Shown here: one piece after another, positions 1 through 64,000 of the stretch | Layout of the letters: every line of letters starts with the position of its first letter | How positions within the stretch are numbered: position 1 is the stretch's first letter | Source of the DNA: Dictyostelium discoideum | Lineage: Eukaryota | Reading direction: 5' to 3' | DNA length: 64,000 nt | Assembly: GCA_000004695.1 (NCBI GenBank) | Contig: CM000151.3 | Span: 1,440,001 to 1,504,000, forward strand | Program-made: the position numbers and the translations under genes | The notes under the pieces: model-generated | The model's input: the letters and a program-made list of their open reading frames with translations, nothing else | Told to the model about the DNA's origin: nothing | Databases searched by the model: none

Positions 1-1326
1 TTTATCTCAATGATTTTTTTTATAGAAAAAACTATGATTTAATATTTGATGTGAGGAAATACGTAAATCTTTTTTTTTTTTTTTTTTTTTTTTTTATTAA
101 TTAATTTTTTTTTATTTTTTTATTTTTTTTTTTTTAAAAAAAGTGATTTTAGTTTTTTTTTTTTCTAAATCTGCCCCAAATAAAATGATTTGAAATGATT
201 CTCTTAATGATTTTGTCTAAATAAAATAATAAAAAAAAATTAAAAAAAAAAATTAAAAAAAAAACAAAGCAAACTGCCAAAAAATGATATCTGAGAAAGC
301 CAAAAAAAAAAAAAAAAAATGGTCGGTATATCTAAAAGATCTAATTTTGAGAAAATTAAAAAAAAAAAAAAAATTAAAATAAATTTTTTAAAAAAAAGTT
401 TTGGTTTGAAGACTGATTAAATGATTTTTTAGTAAATCAAAAAAACCCAAAAAAAAACCAAAAAAAAAAAAAAATAAAAAAAAAAATAAAAAATCAAAAA
501 TTATTTGCCATGGTTTAAAAAAAAATGGTTATTGGGCCAATTTAAAAAATTATTGGTGGCCATAAACGCACAAAAAATCTGAGAAAAGAAAAAAAAAAAA
601 AAAAAGAAGTACTGTTATAAAAAATTTGCTCAGTTCCTTAATTTTACACAAACAAGATATGATCTTCGCACTCCTGGAAGCTGATTGGTTGTTTTCGTTG
701 TTGCTTTCCTCTCTGGACCCCCTTCAAAAATAATCAGAAAAAAAAAATTATAAAAATAAATAAAAAATAAAAATAAAAAAAATTTCAAAATATCTTTTCC
801 TTGTTTTCCAAAACTCAACTCTTTTTTTTTTCTTTTTTTTTTATTATAATTTATTTTATTTTAATTTTTTTTTTTGTATTGGTGATGAATTTTGTGTAGG
901 TGAAAGGCTGAAAATGATTGCGGCTTCTTTTTTTTTCTAATTTTGTTTTCTTTTATTTTCTTTTCAAGTTTTTGATTTTTTAAATAATTTATTTAGTTTT
1001 TTTTTTTTTTTTTTTATTATTTTTTTTTTTTTTTTATCCCTTGCCAAATTTTTTTTTTTTTTATATTGTTATTGTTTTCTTTCATCTTCCAATTTTGAAC
1101 TTGGTAAATAAGTAAGTAGAATTATTTTTTTTAAGATTTTATTTTTGTGATTTAGTTTATTTTATAATTGCAATCTAAAAAATATATCAATATAAATAAA
1201 ATAAAATAAAAAAAAATAAATAAAATATATAAAAAAAAAAAAAAAAAATAACAATTAATAAATAAATAAAAAAAAAAAAAATAAATAAATAAATAAATAA
1301 ATAAAAAAATAAAAAAATTAATAATA

Positions 1327-1390
<64 letters not shown>

Positions 1391-1446
1391 AATAATAAAA
1401 ATAATAATAAAAAAAAAGGAAAATAAAAATAAAAATAAAAATAAAA

Positions 1447-1485
<39 letters not shown>

Positions 1486-1892
1486 GGTACCAATCAAAAC
1501 ACCCTATTCAAATAAATCATTTAATTCGTTTAAAGTATTCTTGAATTTCAAGAGACTTCTTTATTTTAAAGACATATAATCCCAATAAAAAATCTGTACT
1601 TCTCAGGGCACCCTCGTGTAATTTGAAAATTTTCATAAAAAAAAAAAAAAAAAATTTCATAAAAAAAAAATAAAAAAAAATAAAAACAATTAGAAAAAAA
1701 AAAAATTTCACAATCAGTGATGATAAATATGTCCCTTGGGTTGTGTTTATTTTTTACCAATTTGTGAATCTTTCAAAAAAAAAAAATTTTAATAAAAAAA
1801 AAAAAAACAAAACACCCACCTTAATTTTTTATTTCATTTGAAGTTTGTAAGATATATAAAAAAAAAAAAAATAAAAATAAAAATAAAAAAAT

Positions 1893-1894
<2 letters not shown>

Positions 1895-1981
<87 letters not shown>
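1895..1981. repeat. (AAT)n microsatellite, about 29 units
   Basis: Uninterrupted taataataa... run read directly in the sequence. It is intergenic. Confidence 0.9.
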
Positions 1982-1984
<3 letters not shown>

Positions 1985-2065
1985 TATAAAAAAATATTAT
2001 TATTAATAATAAGCTTTTTTCAATTAAATGTTTTAAAAATCATAAATAACAATAATCACTTTTAT

Positions 2066-2114
<49 letters not shown>

Positions 2115-2522
2115 CTAAATAATTAATTAAGCTACATCCGACCAAAAAAAAAAATAAAAAAAAAACCTAAAAAAAAAAAAAAAAAAATAAAACAATAATA
2201 AAAATAATAATAAATTAAAAAATGTATTATATTTACCATTACTGCATACTAAAAATAGTAGCATTCATAAATACACCTTTTTTCATTCTTTCTCTACTAA
2301 AAATGCAGAGTGGTCATAGTAATAACAACACCAACATAACATTTTGATAAAAACAAAAACCAAAAAAAAAAAAAAAAAAACAAAACAAAATAATAAACCT
2401 TTATTATCGCACACTCACGCTAAATATACAAATTTGATTTTATTTTATTTATTTTTATTTTTTTAATTTTTTTTTGTGTGTTTTTTTTTTTTTTTGTGTT
2501 TTCAAACACAACTTAAGTGGTA

Positions 2523-2559
2523 GATTTACTGCTATACTTTTCCAAAATAGCAGTAAATC
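2523..2559. promoter_or_regulatory. Perfect 13-bp inverted repeat (GATTTACTGCTAT N11 ATAGCAGTAAATC) that can form a hairpin
   Basis: Seen directly. It lies about 380 bp upstream of the E2F-like ATG at 2939, in an otherwise homopolymer-rich spacer. Confidence 0.5.
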
Positions 2560-2938
2560 CAATTTTTTTTTTTTTTTTTTTTTAAATTTATTATAATATA
2601 AATATTTTTTTTCATTCCAAATTTGTATTTTTTTTTTTTTCTCTCTATTTACTCCCCCCAGCATAGTACTGTTTGGTTGACTTTTTTTTTTTTTTTATTT
2701 TTTTTTTTTTTATTTTATTTTTTTATTTATTTTATAATTATTTTTTTTAAATTTTTTTTTATATCATAATTATATTTTTATTTTTCCTGTTACTCTTTTC
2801 CAATATTAACAATTTTTATTTTTTTATTTTTTTTTATTTTTTTTTTATAAAAATTTTCCGAAATCTAGAAAAAATTTTCCAAAATCCAAAAATAAAAAGT
2901 TATTTCTATAAAAAGAAAAAAATAAAAAATAAAAAAAA

Positions 2939-5940
<3,002 letters not shown>

Positions 5941-6098
5941 TAATGGGAATAAAAGAAAAAAAAAAAACAAATAATAAAAATAATAATAAAAGCAATACAA
6001 TAATAGTAAACGTTTAAAACAATGAATTAACATTGATATAATAATTTCCAGGTTGTTTTTTATTTTTGTCTTTTTTTTATTTTTATCATTTGTTATTA

Positions 6099-6146
<48 letters not shown>

Positions 6147-6835
6147 GGATTTTTATAAATTATAAAAGAGTGATAGAGGGGAAAGCCATATAATATTGGA
6201 TTTATTTTTGTATTATTAGAACATCACTGGTTGAAATATAAATATTTATTTGATTTTGTTTATGTATTTTTCAACTTTTTTTTGAAATTATACTTTAAGA
6301 ATATTTTTTTTTCCAATATTTTTTTTTTTTTTTTTTTTTTTTACATTTAATCTATAAATAAAAAATTAGGTTAGGGCTTTTATTTAGAAAAAACTAAGAT
6401 TATAATAAAATGATACCCCCTTTACTTTCCTTATTTTGAATATTTTCAGATTTGGCAATTTCTTTTTTTGACTATTAGATTTTACTTAAAATAGTAAAAA
6501 TTCCTTTTTTTAATTTCAATTAATTTTTAAATTGAAAAATGATTCAGTATAAATAGAATAAACTTTTTGAAAAAAAAAAAAAAAATAATCACTCAAAAAA
6601 ATGAAAAAAAAATAACAAATAGAAAAGAAAAGTAAACCCAACTCTAAAAATTAAAAAAGGTTTAGATAAAAGTTGACAGTCTAAAATAAAAAAAAGAAAA
6701 AGGGTAAAGTGATTGAAAAAAAATATAATAAAAAAATAAATAGCAATCTAACTTTATATTATTATTATTATTTATATAGTAATTTCCAAATGAAAAGGTT
6801 TTACATTCAATTATAATCTAAATAATAATATATGA

Positions 6836-7010
6836 ATCAATACCAATCAAATGATATAGAAAGGAAAGATTTATCTATGCACTATATCATAAAGAAAGGT
6901 TGATCATCATATAAATTTTATTTTCTAAAGTAATAAAATGAATCAATATCAATCAAATGTCAGAGAAAGGAAAGATTTATCTATGCACTATGGCATTTTG
7001 AAAGGATGAT
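6836..7010. repeat. Two tandem roughly 85-bp units, each carrying an imperfect palindrome (atgatatag...ctatatcat) around a conserved core gaaaggaaagatttatctatgcactat
   Basis: Seen directly. Unit 1 is about 6836-6920 and unit 2 about 6925-7010. The array is intergenic and is followed by a (TA)n run. Confidence 0.6.
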
Positions 7011-7077
7011 GATATCATTTATAAAAAATTAGAAACCAAAAAACCAAAAATAAAATAAAAAAAAAGCTTTAATAAAA

Positions 7078-7082
<5 letters not shown>

Positions 7083-7170
<88 letters not shown>
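7083..7170. repeat. (TA)n microsatellite, about 44 units
   Basis: Seen directly. Confidence 0.9.
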
Positions 7171-7175
<5 letters not shown>

Positions 7176-8192
7176 CATTATTGTTTAAAAAACCAATTTA
7201 ATTATTTTAAAAAATAAAAATAAAAAACTACATCCTTTTTTGTATTATTAATAAAAATTCAAATTCAATTGGACTAGAATTAACCAACCGGCGCTAAATC
7301 GAGTGGTGGTTGTGGAGGAAAAGGTGATCAAATAATCATGGTCGTGGTAATGGTCATGGCCACATAGCCAGGCGGTAAAGGTTCAGGAGGTTCAACAATT
7401 GTAGTTGTTAATATTTAATACTTTGAATATTACTACAATTGTAATAATAAATTATTTAAAATAAAAATCGCACCTATTAATTTTTTTTTTTTAAAAAATA
7501 ATAATCTTTTATTTTTATTTCTATTTATCTATTTATTAAATTTAAAAAGGTTACAATTTCATTGCACAATTAGTATCTTATTTATTCGTGAATTTAAAAA
7601 TTATATTTCTTAATTTATCCCTGAATTAAAAAATTATTAACCTCTGATTAAACTTGATCAATTCTTTTATCATCTGTACTCTAAAGATTTACTACAGGAG
7701 TTGAGCCTTGATAAATGTTATAATTATTATTATTATTTTTTTTTTTATTTTTATTTTTTTTTTTAATGCATGTGGGTATTAAAAAATTTATCAGGTAAAC
7801 ATCCCAATGAATTTATTACCTCTGGGAGATTTTGTTTGTGTATATTTTTTAATTTGTTTCTTCTTACTATGAGGAAAACAAATAATAAAAAAATACCAAT
7901 AAGAAACATAATTTGATAAAGACTAAAATTTAAATCGAAACCAATCATTTTAATATTAAAATCAAAAATTGGTTAAAAGTTAAAATAAAAAAAAAAAAAT
8001 TGATTTTTTTTTTTTCTCAAAAATCCCTCAAACAACAAAAAAAAAAAAAAAATAAAAAAAAAAATCTTTTTTTTTTTTTTAATTTTTCATTTTTTTTATC
8101 ACTTAAAAACGTTTCCTAATCCTTTAAATTAAATTCATAGTCGACCAATAGATCAAACAAAATATAAATTAGAAAAATAAACAAATAGAATA

Positions 8193-8436
8193 ATGTGTCA
8201 ACCAGTAGTAGCTACATTTAAGAAATCAACTGTACATGTAAGTACTTTAGATATAAATAAATATATATATATATACATATATGCATTGACACCAACCCCT
8301 TTGTTATTATTTTAAAAGATATATAGAGACTGTATTAGATTAGCAAGATATATAGGTGATATGGTAATTATCAATTAATATTTTTTTTTTTATTTTGTAA
8401 AAGCAACACATTTTATTGAAAAAAAAAAAAAAGTAA

Positions 8437-8479
<43 letters not shown>

Positions 8480-8892
8480 AAATGGTAAATGTTGCTTTTA
8501 CAAAATAAAGATAAAATGTACACAGATAAACAAAAATAATAATCATTTGGAAAAGCATATTAATATTGATTATTATTTTATTTTATTGTTTTTAAAAAAT
8601 AAAAAAAGAATGGGCATGCCAAAAATATGTCCAAACAAGTTCGTATAGTATTTAGAACAAATCAATTTGAAATTGATCCAAAGAAAATAGAAGAACAAAA
8701 AACAGAGTAAGTAATAAAAAAAAAAAAAAGGAAAAAAAAAAGGAAAACAAATTAACTAAACACTTTTTAAACAAAATAGTGCTGTCCGTTTTTTAACAAA
8801 TTTTATGCAACATGAAGCAGAAAGAATGGCAAGAAGTCAAAAGAAAGCAGCATCTGAATCAACCCAAACTCCAAGAACAAGATCAACTCTTG

Positions 8893-8897
<5 letters not shown>
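8193..8897 (+). CDS. Small hypothetical protein of about 86 aa in three exons: 8193..8237, 8609..8706 and 8780..8897
   Basis: ATG is at 8193 and the first donor GTAAGT is at 8238. The second exon follows acceptor AG at 8607-8608 and ends with donor GTAAGT at 8707 in phase 2. The third exon follows acceptor AG at 8778-8779. The product reads MCQPVVATFKKSTVH|NGHAKNMSKQVRIVFRTNQFEIDPKKIEEQKT|DAVRFLTNFMQHEAERMARSQKKAASESTQTPRTRSTLD* and stops immediately before a poly(A) tract. An alternative reading starts at the internal Met (MSKQVR...). I could not assign a family. Confidence 0.35.
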
Positions 8898-8930
<33 letters not shown>

Positions 8931-9218
8931 AAAATATATAAAACAAACTCTTGGTAGGGTTTAAAAAACAAAATAAAACCAAACAAAAAATATAAATATA
9001 ATTTATAAAATCTTAATTATTGTAACACTTTAGATCTTTTTTTTTTTTTTTTTTTTCTTTTAAAATTTTTTTTATTATTACTTTTTTTCTTTTTTTTTTT
9101 TTTGTTTTGTTTTTCTTTTTTTTTTTTTTTTTTTTTTTCTGGTTTAATTTAAATTGATTTATGTATATGAATTATTTTTTTTATTATTATTTAATATTAT
9201 TATTAATTTTACTATTTC

Positions 9219-9665
9219 TTATTTATTTTGTGGATTTGCAATAGCATTGAAGAATTTACCAGGTCTGTACATTCTAGAAAGTCTAATTAATTTTTCTTGA
9301 ATTGGGGTAGTTGTAACATTTAAATCTTTCAAAGTTAATGCACCAACAGTAGTGGTCATATCTTGATTATGATAATCGATTTGATCTTTAATGAAATTTG
9401 GATTACGAGCGAATCTTTCTAATAAATGTTCAGAGATGAATTTCATGAAATCATTTGAAACTGGAATATTTAATTTACTGTATTGAGCTGTACCATCAAT
9501 AATCATATCTAAAAATTCATCCCATGTAAATACTTCATCACCTGCAAATTCATAAACTTTACCACTTGTACCTGGTGTTTCCAAAATTGATAAAATACCA
9601 CTTGCTAAATCGTAACACTATTGTAAAAAAAAAAAAAATGATAATAAAAAAAAAGAGTATTAATA

Positions 9666-9740
<75 letters not shown>

Positions 9741-10573
9741 TTTTCATTACAATAATAATAATAATAAAAATGATATTTACATGAAGTGGTTGAATTTTAT
9801 GTTGTTGATTATATCTTGGAATGAATGGCCAATTTTGAGAGACTTTTGACCATTTGTTAATGAATTTATCTTCATCACCAAAGATGATTGATGGTCTAAC
9901 TACTGTACAATTTGGAATGATTTCTCTTGTTAATTTTTCACCGATTGCTTTTGAACGTGAAAAATGGGATGGAGAGTCTTCGGATGCTCTCAAGGTTGAT
10001 ACGTGAATGTATTTCTCAACATTTTTACTTAAATCAGCGATACGAGATGCTGCATGAACATTGATATCGTCGAGTGAGAAATTACGAGTTTCATAATCAC
10101 GACCAGCCATATTGATGACAATGTTTGAGTGTGAAATTGCTCTTTCAATTGATTCGCTATCTCTAATATCGAAACGAACTGGAATGATTTGACCTAATTC
10201 GCCCAACACCTTGAGATCACGAAAACCTTCATCTTCACATCTGTATGGTACAACTACTTGAATACCTGTACGTGCTAATAATTGTACTAAATATCTACCA
10301 GTGAATCCTGTTGCTCCAAATACTGTTGCTACTAATCCTGTTGTTTGTGTACGTGAACCATGATGAATTCTTGTTAATGGATTTTCATTAATTGTTGAAA
10401 ATGATCTCTAAATAATAATAATAATAATATTAAAAAAAAAGTTTTTTTTTTTTATTTTAATATTTTTATAATGAAAAGAAAAAAGTTTTATTATTTTTAT
10501 TATTAAGATAAGGTAATATATATTTTACCTTATTTATAAGAGATGGAAATCCTTTTGAAAGATTCTTTAACAT
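9219..10573 (-). CDS. ndufa9: NADH dehydrogenase (ubiquinone) 1 alpha subcomplex subunit 9 (complex I 39 kDa, NAD(P)-binding NmrA/SDR-like), 356 aa. Minus-strand exons: 10529..10573, 9781..10407 and 9219..9617.
   Basis: The product lines up collinearly with NDUFA9: GATGFTGRYLVQLLARTG...VVVPYRC...GELGQIIPVRFDIRD..SIERAISHSNIVINMAGRDYETRNF...VHAASRIADLS..NVEKYIHVS...SPSHFSRSKAIGEKLTREIIPNCTVVRPSIIFGDEDKFIN. Exon 1 (MLKNLSKGFPSLINK) ends at donor GTAAAAT. Intron 2, with donor GTAAAT and acceptor acaatag, contains an (ATT)n microsatellite at 9663-9740. The exon lengths are 45, 627 and 399 nt, all in frame. Confidence 0.85.
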
Positions 10574-11072
10574 TTTAAATATTTAAATAAATTTTGATTG
10601 TGAGCTCACAAAAAAAAAAAAAAAAATAATAAAAAAAAATAAAAAATAAATAAAAAAAAAAAAAATGAAAAATTGAAAAAAAAAAAATGAAAAAAAAAAG
10701 TGAAAAAAAAAAAAAAAAAAAAAAATGTATATTGACAAAAACATTCAAATCAGATATCCAATTTTTTTTTTTCCAAATTTTTTTTCATTTATTTCATTTT
10801 TTTTTTTTTTTTTTTTTTAATTTTTAATTTGGATTTGGTATAGATAAATAGAACACTCAAAAATACACAAAATGATATAAAATATATAAAAAACGAATGT
10901 AATTATAATAATAATAATAATTACATTCGTTTTTTTTTTTTTTTTTTTTTTCATCAAAAAATTTTTTTTTTAGTATTTAATTAAATTGTTTTATTTTTAT
11001 TTTTTTTAATAAATGATAGTATTGGTGGTAGTGGTAGTGAGGATTTTATTAATAGTATTGGCATCCATCCAT

Positions 11073-11103
<31 letters not shown>

Positions 11104-11584
11104 ACAATTCGACATAATCTTATATCTGGTAGTGAAAAGATAATGGTTCAATAGAATTTTTGAATCAATTAAAAGTAATCATTCCTTCCATGTTATCATT
11201 CATCTCACTTGGCAAGAAGAAGAGTTTTGATTGATGTTTCAATAAATGTTAGAAACAAAATCAAGAGTTTAATAAAAAAAGTTATAAATTTAGGATACAA
11301 ACCATTTTATTTATAAGGTTAAAAAAAAAAAAAAAAACCTTATAAATCCATCAAAGACAGAAAAAAATATTATTGTTTGTTTAAAATAAAATAAAATAAA
11401 TAAAAAAATAAAAAAATAAAAAAAATAAATAAAAAATCATATTAAGTCATAGTGTTTATATATCATATTTACCCATAAACCAAAAATGGAGTTATATTTT
11501 AATCAAAATTTTAATTTTTTATTTTTGAAAAAAAAATTTTCTGGTGCAAGCCAAAAAAACATGCACTGGTTGTGGTGGTGGTTA

Positions 11585-11619
<35 letters not shown>

Positions 11620-11629
11620 TTTTTTAATT

Positions 11630-11664
<35 letters not shown>

Positions 11665-11789
11665 CTGAACGATTTGTTCTACTGGTTTTTTTTTATTTTT
11701 TTTTTTTCATTTATATATATGTATAACTAATAATTATTATTACTACATTAAATTATCAATATTTTTGTATAAAATTAATTTGTAATAGT

Positions 11790-11831
<42 letters not shown>

Positions 11832-12058
11832 CGCCCTTTATATATATATATTACACAAAGTAAATTAAATTAAGATTTTAAGTCGATCTTATATTTTTAA
11901 ATAAAAAAAAAAAAAAAAATAAAAATAAATCAAAAAAAAAAAAAAAGAACATATATATATGTTTTTTTTTAAATAAAAAAAAAAATATATAAAAAAAAAA
12001 AGTAATCGAAGAAAAACAAAAAAAAAAGTAATCGAAGAAAACAACTACAACAAATAAA

Positions 12059-15000
12059 ATGACAACATCAACAATTGAAAATGGAGCATCATCACCAATT
12101 ATTGTATCATCATCAACACCAAAACTTTATCAAGAAGGAGCAGGAGTATGGATACCAGATCAAGAATTAGGATGGATTGGAGCAGATGTAATTGAACATT
12201 CAGAGACATCAGCAGATCAAGTATTAGTTAGAACAGAGGATGATAGAGAAGTGAAAATACCATTAAGTAAAGTGTTTCAAAAGAATCCAGATATATTGGA
12301 AGGTGTTGACGATTTATCATTTTTATCACATTTACACGAACCTGCAATCTTACATAACCTCCATCACCGTTATAATTTGAACCAAATCTATACATATATT
12401 GGAAAGATTTTAATCGCAATCAATCCATACACATCATTACCACTGTATGGAAAGGAGATGATCAGTGCCTACTATGGTAAACAATTGGGTACATTAGCAC
12501 CACACGTTTATGCCGTAGCTGAAGATGCTTTCAAAGATATGCGTTATGATGGTACAAGTCAATCAATTTTAGTATCTGGTGAATCGGGTGCTGGTAAAAC
12601 TGAAACTACAAAATTCTTATTACAATATTTTGCTGCGATGGGTAATATGATTAAAGAATCAACATCATCATCATCAATAAATGGAATTAATACATCATCT
12701 GACGGTATCCCAGTAACACCACCACCTTCACCAATGAAAAAATCACCTGTTGATAAATCGGTTGAAGAAAGAGTTTTAGAAAGTACACCATTATTAGAAG
12801 CATTTGGTAATGCTAAAACTTTAAGAAATGTAAAAAAAAAAAAAAACAAAAAACAAAAAACAAAAAACAATTATCATTTATCATTTTCTAACTTTTATTA
12901 TTATTATAAATATTATAGGATAATTCATCTCGTTTTGGTAAATTCATTGAAATTCATTTTAATGAAATGGGTTCAATTATTGGTGCAAAAATTTTAACAT
13001 ATTTATTAGAAAAATCAAGAATTGTAAGACAAGTTTATAATGAAAGAAATTATCATATATTTTATCAAGTAAGTAATAGTATTTATATATATATTATATA
13101 TATAAAATATAAAAATAAAATTATTAATTTTTTTTATTTTTTTTTTTTTTTTTTTATTTTTTTTATTTTTTTTTTTATTTAAAAAAGTTATTATCAGGTG
13201 CATCAGAAGAATTAAAAGAAAAATTAAATTTAAAAACAATTGAAGAATATAGTTATTTAAATAAGAGTGGATGTTTTGAAATTGAAGGTGTATCGGATGA
13301 AGAGCATTTTAATAAGACATGTCATGCAATGCAAGTTGCAGGTATAACATTGGTTGAACAAGAGAATGTATTTAGAATATTATCAGCGATTTTATTGATT
13401 GGTAATTTTGAATTTGAAAATATAGCCGGATCAAATGATGATAGTTGTCAATTGATTGATCGTGACCCATTGGAGAAAGTATCGGTATTGTTAGGATGTG
13501 CACAACCTGATGAATTGTTGAATTCAATGTTAACACGTAAAGTGGTGACGGGTAAAGAGTCGTACATATCACATAATACAAAAGAGCGTGCTGAGAATGC
13601 AAGAGATTCATTGTCAATGTTTTTATATGGTATGATGTTTGATTGGTTGGTTGTGAAAATCAATTCAAGTATGTCGATTTCAACACAACAAAAATCCAAA
13701 TCGTTCATTGGTGTATTGGATATCTATGGTTTTGAATCGTTTGAAGTGAACGGGTTCGAACAGTTTTGCATCAATTATGCCAATGAAAAGTTACAACAAT
13801 TATTTAATCAACACGTTTTCAAAGAGGAGCAACAGGAGTATATAAAGGAGAAGATCGATTGGTCATACATTGATTTCAATGATAATCAAGATACTTTGGA
13901 TTTAATTGAAAAGAAACCCATTTGTATATTGACCTTACTCGATGAGGAGACTATGTTCCCCAAGGCCACACCTCAGACATTGGCAACTAAACTTTACTCA
14001 AAAATGACAAGTCATAGTAAATTTGAAAAGCCACGTTTCTCATCGACTGCTTTCACAATCAATCATTATGCTGGTAAAGTAACCTATGAAACTGATCAAT
14101 TCCTTGACAAGAATAAGGATTTCATAATTCCTGAACAAATTTCAATTTTACAAAGATCAAATTTCTCATTCATTAAAGTGTTAATGTCACATTCTGATAA
14201 GTTCACTCAATCACCTGGTGGCCATCCACAAGGTAATGGTGGTCCAACTTCTTCCAATACAAAGGGTACTTCAGGTTCATCGTCAATGAAATTCCTTTCT
14301 GTTGGTTCACAATTTTCAACATCACTTGCAACTTTAATGAAAACTATTTCAACTACAACACCACATTACGTTCGTTGTATTAAACCAAATCCAGAGAAAT
14401 TACCTCAAACTTTTAATAAACAAGATGTAATTCATCAATTACGTTGTGGTGGTGTTATGGAATCTGTTAGAATTTGTTGTGCAGGTTTTCCAACTCGTAG
14501 ATTATTATCTGAATTTTATCAACGTTATAAAATTTTATATGTAAAAGATATTAATACTGGCAGTGGTGGTGGTAAGAAAGGTTCAAATAATAATAAAATT
14601 AAAGATCCAAAAATTTTAGTTCAAAATTTATTAACTGGTATTGAATTATCAGATGATAAATATAAGATTGGTTTAACAAAAGTATTTTTAAGAGCTGGCC
14701 AATTGGCAAGTTTAGAAGATATGAGATTGGAGCAATTGGATCGTAGTGCAACAGTTATTCAAAAGAGATGGAAAGGTTATTTATATCGTAAACGTTATAA
14801 ACAACTTAGAGATGCATCATTGATAATTCAAACTAAACTTAGATCAGTACATGCAAAACAACAATTATCAGCATTACAACGTACTCATTCAGCCATTTTA
14901 ATACAAAAAGTTTGGAGAGCTCATAGGGATAGAGTTCAATATCAAAAGATTAGAGATGCTTCATTACAATTGCAAACTGTAATGAGAAGACATTTATTCT

Positions 15001-18000
15001 CTGAGCAAGTTCATAGGGAAAGATGTGAGAATGCAGCAATCATCCTACAAACAAAGATTAGACAAATCCTATCAAAGAGAGAAGTTGATAAAAAGTTACG
15101 TGGTATCATTTTAATTCAAGCAAGATGGAGAATGAAATTGGCCAAAAGGGTTTACATACAATTAAGAGCCGAAGCAAGATCATTGCGTACCGTTCAAGAG
15201 CAAAAGAATAAACTTCAAGAGAAACTTGAGGAATTGCAATGGCGTTTAACCTCTGAAGCAAAACGTAAACAACAATTGGAGGATCAAAAAGTTAAATCTG
15301 ATACAACCATTAGTGAGCTTTCAAGTAATAATGATCATCTCGAATTACAATTATCAGAGATTCAATTGAAATATCAAGAATTGGATAAATCAAATCAAAG
15401 CAGTCAATTACAATTATCTGAATGTTTATCAAAACTAGAGGAACAAACTCAACAATTAGATCATTCAAGTAAATTAAATAAAAAACTTGAGAAAGATTTA
15501 TCTGATCAACATGATTCCATCGAGAAATTACAATCACAATTTAATGAAACTGAACAACAATTACAACAATTTAAACAACAATCTGAGGAATTATCAAGTA
15601 AATTATCAAAAACCACTCAACAATTGGATTTCAATAAACAAGAATTTGATAGATTATCTCAAGAGAGAGATACTGATAATACAAATAATCAATTAGAGAT
15701 TCAACAATTAAAGAAAGCAAATTCAACTCTAGAAGAGGATTACTTTAGTTTATCAGGTATTAGAGATAATTTAGAGAGACAAGTATTGGAATTACGTGAT
15801 GAAAATCAATTAATAAAGGAGAGATTAGATTCATTGGGTCAACAATCCTCTCAGTTCCAAAGTGGTGCAGCATTAGAGAAACAACAATTGGAACAATTGG
15901 TTCAAGAACAATCTGAACAATTAATTAAACTTTCCTCAGAGAAATTGGGTAGTGAGGAGGAGGCAAAGAAACAAATCAATCAATTAGAACTTGAACTTAC
16001 TGATCATAAATCTAAATTACAAATTCAATTACAATTGACTGAACAATCCAATGAAAAGATAAAGAAACTCAAAGGTAAATTAGAGGAATATCAAGATGAA
16101 AAGAAACAATTACAACAAGAGCTCGAAAGAATTAAACAATCAAAACAATCGGTTGAAGATGAAAAGAATTCATTAATCACTCAATTAACAACGGTCAAAT
16201 TTGAAAGTACTCAAGTTTCAACCAATGTATCTCATCAAAAAGAAAAGATCACCACATTGAAATCTACAATCGAAGAATTGAATAAATCGATTGGCAAATT
16301 ACAAGCTGAACAAAAGAATAAAGATGACGAGATACGTAAGATTCAATTTGAATTAAATGATCAAAAACAACAATTCACTAGACAAACCAAAGAGTTTTCT
16401 GATCTTCAATCACAACAATCAATCGATAGACAAAAATCAGAGATTACAATTCATTCATTAGAGAGAACCAATGAAACTTTGAAATCCGATTTCGAACGTG
16501 TTCAACAATCATTGAAACAACAAGAGAGAGATTGTCAACAATATAAAGACACAATCAATAGATTAGAGAATGAGGTTAAACAATTGACTCAATTGAAAGA
16601 ACGTTTCGAAAATGAATTCTTTGTTGCAAAGGAACAAAATTCAAATCAAACTCAAGAATCTGTTTATCTAAAAGAGGTTACCACTCAAATGCAACAAAAT
16701 CAATCACGTATCGAAAGAGAATTAGAGGAAAAGAAACAACATATCACTAGAATCGACGATGAACGTGATGAACTCAAGAAACAATTGACTCAACTTCAAC
16801 AACAACATGAACAATCTTCAACTCAATTGCTATTGGCTCAAAATGAATTGGAACGTCTTAGAAAGAAAGAACTAAAATATAAAGAACGTGGTCATGAAAC
16901 TTCCAAACAACAAGATCAATTCAATATGGAGATTCAATCATTACGTATCACCAATAATGATCAATTGAAATCTTTACAAGATTATGAACAAGAGAAAAAG
17001 AAACTCAAAGATAAACTTTCATCCTCTAAACAAGAGGCTCAACAACAACGTGAATCAATCATTAAAATGGATGCTGAATTATCTGCAATTAAACAACATT
17101 CGCAATGGGTTGAAAATTCTTTCACCGATATGAAACAAAGAAATCAAGAACTCATTGAATCAAGTGCACTCTATAAACAACAATTGTTACAACAAACTTC
17201 AACAATCGATTCAACCATCAAAGAGAAAGAGAATGAAATTTCAAAATTACAACAACAACTTGAAACTTCAAATCAACAATTACACCAATTGAAAGAGGAA
17301 TTAAATTCAATGAAACAATCCAATCAATTAGAATCCACCGAACAATCTAAACAATTGAATCAACTCATTCAAGAGAATCAACAATTGAAATCGGTCACCA
17401 ATGAAATCTCTAAACAATTGGATGATGCTGTCTTTGAGAATCAAAAGATTAACAATACAATCAAAGAACAAGAGATCAAATCAAAGAGAATGTCTGTCGA
17501 ATTACAACAACATATCGATGAAGGTAAACAACAAGAGATTCAACAATTACAATCTACAATAGCTCAATTGAAACAACAACAACAATCTGAAACTGATCGT
17601 CTAGAAAAAGAAATTCAACAAATGAAACGTGAAAGAGAAACTCAAATGAAATTGGTAGAGTCTACAAAATTAAATTATCACATGTTGGAGGATCGTATGG
17701 AACTCTATAGAAATGTTATGGAGATCATTGATTACAAAGAAACTGAATGGGAGAAATTGGCAAGATTGGCCGGTTGTAAAGAATTGGATACAAAATTACT
17801 CTCTGATTTCCTTTTATCTTGTAAATTAGAACATACTAGTTTAGGTAGTCAAATGTGGTTCCATCAAATAGATTATTGGTGTCCTTATGAAAGAGACTCA
17901 AGTAAAGGTATCTTTTATGGTATCATTAGATCAATAGTTGATTTCACAATTAAAAACTTTGATGATGTTGATCTTCTCTCCTATTTATTGGCTTGCTGTT

Positions 18001-19004
18001 CTCTTACACTTTTCCTTTATAAAAAGAATTTAGTTAAACATTTAAATGGTGCAAATTCAATTATGCCAATCATACCAACATTGGGAGATTTAGAAGAATT
18101 AAATGAAAGATTATCACATCAATCATTAACAACTAGTGGTAAATTCTCTGGTGGTGGTGGTGGTGGTGGTATTGATTTCATTGATCAATTACAACAAAGT
18201 ACTGGTATAACTTTTGGTTTAATATTTAAAGCTACAACTCTTAAATTATCACCATTGGTTGATGGTGCAATTTTAAATGAAAATTATAATAAGAAATTAA
18301 CATCAATCTCTGCTTCTTCATTTGGTAGTGGTAGTTTTGGTCTTGGTTCTAATGGTGTTGGTAGTGTATTATCAATTGAATTGATTACAACTTATCTCTC
18401 TTCAATCATTACAATATTCCAACATCGTATGGTACATTTTACATTATCACAAAGATTCTTTAATCAAGTATTTTGTTGGATTGGTGCTTTAATAATGAAA
18501 GGTTTCATGTTGAGACAAACTTTTTGTACAGAAACATTTGCTACCTTTGTTAAAACAAAGATTGACTTTTTAACTAGATGGGCCGATGATATTGGTAATG
18601 TTTGGGTTGGTGATGTCGCTAATGCTTTCCAACAAGTTAGAGAGGTCATCAATGTTTTAAATATTAAAGATAAAGAAAAGATCATCGATGATAAAATACG
18701 TAAACAATATTGTCCAACTTTAAATTCAAATCAATTGAAACAAGTCTTATCTTTATTCTCTCCTGGTGAGTTTGGTGGTAAACGTGTCTCTGCTAAAGTT
18801 ATCGCCTCCATTTGTCCACCAAATAAATCCTCTGCTGGTCAATCCTTTGTTCAAGATGAAAACAAATTAAATACAATTCCAATTGATTCTTTACATTATT
18901 TAGAAATTCAAGATATTAAAACACTTTCTTTACCACTCTCTATAAGACAAACAATTGAAACTGAAATCATTAATTTAAAACAACAAATTGCTTGTAAAAA
19001 ATAA
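12059..19004 (+). CDS. myoJ: Class V-type unconventional myosin heavy chain, 2245 aa. It has a motor domain, six IQ motifs, a roughly 1000-aa coiled coil and a C-terminal DIL (dilute) cargo-binding domain. Exons: 12059..12829, 12919..13068 and 13188..19004.
   Basis: Motor-domain motifs are GESGAGKTE and [12 protein letters not shown]|[14 protein letters not shown]...NYHIFYQ|LLSGASEE. The two tiny introns have donors GTAAAAA at 12830 and GTAAGT at 13069, and acceptors tag at 12916-18 and cag at 13185-87. IQ motifs ([14 protein letters not shown]..., [14 protein letters not shown]... and others) fall near nt 14750-15180. A long Q/E/K-rich heptad region follows, then a DIL-like tail (...[42 protein letters not shown]...). 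The exon sum is 257+50+1938 = 2245 aa, which is the length I recall for Dictyostelium MyoJ (Myo5B). The symbol is assigned from memory of that length and domain order, not from a search. Confidence 0.8.
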
Positions 19005-19248
19005 TAATAAAAAAAATAAAAAATAAAATTTTATAAAAATTTAAAATTATTAATTTGTAAAAATAAAAAGCTTTGTAATAATTATAACTATAATAAAATT
19101 TTATTTGGTTTCTTTTTTTTTTTTGATTGGATTTCTTGTAAATTTGGTAATATTTGGTAATTTGAAGTTCATATTAAGGAATTATAATTTTGAAATATAG
19201 TGTTGTTATTTTTACAATCATTACTACTTTTTTTTTTTTTTTTTTTTA

Positions 19249-19990
19249 AAAAAGACATCCTGTTTTTAAATAATTTAGTATTTAAAATTAAATAAATCAA
19301 ATAATAAAATTATAAGAGTATTTGATTAGATGAATTGGTCGAAGGAGCTAAGATTCGGAAGCACCGATTTTTGGAATATAATATACTTTTCCAGCTAATT
19401 TTCCTTAATTAATTTAAGGAAATTGTTTGGGTCTTTAAATTTGTATGAAAGTTTAAATTTTTTTTTTTTTTTTTTTTTCATTAATATTTATTAATCACAG
19501 TTTATCCATCCATAATTAATGGTTTTATCTATTTATTTTAATTTTAGAAAGTAAAGAAGATACTCCTTTTATTCATTTGATTTTTTTTTTTTAGGATTGA
19601 TGAGATCAATTTTCTATAAAAAAAAAAATCAGTTGCTTAGATTGATTGATCGAATGAGACAGGATTCGGGAGCACTGATTCAGGAATACAATATACTTTG
19701 CAAGTTAGTTTCCTTTAATAAAATCATTTAGGTCATTAAAATTTCTCTGATCTCTTTAAATCTTTTGCTTTTTATTATTTAATTCTTGAGTAGTTTATAG
19801 CATTTATTAAATTAGGTCGTTGTAATTCTAATGTTCCCTTACATTAAAGAAAAAATGACCATGTGGGTCTAGATTTTCTTTATGGTGGAGAAGTTCAATG
19901 GTGAACTTCTTGCATGATTTTTTTTTTTTAACTTAATATTAAAAATAAGGATTAACCAAGTAAGATAAAGAAAAGCACTTCCCAATTTAA
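19249..19990. repeat. Series of oligo(T)-tailed modules, oligo(A) on the minus strand, including two diverged copies of a roughly 90-bp core (about 19322-19410 and 19640-19730)
   Basis: Copy A reads gattagatgaattggtcgaaggagctaagattcggaagcaccgatttttggaatataatatacttttccagctaattttcctt. Copy B reads gcttagattgattgatcgaatgagacaggattcgggagcactgattcaggaatacaatatactttgcaagttagtttccttt. They are about 75% identical. T-runs sit at 19229-19247, 19441-19466, 19581-19590 and 19911-19921. The modules lie just 3' (minus sense) of the TRE-like element. Confidence 0.5.
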
Positions 19991-20128
19991 TCAACATTTT
20001 TTTTTTTTTTTTTTTTTTGATATAAATAAACTATTGTAGTATACGATTAGTATGTTATTTTTATTTATTTATTTTAGGTTTTTTAGTTTTTGTGAATTTA
20101 AAATGGTATGTTATTTTAGATTAGGTAA

Positions 20129-23100
20129 TTAATAATTAATTGGTGGTGTAATTGTTGGAATTGGTTCATTTGTGTTTATGCTCCATTCTTTTTTAAATTT
20201 TTTGATTGTTTCGGACCATTGGGTTTCTTTTTGAGTTTTTGTGAGGTTGTTTTTAATTGAGTATTGGTTGAAGTTTGATAATGTTCTTGAATATTCCAAT
20301 CTTATTAGCTTGTGCCATTTTGATTTTAATATATCATAATCTAGTGTTGTGTTGTTTATTTGATTGTTCCGATTATCAAATGATTGAGTTATATTGATGT
20401 CAAATAATGATTTGCATAACCATATCCATATTTGGTGAATAACTAATGAGATTATGTTCCAATATGCATGTGTTCTGACTAGATCAAGATTTGTGTTTAT
20501 ATAATTCCAGTTGAACCTGTATTTTTTATATTGTGCGTTTTCTGCAAAATGAAAATTAATATTGATAGTTGGATCTGGTTTAAATGCTTTGTTGTTTGTT
20601 TGTGGTTTATAAATGAGTGTGTATAATTTTGTTGTTTGGTTTTTTGTTAGTGACCAGTTTTTGTTTCTATTGCAATTTTTATATAAAAAATATTTTAATT
20701 TGTCGTGGTTTATGAAGTTGATTGTGTGCTGACAATTGAAAAACAAATGACCATAGGGATCATTATTCATTTCATTGTTGCAAATGGGGCAAACTTTGTT
20801 GTGTAGATGATTAATTGGAAGACATCTAGCATGGAATCTTTGCATTGTATCACGGCCTTTTGGATCTTTTAATTTTTGAATTTTGACAAATAGTTGGTCG
20901 TATGTGTATTTCCATAATAGTTGTATTGATTGTTGGTGCGAAGTAAGAAGTAGATCTGAATATTTCTTGCCAACATAGTCTTTTGATTTGCATTGGTGAT
21001 TGTTGAGTATTGTCGAGTAGAATTCTTTGAGTGTTGGTGGTAGTGAAATATTATTTGTGGTTAATGTTAGAGAGGTTTGGTTTTTTATTAATATTGGTTG
21101 TAGGATTTGAACTTTATCTTTTAGATGTCCAATTTGAGTTGCATAGTTTTCCCATTTTTTTGATTTTTATAAGGTATGGAGAAGAGATTGATTTGTTGAT
21201 GATTTGATCCATCCAACTTATCATGTATATTGAATTGTTTGCAGATTTATGCATTTGTAAAAATCTGTTGTATATCCAAATCTTTTGAGCAACTTGTCGT
21301 AATTGTATATTCCACATACCCCAACCACCTTCTTTTAATGGTTTTAATGATCTATCATAACACATCAAAGGTATTTTTGCACGGAATGGATGGTTGATGT
21401 GTTGTTTTTAATGGAATTGGTATTAGAGTTGGTGATTCAGAATTTGCGGGAGAATTCATAAACCATGAGATTAATTTATTAATTTGAATTTCTTCATCTT
21501 TTGTAAATTCTTCAAGGTATGATAAATATGTTATTGGTGATAGTGAGTAGGTGTTTATGATGGTTGTTTTTGTTTTTAATGTTGTGCCACTAGTTTTCCA
21601 TAGTACTAATGATTTAATCAGTGTTTTCATTGTTTCTGGTAATTTCCTATGTAAACCCCCTATGATTAAAGAAATAGCCAAGGACTCTTTCTGATTGATC
21701 TTTTTTGGTTATTGGGATTCTTTTTGATTGTGGAATGTTGTTTATTATGTGTTTATCAGTGATTTTGTGGGGGTTGATTTCTATTATTGCACTTTTGTCA
21801 AAATTTAATGATGATGATGTTGAAGCGCAGAAATTATCGAAATGTTTGATTGATTGTTGTTGTTGTTCGTAGTTGATGTTGTATGTTGTAGAGTCGTCTG
21901 CAAATTGGGTAAATTTGATTTTAATTTGTGGATTGGGTGAAATTGGTAATCCAATTATTGAATTGTCTGCATTTATTGTTCTTGCTAATATTTCAATTAC
22001 AATTACAAATAAAGTGGCTGAGATTGGGTCACCTTGTTTTACACCTCTTTTAATATCGAATTTTCTGGTCGTTTTACCATTAATTGAAATTTTTGCTTGT
22101 GAGTCAGATAATAGCTTGTGGATTAAATTTATTAATTTTATTGGTATACCAATATGAATTAATGTTCTTTTAATGCTATCGTGAGAGATAGAATCAAATG
22201 CTTTAAAGAAGTCAAATAGTGTGATGATACCAGGGAGGTTTTTAGATTTGAGGTAGTTGATTAATTCATTGATGTTGATGATGTTGTCTATGATGAATCT
22301 GTGGGGTACGAAACCAGTTTGGTTGTTATTGATGATGAAAGGAAGTATTCTCAGAAGACGTGCATTGATTACTTTGAGAGGGATCTTGTAATCAGTGTTT
22401 AGAAGTGTAATGGGACGACGATTTGATATGAGTAAGGGGTTGCCTTTCTGGTATATTGTGTGTATAAGACCTTCGGTGAATTCTGTTGTGATGTGGTGTG
22501 GATTTTCTAGTATATCGTTGAATAATGTAGTGAGAATTGGTTTAACTTGGTTTAAATGATTAATGTAAAATGCATTTGTAACTCCATCTGGACCGGGTGA
22601 TTTGTTGGGGTTACTGGTTTTAATTGCAGCTTCAACTTCATCTTTTATAAAAGGTGAGTCTAAACCATTCCAATATTCATTTTTTATGATGGGCCATGTG
22701 TTTAGCATGAGCTAGTGAGTAATTGGACAACATATTTGTAAGCTATATAGATTTGTGTAGAATTCAACAAAAGCATTTTCAATTTGGTCGGGGTCGGATG
22801 TAATGATGTTTCCATATTGGATTGATTCAATTTTTGCATCTTTTGATCTTTTGTTTAGTATTGCTGATAGATACTTGCTAGGTATTTCTCCATTTATATG
22901 TTTTTTTAATATGTTTGTGTGGTTTTGATGTAATTTGTTTTTGTTACATATAATATTGTATTCAGTGATGCATTGTTCTTCAAGATGTTTGAATTTTGCT
23001 GCTTTTTCTAATAGTATTTGTTTTGCACGTTGAGTTTGTTTGTCTTTGTTATATTGATAGTTTTTTAGAGTTTTAATAATTTTTGATTTTACTTTTGACC

Positions 23101-23953
23101 AATTTGTAAATTGATTGTTGATGTGTTATTGTGATTAGTTATTAAATGATTGATAATATTGATTGCTTCATGGTCATTTGCAGTACCAGGTGATAATATC
23201 CATCTTTTCTTATGTTTATTTATTTGAAAAGGTGAAGAAATTGTTGTTGATATTGGATTATGATCTGATAATGAAGATGGAATTTGGTGGACTTGTGTAT
23301 ATATATTTTCAGGGTCTATTCTATTGTATTGAGTATATATTCTATCTAATCTGTTACCATGTGTATGAGTTGGAGTGGTTTTTAAATTCACCTTGATCAA
23401 TTAGATGGTGTTGGTATGTGTAGGATTGGATAATATCATCTAATAGTGAATTGTCGTTGTGGATACAGTTGAAATCTCCTGCGATAATAGATACATGTTG
23501 GGATTGGTTTGGTATTGGGTTTGTTGAGTGGTTGTGGAGAAGTGTTTGTAGTGAAGTTGCATATGAATTCTTTTTGATGGTATTATTTGATGCTGGTGCG
23601 TAAATTCCAAGAATACCAATTGGTAATTGATTTGGAAATATAACGTCTGCTAAAATAGCTCTACCATCAATTGTTGATATGTGTTTGAGTTTGAGTGTGT
23701 TTGGGTTATGGTTAATGATGATTACACCATTTCCTCGTTTGGTGACAGAGATGATGTGATCGGGAAAATCATGTTTAAGTTGTAATGGTGATGAATTGAG
23801 TTCAGTGAGTATTGAAATTGTTGGACGCGGTGTAAGTTTTGATATAAGTAGTTGTAGTGTGTCAACAGGTTTTTGGTAGGAATTGTGGTGATTGTTGGGG
23901 TTTTCAGTGAATCCTCTACAATTCCATGTTATAAAGTTGATTTTTGAGCTCAT
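20129..23953 (-). pseudogene. TRE-like ORF2 with endonuclease, reverse transcriptase and a C-terminal Cys-rich domain, broken by multiple frameshifts
   Basis: The six-frame pieces are 23354..23953, 23089..23400, 21647..22708, 21355..21681, 21114..21368 and 20129..20845, all on the minus strand. They are collinear but fall in different frames. Confidence 0.7.
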
Positions 23954-25156
23954 ACCTTACTAGGTTTGGAAGCACCAGTATTGACTGGTTGTGTAGTCAG
24001 GGCATTGCTGCTTCTTCTTGGATTTATTGGATTTGGAGTTGGTGCACTTGGTTTGTTTGGTTGAGATTGTAGAGGTTTTTGTGGTACAATTGTTGGATCG
24101 GTTGGATTGCTCATTGATAATGAGTTTTTCCCGTTATTATTATTTGAAGAATCACTTTTGTGTGAAATTTCATTATTGTTTTGGGATTGATTGTTAATAT
24201 CAAGTGATTCATTTAGTATAGCTTTTGAACCACTATTTTGAAGTGAGTTATTATTGCGATTGGAATTTGCAATTTCGTTGATTGGTGGGGTGTTAATGTT
24301 GTTTTTTGGTGGTTGATTGTTTTTGTTCATGTTTGGGTTTGTGATGGCATTTTTTATAGTTGTTGCCATATCTGCATTTTTTGCATGTTGAATTTTGTGT
24401 TTAGTGACACTACGTGTTGCAGCTTTGATATATCTTGTGATACCAGATGGTTGTTCGATCTTTTGATCAACAATGTTGTGTGTGTGATCAATTAGATGAT
24501 ATGTTATAATGTAACTTTTAAACGCAACAGCATATGAGTATGTGACAGTAAATGATTCAATTGATGTACAACTGGTGAATTTAGTGAGGTTGTTTGTAAT
24601 TGCCTCGTTTGCATGTTTGGGTGAGTACGTTTTAATGAATGTTTTAATGATTGCATAATCATTTGATGATATATCGAATCTATAGTTGAGTTTGTCGATA
24701 TTTAGTGCAAGTTGGTTTTGAAGGTTGATTATTGAAGTTAATTTATCAACGTTGCAATTTACGAAGGCAGTTGCACCAATTATTTTAAATGCTGATGGCG
24801 ACAGTATATCTTCGAAGAGTTTGTGAATGTTTTTGTGAATTTGTTGGATTCTTGTGTCATCTTTAGAGGTTAATTCTTCACGGATGTGTGGTTGATTAAA
24901 GTAACACTTAATGTTGATGGTGTTATTGTTTTTTTCTAAGAAAGAGAGTGGTCTTGTGATTGATGGAGGTGCAATGATATCTAATTGATTATCAAGTCCT
25001 TTGTTTAGTGAGAGTTGGTTTGTTGGGGTTTGTTTTTTAGGTGTGTCGATTTTTGCACTTTTGTTTTTTGTTGTTGAGGTTGTGGAGGTATTATTTGTAG
25101 GTTGTGTTGTTATCTGTATGATTTAACTGTAATTCAGTTGAGTGATCATCAGCCAT
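23950..25156 (-). pseudogene. TRE-like ORF1 with one apparent frameshift near the N-terminus
   Basis: The minus strand reads ATGGCTGATGATCAC... (MADDHSTELQLNHTDNNTTYK*). From the +1 frame a continuous frame follows: ...NNTSTTSTTKNKSAKIDTPKK...HAKNADMATTIKNAITNP...ASKPSKV, ending at 23950. Confidence 0.55.
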
Positions 25157-25311
25157 TGTTGAAAAGTATATAGGACGATAGCCCTTGCTTTATTGAGCAA
25201 AAAAAGGGTAAAATTAAGAGGAATGAATGTGGCGGTGAAGATATAACAGTGATTTATTTATTATATGTATAAATTCTCGTTTATTTCTTTGTTTTTTCGG
25301 TATCAACATAT

Positions 25312-25322
25312 AGAATCGAACC
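25312..25322 (-). promoter_or_regulatory. External B box (exB, GGTTCGATTCT) about 29 bp downstream of tRNA-Phe
   Basis: The minus-strand sequence GGTTCGATTCT matches the B-box consensus GGTTCGANTCC. Dictyostelium tRNA genes often carry a second, external B box downstream (established knowledge). Confidence 0.6.
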
Positions 25323-25350
25323 GGCGATCATACCAACAATTAAAAAAATT

Positions 25351-25424
25351 TGCCTCAGGCCGGGATCGAACCAGCGACCTTAAGATCTTCAGTCTCACGC
25401 TCGTACCAACTGAGCTACTAAGGC
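25351..25424 (-). tRNA. tRNA-Phe, anticodon GAA
   Basis: The minus-strand sequence GCCTTAGTAGCTCAGTTGGTACGAGCGTGAGACTGAAGATCTTAAGGTCGCTGGTTCGATCCCGGCCTGAGGCA folds as a cloverleaf with a 7-bp acceptor stem, the D-loop AGTTGGTA, the anticodon loop CTGAAGA and the T-loop TTCGATC. It is 74 nt with discriminator A, is followed by a T-rich Pol III terminator, and has no encoded CCA. Confidence 0.9.
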
Positions 25425-25480
25425 TTTTATGAAATTTCTGTTTTTTATAGCAGTATAAATATTATAAAACGGAAAAAAAA

Positions 25481-25810
25481 CAAATCTCTTTTTTTGATTA
25501 TTTCATTTTTCATATAAAAAAGACTTAAAAAACAAATAAATAAATAAATAAACTATCTTAAAAAGCCATCTTTTTACTTTATTGTAATTTATTATTTGTT
25601 TCGTTTTGAGAATTTTGCGTAGCAAAATTTTCAAAAAAAAGCAAAAAATAATCAGATCGAAAAAAAACAAACAACAACAACAATCTCTTTTTTTGATTAT
25701 TTCATTTTTCATATAAAAAAGACTTAAAAAACAAATAAATAAATAAATAAACTATCTTGGACAAAAAAGATGTTTTAATCAAAAGTAATAATACAATTCA
25801 AAATTCGAAA

Positions 25811-25851
<41 letters not shown>

Positions 25852-26150
25852 TAAACCAACCCCTCTTTTAGAGACCCTGTAAAAAAAAAAAAATAAAATA
25901 AAATAAAATGAGATCTAGCATCTCAAGGAGAAGCAAATAATAATTGCGTTATCCAATTCAAAAAAAAAAAAAAAATATTATAAAACTCTTAGACCATGTA
26001 AAAAAAACTAAAAATAAAATGAGATCTAACATCTCAAGGAGAAGCAACTAATAATTGCGTTATCCAATTCAAAAAAAAAAAAAAATATTATAAAATATTT
26101 TCAAAGAGAAGCAACTAATAAATGCGTTATCCAATTCAAAAAAAAAATAT
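25481..26150. repeat. Repeat cluster immediately 5' of tRNA-Phe. It holds a 77-bp direct repeat at 25481-25557 and 25681-25757, plus about 2.5 tandem copies of a roughly 120-bp unit at about 25870-26150.
   Basis: The 77-bp repeat is caaatctctttttttgattatttcatttttcatataaaaaagacttaaaaaacaaataaataaataaataaactatctt, present twice about 200 bp apart. The tandem unit reads ...gaccatgtaaaaaa..aaaatgagatctaRcatctcaaggagaagcaaMtaataattgcgttatccaattcaaaaaaaaa..atattataaaa... The first copy starts about 57 bp upstream of the tRNA 5' end. Confidence 0.6.
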
Positions 26151-27055
26151 TGACAATCAAAAATGTCGAATTTTCCCTTTTGATGGTTTTCTGTAGATAA
26201 TAACCCAAAAATGGTCATTACTTTTATTGAAGCTATAGTCGTTCGTTACAATAATAAAAATTAGTATTATTTTAATTATTCACTTTTAGCAGATTATGTC
26301 AACTCATTTAATAAAATATAAAATGTAAATTAAAATATTATTATCAGTTTTTTTTTTTGGATTTTACTATTTAATAATAAATAAATCTTATTTGTTTTTT
26401 CAATTCTATGTATATTCAATCAATTTAATTTAATTATAAAATATAAAGAGAATTGAAAAATTAAATAATTTAAGATTAAATAGATCACTTTTGTTAAATT
26501 TACTTTTGTTCCATTTGCTTTACTTTTATTTTCTTTTTTTTACATAGACTACTTTTGTAACACAGTTATAAATTATGTATCGAAAGAATTCTTTGTAATG
26601 AAAGTAAATGTATCTAAATTAAATGTAACAAAGTATATGTAACGAAAGTGTTCTATTGTAATCCAATCGAAAGTAATAATTATTCTTTCTTTACTTCTTT
26701 TATTGATAGTGTAGAGTTATAGATATTAAAAAAAAAAAAAAAACAAAGTTGCATTAGAATACACAAAATGCATTAATGAAATATTCCAAGAAAAAAAAAA
26801 AAATATTCCTGAAATAAAAAAACGGCAAGTTTGAAAAAGGATAAGGAAATTTTCTTTTTTTTTTTGTTCTAAAGTACACTTTTTTATTTTTTTTTTTATT
26901 TTTTTTTTTAATTATCAGATTGATAAATTATAAATTTTGTAAATTTGATTTGAACTATAATGAATAAATTATTGTGAAGAAAAAAAAAAAGGGAAATAAA
27001 AATGGAAAAAAAAAAAAGTATAAAAAAAAAAATTTTGAAAAAAACTCTTTTTCTT

Positions 27056-28117
27056 TTAAAGTAAACCAAGTTGTTTGATATATTGGAATTGCTCAGGAAT
27101 TTCTTGAAGAGCGGCAACTGCAAAATCAACTTCTCTATTTTCAGCTTTTGCCATTGTTGTGTGGAATGGTACAAATTGGAAATTATCAAATTGTCTTTCT
27201 GGTAAATCATCATCAAATTTCTCCCTATTTAATAATAAATAAATAAATAAATAAATAAGAGTTAGTGAAAAACAAAGATATACAATTAATAGTTTTCTTT
27301 TTTTAAAAAAAAAAACTTACATTGTATCCCAAGGACCATCACCAACACCAATACAAATGATTGAAATTGGATATTTTGAAGCTTCTTCAATAGCTTTAAT
27401 GGTTTCATTTACAACGGATACTTCACCATCAGCAATGATTACTAAAATATGATATGCCTTTGCTGCAGCGGTAATATTTATTGTTTCTCTAATGATTGGC
27501 GCAAATGAAGTTGGACCTGATAGAGAAACCAATGGAGTGATTTCATTATATTTTTGTAAAACTTCATTGAAACCAAAACAAGGTCTTTCGGTTGTAAAAG
27601 AGAATACACTCTTATCGGTAGTTCTTGAATCACCAAAACCATAGGTTGGTAATAAATTATCATCATCAAATACTGATAATGTTTTGCCAATAATTTCAAT
27701 TGCTTCTTGGTATGGATTTAACATACCTGGTTGAATATCATGTAAACATTTACCTCCAAATGTTTTTTTACCATTCCATGTATTACTTTTTGTCTAAATT
27801 TTTTCAAAATAAATAAAATAAAATCAATTGAATAATTAATAATCTATTATTATTATTATTATCTATTATTATTATTATTATTATTTTTATTGCACCCTAC
27901 TTACATAATCAATTCCAATGATTAAATTTGATGATTCTAAACCAGCAGTACGTAAAGCATCTTGTACTTCTTGTAAGGATTGGAATTTATCTTTAATTGG
28001 TTGGAATTTAACTTTATTTTCTAATGGTTTCTTACCGTTGTAGCCACCTCCGCCACCACTTCCACCACCACCACCATGTCCCATTGTTCCTTGATGTTTT
28101 GATCCTCCGCAACCCAT
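27056..28117 (-). CDS. Copine-A/vWA domain protein of about 284 aa. It has a probable N-myristoylation motif MGCGGS and a Gly-rich N-terminus, with no C2 domains. Minus-strand exons: 27905..28117, 27321..27793 and 27056..27224.
   Basis: Exon 1 reads MGCGGSKHQG...SSNLIIGIDY and ends at donor GTAAGT. Exon 2 reads TKSNTWNGKKTFGGKCLHDIQPGMLNPYQEAIEIIGKTLSVFDDDNLLPTYGFGD...ILVIIADGEV...ICIGVGDGPWDT(M), which is the copine A-domain signature (cf. LIVGIDFTKSNEWTGK...GFGD...DG). It ends in phase 2 at GTAAGT. Exon 3 reads EKFDDDLPERQFDNFQFVPFHTTMAKAENREVDFAVAALQEIPEQFQYIKQLGLL*. Confidence 0.7.
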
Positions 28118-28169
28118 TTATTTATTTATATGTGTAAGTGTTTTAAAAGAGAATAAAAAAATAATATTT

Positions 28170-28209
<40 letters not shown>

Positions 28210-29032
28210 TATGATACTGTGAGAAATAATAATTTTTGAAATAAAGAAATTATTATTGTTATTATTTTATTAGAAATAAAAAATTTTGTTTTTTTTTTTT
28301 TTTTGTGTTTTTGTAATTATTAAGTATTCGTTGTTAATATTAATTTGAATTGAATTGAAAAAAAAAAAAAATTTAAAAATAAACAAACCCTTTTAAATTT
28401 TAATTTAGCTACCACAACGGAAAAAAAAAAAAAAAAAAAAAAAATTAAAATAAAATAAATTCAAAAAATTAAAAAATAAAAAAAAAAAAAAAAAAAAAAA
28501 TAAATAAAATTTCAAAGAATAGACGAAGTGTTTTTTTGAGTGTTAAACTGGTTATTAATTATCATGATTGTTTTTGTTAAAATAATTAGAATAATATTTA
28601 AGTATGAGCGACATAGTGGAATTCATATGGTAGTTCTGATGGGGAAACAAGAGAAAAAAAACAGAATGATTATTAAAAAAAAATAAAAAAAATAAAAAAA
28701 AATAAAAAAAATAAAATATCTTTTTTATAATTTTATACTCAACAAAAAAATTATTAATAAAATAAAATAACAAAAAAAAAAAAAAAAAAAAAATATAATA
28801 ACTGCAATTAATTTCTTTATACTTGATTAAATTTGTAGAGTGTTTATATTTTTATTTTTATTTTTAATTTTTTTTTTTTTAAAATACATATTTAAAAATA
28901 ATAATAATAATAATAATTCACACCCCCAAAATATATATTTTTTTTTTTATTTTTTTTTTTTTTTTTTTTTTTTTTGGATAGGGATAAATCTTATTTTTAT
29001 TTTTTTATTATTATTATTATTAATATGAAGAT

Positions 29033-29782
29033 ATGAATAAAATTTATTTTTGTACAAGTATTTTCAAAATATTATTAAGTTTAATAGTTTTGGGAATTTT
29101 TATTACCCTAATTAATATAGATAGCAATAATGAAATTTTAATTATAACAACAAAAACATATACACATTCAATTGATATAAATGGTAGTGAAATTGGAAAT
29201 AGAGATTATAAAGAAATAAAATACCATATATCATTAAAACATACAGATATTATAATTAAAGAAAATAATAATGATAATTATAATAATAATAAAAATATTG
29301 AAATAATAAAAATAAATAGATATTTATATAAAAATGAAATTAATAAAGAAAATTATTTAGAAATTAGTAATCATTTTTCAAAGATTGAAAATTTATTATA
29401 CTCTTTTTTAATATTTATATTTACAGAATTTATAATAATTTTAATATTATTTTTAATACCAATAAAATCAAAAATGAAAAATCAACCAAAAATTATATAT
29501 AAAATAAAAATAATAATTTATACATTTTTAATTATACTTTTCTTACCTTTATTTATTATAATGATGGATTTAGTATCAAAAGATCTTAAACAAATTTTAT
29601 TATCAATACCAATTTTAAAACCAATTTGTTTAGATTCAAAAAGCAATGAAATTGGATTTTGTAAAGAATATTATTTAGGAATTTATAAAATTGAAAATGA
29701 AACTTTAAAAGAATATGATTCAATTAATAAAAATTTAAAAACTGGTTTTGTATGTTATTTATTATTTTTTTTTTTCTAAACA

Positions 29783-29821
<39 letters not shown>

Positions 29822-30032
29822 GAAAATATATATAATCATGTCAATTTATTTATTAATTTTTTAAAATTTATAGGAGTCCTATGAATGGGAAAATGGGCCA
29901 TTATATGAAAAGTTAATATCCATTTTAATTCAAGTTATAATATTATATATAGCAATAGTATCTTTAATAGTTTTCGAATATGGAAATAAAAGAATTAAAA
30001 AATCCAATAACCCATACACTTTTAGAAATTAA
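29033..30032 (+). CDS. Hypothetical multi-pass membrane protein with a probable second exon (29033..29749 and 29874..30032). It is paralogous to the downstream gene.
   Basis: The product has an N-terminal hydrophobic segment (MNKIYFCTSIFKILLSLIVLGIFITLI) and a CLDSKSNEIGFC motif. The donor is GTATGT at 29750 and the acceptor is tag at 29871-73. Exon 2 reads ESYEWENGPLYEKLISILIQVIILYIAIVSLIVFEYGNKRIKKSNNPYTFRN*. Confidence 0.4.
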
Positions 30033-30683
30033 ATAAATAATAATTGATATTATTTTTTTTATTATAATAGTAATTTGTTTTCGGAGTCAAAAAAAAAAAA
30101 AGAATTTATAAATAAAAACCTCTAAAATCTTTATTTAAGAGAATAAGTAAATAAAAGGTGAAAATACAAAAAAAAAAAAAAAACAAAACACCCCTCTCAC
30201 CCCCTCCCACACCCCACAATTTTCGAAACTAATAAAACACGTTTATTTTTTTATTACCACCAGATGTATTTATTTTATATTTTTTTATATTATTTTTTTC
30301 ATTATAATAAATGGTTATTGTTAATTATTATTATTATTATTTTTATTTCATATTTTTTAAGTTTAAAAAAAGAATTTTTTTTTTTTTAAAAAAAAAAATA
30401 CTTTAGTTTTAAATTTTAAAACTTAAAAATTTTTTGTTATACATAATAGTATGGGAATTTAAAATCCTGAACTAATTTTTTTTTTTTTAATAGATAAAAG
30501 AAGGAAAAAAAAAAAAGTGATATCATAAACAATTTTTTTTCAAAAGTCTTTTTTTATTCAATTATGTTAAAATACCAAAATTTAAAAATAAATTTTTAAT
30601 TTGTATAAAAATAAAAAATAAAAAAATGGAAAATAAAAAAGGAATAATTTCCAAGATTAATTGTTGCCTACTTTTATTAATCT

Positions 30684-31898
30684 ATGTTGGGAGCATTTAT
30701 TAATATTCAACCAAATAGATTAATTGAAATTCATACAAAGACCTATAAATTTATAAATAATACAAATAATACAAATAATAATAATAATAATAAAACAACT
30801 CATTATAAATTTGAGTTTTCATTTCAACATTTGGATATAATCGATAAAACTAACCCAAATTTAGAAAATAATACATATAATATTGATAGAATAATATATA
30901 AACCTGAAACTGCCTTATATAATTTTTTTAACTATTTCAAATTTTATTATAAAATCTTTATTTCCTTTACAATCACACTTTTTGTTTCAATAATTTTTTC
31001 ATTCTTTTTACCAAATTCCTCAACTTTAAATTTTAATTCAAATAATAATAATAATAATAATATTCAAAAACAACAAAATTCAAGAGAATTAAATGAATTT
31101 TCAATTAATTATAATGATAATAAATTAAATTATAAATTAATAATTTATTTTATAATTATTTTAAATTTTATACCAATTTTAGTATCAATGATATTAATGA
31201 TTTGTTTAGATTTTAAAAAAGCATTAATTTCAGATGTTAATTATTATGAAATTTTAAAAATCCTTTGTATTGATGATAATGGTTCAAGATTTGGGTATTG
31301 TTCAAATTCTAATTTCATAACACAAGATATAATTAAAAGATCAATTTCAAATGAAATTTTAAAACAACATACAATTAATATTGATTCAATTACATATCAA
31401 CATGATTCATTCTGGTGGAGAGATTCTTCAACATTTATTAGAATTACAATTTCATTTATCTTAGTTATTATATTATTATCTGGTTTAATAATTACAATTT
31501 ATACAAATTTAATTGACGATTTAAAAAATCAATATAAAATCAATGAATTATTAAAATTAAAAAATAATCAAAATAAAAGTGATGATAGTAATAATAATAA
31601 TAATCAAGCAAATTCAATTGAAATGAAAGATTTTAATAAAACTATTGAAATTTCAAAAAAACAATCGACTCCAAATTCACCTTCAACTCCATTTGGTAAA
31701 CAATCAATTTATCCATCACTTTCATCAATGGGTTCATTTGATCAAAGTTATTCAAGTGGTTGTGGAAGTAGTGCCAGTGGTAATAGTAGTAGTAAAAATA
31801 TTGCCACATGTAGTAACAATTCAATTCAATCATTGATTAGTGACCATTCCCAGTCACAATTACCTACTTCACCAAACACTTCAACCTCTTCTATATAG
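30684..31898 (+). CDS. Hypothetical membrane protein, 404 aa, paralogous to 29033..30032
   Basis: It shares NIQPNRLIEIHTKTYKFI (against NIDSNNEILIITTKTYTHSI), transmembrane segments, and a CIDDNGSRFGYC motif (against CLDSKSNEIGFC). The C-terminus is Ser/Thr-rich. Confidence 0.45.
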   Translation: MLGAFINIQPNRLIEIHTKTYKFINNTNNTNNNNNNKTTHYKFEFSFQHLDIIDKTNPNLENNTYNIDRIIYKPETALYNFFNYFKFYYKIFISFTITLFVSIIFSFFLPNSSTLNFNSNNNNNNNIQKQQNSRELNEFSINYNDNKLNYKLIIYFIIILNFIPILVSMILMICLDFKKALISDVNYYEILKILCIDDNGSRFGYCSNSNFITQDIIKRSISNEILKQHTINIDSITYQHDSFWWRDSSTFIRITISFILVIILLSGLIITIYTNLIDDLKNQYKINELLKLKNNQNKSDDSNNNNNQANSIEMKDFNKTIEISKKQSTPNSPSTPFGKQSIYPSLSSMGSFDQSYSSGCGSSASGNSSSKNIATCSNNSIQSLISDHSQSQLPTSPNTSTSSI

Positions 31899-31916
31899 TA
31901 GTAATAATTAAGGAAT

Positions 31917-31952
<36 letters not shown>

Positions 31953-32038
31953 TATGTGTGAAATAAAATTGATTTTTTTTTTTATTATTTAGTTTTTTTT
32001 TTTTTTTTTTTAAATCTATGAATTTAGTAATAACAGTA

Positions 32039-34743
<2,705 letters not shown>

Positions 34744-34984
34744 TTTTTTTTTTTTTTTTTTTTTTTAAATTAATATTTATAAAAATATAAATACTATAAA
34801 TACAAAAAAAAAAAAAAAAAAAAAAAATATTTATATAAAAAAAAAAAAAAACAATTCCATTTTTTATGTATAATAGCGAATATGGAGGAAATAAAAAAAA
34901 AAAAAAAAAATTTTTTTTTTTTTGAGGGCGAATTTTGTATTCTCTTAAAAAAGAAAAATTTGAGTGAAAAAAAAAAATCAACCG

Positions 34985-35021
<37 letters not shown>

Positions 35022-35262
35022 ATTCCCAAAATAGTTTTTTTTTTTTTTTTTTTTTAAACATATTTTCAGAGATTTTCCTTTAAATAAAAATATTAAAATA
35101 AAAAAATTAAAATTCTAATAAACAATATACAATTATTCCATTTTTTTAATTTTTTTAAACTTTTTTTTTTTTTTTTTTCTTTTTTGGGAAACGAAATGAA
35201 GAAATTAATAAATCTAATTTTTTCATATTTTTTTTTTTTTTTTTTTGGAATTTTTTAGTTTT

Positions 35263-35304
<42 letters not shown>

Positions 35305-35386
35305 AAAAACCAGTATTTTTTGGGTTTTTAATCATTTATTTTTTTTTTTTAATTAATTTTTTGAATTTTGATTGTGGAATAATAAA

Positions 35387-36202
35387 TTAAGATAAAAATG
35401 ATGGGATGCAATAATAACGTGGACAACCATTTGGTTTTGACGCATATGATTTTAAAGTGTATCCACCAGAACAACCTGGAACAACCAATGGACAAATTCC
35501 TCTATGTACACAACCACTGAATGATAAACAACGAGTTGCAGCGATAGTATAGGTTGGAATTGTACCATTGGCACATCTAACAGCAATTAATTCCTTTGGA
35601 CATAATTTTGGATCAGGTAAACTAATAAACATATAATCTATGGAGACGGTTTTATTTGAATCTATTCTTCCACTAACTGTGAACACAGATTCACCAGTGG
35701 TAACCTTATATTCCAACCAATCCATTGGAACAAACGATACATCTTGTGAGTAACTATTTTCAATTGAGTTTAGTTTCTCTGATTTGTTACTATTTAATTT
35801 CTTAATTTCAATATTTGAATTGGTTTCTTTTGAATCTACAATATAGAAATTATTCAATTCAGAATCGAAATTGAATGGTTTATCTGGCTTTGGTAATAGT
35901 CTAAAGATTTTTGATACTATAATCTCATCTTTTTTAATATCACCTTTTACAACTACCGTATATGATGGTGCAAATTTATATAGTGATTCATCAACTGTTG
36001 ATCCTCCACCCTTCACTGTTTGATTTAATGACTTAACATAAACTTCTGATTTATTTGAACCAACTTCACGAACGAAATAACCACCGCACATAGGATATGC
36101 ACATTTTCTTAAATCAGTTCTAATTGCCCAATATGATTCACTTGCATTTGCAACTAACGAAATTGTTGCAAAAAATACTATTAAACTTAAAATTATCTTC
36201 AT
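35387..36202 (-). CDS. Secreted hypothetical protein, 271 aa, with a signal peptide and a Cys-rich C-terminus
   Basis: MKIILSLIVFFATISLVANA is a signal peptide. The C-terminal segment CPKELIAVRCANG...CLSFSGCVHRGICPLVVPGCSGGYTLKSYASKPNGCPRYYCIP carries 10 Cys. Confidence 0.5.
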   Translation of the reverse strand: MKIILSLIVFFATISLVANASESYWAIRTDLRKCAYPMCGGYFVREVGSNKSEVYVKSLNQTVKGGGSTVDESLYKFAPSYTVVVKGDIKKDEIIVSKIFRLLPKPDKPFNFDSELNNFYIVDSKETNSNIEIKKLNSNKSEKLNSIENSYSQDVSFVPMDWLEYKVTTGESVFTVSGRIDSNKTVSIDYMFISLPDPKLCPKELIAVRCANGTIPTYTIAATRCLSFSGCVHRGICPLVVPGCSGGYTLKSYASKPNGCPRYYCIPSFLS

Positions 36203-37293
36203 TTTTTTTTTTTTATTATTATTTATTATTTAGCAAATAAAAAAAATAAAAAAAATTAATTATTTATACAATTTTTTTTTCTAAATATTTTTAAAATTAA
36301 AAATTAAAAAAATTAAAAAAAAAATAATTATTTTAATATATTAATTATTATATTAAATAAAGATTATTTATTTGAATTGGATGGTGATAAAAAAAAAAAA
36401 AAAAAAACATATTATTTTTTTTTTTATTTTTTTTTTAATAATTTTTATATTGGATAATTGCTCAGATCTAGTAAATGTGAATAACAATATTGTGTTACTT
36501 AAAAAAGTTGGTTATGATTAACCAAAAATTAAAAAGTAATCAAATAAAAATAAAAATAAAAAATAAAAAAAAAACAAAGAAATATTAAAAAAAAAAAAAA
36601 GTGTTTAATTTTTTTCCATTCTCAGTTAAAAGTATAATATGACTTTCCTACTTCATTTTAATAATTATCAAGTACTGAATCTCTCAAAACAAATTCAAAT
36701 AATTACTATTTATTTTTTAATAATTTAAAAAATAAAAAGAAAAAAAAAATTATATTAAATAAAATTAAACTAATATAATAATAATAAAATAATTAATTAA
36801 TTCAAATTATTTTTTTCTTTTTTTAAATAAATTTTTTTTTTTGTGAATAAAAAAAAAAATTTTTATTTTAATTAACAAAACTATAATAAATAAGATCTTA
36901 CAAAAACTATAATAAATAAAAAAATATATAATAAAAAAAATCAATACTTTGAGTTGATTAAAATAAATTATTCTTACCAAACAAAGTTAATTTAGTGAAT
37001 TCAATTTTTTGAGTCGATAAAGAGACTTGATTTATACCTTTATTTAATTTATTTAATTTTATTTTTTTTTTTAATTTAAATTTTATTTTTAATTTTTATT
37101 TTTTTCAAATTATTTTTTTTTTTTTTTTTTTTTTTAATTAAAACAACCACACTTGCGTGGTGGAATTTTATTGTAATTTATTAAAAAAAAAAAATAAAAA
37201 TAAAAAATCATACAAATACAAAATTTATATATATATATAATATTTTTAAATAATTATATTTTTTTTTTAAAATTTAAAATTAAAAAATTAAAA

Positions 37294-39498
<2,205 letters not shown>

Positions 39499-39555
39499 AA
39501 AAAATAACAAAAAAATGTGATAAATAAATTAAAAAAAAAGATTAATTTGTTTATT

Positions 39556-40371
39556 TTAAAATAATATTGAAATTATTAAAATTAATAAAAATGATGATGA
39601 TAATAATAATGATGATGAAGAATTTGGAGAATAATATGAATCATTATCATAACAATTTAATTTATATGATGGATTATCTGAACATAATAATTTAATTGTA
39701 TTAATTAAACCATCTTGATAACAATCACCATTTGAATAGGTTGAAACTGATGGAAAATATGGGTCACCAGAGAATAGTATTGAATCAAATGGACAATCAG
39801 GGTTTGTAATATATGAGCATTTATTAAGTTGACTTGTCACATTCACACATTTATTAAATGAATATTTAAAAAAGGTATCTGTATTTATATTTGATTGACA
39901 TGTTACATTCAATTGATTGAATTGTTGCCATAACCCATTCGAATTTTCATTACTACAATTAAATTGTGATGATAGTGTTGGCACAATTGTCATATCTTCA
40001 CAACCTGCTTTTTGATTTGAACTTGGTAAATCATAAATATCAATTTGGTACATGTATCCTGTTGGGGTTGATGCTGCTTTTGTTTGATTAATATTTATAA
40101 AACTATTCTCTATGCAATCATCATCAATATAAACACATGTTTCTAATTGAAAATTATAAATTCTACCAGTACATGATTGATCGAAACTTTGGATCTTTGG
40201 AATTGGTGATGATAATAATAAATTTGTTGCTAAATGTATAAATTGAATACTAAATGTAGTTTCTGTTTGTATTTCAATAGTTCTATTTGGTGCTGAATAT
40301 CCAAAACTTGATGAAATAAAAATACTTTGTGTAAAAATAATTAAAAAAAGAATATTTAAAATTTTACCCAT
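39556..40371 (-). CDS. Secreted, probably GPI-anchored Cys-rich hypothetical protein, 271 aa
   Basis: It has a signal peptide (MGKILNILFLIIFTQSIFISSS), many Cys and N-glycosylation sites, and a hydrophobic C-terminus (SSSLLLSSSFLLILIISILF). Confidence 0.5.
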   Translation of the reverse strand: MGKILNILFLIIFTQSIFISSSFGYSAPNRTIEIQTETTFSIQFIHLATNLLLSSPIPKIQSFDQSCTGRIYNFQLETCVYIDDDCIENSFININQTKAASTPTGYMYQIDIYDLPSSNQKAGCEDMTIVPTLSSQFNCSNENSNGLWQQFNQLNVTCQSNINTDTFFKYSFNKCVNVTSQLNKCSYITNPDCPFDSILFSGDPYFPSVSTYSNGDCYQDGLINTIKLLCSDNPSYKLNCYDNDSYYSPNSSSSLLLSSSFLLILIISILF

Positions 40372-40926
40372 GTTTATTTTTTTTTTTTTTTATTTATCTT
40401 TATTTCTTTTTTTTTTTTTTTAATTTCACAAAAACTTTTTTTTTTTTTTTTTTTTTTTGGCACCAAGACAAAAAATTGGAAAAAAAAAAAAAAAAAATGG
40501 TTTTTTGTGTTTTGAAAACTCGTTGATTTTAAAATTTAAAACAGTTTTCAAAAGGTTTGGGTTTTTTTTTTTTTTTTTTTTATTTTATTTTATTTTATAT
40601 TATTTTTTATTAATTTAAATAAATTTGTTTTGTTTTCAAATTTGATATGGAAATAAATTAAAAAAAATAAAACAAAAAAAAATTACACCATTTTTTTTCA
40701 TTTTAATTATTTAATTATTTTTTTTATTTATTTATTATATGAATTTAGTATACAAAAAATAGAGAACCTAAAAATACACAAAATGAAATAAAAAATAAAA
40801 AAAAATCAATATAAATAAAAAATTAAAAAAATAAAAAATCTCACACCATTTTTTTCATTTTTTTTTTTTTTTTTTTTTGTTTAATTTTATTTTCAGTTTT
40901 TTTAAAACAATAATAATAATATATCA

Positions 40927-41670
40927 ATGAATAAAGTTAATATATTAAAATCTTTAATTTCAGTTAATACTAAATTAAATAATTTAAATAATTATTATTC
41001 TAGTAAACTTTTATCACCATCATCATTGTTATTATCATCATCATCATCATCATCGTCATCAAAATTTTATTATATTCAAAGAAACTACAGTGATACACAT
41101 AAAGATAAAAAAGAAAAGTATTATAATAATAATAATAATAATAATGAACCCCCTCCACCAAAGATTATAGTACCAAAAGAAAAATTAAATCTTCAATTTT
41201 CAAGATCAAGTGGTGCTGGTGGTCAAAATGTTAATAAAGTAAATACAAAAGTCGAAGTCAGATTCGACCTAAATAAAGCAGATTGGATACCGCCCTATGT
41301 AAAAGTTAATATGAGAGTATGTATTTTAATAATAATTTAAAAAAAAAAAAAAAAAAAAAAATTTATTTATAATATTAATTTTATTCTGTGATAATATTAC
41401 CACCAATTGAAGAGATTTTATAAAAAGAATGTAAATGATGATGATGAATTTATAATAACATCAAGTAAACATAGATATCAACATTTGAATATAAATGATG
41501 CAATGGATAAGTTGGACGATATATTAAAAGATTGTCAAATAATTGAAAAGGAAAGAATTGCAACTGAAATTCCATCCTATGCAAATGAAAGACGTTTACA
41601 TGATAAATCAATTAAAAAAGAAATAAAACAATCAAGAAAAAAGCCATCATTTGGTAGTTATTTTGATTAA
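40927..41670 (+). CDS. Mitochondrial peptidyl-tRNA hydrolase of the ICT1/MRPL58 type with an RF-1 GGQ domain, about 215 aa. Two exons: 40927..41316 and 41413..41670.
   Basis: The GGQ motif reads [39 protein letters not shown], against ICT1 [34 protein letters not shown]. The donor is GTATGT at 41317 and the acceptor is aag at 41410-12. Exon 2 reads RFYKKNVNDDDEFIITSSKHRYQHLNINDAMDKLDDIL..., against ICT1 [32 protein letters not shown]. The N-terminus is Ser-rich and looks like a mitochondrial presequence. Confidence 0.7.
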
Positions 41671-41910
41671 GAAACAAACAAAAAGAAAATAAAAACAAAT
41701 AAACAACTAAACAAAAGAAATAGTCAAATAATTATTATTATTATTTTTTTTTTTTTTTTTTTTTTAATTTATTTAATTTATACAACCATTCTCTTGTTTC
41801 TCCTTTCTATCTATCTATTTGTCTTTAAAAAGTTTATTATATATTTTTATCATTCTTTTTTGATTTTTTGATTTTCTTTTTTTTTTTTGACTTTCTTTTT
41901 TTTTTTTTTT

Positions 41911-42437
41911 TTAAAGACCTCTACCTTTGGTCATTTCCATAATTTTATTGTGAGTTTTAATATTTTGTCTTGAAATTTGTTTATAATAACGTTGACCATC
42001 TTCTGGTGATAATAATTTTACTGGTTGATCATATGGTAATTGATCTTCAATTTCAAATAACCAATCTGGGTATTTTGAATTCTCATCTGGTAATTTGGTT
42101 TTAAAAATAGTTGGTGATAATTTTTCTAATTTTAATGGAAGATTACCTCTATCTATATTATTTATTATTTATTATTATTTATTATTATTTATTATGTTTA
42201 ACCAACCAAACATAAATTTAATAAAAATAAAATAAAAAAAAAAAAAACATGTAAGTTTTTTATGCTGATAAAAAGTGAAATATTGATCATTATTAATAAA
42301 TATTGCTTACCAAATCTTTTCTTTTTTGCTGCACCTGGTTTCTTTTTACCACCAGCGGCGGCCTTTCCTTTTGGTTCTGCTCTTGCTATGAAGTTTGCTA
42401 CACCAAAAATAGATTTACGTGTAATAAGTGAGAACAT
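41911..42437 (-). CDS. Probable mitochondrial ribosomal protein L54-like, about 122 aa. Minus-strand exons: 42311..42437 and 41911..42152.
   Basis: Exon 1 reads MFSLITRKSIFGVANFIARAEPKGKAAAGGKKKPGAAKKKRF(G), with donor GTAAGC in phase 1. Exon 2 reads DRGNLPLKLEKLSPTIFKTKLPDENSKYPDWLFEIEDQLPYDQPVKLLSPEDGQRYYKQISRQNIKTHNKIMEMTKGRGL*. The basic Gly/Lys stretch and the YP(D/E)WLF motif resemble MRPL54. This assignment is tentative. Confidence 0.45.
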
Positions 42438-42651
42438 TGTTTATATATATAAATTAATCTGAAAAATAAAAAAATTGTAAAAAAAAAAAAAAAAAAATGA
42501 AAAACGAAAAAAAAAAAATTAAAAAAAATAAAAAAATGAAAATAAAACAAAAAAAATGAAAATGAATAAAACCAAAGAAAATCAAAGAAAAAAAAAGAAA
42601 TTTTATTTTTATATTTGGTTTATTATTAATATTATTATTATCACTTTAAAT

Positions 42652-42685
<34 letters not shown>

Positions 42686-43406
42686 CCCATTTTTGGATTT
42701 TTATTTTGTTTATTATTATTTTTAATTAAAAAAAAAAAAAAAAAAAAAAGACATTCCAAATAAAAGGCAATGACCACCTCGAAAAAGACAAACTAGGAAA
42801 TAGAAATTTTCATTTTTTTTTTTTTTTTTTTTTTTTTTATTTTTTTCCAATACCCCAAACGGAATTAAAAATAAAAATTAAAAAAAAAAAAACAAATAAA
42901 ATAAGATAAATATTTTTTTTAAAAATTAAACACGTTGTTTTAATTCTTTTAAAAGAATATCTTGAACAATTTTGATTTTTTTATTTTTAAATTTTTTTTT
43001 TTTTTTATTTTTATTTTTTTTTTTTTTTATTTTAAAATTTTTTTTTATTATTTTTTTTTATTATTATTTTTTTTTTTCTTATCTTTATTACCAAATAAAA
43101 ATTTTAATATAATAAAGAATAAATAAAGGAAATAAAAAAAAATTAATAATAAATCAAAAAAAATAAAAAAATAATTAATTAATAAACAAAAAAATAAAAA
43201 AAATAAATAAAAATATAAAAATAAAAAAAAATAAAATAAAAATAAATAAATAAAAAAAAAAAAAAAAAAAAAATCAAAAAAAAATTTAAAATTTAATTTT
43301 TTTTTTTTTTTTTTTTTTTCGATTTTTTAAAATTTCTAAAATAAATACAAAATTAAAAAAAATATAAATAAAAACCTAATAGTATTAATAAATAATAATA
43401 AATAAA

Positions 43407-44594
<1,188 letters not shown>

Positions 44595-44626
44595 TTTTTT
44601 AATTTTTTTTTTTTAGGAAATTTTTT

Positions 44627-44660
<34 letters not shown>

Positions 44661-45975
44661 TTTAATTTTTATAATATTTGATAATAATAAATAATAAAAA
44701 ATCCATAATTAAATTATTGAATGTATAAACAAATAAAACATAATCCAACACGATATTTTTTTAAAAAACAAATTAAAATTTTAATGTTTTTTTTTTTATT
44801 TCCAAAAAATAATCTAAAGATATTTATTTTATTCTTTCAATGAAATAAACCTTTTTTTTTTTTTTTTTTTTTTTTTAATCTTGTTTAATTTATTTCCAAC
44901 CTATTTCGTTTAACTTTTTTTTTTTTTTTTTGATCCACTTGATGCAAACATTACGCAAGCCTTTTGTGTTGGCAGTTAATATCAAAAAATCTTAATTTTG
45001 GAAAAAAAAAAATTCTTTTTTTTTTTTCATTTTTTTATTTTTTTTATTTTTTTATTTTTTTATTTTTTTTTTTTTTTTTGTTTTTATTTTTATTTTCAAA
45101 CAATTTTAATTTTTTAAAGTTCTTATTTTTAATCAAATAAAAGTTGTAAAAATTGTATGTATAAATATTTTTTTATTTTTTTATTTTTTTTACTTTCAAA
45201 CTAAATTGTCGCAAAAAACAAAACAAAAAACAAAACTCAACATTTGGATGCTACGAATAAAAGATATTTAATAAAATTGATTTTATAAAAAAAATTTTAA
45301 AAATTAATAAAAAAAAAAAAAAAAATAAAAAAAAAAAAAAAAAAAAAATTTAAACACAAACCCCACTTTCAAAACAATACATTCTTTTTTATATTATTAT
45401 TTTTTTTTTTTTTTAAAAATTTTTCATAAATTTTCTTTTATTTTTTTTTTTTTTTCATTTTTTTTTTTTTTTAAATTAATTACATTGATTTTTCGTTGTA
45501 ACAAGATATATATTATAATAGTTCAAATTACTCAATTTTTAATATATTTTAAAAAAATAAAATAAAAAGCAAAAACTCAAAAAATAAAAAACTATAAAAA
45601 TAAAAAAAATAATAAAAATAAAAAATAAAAAATTCAAAAACAAAGAAAAAAAAAATATATTTTCATTGTCATACCTACCCATTCATTCAAAATTCTTTTA
45701 AAAGGAATCGAATCCTATATTAAAAGAAAAAATTATTATATTACTATAAAATAAAAAAGTGCAAAAAAAAAAAAAAAATAAAATAAAAGGGTAAATACTT
45801 AAACAATAAATCCACAGTCAACCACATACGTTTGATCAAAGGTTCTAAATTAAAATAATTTCCTTTCAAAAATCAAAAGTCAACCAAAAATATTTCAATT
45901 TTATTTTTCATTAATTTTTTTATTTTTTATTTTTTTTAAATTTTTAAATTTTTATTTTATTTTAGCCATTATTTA

Positions 45976-45979
45976 TTTG

Positions 45980-46010
<31 letters not shown>
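45976..46010. repeat. (CA)n microsatellite
   Basis: Seen directly: cacacacaca... Confidence 0.9.
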
Positions 46011-46393
46011 CAGCATATAAATTAAACGTGTACATATAAACCAATATATCGTTTTAATTATTATTATAATTTCAATATTAAAACTACAAACCAATATTAA
46101 TAACTTAACTTTCATTATTTTTTTATATAAAACAAAAAAACAAAAAAAAAAAAAAAAAAAACAAAAAAAAAAAACAAATAAAAAAAACAAAAAAAATAAA
46201 ACATTACAAAATCAATACAGAACCAATTCACAAACCATTTTTTTTTTTTTTTTTTTTTTAATAATAAATTTTTATAGCAAGATCATCATCAAAAGTAATA
46301 GAAATAACGAGTGAGGAGCGAGACGAAAATAATAAATAAATAAATCAATCCACCCAAGGTAATATAATCTCAATAATTTAAATTTAATCATAT

Positions 46394-49300
46394 ATGAAAA
46401 TGACAGTTAAAGATGATAGTCAATTTCACCTCTTATTCACATCACTTCCGCTTGATGAAAAATTAATAGAAGGTAAATAAAAATATTTATTATTATTTTA
46501 TTTTTTAATTTATTTTTCCTAACCATTTTTATTATTATTATTAATTTTAGAATATACATGTAGTTATAATGAAGGAGCTGCAGTTTCAATTGGTAAATTA
46601 TATATTTCACAACAACATGTATCATATGCCTCAAAGATTGGGTCAACACATGTAATTATCATTTTTTTTTGAAGATCTATAAAAAAAAAAAAAAAAAAAA
46701 ACTAATTTTTTTATCAAAAAAAAATATATAAATTTAGATTATTTTACCAATTAAAGATATTATTTCAATTTCTAAAAAGAATTCAGTATATTTATTCCCA
46801 AATGCAATTGAGATTATAAATCAAAAAGATCATAAATACTTTTTTTCAGCATTTTTATCAAGAGATTTAGCATTTGCAACACTATCCACTATAATTAGTG
46901 CAGGTGGTGGTACAAGAACTAAAATTTTTGAGGATGCATTATTAGCTGAACAAAATAGTGGAATTAAAAATTCAAGCGATGAAATTGAACATCCATTATC
47001 GGCTTCATCAAATAGTACTGGTGAAAATCCATTCCAAGAAACTCCAACTTATTCAACTTTTAAAAATAATTCAGGTGAATCTACAAATAATAATAATAAT
47101 AATAATAACAACCAAGATGGTGCAAATAATAATAGTAATAATAGTAGTAATAATAATAATAATAATAGTAATAAAGAGGATGGCACTGATAGTAATAGCA
47201 ATAGTAGTGATAGTAGTAGATTTTTAAAATCTTCACCTTCACCAATACCATCACCATCTAATAAAATGTTAGGTTCAAGAATTGAAAGAAAAGATAGTTT
47301 CGAATCAAATAATAATAATAATAACAGTAACAATAATAATAATAATATTAATAATACAGCTATAGGTAGTGAATCATTAAATGGAAGTGGATCAGCATTT
47401 AGCGCAGGTAATTTGGATACAACTAAAAGAAATAGTTCACAACTTGATATACTTTCAAATCATAGACAATCACTAGAGGCTACAGACCAAATTGTTGGAG
47501 AAGATGATGGCTCAATAAATACCACTACTACCACCACAACTACAGCTTTACCAACAAATGAAAATGAACCAGCCAACTCTTCTCCACCTTTTGAACCAAT
47601 TTTATCACACCAAGACTCTTTATCAAATTTAAATTTAAATGTAAAAAATGAATCAACAACAACCACCACCAATAATTCAACCAATAACACTAATGATGCA
47701 CCACAATCACCACTAAAAGCATCACAAACTATTAACCCATCACCACCTTCACCTGTACAACGTAAAAATGGAAATCATAATAATAATCATAATCATACTC
47801 ACCATAATAATCATAATCACCATAATAATAACAACCATAATAACGAACAAAAAGAGAATAAATCACCACCAAATGTTAGTCCAACCAATATGTCTAAAGA
47901 AAATCATGAAAAACAGCAACAACAACCACAACCACAACAACAACCACAACAACAAAATAATAACGATAATAATAATGATTCATCAATGGCATCAGTATCA
48001 ACAACAACAACATCAACATCATCAACTACTACAACAACAACAAATGTATCAACAAATGCTACACCGGCAATTGAAAATTTTTCAGCCGATTCACCAAAGC
48101 TAACACATTTATCATTATTTGAGAAATTACCAACCAGCGATAAATGTGAACATATAACGATAGCAGAATTTGATGAGGCACCATGGTCAACAGAGAAATA
48201 CCAAATATCAATCTCTGAATTTTATCAACTCATTTGTAGAACCGATTTCTGGGGAAGTGTAAATACAACTCACTCTTATACTGAACAAAATTTAACAGAG
48301 TGGAAACAAACTAACAATTGCTGTATCCATAGAAATATGGATTTCAGAACTGCAATCTCCTTTAAGATTGGTCCAAAGAGTACTAGAGTCTATCAAACTC
48401 AACGTTGTAAATTAAAAAATAAGAGTGAATTCATTTTGCAATCCACTTCCGTTAGTAAAGATGTACCCTATGGTGATGCATTCTCTGTGGAAAATCTATT
48501 GGTCGTACAAGCCATTGACAATAGTTCATGTTTAACAAAATTATCTTCGAAAATTAAATTCACTAAATCGGTTTGGGGTCTATCTTCAATGATTCAAAAA
48601 ACCGCTTTACAAGGAAATAAAGAGTTTTTCGTACTTTGGAATACAATGGTTAGAAATCAAATTGAAACTTATGTTTACAATAAAATGAAAGAATTAAAGA
48701 AACCAATAGTTGTTCCAGTTTCAAATGTTAATGCATCTTCAACTAATACAACTCCAATTAAAAAACCTGTAATTGTAGCTTCTGCTTCAGCTGGTTCATT
48801 ACCAATTAATTCACAACAACCACAACAACAACAACCAGTACAACCACAACAAGTACAACCACAACAACCAGTACAATCCCAACAACAATCTCAACAAGTA
48901 CAACAACAACAACAACAACAACAACAAGTACAACAACCACAACAAGTACAACAACCACAACAACAAGTTCAACAAGCACAAAGAGTAGTACAATCAGTTT
49001 CACCAATTTCAGCTATAACTTCAACAACAACAACAACAACAACACCAGTTTCATCCCAATCATCAATTCAAACAACACCTTCAGTAGTAGTAGCAACTAC
49101 AACTCAATCAGTATTTACAATTGAGGAAGGTGAAACTCTTAGTTCAACAATATGGAAGAAAATGTCTATTATTGAAAAGGGTATTTTAGCAGGCGTATTT
49201 TTCTTATTTTTATCATTACTAATTGGATTAACCATTGGAATCGTTTCAAATTCAAATTCATCAAGATCATTAAATAATCAATTGTATAGATTCTCAGATT

Positions 49301-49629
49301 CATTGATACTATTAGATTCTAGAGTAAATTCATTGGCAACACAAACTCCACCAGATGATGGTAAAGTAGTATACACTTCAAATATTGGTAAAGATAGAAT
49401 TACCGCTTTAAGAGATCGATTAGAATTGGCAAATTCCTTATTGATGAGAGCTCAAAGTATGGTCTCAACACTCCAAGCCGAATTATCATTAGAGGATATG
49501 AAATCTACAAGATTCGAAAATTATAATTATGAAAATAACAATAGTAGTGGTTTATTTGGTCCTATATTTCTTACAATATTAATTGCCTCTGCTTCTATTG
49601 TTTTTTATAAATTTTATTTAAATAAATAA
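46394..49629 (+). CDS. GRAM-VASt sterol/lipid-transfer protein of the Aster/GRAMD1/Lam(Ysp2) type, about 1023 aa, with a C-terminal transmembrane anchor. Three exons: 46394..46472, 46551..46651 and 46738..49629.
   Basis: The GRAM domain is split over exons 1-3: MKMTVKDDSQFHLLFTSLPLDEKLIE|EYTCSYNEGAAVSIGKLYISQQHVSYASKIGSTH|IILPIKDIISISKKNSVYLFPNAIEIINQKDHKYFFSAFLSRDLAFATL. The VASt block reads ...ISISEFYQLICRTDFWGSV...DFRTAISFKIGPKSTRVYQTQRCKLK...STSVSKDVPYGDAFSVENLLVVQ...KIKFTKSVWGLSSMIQKTALQGNKEFF. Hydrophobic segments are GILAGVFFLFLSLLIGLTIGIV and, at the C-terminus, LFGPIFLTILIASASIVFY. Introns have donors GTAAAT at 46473 and GTAATT at 46652, and acceptors ttttag at 46549-50 and tttag at 46736-37. 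The intron phases (1, 0) are self-consistent. Confidence 0.7.
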
Positions 49630-49721
49630 AATAAAATAAAATATAATAAAATAAAATAAAATAAAAAAAAAAAAACAAACAAATAAATTTTTAAAAAAAA
49701 AAAAAGAAAAAAATTCTTTAT

Positions 49722-50672
49722 TTAAAATGAAAAAATTAAATTATTATTATTATTATTGTTATCAATAACATCAATACTATTTTTTTGAATAACATTTTTA
49801 ATTTTAATTAAAATTAAACGAGAAATAATTATTAAATTATTATTTTTAGAGAATGTTGGTAATGAATTTTCAAAGTAATTTATAAATACTCCTCTTAAAT
49901 ATCTTTTCTTTGTTTCTGTTACTTTGTCAATTGATTCATCGATTAAATCATTATCAAATATTATTGATTGATCAAATTTTAATTGATTTAATTTAATGAT
50001 ATAATCTCTTGAAGTTGTTATACTACTACCACTACTTCCACAACTATAACTAAAACTACTAAAAATAATAAACATAATTGATGAAATTAAAATTAATAAT
50101 TTAAAATCTTGAGAGTAATTAGGATGATTGAGAATTATATTTGAAAATGTTAAACCATGACAATTGAAAAATTTTTCAATGATTTCACAGGGGTGAAGTT
50201 GAATTAATTCTTTGTCATTTTCGATGAAATATAAAAGTCTATGAATTGAATTATTCGATGAGATTGATTTTATTAATTGTTTTCTATATTTTTTATCTAA
50301 TGTTTCAGATGGGAGAATTCCCATATTTTTAATAATATAGTCAAGTATTGAGTAATTTGAAGTTGAGAATAATTTTACACGAATATTATTAAAGTTCAAA
50401 TTTGAACTAATAAATATTAAGCGTGGGTCGATTTTACTATATTGTTTAAATAAAAGAAAATCTTTTGTATAGATAATATTATTTTTTGGTAATGTTTTGC
50501 CAATGTGCTCTTTATTTTGATTAAAATAAAAATGATATAGTTTTGGAAAAGTGAGTAAAAATAGATTACATTTATTATATAAATCATATGAACTAAAACA
50601 TAACCAACCTAATCTATTATTATCACATTTTGGATGTTTATATAAAAATCTACAAATATTGAAATATTCCAA
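49722..50672 (-). CDS. Hypothetical protein, 316 aa
   Basis: An intact ORF with no recognisable motif. Confidence 0.35.
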   Translation of the reverse strand: MEYFNICRFLYKHPKCDNNRLGWLCFSSYDLYNKCNLFLLTFPKLYHFYFNQNKEHIGKTLPKNNIIYTKDFLLFKQYSKIDPRLIFISSNLNFNNIRVKLFSTSNYSILDYIIKNMGILPSETLDKKYRKQLIKSISSNNSIHRLLYFIENDKELIQLHPCEIIEKFFNCHGLTFSNIILNHPNYSQDFKLLILISSIMFIIFSSFSYSCGSSGSSITTSRDYIIKLNQLKFDQSIIFDNDLIDESIDKVTETKKRYLRGVFINYFENSLPTFSKNNNLIIISRLILIKIKNVIQKNSIDVIDNNNNNNNLIFSF

Positions 50673-50716
50673 TGATTTATTATGATTTATTAAAGTGAAT
50701 TGGTAATTTGAAAAGT

Positions 50717-52243
50717 TTAATTTTTAAAAATAAATTTCACAATTTCAAAATAACATTTCCTAATTGCTTGATCAATTGTTGGTTTTGGATTGTTTTCAAT
50801 TTTTTTTAATTTGTTTTTTGATAAATAAAATTCAAATGATTTAACATCACCATTAAATAAATTATCAGGTGAGAAATTTTCATTTACAACTTGATCGTAA
50901 TTGGAGATAAGTTGTTTATTTTCATATAAATATTTAACAATTTCAAATTTACTTGTAAAACATTCAATTGGATATTTAAAATCTTTTTTATATTTAAATA
51001 TAAATTGTATGAAAATATCAAGGTATTCAATATCAAAAAGATTATTTGTAATATTTTCTACTACTCTTTCTAATAGTTTTATATTATTTAAAACTATTGA
51101 ATTATTATTATTATTATTTTTAATTAAAGATTGAAATTCTTCTTTTGATGGATTGGATGAAAGGCTTGATAAAATTATATTAATGTTGACATCGGTTAGT
51201 GAATTTAAATCTTCAGAGTAGTTAATGTTACACATTGACACACCTGATTTTAATTGTAAATTTTTAACGAAACCACCCCAAATATATTTGACAACTTGGA
51301 AATCCAATGGTTTTTGTAAATCACTACCATTGACCAAGAGAAAAAGTTTAGAAGAATTGATTTCAATAGTAGGATTTCTTGGGACAATGCCCTGCTCAAT
51401 TAAAAGTTTTGCAAATTCCATTGAAGAGAATTTACATGCAACTTGAACTAATACTTCTTTTGAAAAATTCGATATTAATTTTTTAAATTCACTTGTTGTT
51501 AATAAATAAGTGAAATGTTTAACTAAATTTCTTTTGACCAATGAGTATAATAATACTTGTAATTTATCCACACCACCATTAAGTTCAATATCTTTTTTAT
51601 AAAATTGAATTTGTTCTAAAAATATTTTATAATTTTCACTTTCGCCAAAAGGTATTAAATTATTAATTTGATTGGTATTATGCACTATTTGAGGACCCAA
51701 AGTGAAATTGAACATTGGTTGGTTGTTTTCATCTTTTTCTCTTTTTAAAAATTGAAAAATTTCAAAATTTCCATTAGTTGATGCTGCAACATTTAATATT
51801 GTTTCTTTATTTTTTAAAAATTCTGGGTTCGATTTAAAATAGTGGTAAATTAATTTAAATCTTTGAAATGACAATTCTTTATAACTTAATAAAAGATGGA
51901 ATTCATTATCTGCAACGTTGCAGATATTATCTACATTTTGATCTTGTAACCTTAATTGACAATACCAATATTTTGCAGGATTTTGAATTGCAACTTTAAA
52001 AAAAAAGTCAACAAAATAATTGAATACTTGATACATCTTTTTTTTTAATAAAATTCCCAAGTTTAAATCTTGTGTTTTCATTGACTCTGTAATTTTATCA
52101 TAGATACTATAGTCTAAAAAACCTCCATCTTTTGAGTCTTCAAACATTTGTTCATATTTGACATATCCCCATATAATTTTTGAAATAACTAAATTATTGA
52201 ATACTTTTTTATATAATTTATACATTTTTAAATTAAATTCCAT
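50717..52243 (-). CDS. Hypothetical protein, 508 aa
   Basis: An intact ORF with no recognisable motif. It is separated from the downstream ORF by an in-frame stop and has no convincing splice donor. Confidence 0.4.
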   Translation of the reverse strand: MEFNLKMYKLYKKVFNNLVISKIIWGYVKYEQMFEDSKDGGFLDYSIYDKITESMKTQDLNLGILLKKKMYQVFNYFVDFFFKVAIQNPAKYWYCQLRLQDQNVDNICNVADNEFHLLLSYKELSFQRFKLIYHYFKSNPEFLKNKETILNVAASTNGNFEIFQFLKREKDENNQPMFNFTLGPQIVHNTNQINNLIPFGESENYKIFLEQIQFYKKDIELNGGVDKLQVLLYSLVKRNLVKHFTYLLTTSEFKKLISNFSKEVLVQVACKFSSMEFAKLLIEQGIVPRNPTIEINSSKLFLLVNGSDLQKPLDFQVVKYIWGGFVKNLQLKSGVSMCNINYSEDLNSLTDVNINIILSSLSSNPSKEEFQSLIKNNNNNNSIVLNNIKLLERVVENITNNLFDIEYLDIFIQFIFKYKKDFKYPIECFTSKFEIVKYLYENKQLISNYDQVVNENFSPDNLFNGDVKSFEFYLSKNKLKKIENNPKPTIDQAIRKCYFEIVKFIFKN

Positions 52244-52517
52244 TTGCTAAAAAAAAATAAAAAAAAGAAAAAAAAAATAAAAATTTTAAACTTTTTCAAA
52301 AACAAATTATTTTTTTTTTCTCTTTTTTTTTTATTTATTAAAATAATTAAAAAAAAAATTTTCGTCCAATTTGATGTTTTTTTCTAATTTTCTTTTTTTG
52401 TTTATGTAATAATAATTTTTTTGTAATAGTTTGGAATATAAAAAAATTAAATTTTTTTTTTTGAATTGAAAAAAAACAAAATTTGATCGGTTTAAAAAGT
52501 TTTTCAAAATATCGATA

Positions 52518-52590
52518 GCTCGATTAGCTCAGTCGGCAGAGCGTGGTGCTAATAACGCCACGGTCGCAGGTTCGATCCCTGCATCGAGCA
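52518..52590 (+). tRNA. tRNA-Ile, anticodon AAU
   Basis: GCTCGATTAGCTCAGTCGGCAGAGCGTGGTGCTAATAACGCCACGGTCGCAGGTTCGATCCCTGCATCGAGCA folds as a cloverleaf with acceptor GCTCGAT/ATCGAGC, the D-loop AGTCGGCA, the anticodon loop CTAATAA and the T-loop TTCGATC. It is 73 nt. Confidence 0.9.
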
Positions 52591-52623
52591 ACGATATTTT
52601 AAAATATTGTGAAATAGATTACA

Positions 52624-52634
52624 GGTTCAATTCC
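52624..52634 (+). promoter_or_regulatory. External B box (GGTTCAATTCC) 34 bp downstream of tRNA-Ile
   Basis: Matches the B-box consensus GGTTCGANTCC. It is the same arrangement as at tRNA-Phe. Confidence 0.6.
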
Positions 52635-52696
52635 CACTTCTGAAAAAGGGAAATAAAGATCCTGGAAATTAAAAAAAAAAAAAAAAAAAAAAAACC

Positions 52697-53961
52697 AAAC
52701 AACAAAAATGCTAGTGGATTTCAAGTTATTAATTTAATGAGAACCAAAAGAGCAAGATACCCACTAAAAGTAGGGGGCTGGAACATTTGGAATATAGAAT
52801 TGAGACAACTGGCGCAGAAACTTTGGATCATAAACCAGTTCATCCTAGCACTAGAAACCAAACAAACAAACTCATCTCATCACAAAAGCTGGGAATATCA
52901 GATCCAAAAAAACAAATTCACATCCAGATACCTAAAAGAAAACTTAGACGAATGGAACAAAATAAGAATAAAAAAAGCAATTTTCAACAATAATCTCACA
53001 TCCATAAAAAACGAAAATGGACAACCACTTTCACTGGCAGAATGGTATACCACAATTCAAGACCAAAATCCACCATCCCTAAAACGGAATTCCAATCATC
53101 TCTAAACTTAAGAGGCTACAGCTATAATCAACTCTTCAACAACATACTGAAGATAAAAGACCCTAAAACAAGAGACACAATGTTTAGATTCCATGCCAGA
53201 TGCCTTCCAATAAACTACCTTCACAACAAACAATGCCCACTCTGCAAAGAAGATATGAGCAAAGACCCATACGGTCACCTGTTCTTCTCATGCAAGAAAA
53301 CAAAACAATTCATAAAAATAAATAAACTCAAAAATTTCATCTATATTACCACAGGCAAAGGTAAAAACTGGCACCATACAAGAATTAGGCAAAATAACAA
53401 TTTCATTAATAGAATAACTCCAAAATTATCACCGATAGCCAAAAAAGATCAAGAAGTGAATGCAGATTACGCCAACCACAGATTCCACAAAGAATACTTT
53501 GAATGGAACTATAAAGCAATAGACTATGATCTAACCAGATCATTCGCATATAGAAACCTAATGGCCCTTATCCTCCACAACATTTGGATTTGGATTTGCA
53601 ATCAAATATACAGTGAAGATCCTTTAACAAATGAATCACTATCATACAGCTCCCTTCTAAAGAAATGGCACAAATTGGCCACTCTAGAATACATCAAAAA
53701 AGCAAAAGATCTAAAAAACTTATCAGCAAAAGACCATAATAACTTCAAAGATCCTAAGATCCTTCTCACCTCAACGATCAAGCTAAGAAAAACAACAGCT
53801 AATTACTATTGTATTCCAGAATCATCTCTCCCAAATATTATATCTTTTGATCAATTCATATGATTAAAATAACCCTTCAGCTTAAATGATAAGCCTATAA
53901 ATAAATATTAAATAAAAACTCGTATTAACACAGATGGATATATATCAATCTTGTTAATCCA

Positions 53962-53995
<34 letters not shown>
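52697..53995 (+). mobile_element. 5'-truncated fragment of a TRE3-like non-LTR retrotransposon. It holds the ORF2 C-terminal Cys-rich region, a 3'UTR and an A29 tail, downstream of tRNA-Ile and its external B box.
   Basis: The ORFs at 52737..53105 and 53042..53863 are about 35-40% identical to the C-terminal ORF2 pieces of the 20129..21368 element (MFRFHARCLPINYLHNKQCPLCKEDMSKDPYGHLFFSCKKT against MQRFHARCLPINHLHNKVCPICNNEMNNDPYGHLFFNCQHT). They sit in two frames, so there is a frameshift. The 3'UTR is about 100 bp and is followed by an A-run at 53967-53995. The flanks read aaaaaaaaaCCAaac (52669-52699) and aaaaaaaaaCCAtct, which may be an A-rich target-site duplication. Confidence 0.7.
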
Positions 53996-53997
<2 letters not shown>

Positions 53998-54767
53998 ATC
54001 TGATAAAGAATTTTAAAATATTATATATTTTATTTTAAAATTCTTAATTAGATTATTTTAAAAAAATAATACTTGTATGACACAATATTTAAAAAAAAAA
54101 AAATAAAAAAAAAAATTGTATTATCTTATTTATACCAAATTTTTCTTTAACATTAAATAATTCAAATAAAAATCGACTCAATTAAAATAAAAAAAAAATT
54201 TTAGATAAATATTAAAAATAAAAAATAAAAAAACAAAACAAAACAAAATAATTAGCAAATTAGTAGTTATAAAATTTTGATATCTAACCCAATTTCGTTA
54301 CCAAATATATTTATAATTAATTAATTAATTTTTTTGACTTTTAATTTTAAAGCAAAAAGGAATTTTGAAGGACCGATTCATTAAAATTTAGAATATTAAA
54401 TTTTTTTTTTATTCTGAAGTATAATAATAAAAATAATATAGATACCCCCCTACCTCTAACTGAAAAAATAAAATAAAATCTATAAATAGTGGTAAGTATC
54501 TAATTTAAGCAAAGATTAATTAATAAAGTTTAGGTATTTTTTTCGGATTTTTTTTCTCTTTTAAAAAAGTAGAAAAAAAAAAAAAAATCTAAAATCTACT
54601 TGTTTAAATTTGTCATTGACCAATGATATAAAAACATAGATATTTTTAAATTTCTTTTACTTCAAAAACTTGTATTAATTTGAAATAAAATTTAATATAC
54701 TAACAAAATTTTTTTTTCTGAGTGAATAATTTAAAGAAAAAAAAAGTTTAAAAAATCATGGAATTTC

Positions 54768-56718
54768 ACTCAACAAAAACCGAAATTAAAGAACTAAATT
54801 TACAAGTATGTAAAGAATCCGATATTGCAATCATAGGTGTTGGATTTAGATTACCAGGAGATAACAACGAACTAACTGAACTCTGGAAAAATTAAAAATG
54901 TGTTTTCGATGGGATTCAAGAATTTGAAAATGAAAGAATAACAAAAAATTATTCAATTCTCGACCAATTTAGTAGCAATAAAGCTGGTTTGGTAAATTTT
55001 GAACAATGGAAAAATTTCGTCCCAATTTTTTTTGGTATTTCAAATTCAGAATGTTCAAATATTGATCCACAACAAAGGTTATCATTAATATCGACTTGGG
55101 AAGCCTTGGAAGATGCTCATTTAGACCTGTTGAACTACGTGGAACAAATACGTCAGTTTTTATGGGTAGTTTCTCAATTGATTATACTCATGGTTTAAGA
55201 GATAGAAGTGATTCAAAACCAAATACTCTTGCATCAAATTTTCATTGCCTTTCAAATCGTATTTCATAATGTTTTGATTTGAGAGGTCAATCATTATCAA
55301 TTGATACTGCATGTTCATCATCTTCAAATGCAATTATTTCAGGATGTAAAACAATCATTGATGGTTCTTCAAACATTTCTATATGTGGTGGTTCAAATCT
55401 AATTATTGATCCATGTTTCTCAAATTCAATTTCATCTCAAGGAATGAATAGTCATTTGGGTCATTGTATGTCATTTGATGCTTCTGCCGATGGTTATGTT
55501 AGAAGTGAAGGATGTGGAATTTTAGTTTTAAAGAAATTATCTGAACCAATTAAATATGGAAATAAAATCTATTGTGAAATAAAAGGTTTTAGTTCAAATA
55601 ATGATGGAAATGTTGAAAAAGGTAATTTCTTTGCTCCTTCAGTTCTTGGTCAATTTTTAAATATAGAATTGGCTTTCAAATCAACCGTATTACCAGATGA
55701 TATTTATTTTGTAGAATGCCATGGTACAGGTACACCAGTTGGTGACCCAATTGAATTAGAATCAATTTCTAAGGCTTTAAAAATTTCTATTTCAAGATCA
55801 CCAAATTCACCATTATTAATTGGCTCATTTAAATCAAACATTGGTCATACTGAAGCAGCATCTGGTGTTGCATCATTAATAAAATGTTGTTTAATGTTTC
55901 GTCATCGTAAATTGGTTCCAAATATTAACTTTAATAAACCAAATCCAAGAATTAATTTTAAAGATTGGAATTTAAAAGTTGTTACTGAAAAAATATCATT
56001 CCCAAAAGACAAACAAATTTCAATAATTTTGGTGTTACTGGTTCAAATACATGTTTTATTTTATCTGAATACATTGAAGATAATAATAACAATAATGAAA
56101 TGGAAACTACAAATTTGTTAGAAAATGACGAATTTTTAATTCCATTCTCATCAATGACAAATAAGTCAATGGAAAAATATAAAAATCAAATCGAAAAATT
56201 CTAAGTCAACCAAATGGATTTTGTTGAATTTGTTTCAAAACAAATTTGTACGAAAACAACTCAATTAAGTCAAAGATCAGTGGTTTTTTCAAAATTAAAT
56301 TGGGAAGGTTATAATAAAGAAAGTATTTCAACTCAATCAAATAAAGTTTCAAATTTTATGATTAAATCAATTGAACCAACTGTTGTTTTTGTATTTCCTG
56401 GTCAAGGTCCACAATTTAATAAAATGGGAATTGAATTATATGAAAAAGAACTTGATTTTAGAAATTCAATGGATGAAAAAAATGAAATCTTTAAATCATT
56501 ATATGGTTATTCTGTTTTTGATAAATTAAGAAGTATTAAGGATGATGATAAAACTTTAATTGATTTACCATCATTTGGACAACCTGCAATGGTAATGATT
56601 GAAATATCATTATTTAAATTATTAAAAAATCATTGGAATATTCAACCATCTTTCATTGTTGGTCATAGGTATTTATAATTTTTTTTTTTGGAAATTAAAA
56701 TTAATTAATCATCCAAAT

Positions 56719-56758
<40 letters not shown>

Positions 56759-59700
56759 TTAATAGTTTAGGTGAAGTGGCTGCATCATTTTGTTCTGGTA
56801 TGATAGATTTAGAAACATGTTGTAAAATAGTTTATGTTAGAAGTACTTTACAAGATTCACTTGTTGGATTTGGTAAAATGTTATCTGTAACAATTACTAA
56901 AGAAGAATATAATAAAAATTATTTATCACAATTCCCTTCATTAGGAATTGCATGTTTTAATTCAAATAATTCAATTGTAATTTCTGGTAATGAACAAGAT
57001 TTAATTAAATTATCAAATCAATTAAAATCAAATTCAAAACCAAATTTATTTTTAGGTGCAAATGTCTCATATCATTCTTAAAGTCAAATTAAAATTAAAA
57101 ATGAAATGATTTCTGGTATTGGTCAGTATAAAAGTAATGAAGCAGTAACTCCAATAATTTCAACTTTAACATGTGAATTTTTTAATCCAACTCGACATCC
57201 ATTTAATGCTGAAAATAATTTTAAAAGTTCAAAATCACCTGTTTACTTTAAAGGAGCAATTGAAAGTTTATATAAACATATTGAAGATAATAATATTGGT
57301 AGTGGTGCAGTAACATTTGTTGAAATTCCTCCTCATCCAGTTTTATCATTTTATTTAAATGAATTAAAACCACAAAATTCAAATCATTTTTCACCAGATT
57401 CAATTTCAATTTTACCAACATTAAATAGAAAAAAAAATGATATAAAAGAAATTCAAAAAACTGTTTCAACTTTATATTGTCAAGGTTGTAATGTTAATTT
57501 TAAATCTCAATTCAATGGTATCAATAATATGAATGGTATAATTAACGTAAATAAAATATAATCAAAAGATTTACAAGATATCAATGGGATTTACAAAATT
57601 ATTGGAATGAAACATATGAAGCTTATTTGAATAAAATTAATGGTCCACCAATTACAATCTTGGGAAATTCAAATAGTTTAACCTCACCTTTAATTTCAAT
57701 GACAACTTTAAATGATATTTCAAAAGAACCATTCCATTGATCATGTTGTAAACGGTAAATTTTATTTCCCAGGTTGTGGTTATATAGATAATATTTTAAA
57801 TCTTTACCCAAACCAAGATTTATTAATTGAATATTTAGAATTTAAACTTCCATTTATTTTAAAAGAAAACAAAAATTTTGAAATGACAACAAATATAACT
57901 CAAACTGCACCAAATCAAAATAATGTTTATTTTCATATTAAAGATCAAAAAACAAATCAATGGGTTCAAAGTTCAAGAGGTAATTTTTCAGTTTTTAAAA
58001 AACAATTTTCCAATTCTCCCCGACCAACAATAAATAAATACAATATTAAATCATTGAAATTAGAACATAACTATAGTCATTTGTTAAAATCAGATTTTTA
58101 TGATTATGTAAAAAAAATTACAGGAATTAATTTCAAAGGTTGTTTCCAACGTGTTCAAGAATGCTGGATTGGAGAAAATTATTCTATTTTGGTTAAAATT
58201 TCAACTAATAATTTATTATCAGTTCATGATAACAAAGTATTTTTAAACCCATCAATAATTGATAATTGTTTACAAGGATTTTTTGTATCATCATTTATTG
58301 ATCCAAGTGTTGCTGTATTTGATAGAATTGAACATTTAAAAATTTATTCTTCAAATATTCCAAATGTTTCATCAAAGTTTAATGATGAAGAAACTTTTAT
58401 TTATGCAATTGCTAAAAATAATACAGATAGTAGTTTACCAAGTAATTCATTTAGTGGTTCAGTTGTTGCATTTTCAGAGAATGGTCAAATAATATTAGAA
58501 TCAAAAAATGTTATTGGTACATCATTAGTACCAGTTACTGATTGTACTATACCAGAATATCCAACTGAAGATTTTTTTTCATTTATTCTGGAGCCAATTG
58601 ATTCACAAATTTCAATAACACTTCCAAATCAATCAGTTAATGAGTTTGAAAATGAAAAGAACTCTCAACTAATCGATAGTTCAATCTATAAAAAGATGAT
58701 TTCAAATTTATTATTTAATAATCTAAAATTAAGACTTTCAAACCAAATTTCAAAAGAATTATTATTTAACAATTCTGTTGATCAATTATTAAAATTATTT
58801 TTAAACAAAGCCAATTCAAAATATTCAAGATTATTACATTTTGTTTTTGATACATTAAAAGTATCGATAGATGATTTGGATGAAATTAAATGTGATTTTA
58901 CAGGTTCAAGTGAACAATTATTATTTTCAAAATCATCAAAAATCATTTTAAAATTATTATTCCCAAGACCAAACATGATGATGAAAATCAAGATACACCT
59001 CAATCATTATTAGATAGTGGATTAATTGATAATTTATTTTCAAAATTAAATTTTGATATTTATTCATTATCAATTGCAAAAAAAATAATTTAATCAATTA
59101 AACCACTTTTGGACAACCAAACATTAAATTTTGAAAGTTCTTTCCAATCATAATCATTTAAACCATCTTATTATGATATTATTGCATTATCAAATGTTTT
59201 ACATGTAAATGATATTCAATTTAGTATCGAGCAAATTAATGGATTATTAAAATCAAATGGTGATCTATTATTTATAGAAATACCAAAATCAATAATTTAT
59301 TATATAACATTTGTTAGTTTTGAACAATGGTGGATTTTTTCTGATTACAACATTAGAAATGATAGATGTTGTATGGATGCAGATAATTGGGTAAAAATAT
59401 AATCAGTAAATGGTTTTAAAAATTCAATAATATCAAGTTCAAATAATTCATCACTTCCATTTATAATTCAAACTAAAAAACAAGAATTATTATTTGAACC
59501 AATTAACCAACATATGGATTTTGATATTATTTTATATACTGGCAATAGTAATGAAAATTCAAAAATTAATGATTTTATTAGTTTAATGAAAAATGAATTG
59601 TTTTTAAATAATAATGGTAAAATTAATATAATAAAAACAATTAAAGAACTTAAAAATCAAAAAATTCAAGATGAAATCAAATCAATTATTTTTTTTTTAC

Positions 59701-60320
59701 CATCAATTTTACCATTGGAAATGAATAATTATAATGAAACCTCATTGAAATTATTTGAAATGGGTCAATTCTTAATTGATAATAATAAAACTAAATGGAA
59801 AATTGTGGTAATTTCAGAAAATTCTCAATCAGAATCAATTAATTATTTAAATTCATCAGTTTTCGGTGTAATGAAATATTTTGAAAATACAAAAATCACT
59901 GTTTATTCGTTAGATTATGATAATCAATCAATTTCAAATATTGGTTAAATAAACAATTAATTCTTTAATATTAAATTCAAATAAACATATTCAAATAGAG
60001 TATATAATAAGGGAAAATAAAGTTTACTCGGAAAGATTGTATAGAGAATCTATTGATAAAACATTTTCAGTAAATTTCAACAATCAAATAAAAGAAAATA
60101 TATATGCAAAATTAAATACATCATTACAATATGAATCTAACTAACTTTAATATAATATAAATTTAAAGAATATGGCGCAGATAGTCTTCATGCTACAATC
60201 TTTAAAAATATGATTGAAAAACAATTCAACCAACTGAATATTTTAACAACTTCGCAAATCCAAACATTAACAATTAAATCAATAATTAAAATTAATGAAA
60301 AAGTAACAAAAAAAAAATAA
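54768..60320 (+). pseudogene. Decayed type I iterative polyketide synthase pseudogene. KS, AT, DH, a methyltransferase/KR-like region and ACP remnants remain, but the gene is broken by in-frame stops, frameshifts and large internal deletions.
   Basis: The KS region reads IAIIGVGFRLPGDNNELTELWKN*, with a TAA where a sense codon is expected. A frameshift sits near 55150. NRIS*CFD carries a TAA for Tyr at about 55265. The KS active site is DTACSSS and the His motifs are ECHGTGTPVGDPIE and NIGHTEAASG. GVTGSN is lost by a frameshift at about 56030. In the AT domain the GHSLGE motif spans a 97-nt intron (56669-56765). The DH motif is HVVNGKFYFPGCGYID, preceded by several stops (57545-57720). The ACP remnant is EYGADSLHATIF at about 60170. 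The whole locus is about 5.5 kb against the 8-9 kb of an intact Dictyostelium PKS. Confidence 0.75.
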
Positions 60321-60466
60321 AATAAAATAAAGTATCAATCTATATTATTTGTTATTATTTGGTTTTGTACAGATTTATTTATTATTTATTTATTTTATCT
60401 TTCAGTTTTTTTTTTTTTTTTTTTTGGTCTTTTTTTTTTTCACCATTTTTTTTTTTTTTTTTTATT

Positions 60467-62593
60467 TTATAACTCTACACTATCAATAAAAGAAGTTAAG
60501 AAAGAATAATAATTACTTTCAATTGGATTGATAATTTTAAATTTTGGAGAGTTTGAATATTGTGAATATTTTCTTGTGAAAAATAAAAGCATATCATTAT
60601 CTACTCTGTATTTTGTATTTTGATTGAAGCAATCTCTAACAGTTTTATCGACATCAACTGAAAAGTAATCTAAATCTGGTGGTGAGTAAATAGTTTGAGT
60701 TGAAGAACCAATATTTCTATTTTGATCGTCAACCATCGATGGATCATGGTACAACTCGATTGATTTCTTCCAATATGATTCAATACCGAATTTATAATTG
60801 AAATCTGTAACCAAAGAACGATCATTGTTTGAATTTGTCTTATCTTCAAATTCAGAGTTTAACTTTTGATTTGGATAAAAGAATGATCTTAGTGTAATCT
60901 TTTGATCTGCTGAAGAGAATTGTTGGTAATGATCATTTAAAAAGTTGTGAGCTGCTAATTTCAATTGGAAAAACTCTTGATAAAATGTATTCCAAACGAA
61001 AATCTCTTGAGAGAATCTTTTCAAAATCGTAAAAGCTACAGAAAAAACATGACCACCAAAATCTTTATTAAAATCCACTGCATATTGTAAATAATATTTC
61101 ATGAGTAATGGTGACATGAAAACACTAAAATTTTGAATCGAGATTACACCTCTACCATAATATTCTTCAATCTTTGGATATTTTGATTTTGCTTCTTTAT
61201 AATTATAACCTACAATCGATAAGAGAATTAAAAGTGGAATATCAGGATTATCAATTGGTAATAAAGAAACTGATTGTTGTGGTGATGTTGCTGCTGTTTG
61301 AATTAAATAACCCAACATTCTATTGGTAATATCATCCAATGGAATATTCTTTATATGAGTCTTTGGATTGTCAGATCTAATTTCATTGAGTACTATTGTG
61401 AATAATTCATTCAAACCTGATTGACCACCAATGAATTGTAAAACCCTATAGATATTTGGGTAATCATGAACGTTGAAACCATCGTCTGGTATTGAAAGTG
61501 GAGTAATACATTCATTCAAGTAATTGATATTATTATAAAAGTTTGGATTTGTTAATCTAAGGATTCTTGAATTTTCAAATACCAACTCACTTGGTAAAGC
61601 AAAACGACATGATACTGTTATAAAAATTCTAACATCATTGAATTTAATTTTTTGAAGTAATAATAATATATCAATTTCAGATTGTGGTAAATCATCAATT
61701 ATAATATGAATTAATGGTTTTTGTGATAAATTATCATTTTCTTTTTTCTTCTCTGAAATTTGTTGTGGTTGTTGCTCACTATCATTTATTTCAACATCAG
61801 TATCTAAATTCTTTTGTTGTGGTTGTAAACCAGTTATTTTTAAAACTAAATTATTAATTTCATTTTCTAAATTTGTTGAATAATTATCTTGATTAAATTT
61901 ATAATGCTGTTTTTTAATGAATGATAAAAATAATCTTTGATCATCATTTAATTTATCTACACCTAAACTATTACGCTCTAAATCCTGTTCGGTCTCTGGT
62001 TGAGGTTGATCATCCAATAATTCATCATCGTCATCATCTTGTTGTTGTTGTTGTTGTTGTTTCTCTAAAAATCTATCGATATATAAAAGTCTATGATAAA
62101 GAATTGTGTTTACACTATCATTATCCTCAAATGATGGAAAAATTGGCATCTCTTTAAATGATAATATGATCTTCTTTGGCTCATCAATCATTTTATCTCT
62201 TCTGAAATTAATATATTTTGAAGCAGCATGGGTCGATGAAACCTCTTGAAGATGTTCCTCCATTAATCTTGGATATGATGAATAACCACTCATAAATTCA
62301 TGTTTCATATGTTGAATGATTTTCTTGAATTTCTTTTTCTTTGCATTACTGTCATATTGATGATAGGCAACTATTGATGGTGTATCTTGAATTATATTTA
62401 AAAAATTACTATTTCTTTTTGAATCTGGTGAAATTACAAACATTATTGATTTGCCATACTTATTATCTTGTGTACAAAATCCTCTTTCAAATTCAATAAC
62501 TGATTCTGAAAGACCTAGCAATTGACGTTTAGTTTCATATTCTTTAAGTTTTGCATCAAATAATGGTTTTAGTTTAAATGATATTATTGAATT

Positions 62594-62624
<31 letters not shown>

Positions 62625-63040
62625 GATGATGGTAAATAATTATAGCTTGTTGGTGTATTAAATTCATTCTTTTGTTTCTTGTAACCATTATCTGCAATTC
62701 CCAATTGATTATTATTGCTATTGCTATTACTATTATTATTATTATTATTATTAATTTCCGCTTCATTTCTACTCATTAATGAATTGTTTGTATAACCATT
62801 TGTATCACGAATACCAGCGGTAATTTTATTACTTGAGTAATCTTTTTGTTGTTGTATTTGCTCTTCTTCCTTTTGTTTTCTTTGTGCACCACCAAATAAA
62901 ATTCTTTCTTGTTTTTCTTTTTCCACTGGTCCTTTTTTTAACATCCTCTTTAAATACACTAAACGAGTTTGTAATACCTGATCATCTCTATCAAATGTTG
63001 ATTCATCAAAAAATAATTGACCTTTATCTGCACCCTCCAT
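60467..63040 (-). CDS. Hypothetical protein of about 858 aa with poly-Gln/poly-Asn tracts and an acidic stretch
   Basis: A long intact ORF. The likely start is MEGADKGQLFFDESTF... (the second Met of the six-frame ORF). I saw no confident domain. Confidence 0.4.
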
Positions 63041-63230
63041 TTTTAATTTCTTTTTTCTAATTAATTTTAAATATTCAAAAATAAATATCATATTAATATT
63101 TTGTTATTCCATTACTAAATATATGAAATAATAATAATAAATAATAATAATAATAATAATAAATATATATATATATTTATTTATTTTTTCTATTTTATTT
63201 ATTATTAAAAAAAAAAAAATTAGAAATACA

Positions 63231-63261
<31 letters not shown>

Positions 63262-63628
63262 GAAACTAATCTTAAAAAAAAAAAAATGTTAATGAAAATA
63301 AAAAATGAATTTAAAAAATGTGTGTGATTCCACTATGAAATTAATTAAAAATAATAAAAAAAAAAAAATAATAAAAAAATTGAAAAAAAAAAAAATAAAA
63401 AATAAAAATTTAAAAAAAATAAAATTTTTAATTAGAAGAAAACAAGAAAAAAAAAAAAATTAAAAAAAAATAATTAAAAATAAAAAAAAAAATGAAAATG
63501 AAAAAAAAAAGATTTTCTTTTTTTTTTTTTTGATTGATTAATATTAAATTTTATTTTTTTTATTTTATTTTTTTTTTTTATTTTATTTTTTCAATTTTTT
63601 TTTTATTTTTTTTTTATTTTATTTCTTT

Positions 63629-63923
63629 TTATAAATATTCATTTACAAATTGTTTAACATTCTCTTCTTTTGCTAAATCTTCTTCTACTAAAGTTTTTGG
63701 TTTTGGGCCATCCTAAAAAAAAAAAAAAAAAAAAAAAATTATATTAAATAAAATAATGATGTTTAAATTATAAAATCCAGGGATTCCACGATGAAAAAAA
63801 AAATTTTTTAATTATTTTTTTAATAATTACCTTTGTTAAAAGCACAATTAAAGTTGGAATTGCTGTTAATTTTAATGTTGGATTTGTTCTATATGGATGA
63901 TTTGGGTTTCCACTTAAATCCAT
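63629..63923 (-). CDS. Small two-exon ORF of 58 aa (63831..63923 and 63629..63712) whose C-terminus looks like a thioredoxin-fold tail. It may be the 3' end of a gene that runs past the window edge.
   Basis: The product reads MDLSGNPNHPYRTNPTLKLTAIPTLIVLLTK|DGPKPKTLVEEDLAKEENVKQFVNEYL*. The donor is GTAATT and the acceptor is tttttag. The segment ...IPTL(L/I)V(L/F).KDG......G.....L..F resembles the end of the thioredoxin fold (cf. E. coli Trx [34 protein letters not shown]). No CxxC motif falls inside the window. Confidence 0.3.
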
Positions 63924-63959
63924 TTTTTTTTTTTTTTTTTTTTTTTTATCAGTACCCCC

Positions 63960-63998
<39 letters not shown>

Positions 63999-64000
63999 TA

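Follow-up and report, generated by a model that had tools for sequence, protein, structure and literature searches.

A probable stack of TRE3 retrotransposon copies downstream of a tRNA-Phe gene in Dictyostelium discoideum

Why does the DNA between a myosin gene and a retrotransposon next to a tRNA-Phe gene of Dictyostelium discoideum carry the same ~90-bp core twice, among several runs of oligo(A)? A preliminary description placed an array of A-tailed modules at 19249-19990 and left two readings, 3' ends of TREs stacked up by repeated integration at a tRNA hotspot or an uncharacterised short non-autonomous retroelement. Our analysis sides with the former. The interval 19160-19996 is very probably the distal part of a TRE3 tandem downstream of tRNA-Phe, built by sequential hits that left a fragment here called X1, then a fragment called X2 and then a full-length element. 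Both core copies lie inside the array as first delimited, but the structure itself extends to ~19160.

The window (the whole 64-kb stretch of DNA that was analysed) is AT-rich, with a GC content of 11-33%. Its tRNA-Phe gene, full-length TRE3, X2 and X1 all lie on the minus strand and are thus co-oriented. A plus-strand gene with two introns, encoding a 2245-aa class-V-like (myoJ-like) myosin, has its 3' end at 19004. Two window ORFs are exact matches to the D. discoideum AX4 proteins DDB_G0272272 and DDB_G0272146, and the window belongs to chromosome 2 of AX4.

TRE3 elements are described as lying 40-150 bp downstream of tRNA genes, in tRNA orientation and guided by a B box or external B box (ex-B box), and ex-B boxes play a role in their targeting (PMC5911963). 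In the published tally, the distance from a tRNA gene to its downstream copy is 14-305 bp, and the copies number 67, 43, 29 and 11 for subfamilies TRE3-A, -B, -C and -D, with 13, 9, 2 and 0 full-length copies, respectively (Spaller et al. 2016, PMC5006619 Table 1).

The repeated core and the C-terminus of TRE3 ORF2

The two core copies, ~311 bp apart, are 76.9% identical over 91 nt (E 1.4e-13), in agreement with the value of about 75% first estimated, and the window contains exactly two occurrences of the 18-nt motif GATTCGGRAGCACYGATT, where chance predicts 0.04. Comparison of the core with the rest of the window by BLAST returned a match to the minus-sense complement of 53807-53855, at the end of ORF 53042-53863. 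In minus sense, the translation of each core corresponds to the C-terminus encoded by this ORF, which belongs to a 5'-truncated element downstream of tRNA-Ile (Table 1). That ORF is 99% identical to P0079, and a database search with it retrieved only Dictyostelium proteins, among them P0082, which ends in KLRKLTCKVYCIPESVLPNIISFDQFI. The P0082 family represents the C-terminal zinc-finger part of TRE3 ORF2 and runs upstream, at locus L005, into an element bearing a reverse transcriptase (RT).

Searches with TRE3 proteins located the same homology on the minus strand in both copies. With P0082, a D. discoideum TRE3 ORF2 C-terminus, tblastn aligned 19640-19714 in the X2 core at 88% identity over 25 aa (E 1.9e-12), and TRE3 ORF2 C-termini matched 19329-19481 around the X1 core (E 9e-9). 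All 11 core copies examined translate to …KLRKLTCKVYCIPESVLPNIISFDQFI followed by a stop codon in register. By its predicted translation, each core comprises the final ~25 codons of TRE3 ORF2 together with the stop (…KLRKLTCKVYCIPESVLPN..SFDQ.I, then stop), in tRNA-Phe sense. Similarity between X1 and X2 ceases ~6 nt past their stop codons because the subfamilies have different 3' UTRs. The core is absent from the full-length element because the extreme C-terminus differs there; the zinc-finger region of that element is homologous to the P0082-type family (41% over 232 aa). No match was found between the core and the TRE5-like DNA upstream of tRNA-Phe in the window.

The preliminary description had proposed a check of the core for copy number and tRNA association. 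Across 212 kb of D. discoideum DNA, an nhmmer profile of the core found 12 copies, nine of them downstream of and co-oriented with a tRNA gene. The sample is biased, since it was TRE3 proteins that led to most of the loci; in the window, which was not selected in this way, the arrangement holds for each of the three core copies. The core is therefore neither unique nor the 3' UTR of a single-copy gene.

Two truncated copies and a full-length element

Table 1. Features of the probable TRE3 tandem at tRNA-Phe and of the reference copy at tRNA-Ile
Feature	Coordinates	Strand	Basis or remark
tRNA-Phe(GAA) gene	25351-25424	-	ARAGORN; integration target
External B box GGTTCGATTC (tRNA sense)	25314-25323	-	Read from sequence; ~28-37 bp downstream of tRNA-Phe
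Candidate target-site duplication ATGTTGAT, 8 bp	25302-25309 (5' copy), 19990-19997 (3' copy)	-	Read from sequence; modest significance, only 8 bp
Degenerate full-length TRE3-type non-LTR retrotransposon, ~5.3 kb	19997-25297	-	Pfam domains, RT identity
Spacer between full-length element and X2, ~65 bp	19930-19996	-	Alignment to TRE3 3' ends
A12 run at X2 5' junction	19918-19929	-	T-run list
X2, 5'-truncated, internally deleted TRE3 of the subfamily with ORF2 ending KLTCKVYCIPESVLPNIISFDQFI	19458-19917	-	tblastn; DNA alignments to L002, L003, L005
X2 zinc-finger remnant (HAR..P.N… and DPHGHFFF)	19834-19917	-	tblastn, weak, E 0.005
X2 ORF2 C-terminal remnant	19640-19810	-	
Core copy 2, last ~25 codons of ORF2 plus stop, RKLTCKVYCIPESVLPNPVSFDQSI then stop	19633-19722	-	nhmmer E 4e-26
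X2 stop codon	19637-19639	-	
X2 internal A12 run	19581-19592	-	T-run
X2 conserved terminal 3' UTR module	19479 to ~19545	-	Alignments
X2 A21 tail	19458-19478	-	T-run
X1, older 5'-truncated TRE3 with a different 3' UTR type	~19160-19457	-	tblastn, UTR homology
X1 ORF2 C-terminal remnant, one frameshift and one stop	19329-19457	-	
Core copy 1, ORF2 end ..KSVLPNLSSFDQFI then stop	19322-19412	-	nhmmer E 3e-23
X1 stop codon	19326-19328	-	
X1 proximal UTR	19248-19325	-	
X1 internal A20 run	19228-19247	-	T-run
X1 distal UTR	19160-19227	-	
5'-truncated TRE3 of a third subfamily, reference copy	52695-53995	+	Downstream of and co-oriented with tRNA-Ile (52518-52590)
ORF2 end of tRNA-Ile element, …YYCIPESSLPNIISFDQFI then stop (RKTTANYYCIPESSLPNIISFDQFI then stop)	53768-53867	+	Homologous to core

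The full-length element carries RVT_1 (Pfam, 1.6e-29) and Exo_endo_phos (1.6e-8) domains, and its ORF2, with APE, RT and zinc-finger regions, is split into several ORFs. Compared with RT proteins of D. discoideum, its RT shows 94-97% identity. The 5' end lies ~51 bp downstream of tRNA-Phe in the orientation of the tRNA, and the A22 tail corresponds to the T-run at 19997-20018, where the preliminary description had counted A28. At its 3' end the element is 97.6% identical to a copy at locus L001, and the element is also present in D. discoideum strain ACTFIT with 99.4% identity (L006, a sequence that ends inside the element). In its distance from the tRNA gene and its orientation, the element fits TRE3 as published (PMC5911963).

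Five T-runs mark the region, at 19228-19247 (20 nt), 19458-19478 (21 nt), 19581-19592 (12 nt), 19918-19929 (12 nt) and 19997-20018 (22 nt). The window contains 168 A/T runs of at least 12 nt, with a density of 5.1 per kb in low-GC DNA, and at such a background frequency oligo(A) tracts alone cannot define modules. Some of the tracts are true tails, and others are unstable A-runs inside AT-rich 3' UTRs.

Upstream of its stop codon, X2 follows the last ~60 codons of ORF2 collinearly and then jumps to the zinc-finger remnant, which points to an internal deletion of ~400 nt; given the weakness of the zinc-finger match (E 0.005), a separate scrap may instead account for the 5'-most 100 nt of X2. 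Past the stop, X2 aligns with the 3' UTRs of P0082-type copies in L002, L003 and L005 (L005b), in which a variable A-rich stretch (with an A-run of 12 nt in X2, 25 in L002 and 47 in L003) precedes a terminal module, …AAAACYATTAATTA…GGATAAAC.GTGATTAATCAATATT(A)n, common to X2 and the P0082-type copies of all three loci. The T12 run at 19581-19592 is internal to one UTR, since both of its sides are collinear with single TRE3 3' UTRs elsewhere, and the 3' end of X2 consists of the terminal module followed by A21.

X1 adjoins X2 and retains ~43 codons of ORF2. Its 3' UTR matches L002 139-233, L003 10781-10876 and L004 11028-11124 with E values of 1e-13 to 2e-15. Beyond T20, the segment 19160-19213 is collinear with L002 and L003, scoring 44 against 21.6 ± 3.7 for shuffled sequence, and 0-1 of 2000 shuffles reach the score obtained for this distal part. 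L004 has only A6 where X1 has A20. Collinear homology on both sides, together with the A6 of L004, identifies T20 at 19228-19247 as an expanded internal run. No clean A-tail follows the end of the X1 homology at ~19160, and the 3' boundary can be placed only approximately, within 19113-19160. With A-runs at the junctions of X1 and X2, neither fragment has a target-site duplication that can be delimited unambiguously.

Local alignment of the spacer at 19930-19996 to five TRE3 3' ends yielded scores that were equalled by 124-659 of 1000 shuffles. A third, very short TRE3 tail was considered here and rejected, as the similarity to TRE3 ends is non-significant. The spacer is probably the original tRNA-downstream flank and, judged by these alignments, appears not demonstrably TRE-derived. 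The A12 run that adjoins it may be either an A-rich target or duplication, the latter by analogy with GTAAATAAAAAA in L003 (see below), or a tail of the spacer. The three or more further segments once proposed, each with an oligo(A) end, thus reduce to two insertions, T12 and T20 being internal and the ~65-bp segment being without TRE3 similarity.

If the full-length element is taken as later and subtracted, X2 would start ~121 bp from tRNA-Phe. Both this distance and the ~51 bp of the full-length element fall inside the published ranges of 40-150 bp (PMC5911963) and 14-305 bp (PMC5006619).

Stacks at other tRNA genes and rival explanations

Stacks of A-tailed, 5'-truncated fragments also occur at tRNA-Thr (L001 6380-7490) and tRNA-Leu (L004 10010-11270), and stacking is likewise seen at a tRNA-Ile gene (L003 9918-10960) and in L005. 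L003 (strain ACTFIR) and L002 (strain ACTFIW) represent the same tRNA-Ile locus in two strains. In L003, a 5'-truncated P0082-type TRE3 directly follows the ex-B box and is bounded by the 12-bp duplication GTAAATAAAAAA; the insertion includes both the internal A47 run and the terminal module. In L002 the same site is empty and holds one copy of the 12-mer; further out from the tRNA gene, both strains carry an older X1-type fragment. This comparison shows that the internal A-run belongs to a single insertion, and that new copies land proximal to the tRNA gene while older ones are displaced outward. An X1-type fragment is the distal member in all three stacks that have one (window, L003 and L004), a position which suggests that the X1 type is an older, possibly extinct subfamily.

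At least three types of TRE3 3' end can be told apart, namely those of the full-length element, of the tRNA-Ile element (P0079) and of P0082, none of them equated here with TRE3-A to TRE3-D; the X1 UTR may be a fourth. The TRE3-A to -D subfamilies are reportedly also covered by Szafranski et al. 1999 and Glöckner et al. 2001.

It is extremely unlikely that the core belongs to a short, SINE-like non-autonomous retroelement mobilised in trans by TRE3 proteins. Such an element would fit the X1-type copies, all of which are short (window X1, L004 10966-11270, the distal fragment of L002/L003 and L001 7351-7490), as well as the published TRE3-D, listed without a full-length copy (PMC5006619 Table 1). 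However, the core aligns collinearly with the end of ORF2 in autonomous TRE3 elements and on translation gives the C-terminus of their protein, its stop codon lying in register. The 5' ends of its copies fall ~43, 40, 17 and 10 codons ahead of that stop, a spread that marks 5' truncation and not a SINE with a defined head. X2 also retains the zinc-finger remnant further upstream, and the copies showed neither a pol III promoter nor a 5' module in common. With the core being coding sequence of an autonomous element, and its copies truncated at differing points, the non-autonomous reading of the preliminary description gives way. That the core instead harbours a hammerhead-like ribozyme or another structured RNA, or a sequence derived from a tRNA or B box, has next to no likelihood. 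A permissive Rfam search of 18900-20200 with cmscan returned only a weak, chance-level match to Hammerhead_HH10 at 19620-19684 (16.5 bits, E 4.2), and the string GGATTCGG is similar to a portion of the complement of a B box. The score falls far short of the gathering threshold of 75 bits (Rfam CL00010), the catalytic CUGAUGA box is absent in both core copies, ARAGORN found no tRNA-like gene here, and the coding explanation accounts for the conservation.

The remaining rivals accept a TRE3 origin and concern the number of events. Local tandem duplication of one TRE3 fragment, followed by divergence in place, would explain why X1 and X2 are adjacent, co-oriented and only ~311 bp apart, but is very unlikely: their 3' UTRs are unrelated past the point where similarity stops, that of X2 matching L002, L003 and L005b and that of X1 matching L004b and the distal L002/L003 fragment, and within the core X2 is as similar to X1 (74%) as to copies at other loci (74-76%). 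Three or more insertions, with every oligo(A) tract (including 19581-92, 19228-47 and 19918-29) as the tail of its own short element, appear unlikely. Very short TRE3 tails do exist, as in L001 6380-6518 (~60-80 nt plus tail), and all five T-runs lie on the same strand. Against this count stand the collinearity of both flanks of T12 and of T20 with single 3' UTRs at other loci, the position of the L003 A47 run inside one duplication-bounded insertion, the lack of significant TRE3 similarity in 19930-19996 and the background of 5.1 A/T runs of at least 12 nt per kb. Repeated TRE integration at a tRNA hotspot, as the preliminary description had suggested, is borne out by the TRE3 ORF2 homology, the co-orientation and the stacks at other tRNA genes.

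Proposed sequential insertion and its meaning for TRE3

The evidence for a sequential TRE3 tandem comprises homology, orientation, collinearity, multi-copy association with tRNA genes and, at another locus, one insertion that is polymorphic between strains; how the copies at tRNA-Phe followed one another we infer from position only. In the proposed sequence of events, which draws on the literature for the roles of TFIIIC and the B box, TRE3 ribonucleoproteins would recognise either the B box or the pol III transcription complex. [quoted passage not shown] X1 would have arrived first, truncated to the last ~43 codons of ORF2 and the 3' UTR. X2, of another subfamily, would have followed at nearly the same spot, ~121 bp from the tRNA gene and truncated within the zinc-finger region, and would later have lost ~400 nt internally. 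The full-length TRE3 would have come last, 51 bp from the tRNA gene, displacing X1 and X2 by 5.3 kb, after which the fragments would have decayed while their A-runs grew or shrank. X1 and X2 are decaying relics for which no function is expected.

The copies share with the TRE3 family of D. discoideum a homologous ORF2 C-terminus, a location on the downstream side of the tRNA gene and ex-B box, tRNA orientation, oligo(A) ends (in X2 and the full-length element), frequent 5' truncation and sequential tandem insertion at one tRNA gene; they differ in nothing essential, apart from their decay (frameshift, stop codon and internal deletion). Insertions of LINE-1 and the L1 clade share variable 5' truncation with complete 3' ends, A-tails and A-rich target-site duplications, of which GTAAATAAAAAA in L003 is an example. 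Unlike them, TRE3 is position-specific for pol III genes, so that repeated hits pile up at one site, whereas L1 insertions are dispersed. TRE5-A, with its C-module 3' end, shares with TRE3 its host, the logic of its targeting and the presence of a conserved module at the end of the 3' UTR, but TRE5 inserts ~50 bp upstream of tRNA genes and in the opposite orientation. Clusters of solo LTRs of yeast Ty3 and Ty1 likewise represent stacked relics of repeated targeting of the same pol III gene; these, however, are LTR elements that lie on the upstream side of the tRNA gene and depend on an integrase-based mechanism.

The layout of the P0082-type 3' UTR raises a further possibility. It consists of the stop codon, a variable A-rich stretch with a run of A12-A47 and a conserved terminal module of ~70-100 nt, and this module corresponds to the entire 3' UTR of the tRNA-Ile-type subfamily. 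A composite origin of the P0082-type UTR, through read-through transcription or RT template switching across a stacked tandem, is conceivable though doubtful; if true, stacks at tRNA hotspots would occasionally seed new composite TRE3 subfamilies. The internal A-runs were considered as junctions of such a composite master, a proposal weakened by the differing positions of the runs among copies. Homopolymer instability in an AT-rich UTR explains these differing positions more simply than a composite origin.

Sequential TRE tandems at tRNA genes are already in the literature, and the locus represents a known and ordinary pattern. For annotation, the DNA from the myoJ-like gene to the full-length TRE3 is retrotransposon debris and not a new repeat family or regulatory array. 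For the reading of Dictyostelium DNA more widely, oligo(A/T) runs, at ~5 per kb of intergenic sequence, cannot alone delimit retroelement copies. Under the sequential TRE3 reading, the tRNA-Phe locus offers a clean textbook case in which TRE3 struck a single tRNA gene three times, the most recent copy lying closest to it. The polymorphic insertion at the tRNA-Ile locus suggests, in addition, that one or more TRE3 subfamilies were still active after natural D. discoideum isolates had diverged.

TRE insertions at tRNA-Ile and tRNA-Thr genes

Comparison of one tRNA-Ile locus between two Dictyostelium discoideum strains (L003, GCA_054859385.1; L002, GCA_054859355.1) revealed a TRE3 insertion that differs between them. 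A 5′-truncated TRE3 at L003 9905–10679 directly follows the external B box and is flanked by a 12-bp target duplication, GTAAATAAAAAA, whereas the corresponding site in L002 (1–110) is empty. Since the site is filled in one isolate and empty in the other, this TRE3 subfamily has, this suggests, been active since the two diverged. Elsewhere in L002 (10001–10985), the public gene model of P0082 (ACTFIW_009326) runs across a tRNA-Ile gene (…SAERGANNATVAGSIPAS…) into a truncated TRE3 ORF2; the resulting ‘protein’, a chimera of a tRNA gene, the external B box and a retrotransposon fragment, is an artefact of annotation.

The window itself contains a TRE3 behind tRNA-Ile that is, judged by its 99% identity to the copies at L004 10043–10965 and L005 13893–14810, young. 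It carries a single frameshift, between ORFs 52737–53105 and 53042–53863, and its junctions suggest a duplication consisting of an A-run plus CCA. In the stack behind tRNA-Thr at L001, the member at 6519–7218 has the C-terminus …AAPNPLPI* followed by an A-tail. Comparison with three TRE3 C-terminal types gave no match for it; it may represent a further TRE subfamily or an ORF2 region with a different truncation.

Features of the window discussed in this part
Feature	Window position	Strand	Remarks
ORF, 786 aa	2939–5299	+	Strongly skewed composition regions; near-equal in length to the 787-aa ORF
Myosin gene, 2245 aa	12059–19004	+	Introns 12830–12918 and 13069–13187 removed
Repeated DNA	25473–26160	+	Upstream of tRNA-Phe
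ORF, 787 aa	47266–49629	+	Strongly skewed composition regions; near-equal in length to the 786-aa ORF
5′-truncated TRE3, different subfamily	52695–53995	+	Downstream of tRNA-Ile

Homopolymer runs and neighbouring genes

A/T runs of at least 12 nt number 168 in the 64 kb, 74 of them at least 18 nt long, with 5.1 per kb in the low-GC DNA of the window. Homologous TRE3 UTR copies differ in A-run length (A6 versus A20; A12, A25 and A47), and this variation indicates that homopolymer runs are strongly unstable through slippage.

Because only ~110–160 bp separate the end of the myosin gene from the distal edge of the TRE3 debris, the 3′ UTR of this gene, or its terminator, may border on antisense TRE3 sequence or extend into it. 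Within this debris, a weak cmscan match to Hammerhead_HH10 at 19620–19684 (+), overlapping core copy 2 and scoring 16.5 bits (E 4.2) against a gathering threshold of 75, was judged to be due to chance because it lacks the catalytic CUGAUGA box.

Window 3642–4732 cross-matches D. cf. discoideum L007 at 12189–13303, the region of the 996-aa ORF 32039–35029. Together with the tabulated ORF pair, this has the look of dispersed members of one gene family or of low-complexity repeats in coding sequence.

Repeats upstream of tRNA-Phe

The repeated DNA upstream of tRNA-Phe comprises an 87-bp duplicate (25473–25559 and 25673–25758, 96.5%), an A38 run (25812–25849) and tandem units of ~66–126 bp each (25834–26147). 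Homologous sequence occurs at L004 9265–9465, ~400–600 bp upstream of tRNA-Leu, and at L001 12428–12720. These repeats are probably TRE5-type 3′ fragments, in which case the tRNA-Phe gene would have been targeted from both sides.

Follow-up and report, generated by a model that had tools for sequence, protein, structure and literature searches.

A defective TRE3-B retrotransposon 3' of a Dictyostelium discoideum tRNA-Phe gene, probably a collapsed tandem as written

A long, disrupted retrotransposon lies beside a tRNA-Phe gene in the 64,000-nt stretch of D. discoideum DNA analysed here (the window). The locus raises two questions: to which family the element belongs, and whether the one copy written in the sequence records one insertion. 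Our reading, which we hold at a probability of about 0.8, is that the region contains a defective TRE3-B element 49 bp 3' of tRNA-Phe(GAA), and that as written it is probably a collapsed tandem.

A non-LTR element behind tRNA-Phe(GAA)

The tRNA gene and its accessory elements are as follows.

25351..25424, minus strand: tRNA-Phe(GAA) gene (ARAGORN; Rfam RF00005, 62.5 bits)
25372-25362, minus strand: internal B box of tRNA-Phe(GAA), GGTTCGATCCC (motif position)
25342..25348, minus strand: T7 run, the Pol III terminator, directly 3' of the tRNA gene (sequence read)
25312..25322, minus strand: external B box (exB), GGTTCGATTCT (motif position; exB concept from PMC5911963)

The complete minus-strand tRNA-Phe of a preliminary description was confirmed by both ARAGORN and the Rfam tRNA model. 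The B-box-like sequence placed there about 29 bp further 3' was also found, 28 nt past the tRNA end and 10 nt ahead of the element. B-box-like 11-mers (two mismatches or fewer) occurred in 0.9% of random 100-nt windows, and the exB motif also lies 28-33 nt past 4 other tRNAs examined. The tRNA gene and exB are both intact, with the insertion point beyond the T7 terminator. The 5' end of the element, previously put near 25290, maps to 25301, which is 49 bp past tRNA-Phe, 10 bp past exB and 71 bp past the start of the internal B box; element and tRNA share strand and orientation. TRE5-like repeats occupy the other side of the same tRNA (25474-26153), and the neighbour of the region is myoJ.

19997..25301, minus strand: full-length TRE3-B non-LTR retrotransposon (5,305 bp including the tail, 5,283 bp excluding it)
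25157..25301, minus strand: 5'UTR, 145 nt, beginning ACCGAAAAAACAAAGAAATAAACGAG as sibling copies do
23950..25156, minus strand: ORF1, 402 aa when repaired; a 2-bp deletion (between 25100 and 25099) disrupts it
20129..23953, minus strand: ORF2, 1,275 aa when repaired, -1 frame with respect to ORF1
23260..23932, minus strand: apurinic/apyrimidinic endonuclease (APE; Exo_endo_phos), repaired ORF2 aa 8-231 (Pfam E 8e-12; raw ORF E 1.6e-8)
21758..22429, minus strand: reverse transcriptase (RT; RVT_1), repaired ORF2 aa 509-732 (Pfam E 3.6e-28)
21904-21893, minus strand: RT FADD box
20732..20791, minus strand: CCHC zinc-knuckle (HC) motif CPICNNEMNNDPYGHLFFNC, CPIC-X10-H-X4-C (translation)
20019..20128, minus strand: 3'UTR, 110 nt
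19997..20018, minus strand: poly(A) tail, A22

The overall build is that of a non-LTR element: short UTRs enclose two ORFs, the tail is oligo(A), and terminal repeats are absent. The start codon of ORF2 and the TGA of ORF1 overlap in the sequence ATGA (23953-23950), which puts ORF2 in the -1 frame; a -1 frameshift requirement for ORF2 has been stated for TRE3-A (PMC5911963). Pfam and translation place the ORF2 domains in the order APE, RT and CCHC motif. The retrotransposon recognized earlier, with ORF1, an APE-bearing ORF2 and an RT FADD box, is real. Two details needed correction: the tail is A22 and not A28, and the element ends at 19997 and not at 19991, the extra bases being part of a flanking direct repeat. 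At the CCHC region the element is 96.8% identical to GenBank AAC27746.1 ('similar to HC domain of Tdd-3 and DRE'), and phmmer aligned repaired ORF2 aa 172-746 with human L1 ORF2p (PDB 8sxt/8uw3; E 4e-40). The repaired ORF1 protein had no match in Pfam.

Family, subfamily and targeting

The TRE3 identity first proposed for the element is supported, and can be sharpened to subfamily TRE3-B, a non-LTR retrotransposon of the L1 clade. The subfamily call draws on element length and on a single dictyBase label cited in a paper. D. discoideum proteins match the RT and C-terminal ORFs at 92-97% identity. DDB_G0291686 matches ORF2 aa 832-1068 at 96.2% identity over 237 aa and shares a 90% cluster with the best RT match; it is listed as 'TRE3-B ORF2' (PMC12405889, Table 2). 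Without its tail the element measures 5,283 bp (5,288 bp after indel repair), close to the TRE3-B consensus of 5,279 bp and not to the 5,229 bp of TRE3-A (PMC5006619, Table 1).

A second, clearly different TRE3 subfamily is present at 52695-53995 of the window and in the genome (ORF2 about 41% aa identity). Assignment of our element to TRE3-A (Tdd-3) or to some other TRE3 subfamily is very unlikely. TRE3-A is the most abundant TRE3 (PMC5006619 Table 1), and AAC27746.1 is named only for its similarity to the HC domain of Tdd-3 and DRE; against this stand the 96% identity to a protein that dictyBase calls TRE3-B ORF2, the length, and the presence in the same window and genome of a clearly different subfamily with 41% aa identity.

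The position of the element agrees with what is published for the family: insertion distances are 40-150 bp 3' of the tRNA for TRE3 (PMC5911963) and 34-188 bp for TRE3-B (PMC5006619 Table 1), and 49 bp on the tRNA's own strand falls within both ranges. Seven further copies or fragments of the element, oriented like the adjacent tRNA and with target duplications of 9-14 bp, lie 40-80 bp 3' of tRNA-Thr, Val (two), Gly, Phe and Asp. The TRE3-type geometry of the preliminary description is borne out at these sibling loci too, so targeting of the tRNA 3' side characterizes the family as a whole and is not peculiar to this locus. A TRE5 element, or a non-TRE LINE that landed near a tRNA by chance, would share with ours nothing but the generic APE-RT build common to all L1-clade elements. 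TRE5 integrates on the upstream side of the tRNA, about 50 bp away and oppositely oriented, all sibling copies examined are downstream of a tRNA, and the most similar proteins are fragments of TRE3 type from Dictyostelium. This candidate is refuted by the element's position and orientation and by the sibling loci.

At the orthologous locus of the sister species D. cf. discoideum, the tRNA-Phe is identical and the region is about 5.7 kb shorter, without the element. Insertion would have proceeded by target-primed reverse transcription, with the ORF2 endonuclease nicking the target and the RT copying the polyadenylated RNA from the nick; ORF2 is homologous to LINE-1 ORF2p and the sibling copies have poly(A) tails and target duplications, all of which point to this route. 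Site choice may operate through Pol III factors at the B boxes, as the literature suggests.

One written copy and two tandem copies

The earlier view that the element is a dead copy with at least six frame changes across ORF1 and ORF2 held up on comparison with sibling copies, which revealed seven frameshifting indels and one nonsense codon besides the native -1 ORF1/ORF2 overlap.

Between 25100 and 25099, minus strand: 2-bp deletion in ORF1
23377..23378, minus strand: +1 C in ORF2, private to the window
23117..23118, minus strand: -1 T in ORF2, common only with tandem copy U (below)
22712..22714, minus strand: TAG stop (CAG in other copies), common only with tandem copy D (below)
21656..21660, minus strand: +1 within GGGGG (other copies read ATGG), private to the window
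21424..21425, minus strand: -1 C, common only with copy D
21383..21384, minus strand: -1 A, private to the window
21155..21161, minus strand: -2 (AG), common only with copy D

Eight minimal edits restore the 402-aa ORF1 and the 1,275-aa ORF2. Neither frame is uninterrupted, as both would be in an autonomous (active) element, and the copy is therefore unable to encode its own proteins. Four of the lesions are absent from every other copy compared and may have arisen as errors in sequencing.

In an independent assembly (GCA_054883475.1; locus L007), made from an essentially identical strain, this site has a different structure. It carries two tandem TRE3-B copies, tRNA-proximal U and tRNA-distal D, arranged as U-A17-TCTATATGTTGATTAAA-D, and its flanks show 0 substitutions in 7.6 kb against the window. 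TREs are known to strike the same tRNA sequentially and to form tandems (PMC5006619 Table S2 note).

The window copy resembles D in one part and U in another. It is 100% identical to D over 19000-21382, and then identity falls abruptly at 21383 to about 98.5%, with 54 differing positions over 21383-25099. Alleles private to D are carried at 22 of 25 positions in 22811-19997 and at 0 of 20 in 25253-22991. Over 23376-22910 the window is identical to U and carries U's private -1 T; across the 5' half, where both are known, it differs from U at 9 positions in about 970 bp. The window copy also has 4 private indels and clusters of private substitutions.

The flanking repeats bear on the same question.

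25302..25309, minus strand: upstream copy of the direct repeat ATGTTGAT
25314-25302, minus strand: TCTATATGTTGAT, the 13-bp target duplication inferred for the tRNA-proximal copy, containing the upstream ATGTTGAT
19990..19997, minus strand: downstream copy of ATGTTGAT, its first A common with the poly(A) tail
19997-19986, minus strand: ATGTTGATTAAA, the 12-bp duplication of the tRNA-distal copy, containing the downstream ATGTTGAT

The 8-bp repeat around the window element is shorter than the target duplication of every sibling copy examined, and equals the overlap of the 13-bp and 12-bp duplications implied by the tandem. The 13-bp value for U is taken from the junction in the window, since the L007 sequence stops within U and leaves that copy's 5' junction outside.

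Taken at face value, and as the preliminary description implies, the window would hold one TRE3 insertion of full length, flanked by an 8-bp target duplication, in which all eight lesions arose in place. The sequence is consistent within itself, its 5' end is full length like those of the siblings, ATGTTGAT is present at both ends, and eight lesions suffice to account for all frame breaks. We nevertheless consider this history decidedly unlikely: between identical flanks the independent assembly shows two copies whose duplications are different and longer, lesions private to U and others private to D occur in the window, identity to D drops sharply at 21383, and the 8-bp repeat falls under the 9-14 bp of the siblings while matching the overlap of the tandem duplications.

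We favour instead, with somewhat better than even confidence, the view that the window copy is a collapsed representation of two sequential tandem insertions. The older, 5'-truncated copy D would have inserted first, producing duplication ATGTTGATTAAA, and the near full-length copy U later, 4 bp closer to the tRNA, producing TCTATATGTTGAT. A collapsed composite is the most likely origin because private lesions of both tandem copies are present in one sequence, and no fewer than half of the lesions trace to one or the other of two distinct neighbouring copies. A plain collapse of two copies is insufficient, and a full account also needs genuine gene conversion, errors in sequencing or reads that came from other copies. 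If the window copy is composite, the 5' junction of U in GCA_054883475.1 is expected to read TCTATATGTTGAT followed directly by ACCGAAAAAAC.

The tandem pair might also have given rise in vivo to a real single copy, through unequal recombination or through ectopic gene conversion among U, D and other TRE3-B elements. Tandem repeats that are 98% identical are good recombination substrates and would suit such an event, and a U-type 5' junction together with a D-type 3' junction and D-type 3' 2.9 kb matches the expected product of a U x D deletion. One crossover fails to account for the pattern, as U and D alleles alternate down to 4 bp (23657/23653) and switch about 5 times within 22355-21827. 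The 5' part has 9 differences from U in 970 bp, yet the unique flanks have no substitutions, so that many conversion events would be needed within negligible divergence time. An in vivo origin is thus unlikely, and it is similarly doubtful that two near-isogenic D. discoideum lines differ by a tandem-to-single TRE3-B rearrangement with multiple gene-conversion tracts. Were the mosaic single copy real, tRNA-associated TRE3 tandems would be hot spots at which laboratory lineages underwent recombination or conversion very recently.

Meaning and comparison with known systems

The TRE3-B element and its tRNA targeting are already known, and the biological weight of the locus is small: it is a textbook case of the TRE3 safe-haven strategy in a genome where 61% of tRNA genes carry a TRE (PMC5006619). 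Its wider meaning concerns assembly, as repeat copies in this kind of assembly can be composites. Under the collapsed-tandem reading, half of the counted 'decay' lesions belong to two different physical copies and the apparent 8-bp target duplication is misleading. A check against long-read assemblies is therefore advised when such a reference is used to date TRE insertions, count intact copies or infer the lengths of target-site duplications.

There is no difference in kind between the window element and TRE3-B (formerly RED) of D. discoideum. Both have two ORFs, an APE-RT-Zn knuckle ORF2 and an oligo(A) tail, with 96% protein identity, 5,283 versus 5,279 bp, and a distance of 49 bp that lies inside the 34-188 bp range; the window copy has 7 frameshifts and 1 stop and, as written, resembles a mosaic drawn from two copies in tandem. 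TRE3-A (Tdd-3) and the subfamily at 52695-53995 share the architecture and the downstream-of-tRNA targeting, but differ in consensus length (5,229 bp for TRE3-A) or in ORF2, only about 41% identical in the second subfamily. TRE5-A (DRE) is likewise a non-LTR member of the TRE family with an APE-RT-ZF ORF2, a -1 ORF1/ORF2 arrangement and tRNA-gene targeting, whereas it inserts about 50 bp upstream in the opposite orientation and has modular UTRs (A, B and C modules). Human LINE-1 ORF2p has an APE and RT core homologous to that of our ORF2, but LINE-1 lacks tRNA-gene targeting and its ORF1 protein is unrelated to that of TRE3-B. The Dictyostelium LTR element Skipper-2 and yeast Ty3 use Pol III genes as safe havens, as TRE3 does, and Skipper-2 also inserts 3' of tRNA genes, while Ty3, unlike TRE3, targets the Pol III transcription start site. 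Because both are LTR retrotransposons that use an integrase, their likeness to TRE3 is convergent and not by descent.

The element behind tRNA-Phe and its probable subfamily

The tRNA-Phe(GAA) gene is followed, in the same orientation, by an external B box (exB) and by a defective non-LTR retrotransposon, 5,305 bp long with its tail and 5,283 bp without it.

Features of the locus (window coordinates)
13329-19004, plus strand: 1,891-aa ORF, corresponding to the large 3' exon of the myosin-J heavy chain gene myoJ (DDB_G0272112, AX4 chromosome 2), adjoining the element's locus
25351-25424, minus strand: tRNA-Phe(GAA) (ARAGORN; Rfam 62.5 bits)
25348-25342, minus strand: T7 run, separated by AA from the tRNA (read from the sequence)
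25322-25312, minus strand: exB GGTTCGATTCT, B-box-like, 28 nt beyond the tRNA end
25301, minus strand: 5' end of the element, starting ACCGAAAAAACAAAGAAATAAACGAG, an end common to other copies; 5'UTR of 145 nt
25156, minus strand: ORF1 start
23953, minus strand: ORF2 ATG, overlapping the ORF1 TGA as ATGA, -1 frame
ORF2 aa 8-231: APE endonuclease (Exo_endo_phos; Pfam)
ORF2 aa 509-732: reverse transcriptase (RVT_1; Pfam)
21904-21893, minus strand: FADD box
20791-20732, minus strand: CCHC knuckle, CPIC-X10-H-X4-C
20129, minus strand: ORF2 stop; 3'UTR of 110 nt
20018-19997, minus strand: poly(A) tail, A22, at the 3' end

ORF2 matched human LINE-1 ORF2p (E 4e-40). A Pfam search of ORF1 gave no match, in agreement with the literature, in which TRE ORF1 proteins resemble nothing else.

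The neighbouring myoJ assigns the window to the D. discoideum genome. The element's ORFs share 92-97% identity with proteins of D. discoideum. DDB_G0291686, which falls in the same 90% cluster as the best RT match and whose dictyBase product is 'TRE3-B ORF2' (PMC12405889 Table 2), shows 96.2% identity with ORF2 as repaired. The length of 5,283 bp compares with consensus lengths of 5,279 bp for TRE3-B and 5,229 bp for TRE3-A (PMC5006619 Table 1). GenBank AAC27746.1, annotated as 'similar to HC domain of Tdd-3 and DRE', shares 96.8% identity with the element, and a second TRE3 subfamily elsewhere in the window is only ~41% identical. On these four grounds, the element very probably belongs to TRE3-B. 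The preliminary description had recognized a TRE3-type element, and that reading holds once it is amended in its subfamily, its tail (A22, where A28 had been claimed), its ends (25301 and 19997) and its probably composite nature.

The element begins 10 bp past exB and 71 bp past the point where the internal B box starts. Because the insertion lies beyond the T7 terminator, the tRNA-Phe gene is untouched. The G+C content of the window is 22.8%. Among random 100-nt windows of the sequences studied, only 0.9% contain a B-box-like 11-mer (<=2 mismatches). The motif also recurs 28-33 nt past the tRNA-Ile of the window and past tRNA-Phe and tRNA-Leu at related loci. This rarity and recurrence together argue that exB is no chance match. 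Elsewhere in the window, two 271-aa ORFs (35387-36202 and 39556-40371) proved unrelated.

One locus in three assemblies

At the same locus in D. cf. discoideum (L006), an identical tRNA-Phe lies between myoJ and the next gene and is followed by a diverged exB. The interval from myoJ to the next gene holds no element and is ~5.7 kb shorter, and the window sequences flanking the element align to one continuous stretch. L006 is thus an empty site, and the TRE3-B copy is an insertion.

A second D. discoideum assembly (locus L007) shows no substitutions relative to the window in 7.6 kb of unique flanks; the differences are mostly homopolymer lengths. Across window positions 2000-19000, almost the sole difference is that the window's T or A runs exceed those of L007 by 1-10 nt. 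This homopolymer pattern suggests that near-identical strains were sequenced with different technologies.

The L007 segment equivalent to window 19997-25301 (positions 17950-26946 of L007, which comes from GCA_054883475.1, JBTAPE010000001.1) carries two tandem TRE3-B copies where the window has one: copy U, proximal to the tRNA, within which L007 ends, and the distal copy D. In element orientation the order is ...copy U-A17-TCTATATGTTGAT-TAAA-CTGTTATATCTTCACC/AATACAAAT...copy D...A22-TGTTGATTAAATTGGG. A 5' truncation and an internal deletion mark copy D, which bears the 12-bp ATGTTGATTAAA on both flanks. The TCTATATGTTGAT after the tail of U is exactly the sequence ahead of the window 5' end (GGTTCGAT-TCTATATGTTGAT-ACCG), and this match gives U a putative 13-bp duplication. 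The 8-bp repeat seen in the window, ATGTTGAT, is the exact overlap of the 13-bp (U) and 12-bp (D) duplications. Another locus, L005, was rejected as an ortholog: there too a tRNA-Phe(GAA) is followed by TRE3-B, but the spacer, exB and flanks differ.

Lesions and the origin of the window copy

Lesions were located by ungapped tblastn and by nucleotide alignment to sibling copies, since gapped tblastn blurred the frame changes. Ungapped tblastn traced an ORF2 frame path of 1-2-1-2-1-3-1.

Lesions of the window copy (minus strand) and where else they occur
25100/25099: ORF1, -2 bp; private to the window
23378/7: ORF2, +1 C; private to the window
23118/7: ORF2, -1 T; elsewhere only in copy U
22714-22712: ORF2, TAG for CAG; elsewhere only in copy D
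21660-21656: ORF2, +1; private to the window
21425/4: ORF2, -1 C; elsewhere only in copy D
21384/3: ORF2, -1 A; private to the window
~21157: ORF2, -2 bp; elsewhere only in copy D

Reversing these eight changes left both ORFs open throughout, with lengths of 402 aa and 1,275 aa. The earlier count of at least six frame changes is borne out by seven frameshifting indels, besides a single stop codon and the -1 overlap native to the element. Every reading considered leaves the locus with a dead copy or dead copies.

We then scored alleles that, of the copies compared, only one carried. D-private alleles were present in the window at 22 of 25 positions in 22811-19997 and at none of 20 in 25253-22991. 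The window also carried 3 of 24 U-private alleles, the -1 T frameshift among them, and 7 of 18 L005-private alleles, each of them within 25298-24000, a stretch outside the known part of U. That the window copy is a true single decayed insertion is unlikely, because one physical copy should not bear post-insertion lesions that are private to each of two neighbours. Substitutions private to the window also form clusters, with eight, for example, in 24021-23816.

Over 19000-21382 the window and D are identical (100%); from there to 25099 they differ at 54 positions. Differences from U, 79 in all, occur throughout. Maximal identical runs of ~400-500 bp alternate between copies.

Window runs identical to another copy
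24513-24022 and 23815-23439: L005 copy
23376-22910: copy U
22878-22451 and 21657-19997: copy D

A real recombinant or gene-converted copy, in which this alternation would exist in the genome, is an unlikely source of the pattern. A single crossover between U and D was rejected: alleles of U type and D type alternate, in places only 4 bp from each other, and the 5' half falls short of full identity with U. The simplest reading, to which we give a probability of about 0.6, is that a tandem was collapsed during assembly of the window's genome. Under such a collapse the unique flanks would have fixed the outer ends in place, and the interior would have been assembled from reads of more than one copy. 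The 5' end of U would then be ACCGAAAAAAC, preceded by TCTATATGTTGAT and by exB GGTTCGATTCT, with tRNA-Phe 49 bp away.

Placement of TRE copies at tRNA genes

The tRNA-Ile of the window also has a TRE3 copy behind it.

The tRNA-Ile locus (window coordinates)
52518-52590, plus strand: tRNA-Ile(AAT)
52624-52634, plus strand: its own exB, GGTTCAATTCC
52671-52694, plus strand: A24 run after the exB
to 53995, plus strand: ~1.3-kb 5'-truncated copy of a different TRE3 subfamily (A, C or D), with A29 at its end (53967-53995)

This copy has 41% amino acid identity to TRE3-B, 99.4% nucleotide identity to a copy downstream of tRNA-Leu at locus L003, and 99.6% amino acid identity to protein P0139. On the other side of tRNA-Phe, repeats at 25474-26153 (plus strand) start exactly 50 bp upstream of the gene and are directed away from it. 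A segment of 86 nt occurs twice at 199-bp spacing (25474-25559 and 25673-25758), followed by A38 (25812-25849) and then by three 70-110 bp units, each ending in an A run. Homologues lie upstream of tRNAs in L001-L005 in the same relative orientation (in L005, for example, 44 bp before tRNA-Phe). The repeats look like stacked TRE5-type fragments, and tRNA-Phe would thus have TREs on both sides.

Sibling TRE3-B copies were taken from GCA_054883475.1, and the comparison DNA was reached via proteins of that assembly and of GCA_054859205.1.

Sibling copies and their tRNA genes
L001: 63 bp past tRNA-Thr
L002: 40 bp past tRNA-Val(TAC), followed by a second stacked copy
L002: 65 bp past tRNA-Val(AAC)
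L004: ~80 bp past tRNA-Gly
L005: ~60 bp past another tRNA-Phe(GAA)
L005: 210-bp 3' fragment past tRNA-Asp

All are in tRNA orientation, with target duplications of 9-14 bp where both ends are readable. The L001 insertion sits between the tRNA and its exB, and the duplications CGATCCTCTTCTAA (L004, 6139-6225) and TCTAATTGGTAA (L005, 7793-7860) overlap or abut exB; insertions thus need not lie distal to exB. The L004 and L005 copies carry variable extra A-rich or repeated 5' nucleotides ahead of the canonical CCGAAAC start. The larger L001 copy contains several deletions and an inverted internal segment of 349 bp (7680-8028). Directly behind it, ahead of exB GGTTCGACTCC, lies a miniature TRE3-B (10215-10290) whose first ~16 nt (CCGAAACAAAGAAATA) are joined to the last ~14 nt (GTTTATTTTATATC) and poly(A).

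The features observed for TRE3-B are an L1-type APE-RT ORF2, a poly(A) tail, duplications at the sibling copies, an orthologous site that is empty, and a placement and orientation that stay constant with respect to tRNA genes. Integration would proceed by target-primed reverse transcription, with the target probably chosen through Pol III factors (TFIIIC) at B boxes; in the literature, experimental study of the targeting mechanism is confined to TRE5-A. Both the element and its niche are already known. Published TRE3 insertions lie 40-150 bp downstream from tRNA genes, in their orientation and past an internal or external B box (PMC5911963), and the placement of the sibling copies matches this behaviour.

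Follow-up and report, generated by a model that had tools for sequence, protein, structure and literature searches.

Repeats upstream of a Dictyostelium tRNA-Phe gene probably reflect three successive TRE5-A insertions

The window analysed here is a stretch of 64,000 nucleotides (64 kb) of Dictyostelium discoideum DNA with a G+C content of 22.8%. The gene of interest is a tRNA-Phe gene, PheGAA-9, which lies at chr2:1465351-1465424 in AX4 and matches S2 Table of PMC5391098 at an offset of 1,440,000 from the window positions. The second tRNA of the window (52518-52590) is IleAAU-6, listed in the same table at chr2 1492518-1492590, and gives the same offset, so that the window spans AX4 chr2:1,440,001-1,504,000. 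A spliced copine-like gene (27060-28120) is 100% identical to AX4 DDB_G0272196, also on chromosome 2. As PheGAA-9 is on the minus strand, positions upstream of it have the higher coordinates throughout this work. The features at and upstream of the gene are collected in Table 1, where the three putative insertions are labelled E1, E2 and E3, starting from the tRNA.

The gene has neighbours on both of its sides. Immediately upstream there is a short stretch of original flank, a region that TFIIIB is published to cover. Downstream of PheGAA-9 there is a degenerate TRE3-type element. This TRE3 block is missing from another D. discoideum assembly (ACTFIW, locus L011), in which the window positions ~19156-25302 have no counterpart. 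A comparison of the far end of the block (19100-20030) with the remainder of the window gave no assignment for it. PheGAA-9 also has a history as an experimental target, and 0, 55 and 11 de novo integrations of TRE5-A(bsr) are recorded for it (PMC5391098).

Two systems of repeats lie upstream of the tRNA, with a run of 38 adenines (25812-25849) between them. The first is a direct repeat made up of 25473-25559 and 25673-25758. Over 87 nt the two copies have 96.5% identity, the last 77 nt being exact, and their starts are 199 nt apart (E = 3e-35 in a BLAST comparison within the 64 kb). A preliminary description of this DNA had noted a 77-bp sequence that occurs twice, about 200 bp apart and ~57 bp from the tRNA, and this is confirmed. 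Both the homology and the element start before the exact 77-nt part, at 25471-25473, or -47 relative to the tRNA. The second system consists of tandem units at 25850-25975, 25976-26085 and 26086-26147. The earlier count of about 2.5 copies holds, with the correction that the period measures 110-111 bp and not ~120 bp. The first two units match each other with E = 6e-38, the third is shorter (it is truncated at its 5' end and lacks 9 bp internally), and each of them ends in oligo(A), of 16, 15 and 10 residues respectively. By BLAST, neither the direct-repeat unit nor the tandem unit has a further copy within the 64-kb window; copies of both were found at other Dictyostelium loci, adjoining tRNA genes.

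Table 1. Features at and upstream of PheGAA-9, in window positions
Feature	Position	Strand	Basis or remark
tRNA-Phe(GAA), PheGAA-9, integration target	25351-25424	minus	ARAGORN; Rfam, 62.5 bits
Original tRNA-upstream flank, 32 bp	25425-25456	+	Unique sequence; partly conserved with orthologous loci (window 25452-25303 aligns with L011)
Target-site duplication, tRNA-proximal copy, AAATATTATAAAAC	25457-25470	+	14-mer, 33-46 bp upstream of the tRNA
E1, whole, 505 bp	25471-25975	+	A, partial A, last 49 bp of B, A38, C, A16
E1 A-module copy 1; extra 5' G, 12 bp of (CAA)n missing	25471-25658	+	97-98% identical to the tandem A-modules of L007
E1 A-module copy 2, first 100 bp	25659-25758	+	Alignment; ends at the junction ...AAACTATCTT/GGACAAAAAAG
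E1 B-module, last 49 bp (3' B-module end, TRE5-A.1-type B/C junction)	25759-25807	+	Matches L007
E1 internal oligo(A) between B and C	25812-25849	+	A38 here; A31 in the other assembly (L001)
E1 C-module, unique part, with 3' hairpins	25850-25959	+	92-100% identical to the L007 C-module
E1 terminal oligo(A), A16	25960-25975	+	Sequence
E1 duplication, distal copy	25976-25986	+	With preceding As equals AAATATTATAAAAC; exact 14-mer at 25973-25986
E2, 5'-truncated TRE5-A: last 84 bp of C-module, A15	25987-26085	+	93-96% identical to other C-modules
E2 duplication, distal copy, (AAA)TATTATAAAA; its final bases form the E3 5' end	26086-26095	+	13-mer at 26083-26095
E3: ~48 bp of C-module, 9-bp internal deletion, A10	26090-26147	+	92-95% identical over 37 bp to other C-modules
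Outer remnant of the first duplication, (AAA)TATT	26148-26151	+	Unique host sequence GACAATC... next

The identification of the family rests on one genomic TRE5-A.2 copy, on published primers and on published positional facts. The genomic copy, at a locus that we call L007, is found in the flank of a TRE3 locus in D. discoideum GCA_054883475.1. It is on the minus strand and has the structure A(n)-An-B-ORF1-deltaORF2-An-B-C-An. In order, its parts are at least 3.5 tandem 199-bp units, oligo(A), a B-module with the ORF1 start, a 444-aa ORF1, an ORF2 stub, oligo(A), a second B-module, the C-module and A31. The ORF1 contains an exact match to the TRE5-A primer Rep-109, and Rep-108 occurs, lengthened by one base, in each of the two B-modules (primers from PMC4559204). 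Its B/C junction shows the TRE5-A.2-type deletion described in PMC3159450. The ORF1 primers and this deletion thus make L007 a verified TRE5-A.2 reference. The same locus hosts a second TRE5-A copy, upstream of a tRNA-Lys gene, which is 5'-truncated, is TRE5-A.1-type and has a 13-bp target-site duplication. Three protein searches, with the TRE3 reverse transcriptase domain of the window and with a chimera of APE and RT that included peptides deduced from published ORF2 primers of TRE5-A, did not recover the ORF2 protein of TRE5-A or a full-length TRE5-A.1. These searches returned TRE3-type and unrelated reverse transcriptases, none of them with the primer-derived peptides.

The innermost insertion, E1, is the most informative part of the region. 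Window positions 25473-25758 align with 22955-22671 of L007 at 97.6% identity over 287 bp (E = 3.5e-136). The preliminary description had suggested that the spacing of about 200 bp recalls the duplicated A-modules of TRE5-A, and the alignment with the 199-bp units of L007 bears this out. The B-module part of E1 matches the L007 B-module/ORF1 sequence GGACAAAAAAGATGTTTTAATCAAAAGTAATAATACA(A)TTCAAAATTC, which occurs in both B copies, and it also matches the tRNA-Lys copy. After the B-module end comes the internal oligo(A) and then GGTAAACCAACCCCTCTTTTAGAGACCCTG..., the same layout as in the tRNA-Lys copy, and E1 contains the 72-bp B/C segment that is missing from TRE5-A.2. The same internal A-run is found elsewhere, as A33 in L007, as A18 at a D. 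citrinum locus (L006) and also at a locus of D. cf. discoideum (L010). An Rfam scan of 25200-26300 gave the tRNA as the sole match above threshold, plus sub-threshold miRNA-like matches on the inverted repeat of the A-module.

The position and orientation of E1 are those of the published family. Its first base lies at -47 (25471, with the tRNA 5' end at 25424) and its 5' end faces the tRNA. This boundary is ambiguous by 1 nt, as the C at 25470 belongs either to the duplication or to the element. [quoted passage not shown] No ORF, neither ORF1 nor ORF2 (APE-RT-zinc finger), and no TRE5-A primer site are found in 25425-26200. What is left are non-autonomous remnants, as most genomic copies normally are, and the family assignment is not touched by this.

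A further likeness to TRE5-A concerns the 3' end of the C-module. Its last 54 nt form stems that are essential for retrotransposition, and the published mutations C38A, A35C, C26A and T15C are numbered from the 3' end (PMC3159450). Counted in the same way, the C-module of the window has T15, C26, A35 and C38, so that the base agrees at four of the four published sites. All of these sites fall within two predicted stems (minimum free energy -11.3 kcal/mol, z -3.1). That the ~110-bp units are C-modules of TRE5-A had escaped the preliminary description.

Other elements are known from the neighbourhood of tRNA genes. DGLT-A, too, integrates upstream of tRNA genes, and the orthologous tRNA-Phe of D. 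citrinum carries a DGLT-A-like LTR pair. However, the window region has no similarity to these LTRs (L009) or to the LTR-retrotransposon-rich locus L005, it starts at -47 and not at -13 to -33, and it shows oligo(A) tails and no LTRs. The integration distance had been thought to fit TRE5 or DGLT-A elements; it fits the former, but not the latter. Skipper-2 integrates downstream of tRNA genes and has an LTR structure, whereas the present feature is upstream and without LTRs. Both of these elements had been put forward as candidates, and on distance, structure and the lack of similarity to DGLT-A-like LTRs neither is involved. TRE5-B is without a C-module. TRE5-C comes closer, as its C-module is 78% identical to that of TRE5-A (PMC3159450), but the E1 C-module, at 92-100% identity to the primer-verified TRE5-A copy, is well above this figure. 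E1, with its A-module and its C-module at 92-100%, is clearly TRE5-A; the short fragments E2 and E3 are probably so. The last candidate in this group, a set of locus-specific low-complexity duplications, is contradicted by the presence of the units at other Dictyostelium loci. The preliminary description had suggested copy number as a check on this point, and the units, which are absent elsewhere in the 64 kb and present at other tRNA-adjoining loci, are not locus-specific. We consider it extremely improbable that the region is a relic of a DGLT-A solo LTR, Skipper-2, TRE5-B or TRE5-C, or that it consists of such duplications.

Beyond E1 lie E2 and E3, both of which are bare C-module fragments. 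E2 carries an AACT variant that it has in common with the tRNA-Lys copy of L007 and with L011, and the 5' start of E3 lies within 26090-26097. Behind the tails of E1 and E2, in both cases, stands a nested duplication, AAATATTATAAAA(C). The last bases of the E2 duplication are the first ones of E3 (ATAAAA), and the E1 duplication adds the first base of E2 (C). The duplication of E3 is (AAA)TATT only and is masked by the poly(A) tail, and E3 could be a local partial duplication of E2. The nesting suggests that E3 is the oldest of the insertions and E1 the youngest. We rejected a description of the region as one element carrying a genuine 120-bp satellite, as the truncation points differ and every unit has a duplication of its own behind it.

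The orthologous site was compared in related genomes. A second D. discoideum assembly (L001) has the identical stack, with a sole difference in 776 bp, the internal A-run of 31 rather than 38 adenines. At the orthologous tRNA-Phe of D. discoideum ACTFIW (L011) there is a single C-module insert of ~100 bp with A10, and no TRE3. Next to the orthologous gene of D. cf. discoideum (L010) a stack has formed independently, in which a separate duplication, TCGTTATAATAATT, is repeated three to four times; this stack includes a 17-bp insert with A17 and an insert of A26 only. In D. citrinum ACTFIV (L009) the orthologous gene has a pair of 143-nt LTRs with a primer-binding-site-like sequence, which starts ~14 bp upstream, and no TRE5. 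By the criteria in PMC5006619 this LTR pair is DGLT-A-like. As the occupants differ from lineage to lineage, the same tRNA gene has been struck independently in each. Four lineages with four occupants (the TRE5-A stack of the window, another TRE5-A stack, a single C-module and a DGLT-A-like LTR) speak for a fast turnover of these safe-haven sites. An insertion of the same architecture is found upstream of a tRNA-Gln gene of D. citrinum (L006). It starts at -49 and consists of 40 bp, A18, a C-module that is 84% identical to the window unit and A12, with a perfect 14-bp duplication TTATGGAATATTGT.

As an alternative, the tandem units would stem from a single TRE5-A insertion in which unequal crossing-over or replication slippage later multiplied the C-module/oligo(A) end on the spot. 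Such a local amplification agrees with the head-to-tail order of the units and their even period of 110-111 bp, with the short motif that recurs after each oligo(A), and with a genomic G+C content of 23%, at which duplication between A-rich tracts is plausible. However, the 5' end points of the units differ (110, 84 and ~48 bp of C-module), and so do the lengths of their tails. The base after the repeated motif is first C, the first base of E2, and then T, which belongs to E3, exactly as nested serial insertion predicts. The variants carried by E1 (AAAT/TAGC) and E2 (AACT/TAAC) differ as well, and AAAT and AACT are also found in unrelated genomic copies. Furthermore, the orthologous gene at L010 has built up its stack independently, with repeats of a duplication of its own and an A26-only insert, and in the literature TRE-TRE tandems are the typical result of repeated targeting of a tRNA gene (PMC5391098). 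We regard local amplification of one insertion as very unlikely.

Taking together the module homology, the position, the orientation, the oligo(A) tails, the repeated duplications and the differences in presence and absence between lineages, all of which are observed, we read 25471-26147 as three successive insertions of TRE5-A (formerly DRE) ~47 bp upstream of PheGAA-9, with a probability of roughly 0.93. [quoted passage not shown] The preliminary description had proposed a relic of a tRNA-upstream-targeting element; the TRE5-A homology and geometry support this proposal, with the difference that the relic is not single but a stack of three. It was also correct in placing insertions on both sides of the tRNA, TRE5-A upstream and the degenerate TRE3-type element downstream. 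The feature is of an already described kind, as the family is known, the genome is the reference genome and the tRNA gene is listed as a TRE5-A target.

The nested duplications point to the following order of events. E3, ~48 bp of C-module with A10, would have arrived first. E2, 84 bp of C-module with A15, would then have inserted between the tRNA and E3, its duplication taking in the first bases of E3. E1 was probably the last to arrive, with a 14-bp duplication that takes in the first base of E2. Each newcomer would in this way have pushed the older copies outward, resulting in an apparent tandem array. In the published model, contacts of the ORF1 protein with TFIIIB allow a pre-integration complex to recognise the tRNA gene when it is occupied by TFIIIB and TFIIIC. 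In this model the endonuclease of ORF2 nicks the DNA just past the TFIIIB footprint, and target-primed reverse transcription from the C-module/oligo(A) end then often leaves 5'-truncated copies with target-site duplications. Published work has shown that TRE5-A needs a functional B box and that the ORF1 protein binds TFIIIB subunits in vitro. The A-module is published as a plus-strand Pol II promoter and the C-module as a weak minus-strand promoter. We infer that A- or C-modules at the PheGAA-9 locus may have promoter activity at the present day.

The region resembles TRE5-A (TRE5-A.1/TRE5-A.2) in its A-, B- and C-module sequence, its terminal oligo(A), its position ~47 bp upstream and the 5' end directed toward the tRNA, and also in the target-site duplications, the extra 5' nucleotide, the 5' truncation and the A.1-type B/C junction. 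Unlike the intact element, it has no ORF1 or ORF2 left, and two of its copies are the C-module fragments E2 and E3. As in the TRE-TRE tandems of PMC5391098, the newcomers sit at about -47, between the tRNA and a resident copy that is left undisrupted. In contrast to those tandems, the stack here consists of three very short natural copies that together resemble a 110-bp tandem repeat, and their order can be read from the nested duplications.

More distant parallels can also be drawn. In animals, target-primed reverse transcription yields severely 5'-truncated LINE-1 copies that consist of the 3' UTR and poly(A) only, with target-site duplications, and internally deleted copies that retain a promoter and a 3' recognition structure are similar to parasites of the SINE/SVA type. 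TRE5-A differs from LINE-1 and SINE elements in being site-specific at Pol III genes and in having the C-module hairpin as its 3' recognition element. Ty3 and Ty1 of yeast, and DGLT-A, likewise use Pol III complexes as landmarks of a safe haven, and one tRNA gene may be struck repeatedly; unlike TRE5-A, these are LTR elements using an integrase. DGLT-A further differs in lying 13-33 bp upstream, with LTRs and a primer-binding site, as found at L009 but not in this window.

There is a practical lesson here. Where genome scans find short tandem repeats that end in oligo(A) ~50 bp upstream of a Dictyostelium tRNA gene, these should be read as stacked 5'-truncated TRE5 copies. The locus has little importance beyond annotation, other than as a clean textbook case of repeated site-specific retrotransposition at one Pol III gene, where the sequence itself reveals, by its nested duplications, in which order three TRE5-A copies arrived.

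The sole unusual part of the region is the internal structure of E1, A-A'-deltaB-C, which is neither that published for TRE5-A.1 (AB-ORF1/ORF2-BC) nor that for TRE5-A.2 (AB-ORF1-BC). The internal loss extends from position 100 of A-module copy 2 to 49 bp before the 3' B-module end, and the complete 5' end is kept, the G followed by the A-module. A 40-bp sequence spans the deletion junction (AAATAAATAAACTATCTTGGACAAAAAAGATGTTTTAATC), with ~2 bp of microhomology at ...AAACTATCTT/GGACAAAAAAG... Among the 11 loci compared this junction is found only here and at the orthologous L001 site. Was E1 deleted before it integrated, or afterwards? Engineered TRE5-A elements without ORF1 are published to retrotranspose at 0.5% of the rate of ORF1-containing elements. 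Because of this low rate, and because the junction, with its ~2 bp of microhomology, occurs only here and in L001, the deletion most probably took place after integration.

[quoted passage not shown] We think this unlikely. Such an element may have been mobilised in trans, or may have arisen when the reverse transcriptase, while on the 3' B-module, switched its template to the A-module. If this answer is true, a natural minimal non-autonomous TRE5-A exists, and stacks of this kind supply substrates for the shuffling of modules. The structure would be of interest to specialists only if the same junction recurs elsewhere. A related observation concerns the modules of the family as a whole. Oligo(A) is found at every module border of TRE5-A, namely A/An/B, ORF2/An/B and B/An/C, which suggests that the modules were acquired via read-through across tandems.

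An oligo(A) tract lies at every border between TRE5-A modules, both in the element TRE5-A.2 of locus L007 (22466-22500 and 20716-20750; D. discoideum, GCA_054883475.1), which serves as our reference, and in the window (25812-25849). The last A-module is separated from the B-module by A~40, the end of ORF2 from the 3′ B-module by another A~40, and this B-module from the C-module by A31-38. The pattern agrees with the idea that TRE-TRE tandems allowed TRE5-A modules to be gained, either by read-through or by 3′ transduction; the latter has already been suggested as the origin of the C-module (PMC4559204). The A-module itself hosts an 11-bp inverted repeat, GAGAATTTTGC...GCAAAATTTTC (window 25603-25631), whose miRNA-like Rfam matches are sub-threshold (~21-23 bits, far under the gathering scores).

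Insertions beside tRNA genes at these and related loci are collected in the table below.

Insertions near tRNA genes in the window and at related loci
Sequence	Position	Strand	Feature	Context
Window	~19156-25302	minus	degenerate TRE3-type non-LTR element	downstream of tRNA-Phe
Window	~25303-25330		ex-B-box-like sequence	
Window	52600-59000		ex-B-like box, then short piece with terminal A24 (52671-52694), then 5′-truncated TRE3	downstream of IleAAU-6
L001	18147-21062		second, tandem TRE3 copy	GCA_054883475.1
L007	20180-20400		degraded C-module remnant and A8, then another element	past the TRE5-A.2 tail
L009	8290-8780		LTR pair, 143 nt each, 99% identical	D. citrinum PheGAA-9 orthologue
L010	8600-9560		independent TRE5-A stack	D. 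cf. discoideum PheGAA-9 orthologue

The remnants past TRE5-A.2 are another multi-copy TRE5 stack, whose tRNA gene lies beyond the L007 sequence examined; its second element opens with ~60 bp of A-module, followed by A14 and a divergent B-like start. The D. cf. discoideum stack carries the duplication TCGTTATAATAATT three to four times; among its inserts are one of 17 bp plus A17 and one of A26 alone, and the internal oligo(A) between its B- and C-modules is the site of a long expanded (TAA)n microsatellite. TRE5 is absent from the D. citrinum orthologue. The element found there starts ~14 bp upstream of tRNA-Phe, and the ~200 bp between its LTRs begin with the primer-binding-site-like sequence TGGCGACCCGCGTTCGATTCC; it has the appearance of a DGLT-A-like element with an internal deletion.

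On the other side of tRNA-Phe, the TRE3-type element shares the orientation of the tRNA gene. The APE and RT ORF fragments in it match D. discoideum TRE3-type proteins at 94-97% identity. Several poly(T) runs occur in the distal part of the block (19156-19996), which could be attributed to no element. The entire ~6.1-kb block is missing from strain ACTFIW, which offers an empty site. At L001, the orthologous locus in another D. discoideum assembly, the second TRE3 copy sits past the point (19983) where the window resumes host sequence, and matches window 25099-22181 at 98.6% identity. Either a TRE3-TRE3 tandem was lost from, or never present in, AX4, or the assemblies differ here.

Upstream of the window's tRNA-Ile gene, IleAAU-6 (52518-52590), TRE5 is absent. 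The TRE3 beside this gene belongs to a different subfamily, and one stretch of it matches DDB_G0285835/P0224 exactly. A tiny insertion that came earlier may have left the A24 as its tail, in which case the region downstream of IleAAU-6 would be another stack.

Follow-up and report, generated by a model that had tools for sequence, protein, structure and literature searches.

The sequence that follows the tRNA-Ile(AAU) gene in the window (i.e., the whole stretch of 64,000 nucleotides of Dictyostelium discoideum AX4 chromosome 2 DNA analyzed here) is very probably a TRE3-family non-LTR retrotransposon, probably of the TRE3-A subfamily, that became integrated by target-primed reverse transcription in an A-rich tract approximately 105 bp downstream of this gene and approximately 60 bp past an external B box (exB). 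The data support a 5′-truncated, A-tailed non-LTR (LINE-type) insertion that lies downstream of the tRNA gene, in the same orientation and behind the exB. This is an ordinary, dead truncated TRE3, and the finding as such is already known biology. The meaning of the locus, which lies in the reference genome, reaches little beyond its correct annotation. The locus serves as a clean worked example: the site is filled in two strains that are nearly identical and empty in two divergent isolates, and the truncated 5′ junction shows a 4-nt microhomology.

TRE3s are found downstream of tRNA genes, usually at approximately 100 bp and, across the subfamilies, at distances that range from 14 to 305 bp (PMC5006619 Table 1), and they insert in the orientation of the tRNA gene, downstream of an internal or external B box (PMC5911963). 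Their 3′ end is poly(A), and their ORF2 encodes APE, RT, and zinc-finger domains; a TRE is present at approximately 61% of the tRNA genes of D. discoideum (PMC5006619). The fragment studied here starts 103 to 107 nt downstream of a tRNA gene, has the orientation of that gene, lacks LTRs, and carries an oligo(A) run after a conserved terminus. The domain order of TRE3s (ORF1 first, then ORF2, in which endonuclease, RT, and CCHC domains follow one another) is seen in the family to which the fragment belongs but not in the window copy itself, and other copies of this family (at loci L002 and L001, described later) also lie downstream of tRNA genes. Other types of element were considered and rejected. 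The same host also has TRE5 elements, including TRE5-A (DRE), which are non-LTR relatives that likewise target tRNA genes, but these insert approximately 50 bp upstream of the genes and in the opposite orientation (PMC5911963), whereas the present insert lies downstream of tRNA-Ile and in the same orientation. Skipper-2 and other LTR retrotransposons that insert downstream of tRNA genes are characterized by LTRs, integrase, and RNase H; they do not fit because the insert ends in poly(A), is free of terminal repeats, and contains an ORF that is homologous to the tail of a non-LTR ORF2.

In the whole window, ARAGORN predicted no tRNA genes other than tRNA-Phe(GAA) at 25351–25424 on the minus strand and tRNA-Ile(AAT) at 52518–52590 on the plus strand. 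The latter gene, the Pol III target, was also detected with Rfam (RF00005; 64.1 bits, E = 5e-13) and gave the only Rfam match in the region 52000–54500. Its internal B box, GGTTCGATCCC, was located by pattern matching at 52569–52579 (plus strand), and a TTTT terminator run is found 3′ of the gene at 52597–52600. A pattern scan placed another B box, GGTTCAATTCC, at 52624–52634 on the plus strand, starting 34 nt past the end of the tRNA gene and 55 nt past the point where the internal B box starts. The pattern GGTTCRANNCC has three matches in the 64 kb, compared with an expected number of 0.19, and the remaining two are the internal B boxes of the tRNA-Phe and tRNA-Ile genes. The base composition of the window varies between 12% and 33% G+C.

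The tRNA-Ile gene sequence has an exact string match in strain ACTFIT (locus L005) and is identical in strain ACTFIW (locus L003) and in D. cf. discoideum ACTFIY (locus L004). In the latter two, the B box downstream of the gene is kept as well, as GGTTCGATTCC in ACTFIW and as GGTTCAATTCC in ACTFIY, the spacer around it having diverged. Judged by its sequence context, the element at 52624–52634 thus has what is expected of an exB: it lies tens of base pairs behind a tRNA gene and is conserved at the orthologous loci. An earlier note on this DNA had claimed a tRNA gene with an exB 34 bp downstream, and both features are borne out by the ARAGORN and Rfam predictions, the pattern scan, and the conservation in ACTFIW and ACTFIY. 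No element was found in the 275 bp 5′ of tRNA-Ile, and the ORF just upstream of the gene (50717–52243, minus strand) is 100% identical to DDB_G0272134.

The DNA between the exB and the insertion (52635–52693, plus strand) is target DNA that aligns to the orthologous spacer in ACTFIY. It runs into an A-tract, A24, at 52671–52694, the final A of which (52694) doubles as the first base of the 5′ junction. This junction, ACCA at 52694–52697 (plus strand), agrees both with the break-point sequence of the element and with the ACCA found after the poly(A) tail. The body of the truncated TRE3 occupies 52698–53966 on the plus strand, as delimited by identity to L002, L001, and DDB_G0285835, and the start of the fragment (52694–52698) lies 59 to 63 nt past the exB. 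Within the fragment, the last approximately 388 codons of ORF2 are found at 52695–53860 (counting a missing base that is discussed later), followed by the ORF2 stop codon (53861–53863, plus strand) and a 3′UTR (53864–53966, plus strand). The translation contains a CCHC (“HC”) motif, C-x2-C-x10-H-x4-C, encoded at 53234–53293 on the plus strand; a Pfam search with the fragment's own protein gave no domain match. The poly(A) tail, A29, at 53967–53995 (plus strand) comes directly after the conserved terminus TTAATCCAATATT, and it is followed by the CCA of the right-hand flank (target DNA; 53996–53998, plus strand) and then by TCTGATAAAG. The tRNA-Ile gene and the element, with its ORF2 tail and poly(A), share the plus strand. 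ORF1, the endonuclease, and the RT are absent from the window copy, which retains only the post-RT part of ORF2 and is therefore incapable of autonomous movement.

Runs of 20 or more A's are common in this DNA, with 57 of them in the 64-kb window, and an A-run alone therefore proves nothing. The terminus TTAATCCAATATT plus an A-run of similar length is, however, common to the window copy, L001, and L002, while the flanks beyond are unrelated, which identifies A29 as the tail of the element. The possibility that A29 is a plain genomic homopolymer was rejected accordingly, since it adjoins a conserved element terminus, as do the A-runs at the two other loci. We also considered whether the upstream A24 could be the tail of an earlier TRE fragment, and rejected this since the 36 nt preceding it match none of the TRE 3′ ends compared here and align to the ACTFIY spacer. 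More generally, no similarity was found between the target DNA at 52635–52693 and the 3′ ends of the TRE families compared here. In ACTFIY, an A-rich tract is found at the same place, indicating that the A-tract is ancestral target DNA.

A longer copy of the fragment's family is present at L002, in D. discoideum strain GCA_054883475.1, where positions 7608–8903 are 98.9% identical to positions 52694–53989 of the window (1297 alignment columns). This copy starts 98 nt downstream of a tRNA-Thr(TGT) gene and comprises a 357-residue ORF1 and an 862-residue ORF2 remnant that lacks the endonuclease region. The copy at L001 is truncated further than that in the window and lies approximately 55 nt past a tRNA-Leu(TAA) gene; it is 99.4% identical to window positions 53040–53994 over 956 nt. 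At the protein level, the translation of the fragment is 98% identical (BLASTP) to DDB_G0285835, an RT-domain protein of D. discoideum AX4. Among longer members of the family, protein P0047 matches RVT_1 (E = 7.7e-34), and protein P0020 gives a weak match to Exo_endo_phos (18.1 bits, below the cut-off of 24.5 bits). The length of the family, reconstructed from partial copies, is approximately 5.07 kb. The earlier description of the fragment as the last roughly 1.3 kb of an element (ORF2 C terminus, 3′UTR, and A29) agrees with the alignment to L002 and with the exact A29 at 53967–53995.

The window contains a second, longer TRE, located at 20 to 25 kb. Its 5′ end is placed at 25300 by comparison with a copy of its own family at L009, which is approximately 98% identical, lacks about 550 bp, and lies downstream of another tRNA-Phe gene. 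The element thus spans 25300–20019, corresponding to 5282 nt without its A22 tail, and starts 50 nt after the tRNA-Phe gene and 11 nt after an exB, GGTTCGATTCT. When the 1.3-kb fragment was compared with the region 19500–25400 (minus strand) by BLASTN, and A-runs were set aside, the only matches were 70.6% identity over 163 nt and 74.4% identity over 78 nt. The two ORF2 tails are 38% (BLASTP) or 41% (MAFFT) identical at the protein level, and the identity between the two families measured on longer copies is 42 to 46% (BLASTP).

It had been proposed that two different TRE families have used tRNA targets in this window, and the comparison is in line with this proposal, the ORF2 tails being 38 to 42% identical and the DNA similarity being confined to two short stretches. 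The proposal would have failed had the fragment aligned to the family of the first element; instead, each of the two is 98 to 99% identical to its own family elsewhere. It is nevertheless worth asking whether the fragment could be a diverged or gene-converted piece of the family of the 20–25-kb element, seeing that the architecture of the ORF2 tail and the CCHC motif are common to both. Given the DNA matches just described, a protein identity of 38 to 42%, and the near identity of each element to its own family, we regard such an origin as extremely improbable and treat the two as members of distinct families. The statement that both sites have the same architecture calls for a refinement: the order of tRNA gene, exB, and element is shared, but the spacing differs, with the 20–25-kb element starting 11 nt past the exB and 50 nt past the tRNA gene, versus approximately 60 and 105 nt for the fragment.

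The subfamilies were named by way of published properties. TRE3-A (Tdd-3) is 5229 bp long and has 67 copies, 13 of which are full length, at 14 to 228 bp downstream of tRNA genes (PMC5006619 Table 1). TRE3-B (5279 bp) has 43 copies and TRE3-C (4734 bp) has 29, whereas TRE3-D is represented by 1559-bp fragments only (PMC5006619 Table 1). The 5282 nt of the 20–25-kb element fit the TRE3-B consensus of 5279 bp, and we take this element to be probably TRE3-B. It shares with the fragment its superfamily and its downstream, same-orientation targeting, in addition to the ORF2 tail with the CCHC motif. AAC27746.1, annotated as “similar to HC domain of Tdd-3 and DRE,” belongs to the protein cluster of the 20–25-kb element, and this protein is thus not Tdd-3 itself.

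The fragment is probably TRE3-A (Tdd-3), as judged by length, relatedness, and copy number. The reconstruction of its family (approximately 5.07 kb) compares with 5229 bp for TRE3-A, and this family is the more abundant of the two, with more AX4 protein fragments than the family of the 20–25-kb element. The RT of the fragment's family is 46 to 61% identical to that of the family of the 20–25-kb element, of which it is the closest relative within D. discoideum, and, among the top 120 RT matches, the D. discoideum sequences outside the fragment's family that were checked all belong to the family of the 20–25-kb element. A less likely alternative for the fragment is TRE3-C (4734 bp). Since RT trees are reported to place TRE3-C with TRE5 (PMC5006619), TRE3-A is the better fit. 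The fragment resembles TRE3-A in its location downstream of a tRNA gene, its orientation, its distance of 103 to 107 nt, and its oligo(A) tail, and longer members of its family have both ORF1 and ORF2; it differs from TRE3-A in that no more than the final 1.3 kb is present in the window copy, which carries a frameshift in AX4.

Both junctions of the insertion read A(n)CCA, the left one being A24-CCA-AACAAC and the right one A29-CCA-TCTG. Identity to the longer copy at L002 starts at ACCAAACAAC; before that point, L002 has ATCGGC and the window has A24, so that the break-point sequence in L002 reads ATCGGC-ACCA-AACAAC. Within the 64 kb, considering both strands, A10CCA occurs only at these two junctions. 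The simplest reading of these sequences is that the ACCA at the 5′ junction represents a 4-nt microhomology as well as the end of the left target-site duplication, and the right duplication probably takes its A part from the last few A's of A29. The earlier note had suggested an A-rich target-site duplication, AAAAACCA; the occurrence of A(n)CCA at both ends fits this suggestion, but the left CCA is also element sequence, and the A's of the duplication merge with the poly(A) tail, which hides its length. The left CCA could be purely element derived. In the TRE3 insertions used for comparison, duplications are 8 to 12 bp long: the 20–25-kb element is flanked by the 8-bp duplication ATGTTGAT, L002 shows CTTGCTGCT and TTCTGGGTA, and L009 shows TCTAATTGGTAA and ATGCATCCA. 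No recognizable duplication was seen around L001, the truncated copy of the fragment's family.

Comparison of orthologous loci revealed both filled and empty sites. Strain ACTFIT (L005) carries the same insertion and is 99.94% identical to the window over 6.5 kb. In the region 52518–54137, only two differences were observed, namely an upstream tract that is shorter by one A and one A added at 53071. The loci in ACTFIW (L003) and ACTFIY (L004), at which the flanking protein is 91% and 87% identical, respectively, retain tRNA-Ile(AAT) and the exB and are devoid of TRE sequence. The ACTFIY spacer aligns as far as an interrupted A-rich tract and then continues with GCTTCTAGAATTTA at the place that is taken, 3′ of the insert, by CCATCTGATAAAGAATTTTA in the window; this alignment runs through low-complexity, AT-rich DNA near the junction and is approximate only. 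In ACTFIW, approximately 700 extra bp between the exB and the shared right flank had no match among the sequences compared here. The sequences of these loci indicate that the insertion is later than the split from the ACTFIW and ACTFIY isolates.

The structure of the junctions also bears on how the fragment lost its 5′ part. A full-length TRE3 could have integrated at this site and lost its 5′ 3.8 kb later, by deletion or recombination, and internally deleted copies do exist in both families (L002, without the endonuclease region, and L009, without approximately 550 bp). The left flank of the fragment is, however, intact orthologous spacer up to the A-tract, and the break falls at an ACCA that matches the right flank, which is expected if the ends were joined at integration and would otherwise be a coincidence. 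Moreover, the distance of 103 to 107 nt from the tRNA gene is typical of a primary TRE3 junction, and 5′ truncation is common, full length being found for 13 of 67 TRE3-A copies (PMC5006619 Table 1). With these observations in mind, later loss of the 5′ part appears distinctly improbable, and truncation at integration is preferred.

The matching CCA's could, alternatively, be coincidental, in which case there would be no duplication beyond the A's, the left CCA would be a Pro codon of the element, and the right CCA would belong to the unrelated flank. Indeed, the left CCA is part of the SAPNNK sequence of ORF2, A-runs are very frequent in the genome, and the L001 copy is without a visible duplication. 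Still, both strands of the window are devoid of any other A-run of at least 10 with CCA after it, and clear duplications of 8 to 12 bp are found for five other TRE3 insertions that were compared. We consider a coincidental match unlikely, although less so than a later deletion, and retain the reading in which ACCA is both microhomology and the end of a short duplication.

A comparison can be drawn with those 5′-truncated mammalian L1 insertions that are made by target-primed reverse transcription and show microhomology at the 5′ junction. The fragment resembles such insertions in having a poly(A) tail, a truncated 5′ end, an A-rich target with a duplication that begins in the A's, and a few bases shared by the truncation point and the end of the target. 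Unlike TRE3, L1 is not targeted to Pol III genes, and a distinct C-terminal CCHC domain and an ORF1 of its own set TRE3 apart. By analogy, the locus hints that TRE3 5′ ends are joined in the way L1 5′ ends are. The sequence of the filled site suggests the following course of events. The endonuclease of the element would nick the T-rich bottom strand, after which the T's would prime on the poly(A) tail. Reverse transcription would then stop with approximately 3.8 kb left before the 5′ end, and the cDNA would be joined by its end to the upstream end of the target via the 4-nt ACCA microhomology, leaving a short A(n)CCA duplication. As has been proposed in the literature for TRE3, TFIIIC, a Pol III factor, may direct the choice of site from its position on the B box or the exB.

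In the window, the ORF2 tail is divided over two ORFs, 52737–53105 and 53042–53863, and the question had been raised whether these frames join in the consensus. They do: in intact copies, the two form a single ORF, and the split is caused by a 1-nt deletion, one A being missing in CCAACC near 53071. The join in intact copies reads IQDQNPTIPKTEF, whereas the window reads IQDQNPPSLK. In strain ACTFIT, the orthologous copy has the extra A at 53071, which results in an intact 375-residue gene call. One could imagine that this 375-residue ORF, which comprises the post-RT region and the CCHC (“HC”) domain, is expressed from its tRNA-proximal site and acts in trans; for example, its product could compete with the proteins of full-length TRE3s for the target complex. 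If true, this would make the fragment a domesticated or regulatory sequence rather than inert debris, but we regard the idea as highly speculative and very improbable. In terms of annotation, the locus shows that AX4 differs from another strain by a single base that gives rise to an apparent frameshift.

The first element, a full-length but frameshifted TRE3 copy behind tRNA-Phe(GAA), occupies window positions 19997–25300 on the minus strand. It comprises 5282 nt followed by an A22 tail, has the 8-bp duplication ATGTTGAT on its two sides, and begins only 11 nt past the GGTTCGATTCT box and 50 nt past the tRNA gene. The stop codon of ORF1 (23952–23950) overlaps the ATG of ORF2 (23953–23951). The length of the element fits that of the TRE3-B consensus (5279 bp).

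At both tRNA genes of the window with a TRE3 insertion, tRNA-Ile(AAU) and tRNA-Phe(GAA), the external B box starts 29–34 nt past the end of the tRNA, and the internal and external boxes start 50–55 bp apart (window 52569–52634 and 25312–25372). The spacing looks alike at the two other loci with copies of the fragment's family, behind tRNA-Leu(TAA) (L001:5933–5996) and tRNA-Thr(TGT) (L002:4713–4772). A review gives this spacing as ~100 bp (PMC5911963).

In the 5′-truncated fragment behind tRNA-Ile, the ORF2 tail is split by a frameshift that results from the absence of one A at window position ~53071. This A is present at the orthologous site with the same insertion in strain ACTFIT (L005), and its absence may reflect either a true mutation of AX4 or an error in the reference assembly.

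In D. cf. discoideum, the orthologous tRNA-Ile gene has no TRE3 behind it; its 5′ end is instead abutted by an LTR-retrotransposon gene call with RT, RNase H, and integrase (L004:3233–6806). DGLT-A-type elements have been described in this position. At the orthologous site of strain ACTFIW, about 700 bp, including a long (AAT)n microsatellite, separate the external B box from the shared right flank (L003:6860–7600); AX4 and L004 both lack this sequence, which matched none of those compared in the analysis. A deposited gene model, P0012 (ACTFIW_009326), reads through a tRNA-Ile(AAT) gene and its external B box into a TRE3 tail, with the translation …SQSAERGANNATVAGSIPASS…GFNSH…, and is an annotation artefact of that assembly.

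Further TRE3 pieces were also observed. Immediately after the long copy behind tRNA-Thr lies a second insertion (L002:8904–8985), in which no more than ~20 nt of the same 3′ end and an A-run of ~27 stand between the repeats of a 9-bp duplication (TTCTGGGTA). Here one tRNA gene has been targeted repeatedly, in tandem. Some tens of nucleotides downstream of tRNA-Asp(GTC), and about 2 kb from a long copy behind another tRNA-Phe, L009 carries a 206-nt 3′ fragment of the first element's family (L009:9418–9760), for which the 9-bp duplication is ATGCATCCA. A degenerate, A-tailed, and 5′-truncated TRE3-like element on the minus strand (L001:3440–4880) represents a third family, with 65% DNA identity and about 47% protein identity to the fragment's family. 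It is preceded by two copies of CCTTGATTCGATTCTGTACT, and no detectable tRNA gene adjoins it.

Of the neighboring host genes in the window, both on the plus strand, one is a long ORF of the myosin type whose tail is a coiled coil (13329–19004), and the other is a polyketide-synthase gene seen as several consecutive ORFs (55279–59948), whose orthologous gene calls carry the Pfam domains ketoacyl-synthase, acyltransferase, and dehydratase. Intergenic A-runs of at least 20 nt are numerous in the window, as is typical for the D. discoideum genome.

Follow-up and report, generated by a model that had tools for sequence, protein, structure and literature searches.

A decayed polyketide synthase gene on chromosome 2 of Dictyostelium discoideum AX4, almost certainly a unitary pseudogene

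Is the polyketide synthase (PKS)-like sequence on chromosome 2 of Dictyostelium discoideum AX4 a gene in decay, and is that decay ancient? The window analysed here is a stretch of 64,000 nt (GCA_000004695.1, contig CM000151.3, positions 1,440,001 to 1,504,000). All coordinates refer to it, and features lie on the plus strand unless stated otherwise. The PKS remnant is found at 54758-60320, between the ankyrin-repeat gene DDB_G0272134 (50717-52243, minus strand, divergent from the PKS) and DDB_G0272416 (60467-63040, minus strand, 857 aa, convergent with the PKS). Both flanking ORFs are 100% identical to these AX4 genes and served as synteny anchors. The original prediction of a decaying Dictyostelium PKS was borne out by the motifs, the Pfam domains and the lesions relative to orthologues. 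Its start had to be moved, as the ATG is at 54758 and not at 54768, but its end fits the native stop at 60318-60320.

The five predicted motifs are all present on the plus strand and in the expected order (DTACSSS, HGTGT, GH|SLGE, H-VVN-G-KFYF-P of DH, and GADSL), but GHSLGE is not contiguous. The exon 1 remnant (54758-56668) carries the KS, the KS-AT linker and the N-terminal half of AT through GH and the AG of the Ser codon. The KS shows DTACSSS (active-site Cys) and the His motifs HGTGT and NIGHTE in the frame 55270-56118, with Pfam matches to ketoacyl-synt (E = 1.4e-25) and Ketoacyl-synt_C (E = 4e-31). A phase-2 intron of 97 nt (56669-56765, GT..AG) divides the AT active-site Ser codon (AG|T); joining across it restores the nucleophile GH-S-LGE, and Acyl_transf_1 was matched on three pieces. 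The break at the AT active site is thus a canonical intron and no lesion; it is conserved in all relatives, and L006, L008 and the paralogues L001-L003 have it at the identical position. The exon 2 remnant (56766-60136) contains the C-terminal half of AT, DH (DHVVNGKFYFP at about 57739; Pfam PS-DH), a degenerate MT remnant and the pre-ER region. A 3' remnant of the last intron (60139-60168, …tataaatttaaag) would read YKFK if translated naively. The last exon (60169-60320) encodes the C-terminal part of the ACP with the GADSL phosphopantetheine site (YGADSL at about 60172; Pfam ACP_SdgA_C) and ends with the native TAA. Over its full length, start codon to stop, the pseudogene reads KS - linker - AT - DH - MT remnant - (ER, KR deleted) - ACP C-terminal half by Pfam, tblastn and orthologue DNA alignment. 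Pfam on pieces in three frames recognized ketoacyl-synt N and C, KAsynt_C_assoc, Acyl_transf_1, PS-DH/PKS_DH_N and ACP_SdgA_C. The KS, the GHSxG nucleophile of AT and the order KS-AT-DH…ACP are those of a type I iterative (fungal/FAS-like) PKS.

Open copies of the gene are found in the same slot elsewhere. L006 is a wild, divergent D. discoideum isolate (GCA_054859355.1, locus-tag prefix ACTFIW; either CR116C or OT3A of PMC12745789). Its PKS is about 2,567 aa long and shares 92.8% DNA identity and 92.9% aa identity on homologous codons with AX4. It has no stops in the 2,516 + 34 codons examined (the last ~17 codons fall outside that span), and its protein is read by Pfam as KS-AT-DH-(MT, below threshold)-ER-KR-ACP. 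The D. citrinum PKS (L008, GCA_054859145.1) is also open, with about 2,578 aa, 85% DNA identity and 82.6% aa identity on homologous codons. Both orthologues resemble AX4 in flanking genes, tRNA-Ile, orientation, the AT-serine intron and the last intron, whereas they differ from it in having open frames with ER, KR and full ACP.

As the prediction had held, the lesions can be placed residue by residue, each against the intact orthologues; the lesion-by-lesion map and its polarisation were done in this analysis. AX4 contains nine TAA nonsense codons relative to L006, each one base from a sense codon kept in L006, L007 and L008. The two predicted stops are real and fall at the Leu and Tyr of every relative: LWKN* (54893-54895, TTA/TTG Leu in L006, L007 and L008) and RIS*CFD just upstream of DTACSSS (55267-55269, TAT Tyr in all orthologues). 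The in-frame total is nine, however, not two. The others are in the KS-AT linker (56202-56204, TAT Tyr in orthologues), the AT domain (YHS*SQ, 57079-57081, TCA Ser), the AT-DH linker (57559-57561, TCA Ser) and at 59091-59093 (GAA Glu), 59151-59153 (CAA Gln), 59400-59402 (TTA Leu) and 59950-59952 (TCA/TCT Ser). Six frameshifting deletions (1, 10, 1, 8, 1 and 5 nt) were also identified relative to L006. Those predicted in the KS, at the end of KS/linker and upstream of DH are present: GAT CCT -> GA-CCT in the KS (1 nt, 55125/55126), a 10-nt loss with AATAAT direct repeats on either side, where the KS ends (…ISIMINNFGVTGSN, 56021/56022), TTACCAAG -> TTA-CAAG (1 nt, 57573/57574) and GGTTAAAA just upstream of the DH motif (8 nt, 57738/57739). 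The prediction had omitted two more, of 1 nt at 58966/58967 and of 5 nt (ATACA) at 59943/59944. Two in-frame losses are a 9-nt deletion (three codons) in the KS (55682/55683), where L006 and L008 keep the sequence, and a 204-nt deletion that takes 68 codons from the N-terminal part of the MT-like region (59116/59117). In the comparison with L006, L007 and L008, the gaps at the six frameshifts and the 204-nt deletion were seen in AX4 only. Measured against the orthologue frame, the nine TAA and six frameshifts leave no single spliced frame across all domains in the AX4 remnant.

The largest lesion is a deletion of ~2.07 kb with its junction at 60128-60138, flanked by the short microhomology AATATGAAT / AATACTGTAT and corresponding to about 20323 to about 22389 of L006rc. 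Lost with it are ER and KR, which span residues about 1851-2382 in the L006 protein, together with the N-terminal portion of the ACP and the donor (5') splice site of the last intron. Neither KR nor the ER of the orthologue group is present in the AX4 remnant. The remnant is 5,563 nt long vs about 7,884 nt for the orthologue, so the shortfall is about 2.3 kb and not the 3 kb first estimated. The AX4 assembly dates from the Sanger era and covers very AT-rich DNA, and two ORF-breaking 1-nt differences between AX4 and AX2 lie nearby (50723 in the ankyrin-repeat gene and 53071 in the retroelement ORF), a setting in which stops and frameshifts could be sequencing or assembly errors in a gene that is really intact. 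We give this reading practically no credence. The lesions are identical in an independent AX2-like de novo assembly (L004, Nanopore plus Illumina; PMC12745789), which matches the window at every base over 53072-60405 and yet differs elsewhere, so they are not sequencing errors. The frameshift sites are outside homopolymer runs, and no 2,500-aa ORF can be restored, since the DNA itself lacks about 2.3 kb of coding sequence. The prediction thus withstood its own test of homopolymer errors and a restorable ORF. The remnant cannot make a functional synthase.

Could it still encode shorter functional proteins, such as a stand-alone KS-AT or DH? The automated AX2 annotation contains two gene models here (623 aa and 826 aa), and the longest ORF (433 aa) spans DH. 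The KS-AT part alone, however, has four stops and two frameshifts, which the gene models bypass via invented introns, and missense and nonsense changes occur at near-neutral proportions along the whole remnant. Shorter functional products are therefore very improbable, and the remnant probably has no residual function. The AX4 branch carries 54 synonymous, 76 missense and 9 nonsense changes vs 62, 29 and 0 on the L006 branch (54 synonymous/85 nonsynonymous vs 62/29; Fisher p = 1.5e-5), a nonsynonymous excess as expected under relaxed constraint. The nonsense fraction on the AX4 branch is 6.5% vs a neutral expectation of 6.6%. The pairwise dN/dS of 0.20 indicates that the gene was earlier under constraint, a constraint that may have been absent for about the final third of the AX4 branch.

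The best protein-database matches (P0001-P0003, 57-61% identity) lie in another genomic context, beside UbiA and methyltransferase genes, their first intron is absent at the AX4 locus, and a retroelement adjoins the remnant. These points might suggest a dispersed or retro-copied PKS fragment (a duplicated or processed pseudogene) and not a decayed original. Synteny refutes this reading: the intact L006 and L008 orthologues (85-93% DNA identity) occupy the same slot and likewise have no such first intron, and D. firmibasis has a decayed 115-codon relic of the same gene there, which marks the location as ancestral. A processed pseudogene was rejected as introns are retained (the AT-site intron intact with GT..AG, the last intron in part), a poly(A) tail is absent (T-rich sequence follows 60320) and the location is not new. 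A copied origin is extremely improbable. The locus 54758-60320 is almost certainly a unitary, non-processed, in situ pseudogene of a type I iterative, highly reducing PKS. Synteny is the one line of evidence that points to its unitary status. Among the protein-search matches listed, all of at most about 2,400 aa, none is a D. discoideum match above 43%, and in the representative protein library the P0002 cluster alone is close.

The alignment to intact relatives, proposed as a check on whether the decay is ancient, speaks against great age. The lesions are the same in L004 and are found in none of L006, L007 and L008, and they are specific to the NC4/AX lineage. Because the gene is intact at the same spot in L006 and D. 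citrinum, its decay is lineage-specific and appears fairly recent. A 1.85-kb deletion disabled this gene in a separate event in a cryptic sister lineage.

The predicted retroelement neighbour is present as well. A 5'-truncated TRE3-type non-LTR retrotransposon fragment (52696-53995; ORF2 C-terminus, CX2CX10HX4C knuckle, stop at 53862, poly(A) at 53967-53995) begins about 106 bp downstream of tRNA-Ile(AAU) (52518-52590). This tRNA gene is a retroelement insertion target, syntenic in AX4, L006, L007, L008 and D. firmibasis (L005). A second poly(A) tract, apart from that tail, occupies 52672-52695. The start downstream of a tRNA, the C-terminal zinc-knuckle of ORF2 and the oligo(A)/poly(A) 3' end are shared with the TRE3 family (PMC5006619). 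Unlike a full TRE3, the fragment is 5'-truncated without APE or RT. Its identity to the C-terminus of an APE+RT element that lies downstream of tRNA-Phe in the same window (19.6-25.2 kb) is 41-43%, and its sequence link to TRE3 is indirect, by way of that element. The fragment is present in AX4/AX2, absent from the intact L006 allele, and sits between the PKS and its divergent neighbour. An insertion in the promoter region that the two divergent genes share, 760 bp before the ATG, could have silenced the PKS first, with the coding lesions following later. This order of events is unlikely: about 310 bp directly 5' of the ATG are still 92-93% conserved with L006, and TRE3 elements target ~100 bp downstream of tRNA genes whatever the neighbours, at what are regarded as safe sites (PMC5006619). 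The retroelement is probably incidental to the PKS decay: in D. citrinum an independent, related element occupies this hotspot too, about 100 bp downstream of the tRNA-Ile gene, beside a PKS that is still open.

The ancestral gene consisted of three exons and coded for about 2,567 aa (KS-AT-DH-(degenerate MT)-ER-KR-ACP). The common ancestor of the discoideum, citrinum and firmibasis lineages carried it between tRNA-Ile/DDB_G0272134 and DDB_G0272416. On the way to the NC4-derived laboratory strains (AX4, AX2), selective constraint was lost. Ordinary AT-biased point mutations then created the nine TAA stops, and deletion-biased indels the six frameshifting deletions, the 204-nt deletion and the microhomology-flanked 2.07-kb deletion. 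In this account the order of the lesions and their timing are inferred.

The standard laboratory strains are without a PKS that is kept by wild, mating-compatible D. discoideum isolates, and a metabolite comparison of AX2/AX4 with OT3A/CR116C could therefore assign the product of this orphan enzyme. A more tentative proposal, which we consider possible but doubtful, is a functional/non-functional polymorphism within interfertile D. discoideum, with the gene intact in the Central American/Mexican CR116C/OT3A and dead in the NC4 laboratory lineage, and with a polyketide that is conditionally dispensable and ecologically variable. If true, the polymorphism together with the independent losses in the cryptic sister species and D. 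firmibasis would imply such a polyketide, and AX strains would be a ready-made null for assigning product and function to the orphan PKS. The stages of gene death at this one slot (intact, one large deletion, many lesions, 115-codon relic) form a clean series, of use for teaching and for calibrating mutation spectrum and deletion bias where GC is 22%. The two protein-coding genes made from the remnant by the automated AX2 annotation are spurious, and flagging is warranted.

In both protein libraries the nearest cluster among the matches listed is an ER-less clade from D. dimigraforme (P0001), D. citrinum (P0002) and D. firmibasis (P0003), for which the identity to the AX4 remnant drops to 51% over DH. 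These proteins have the organization KS-AT-DH-MT-KR-ACP and the same AT active-site intron. They differ in locus (the UbiA gene beside them is a prenyltransferase gene), in the missing ER, in the extra 5' intron and in the AT motif, GHC(F/L)GE vs GHSLGE in the remnant. They are paralogues and not orthologues. The remnant at 54758-60320 is presumably one of the five published AX4 PKS pseudogenes, pks11 or pks12 on chromosome 2. The original prediction spoke of known PKS pseudogenes in Dictyostelium, and five are reported for AX4 (PMC9618038); they share with our locus the genome, the gene family and in-frame stops as the type of damage. Among the intact PKS genes listed in Table S6 of Sucgang 2011, none lies between DDB_G0272134 and DDB_G0272416. 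Dictyostelid PKS genes turn over rapidly (PMC3188802). Set beside this turnover and the pseudogenes already documented for AX4, the locus has little weight for basic biology and is a real but ordinary dead PKS copy.

The original prediction of a decayed polyketide synthase (PKS) gene was borne out; the pseudogene lies at window 54758-60320 (+). A three-frame read of 54400-60500 showed KS, AT, DH and ACP sequence spread across all three forward frames, and Pfam identified, in order, ketoacyl-synt N and C, KAsynt_C_assoc, Acyl_transf_1 (three pieces), PKS_DH_N/PS-DH and ACP_SdgA_C. The predicted motifs DTACSSS, HGTGT, HxxxGxxxxP (as DHVVNGKFYFP) and GADSL are present. GHSLGE, also listed, is not contiguous: in the DNA it is interrupted (GGT CAT AG/gtattt…aatag/T TTA GGT GAA) by a 97-nt GT..AG phase-2 intron at 56669-56765 (+) that splits the serine codon. 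This intron is found at the identical site in every relative examined and is therefore part of the gene structure, not damage.

The window is ~22% G+C with poly-Asn/Gln coding. Homology search showed that the ORF at 60467-63091 (-) has 100% identity to D. discoideum AX4 DDB_G0272416 and the ORF at 50717-52243 (-) has 100% identity to AX4 DDB_G0272134, an ankyrin-repeat (Ank) gene; both flanking genes are placed on AX4 chromosome 2. Seven window ORFs looked up by exact sequence gave no match, because the annotated proteins start at a different Met or the genes are split. The Ank neighbor (49722-52243, -) is annotated in AX4 as 502 aa; it is a single gene of 818-845 aa in the AX2-like assembly, a wild D. 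discoideum isolate, D. cf. discoideum and D. citrinum. AX2 carries an additional G after window 50723, and adding this G to AX4 gives an 841-aa ORF. The discrepancy reflects either a mistake in the AX4 reference or a frameshift specific to AX4. A class-V-like myosin gene (Myosin_N, motor head, IQ, DIL; intron at ~12998-13328) at 12059-19004 (+) is unrelated to the PKS.

The stitched translation of the remnant was used as a protein query. Among the matches listed, none of which exceeded ~2,400 aa, the best (57-61% identity) were proteins of ~2,200 aa from D. dimigraforme, D. citrinum and D. firmibasis (P0001-P0003) with the architecture KS-AT-DH-MT-KR-ACP, without ER. In the representative protein library the P0002 (D. 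citrinum) cluster alone was close to the remnant (51% over DH), and all others were at 40% or lower. The P0001-P0003 genes adjoin a UbiA prenyltransferase and methyltransferases; tblastn against the window found no remnants of these neighbors, and the three proteins are therefore considered paralogs. Taking them as orthologs, with a shortfall of ~1.2 kb, was rejected since synteny places them in the UbiA/methyltransferase neighborhood. In their loci (L001 10001-16353, L002 10001-16833 and L003 10001-16781) a UbiA-type prenyltransferase lies beside the PKS in three out of three, and SAM-methyltransferase genes also flank it in L001 and L002. These loci could be a meroterpenoid-type cluster; no D. 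discoideum counterpart was seen. The AT active-site Ser is replaced by Cys in this ER-less clade in all three species (GHCFGE/GHCLGE, codon TG/T across the conserved intron), and the genes look intact.

The syntenic slot was retrieved via the Ank-gene anchor from three more genomes in the PMC12745789 collection. In the divergent wild D. discoideum isolate (L006, GCA_054859355.1) a PKS with 92.8% DNA identity to the window occupies this position, bounded by tRNA-Ile/Ank and the DDB_G0272416 side. Its first two exons (654 aa and 1,898 aa) are separated by the AT-serine intron, and the last intron and the ACP exon follow; there is no stop across 2,516 codons. The Pfam architecture of the protein is KS-AT-DH-(MT, below threshold)-ER-KR-ACP. 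D. citrinum (L008) also carries an open ortholog (85% DNA identity), and the two proteins are 2,567 aa (L006) and 2,578 aa (L008) in length. The 5' intron of P0001-P0003 is missing from AX4, and retro-processing was considered on that ground and rejected: both intact orthologs likewise lack this intron, so its absence from AX4 is no sign of retro-processing. The L006 protein has a degenerate SAM-binding motif at residues ~1430-1445 (…RIMIIDSKFTLS instead of ILELGGGTCS) and an atypical ER nucleotide-binding stretch at ~1960-1975 (HMYNSISDGFG). From these motifs, MT and perhaps ER may have been catalytically inactive already before the gene died in AX4.

Lesions were called from the ortholog DNA alignment, and the tail after 60136 was placed by local alignment. 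The two stops quoted in the original prediction are true TAA codons (54893 and 55267), but the total is nine in-frame TAA, not two. All nine, on the forward strand, differ by a single base from a sense codon conserved in the other genomes: 54893 (TTA), 55267 (TAT), 56202 (TAT), 57079 (TCA), 57559 (TCA), 59091 (GAA), 59151 (CAA), 59400 (TTA) and 59950 (TCA). Frameshifting deletions (+) are located after 55125 (1 nt) and at 56021 (10 nt, between AATAAT repeats), 57573 (1 nt), 57738 (8 nt), 58966 (1 nt) and 59943 (5 nt). An independent dynamic-programming alignment of the paralog proteins to the DNA, allowing frameshifts, recovered the same nine TAA codons and frameshift positions. In-frame deletions (+) of 9 nt (55682), 204 nt (59116, MT-like region), 3 nt (59206) and 3 nt (60099) were also found. 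A large deletion of ~2.07 kb, with short microhomology at its junction (60128-60138, +), spans from just before ER to the last intron and removed ER, KR, the N-terminal half of ACP and the 5' splice site. Due to the loss of this splice site, the 'YKFK' preceding EYGADSL in the naive translation is the tail of the last intron. The gene measures 5,563 nt in AX4 and ~7,884 nt in L006; AX4 is thus short by ~2.3 kb, not by the ~3 kb first estimated. All six frameshifts are deletions and none is an insertion; the all-TAA stops and all-deletion frameshifts are consistent with AT-biased, deletion-biased mutation in a 22%-GC genome.

Sequencing errors in homopolymer runs had been put forward as a possible source of the frameshifts. 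None of the six lies within a long homopolymer. An independent Nanopore + Illumina de novo assembly near-identical to AX4 (L004, presumably AX2-214; PMC12745789) shows no difference from the window across 53072-60405, with SNPs and indels in the flanks; because the match holds throughout this interval, the sequencing-error explanation fails. The automated annotation of L004 puts two genes on the pseudogene (12893-18279; 826 aa with PS-DH and 623 aa with KS/AT) and a 375-aa gene on the retroelement fragment upstream of it. These gene models are spurious.

Every stop and frameshift is derived and restricted to AX4/AX2, and the decay, for which an ancient origin had been entertained, is lineage-specific and not ancient. 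When changes are polarized against D. citrinum, 54 synonymous, 76 missense and nine nonsense changes fall on the AX4 branch vs 62, 29 and zero on the L006 branch (Fisher p = 1.5e-5). Under random single-base mutation of the CDS, synonymous, missense and nonsense changes would make up 19.9%, 73.6% and 6.6%, respectively; nonsense changes account for 6.5% of those observed on the AX4 branch. Pairwise dN/dS is low (AX4-L006 ~0.20, dS 0.144; L006-L008 0.17), and the gene was therefore constrained through most of its history. By our simple two-phase calculation, based on the branch counts, constraint was absent during, very roughly, the final third of the AX4 branch.

D. cf. discoideum (L007) has its own lesion in the slot, a frameshifting 1,851-nt deletion (AX4-equivalent 55501-57334) that takes 1,756 coding bases; KS loses its C-terminal half and AT its N-terminal part. 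Outside the deletion there is no stop in the fetched sequence, and the open remaining gene suggests a very recent second loss. An LTR retrotransposon (RT/RNaseH/integrase, 1,031 aa) lies between its tRNA-Ile and PKS. In D. firmibasis (L005) only ~1.4 kb separates the flanking genes, and the conserved tRNA-Ile lies in this interval. A 115-codon relic of the post-KR/pre-ACP region (13897-14220, -) with four in-frame stops is found on the expected strand between the DDB_G0272416 ortholog and tRNA-Ile; the remaining gene is deleted. The relic scores 65 bits (E = 5e-13) to the syntenic PKS vs 49 bits to the D. firmibasis paralog. It follows that the PKS is ancestral to the slot, with at least three losses.

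The predicted retroelement neighbor was confirmed as a 5'-truncated non-LTR element at ~52696-53995 (+) that encodes an ORF2 C-terminus with a CX2CX10HX4C knuckle (stop at 53862) and has a poly(A) tail. It lies downstream of tRNA-Ile(AAU) (52518-52590) and fits TRE3, which integrates ~100 bp downstream of tRNA genes (PMC5006619). It shows 41-43% identity to the C-terminal part of a degenerate element in the same window (19640-25200, -; several ORFs; APE 23354-23953, RT 21647-22708, C-terminal region 20246-20944). The latter, downstream of tRNA-Phe (25351-25424, -) in the same orientation, is a second TRE3-like insertion. At window 53071 AX2 has one additional A, joining overlapping 122-aa and 273-aa ORFs of the first element into one 375-aa ORF. 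That the insertion was the first hit on the PKS gene would agree with its absence from the intact L006 allele, but it is quite improbable: in D. citrinum a related element inserted independently at this tRNA hotspot, beside an intact PKS. The association is thus best read as incidental.

The locus is a real, ordinary and, by synteny, unitary pseudogene. The table of intact PKS genes in PMC3188802 has no entry at this locus, which is likely one of the named pks*_ps pseudogenes, and the genome paper behind the comparison assemblies (PMC12745789) does not discuss it. The PKS family is well documented to turn over rapidly and in a lineage-specific manner (PMC3188802). The added value is small: wild, mating-compatible D. 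discoideum isolates keep an intact copy, and at least three lineages have lost the gene independently.
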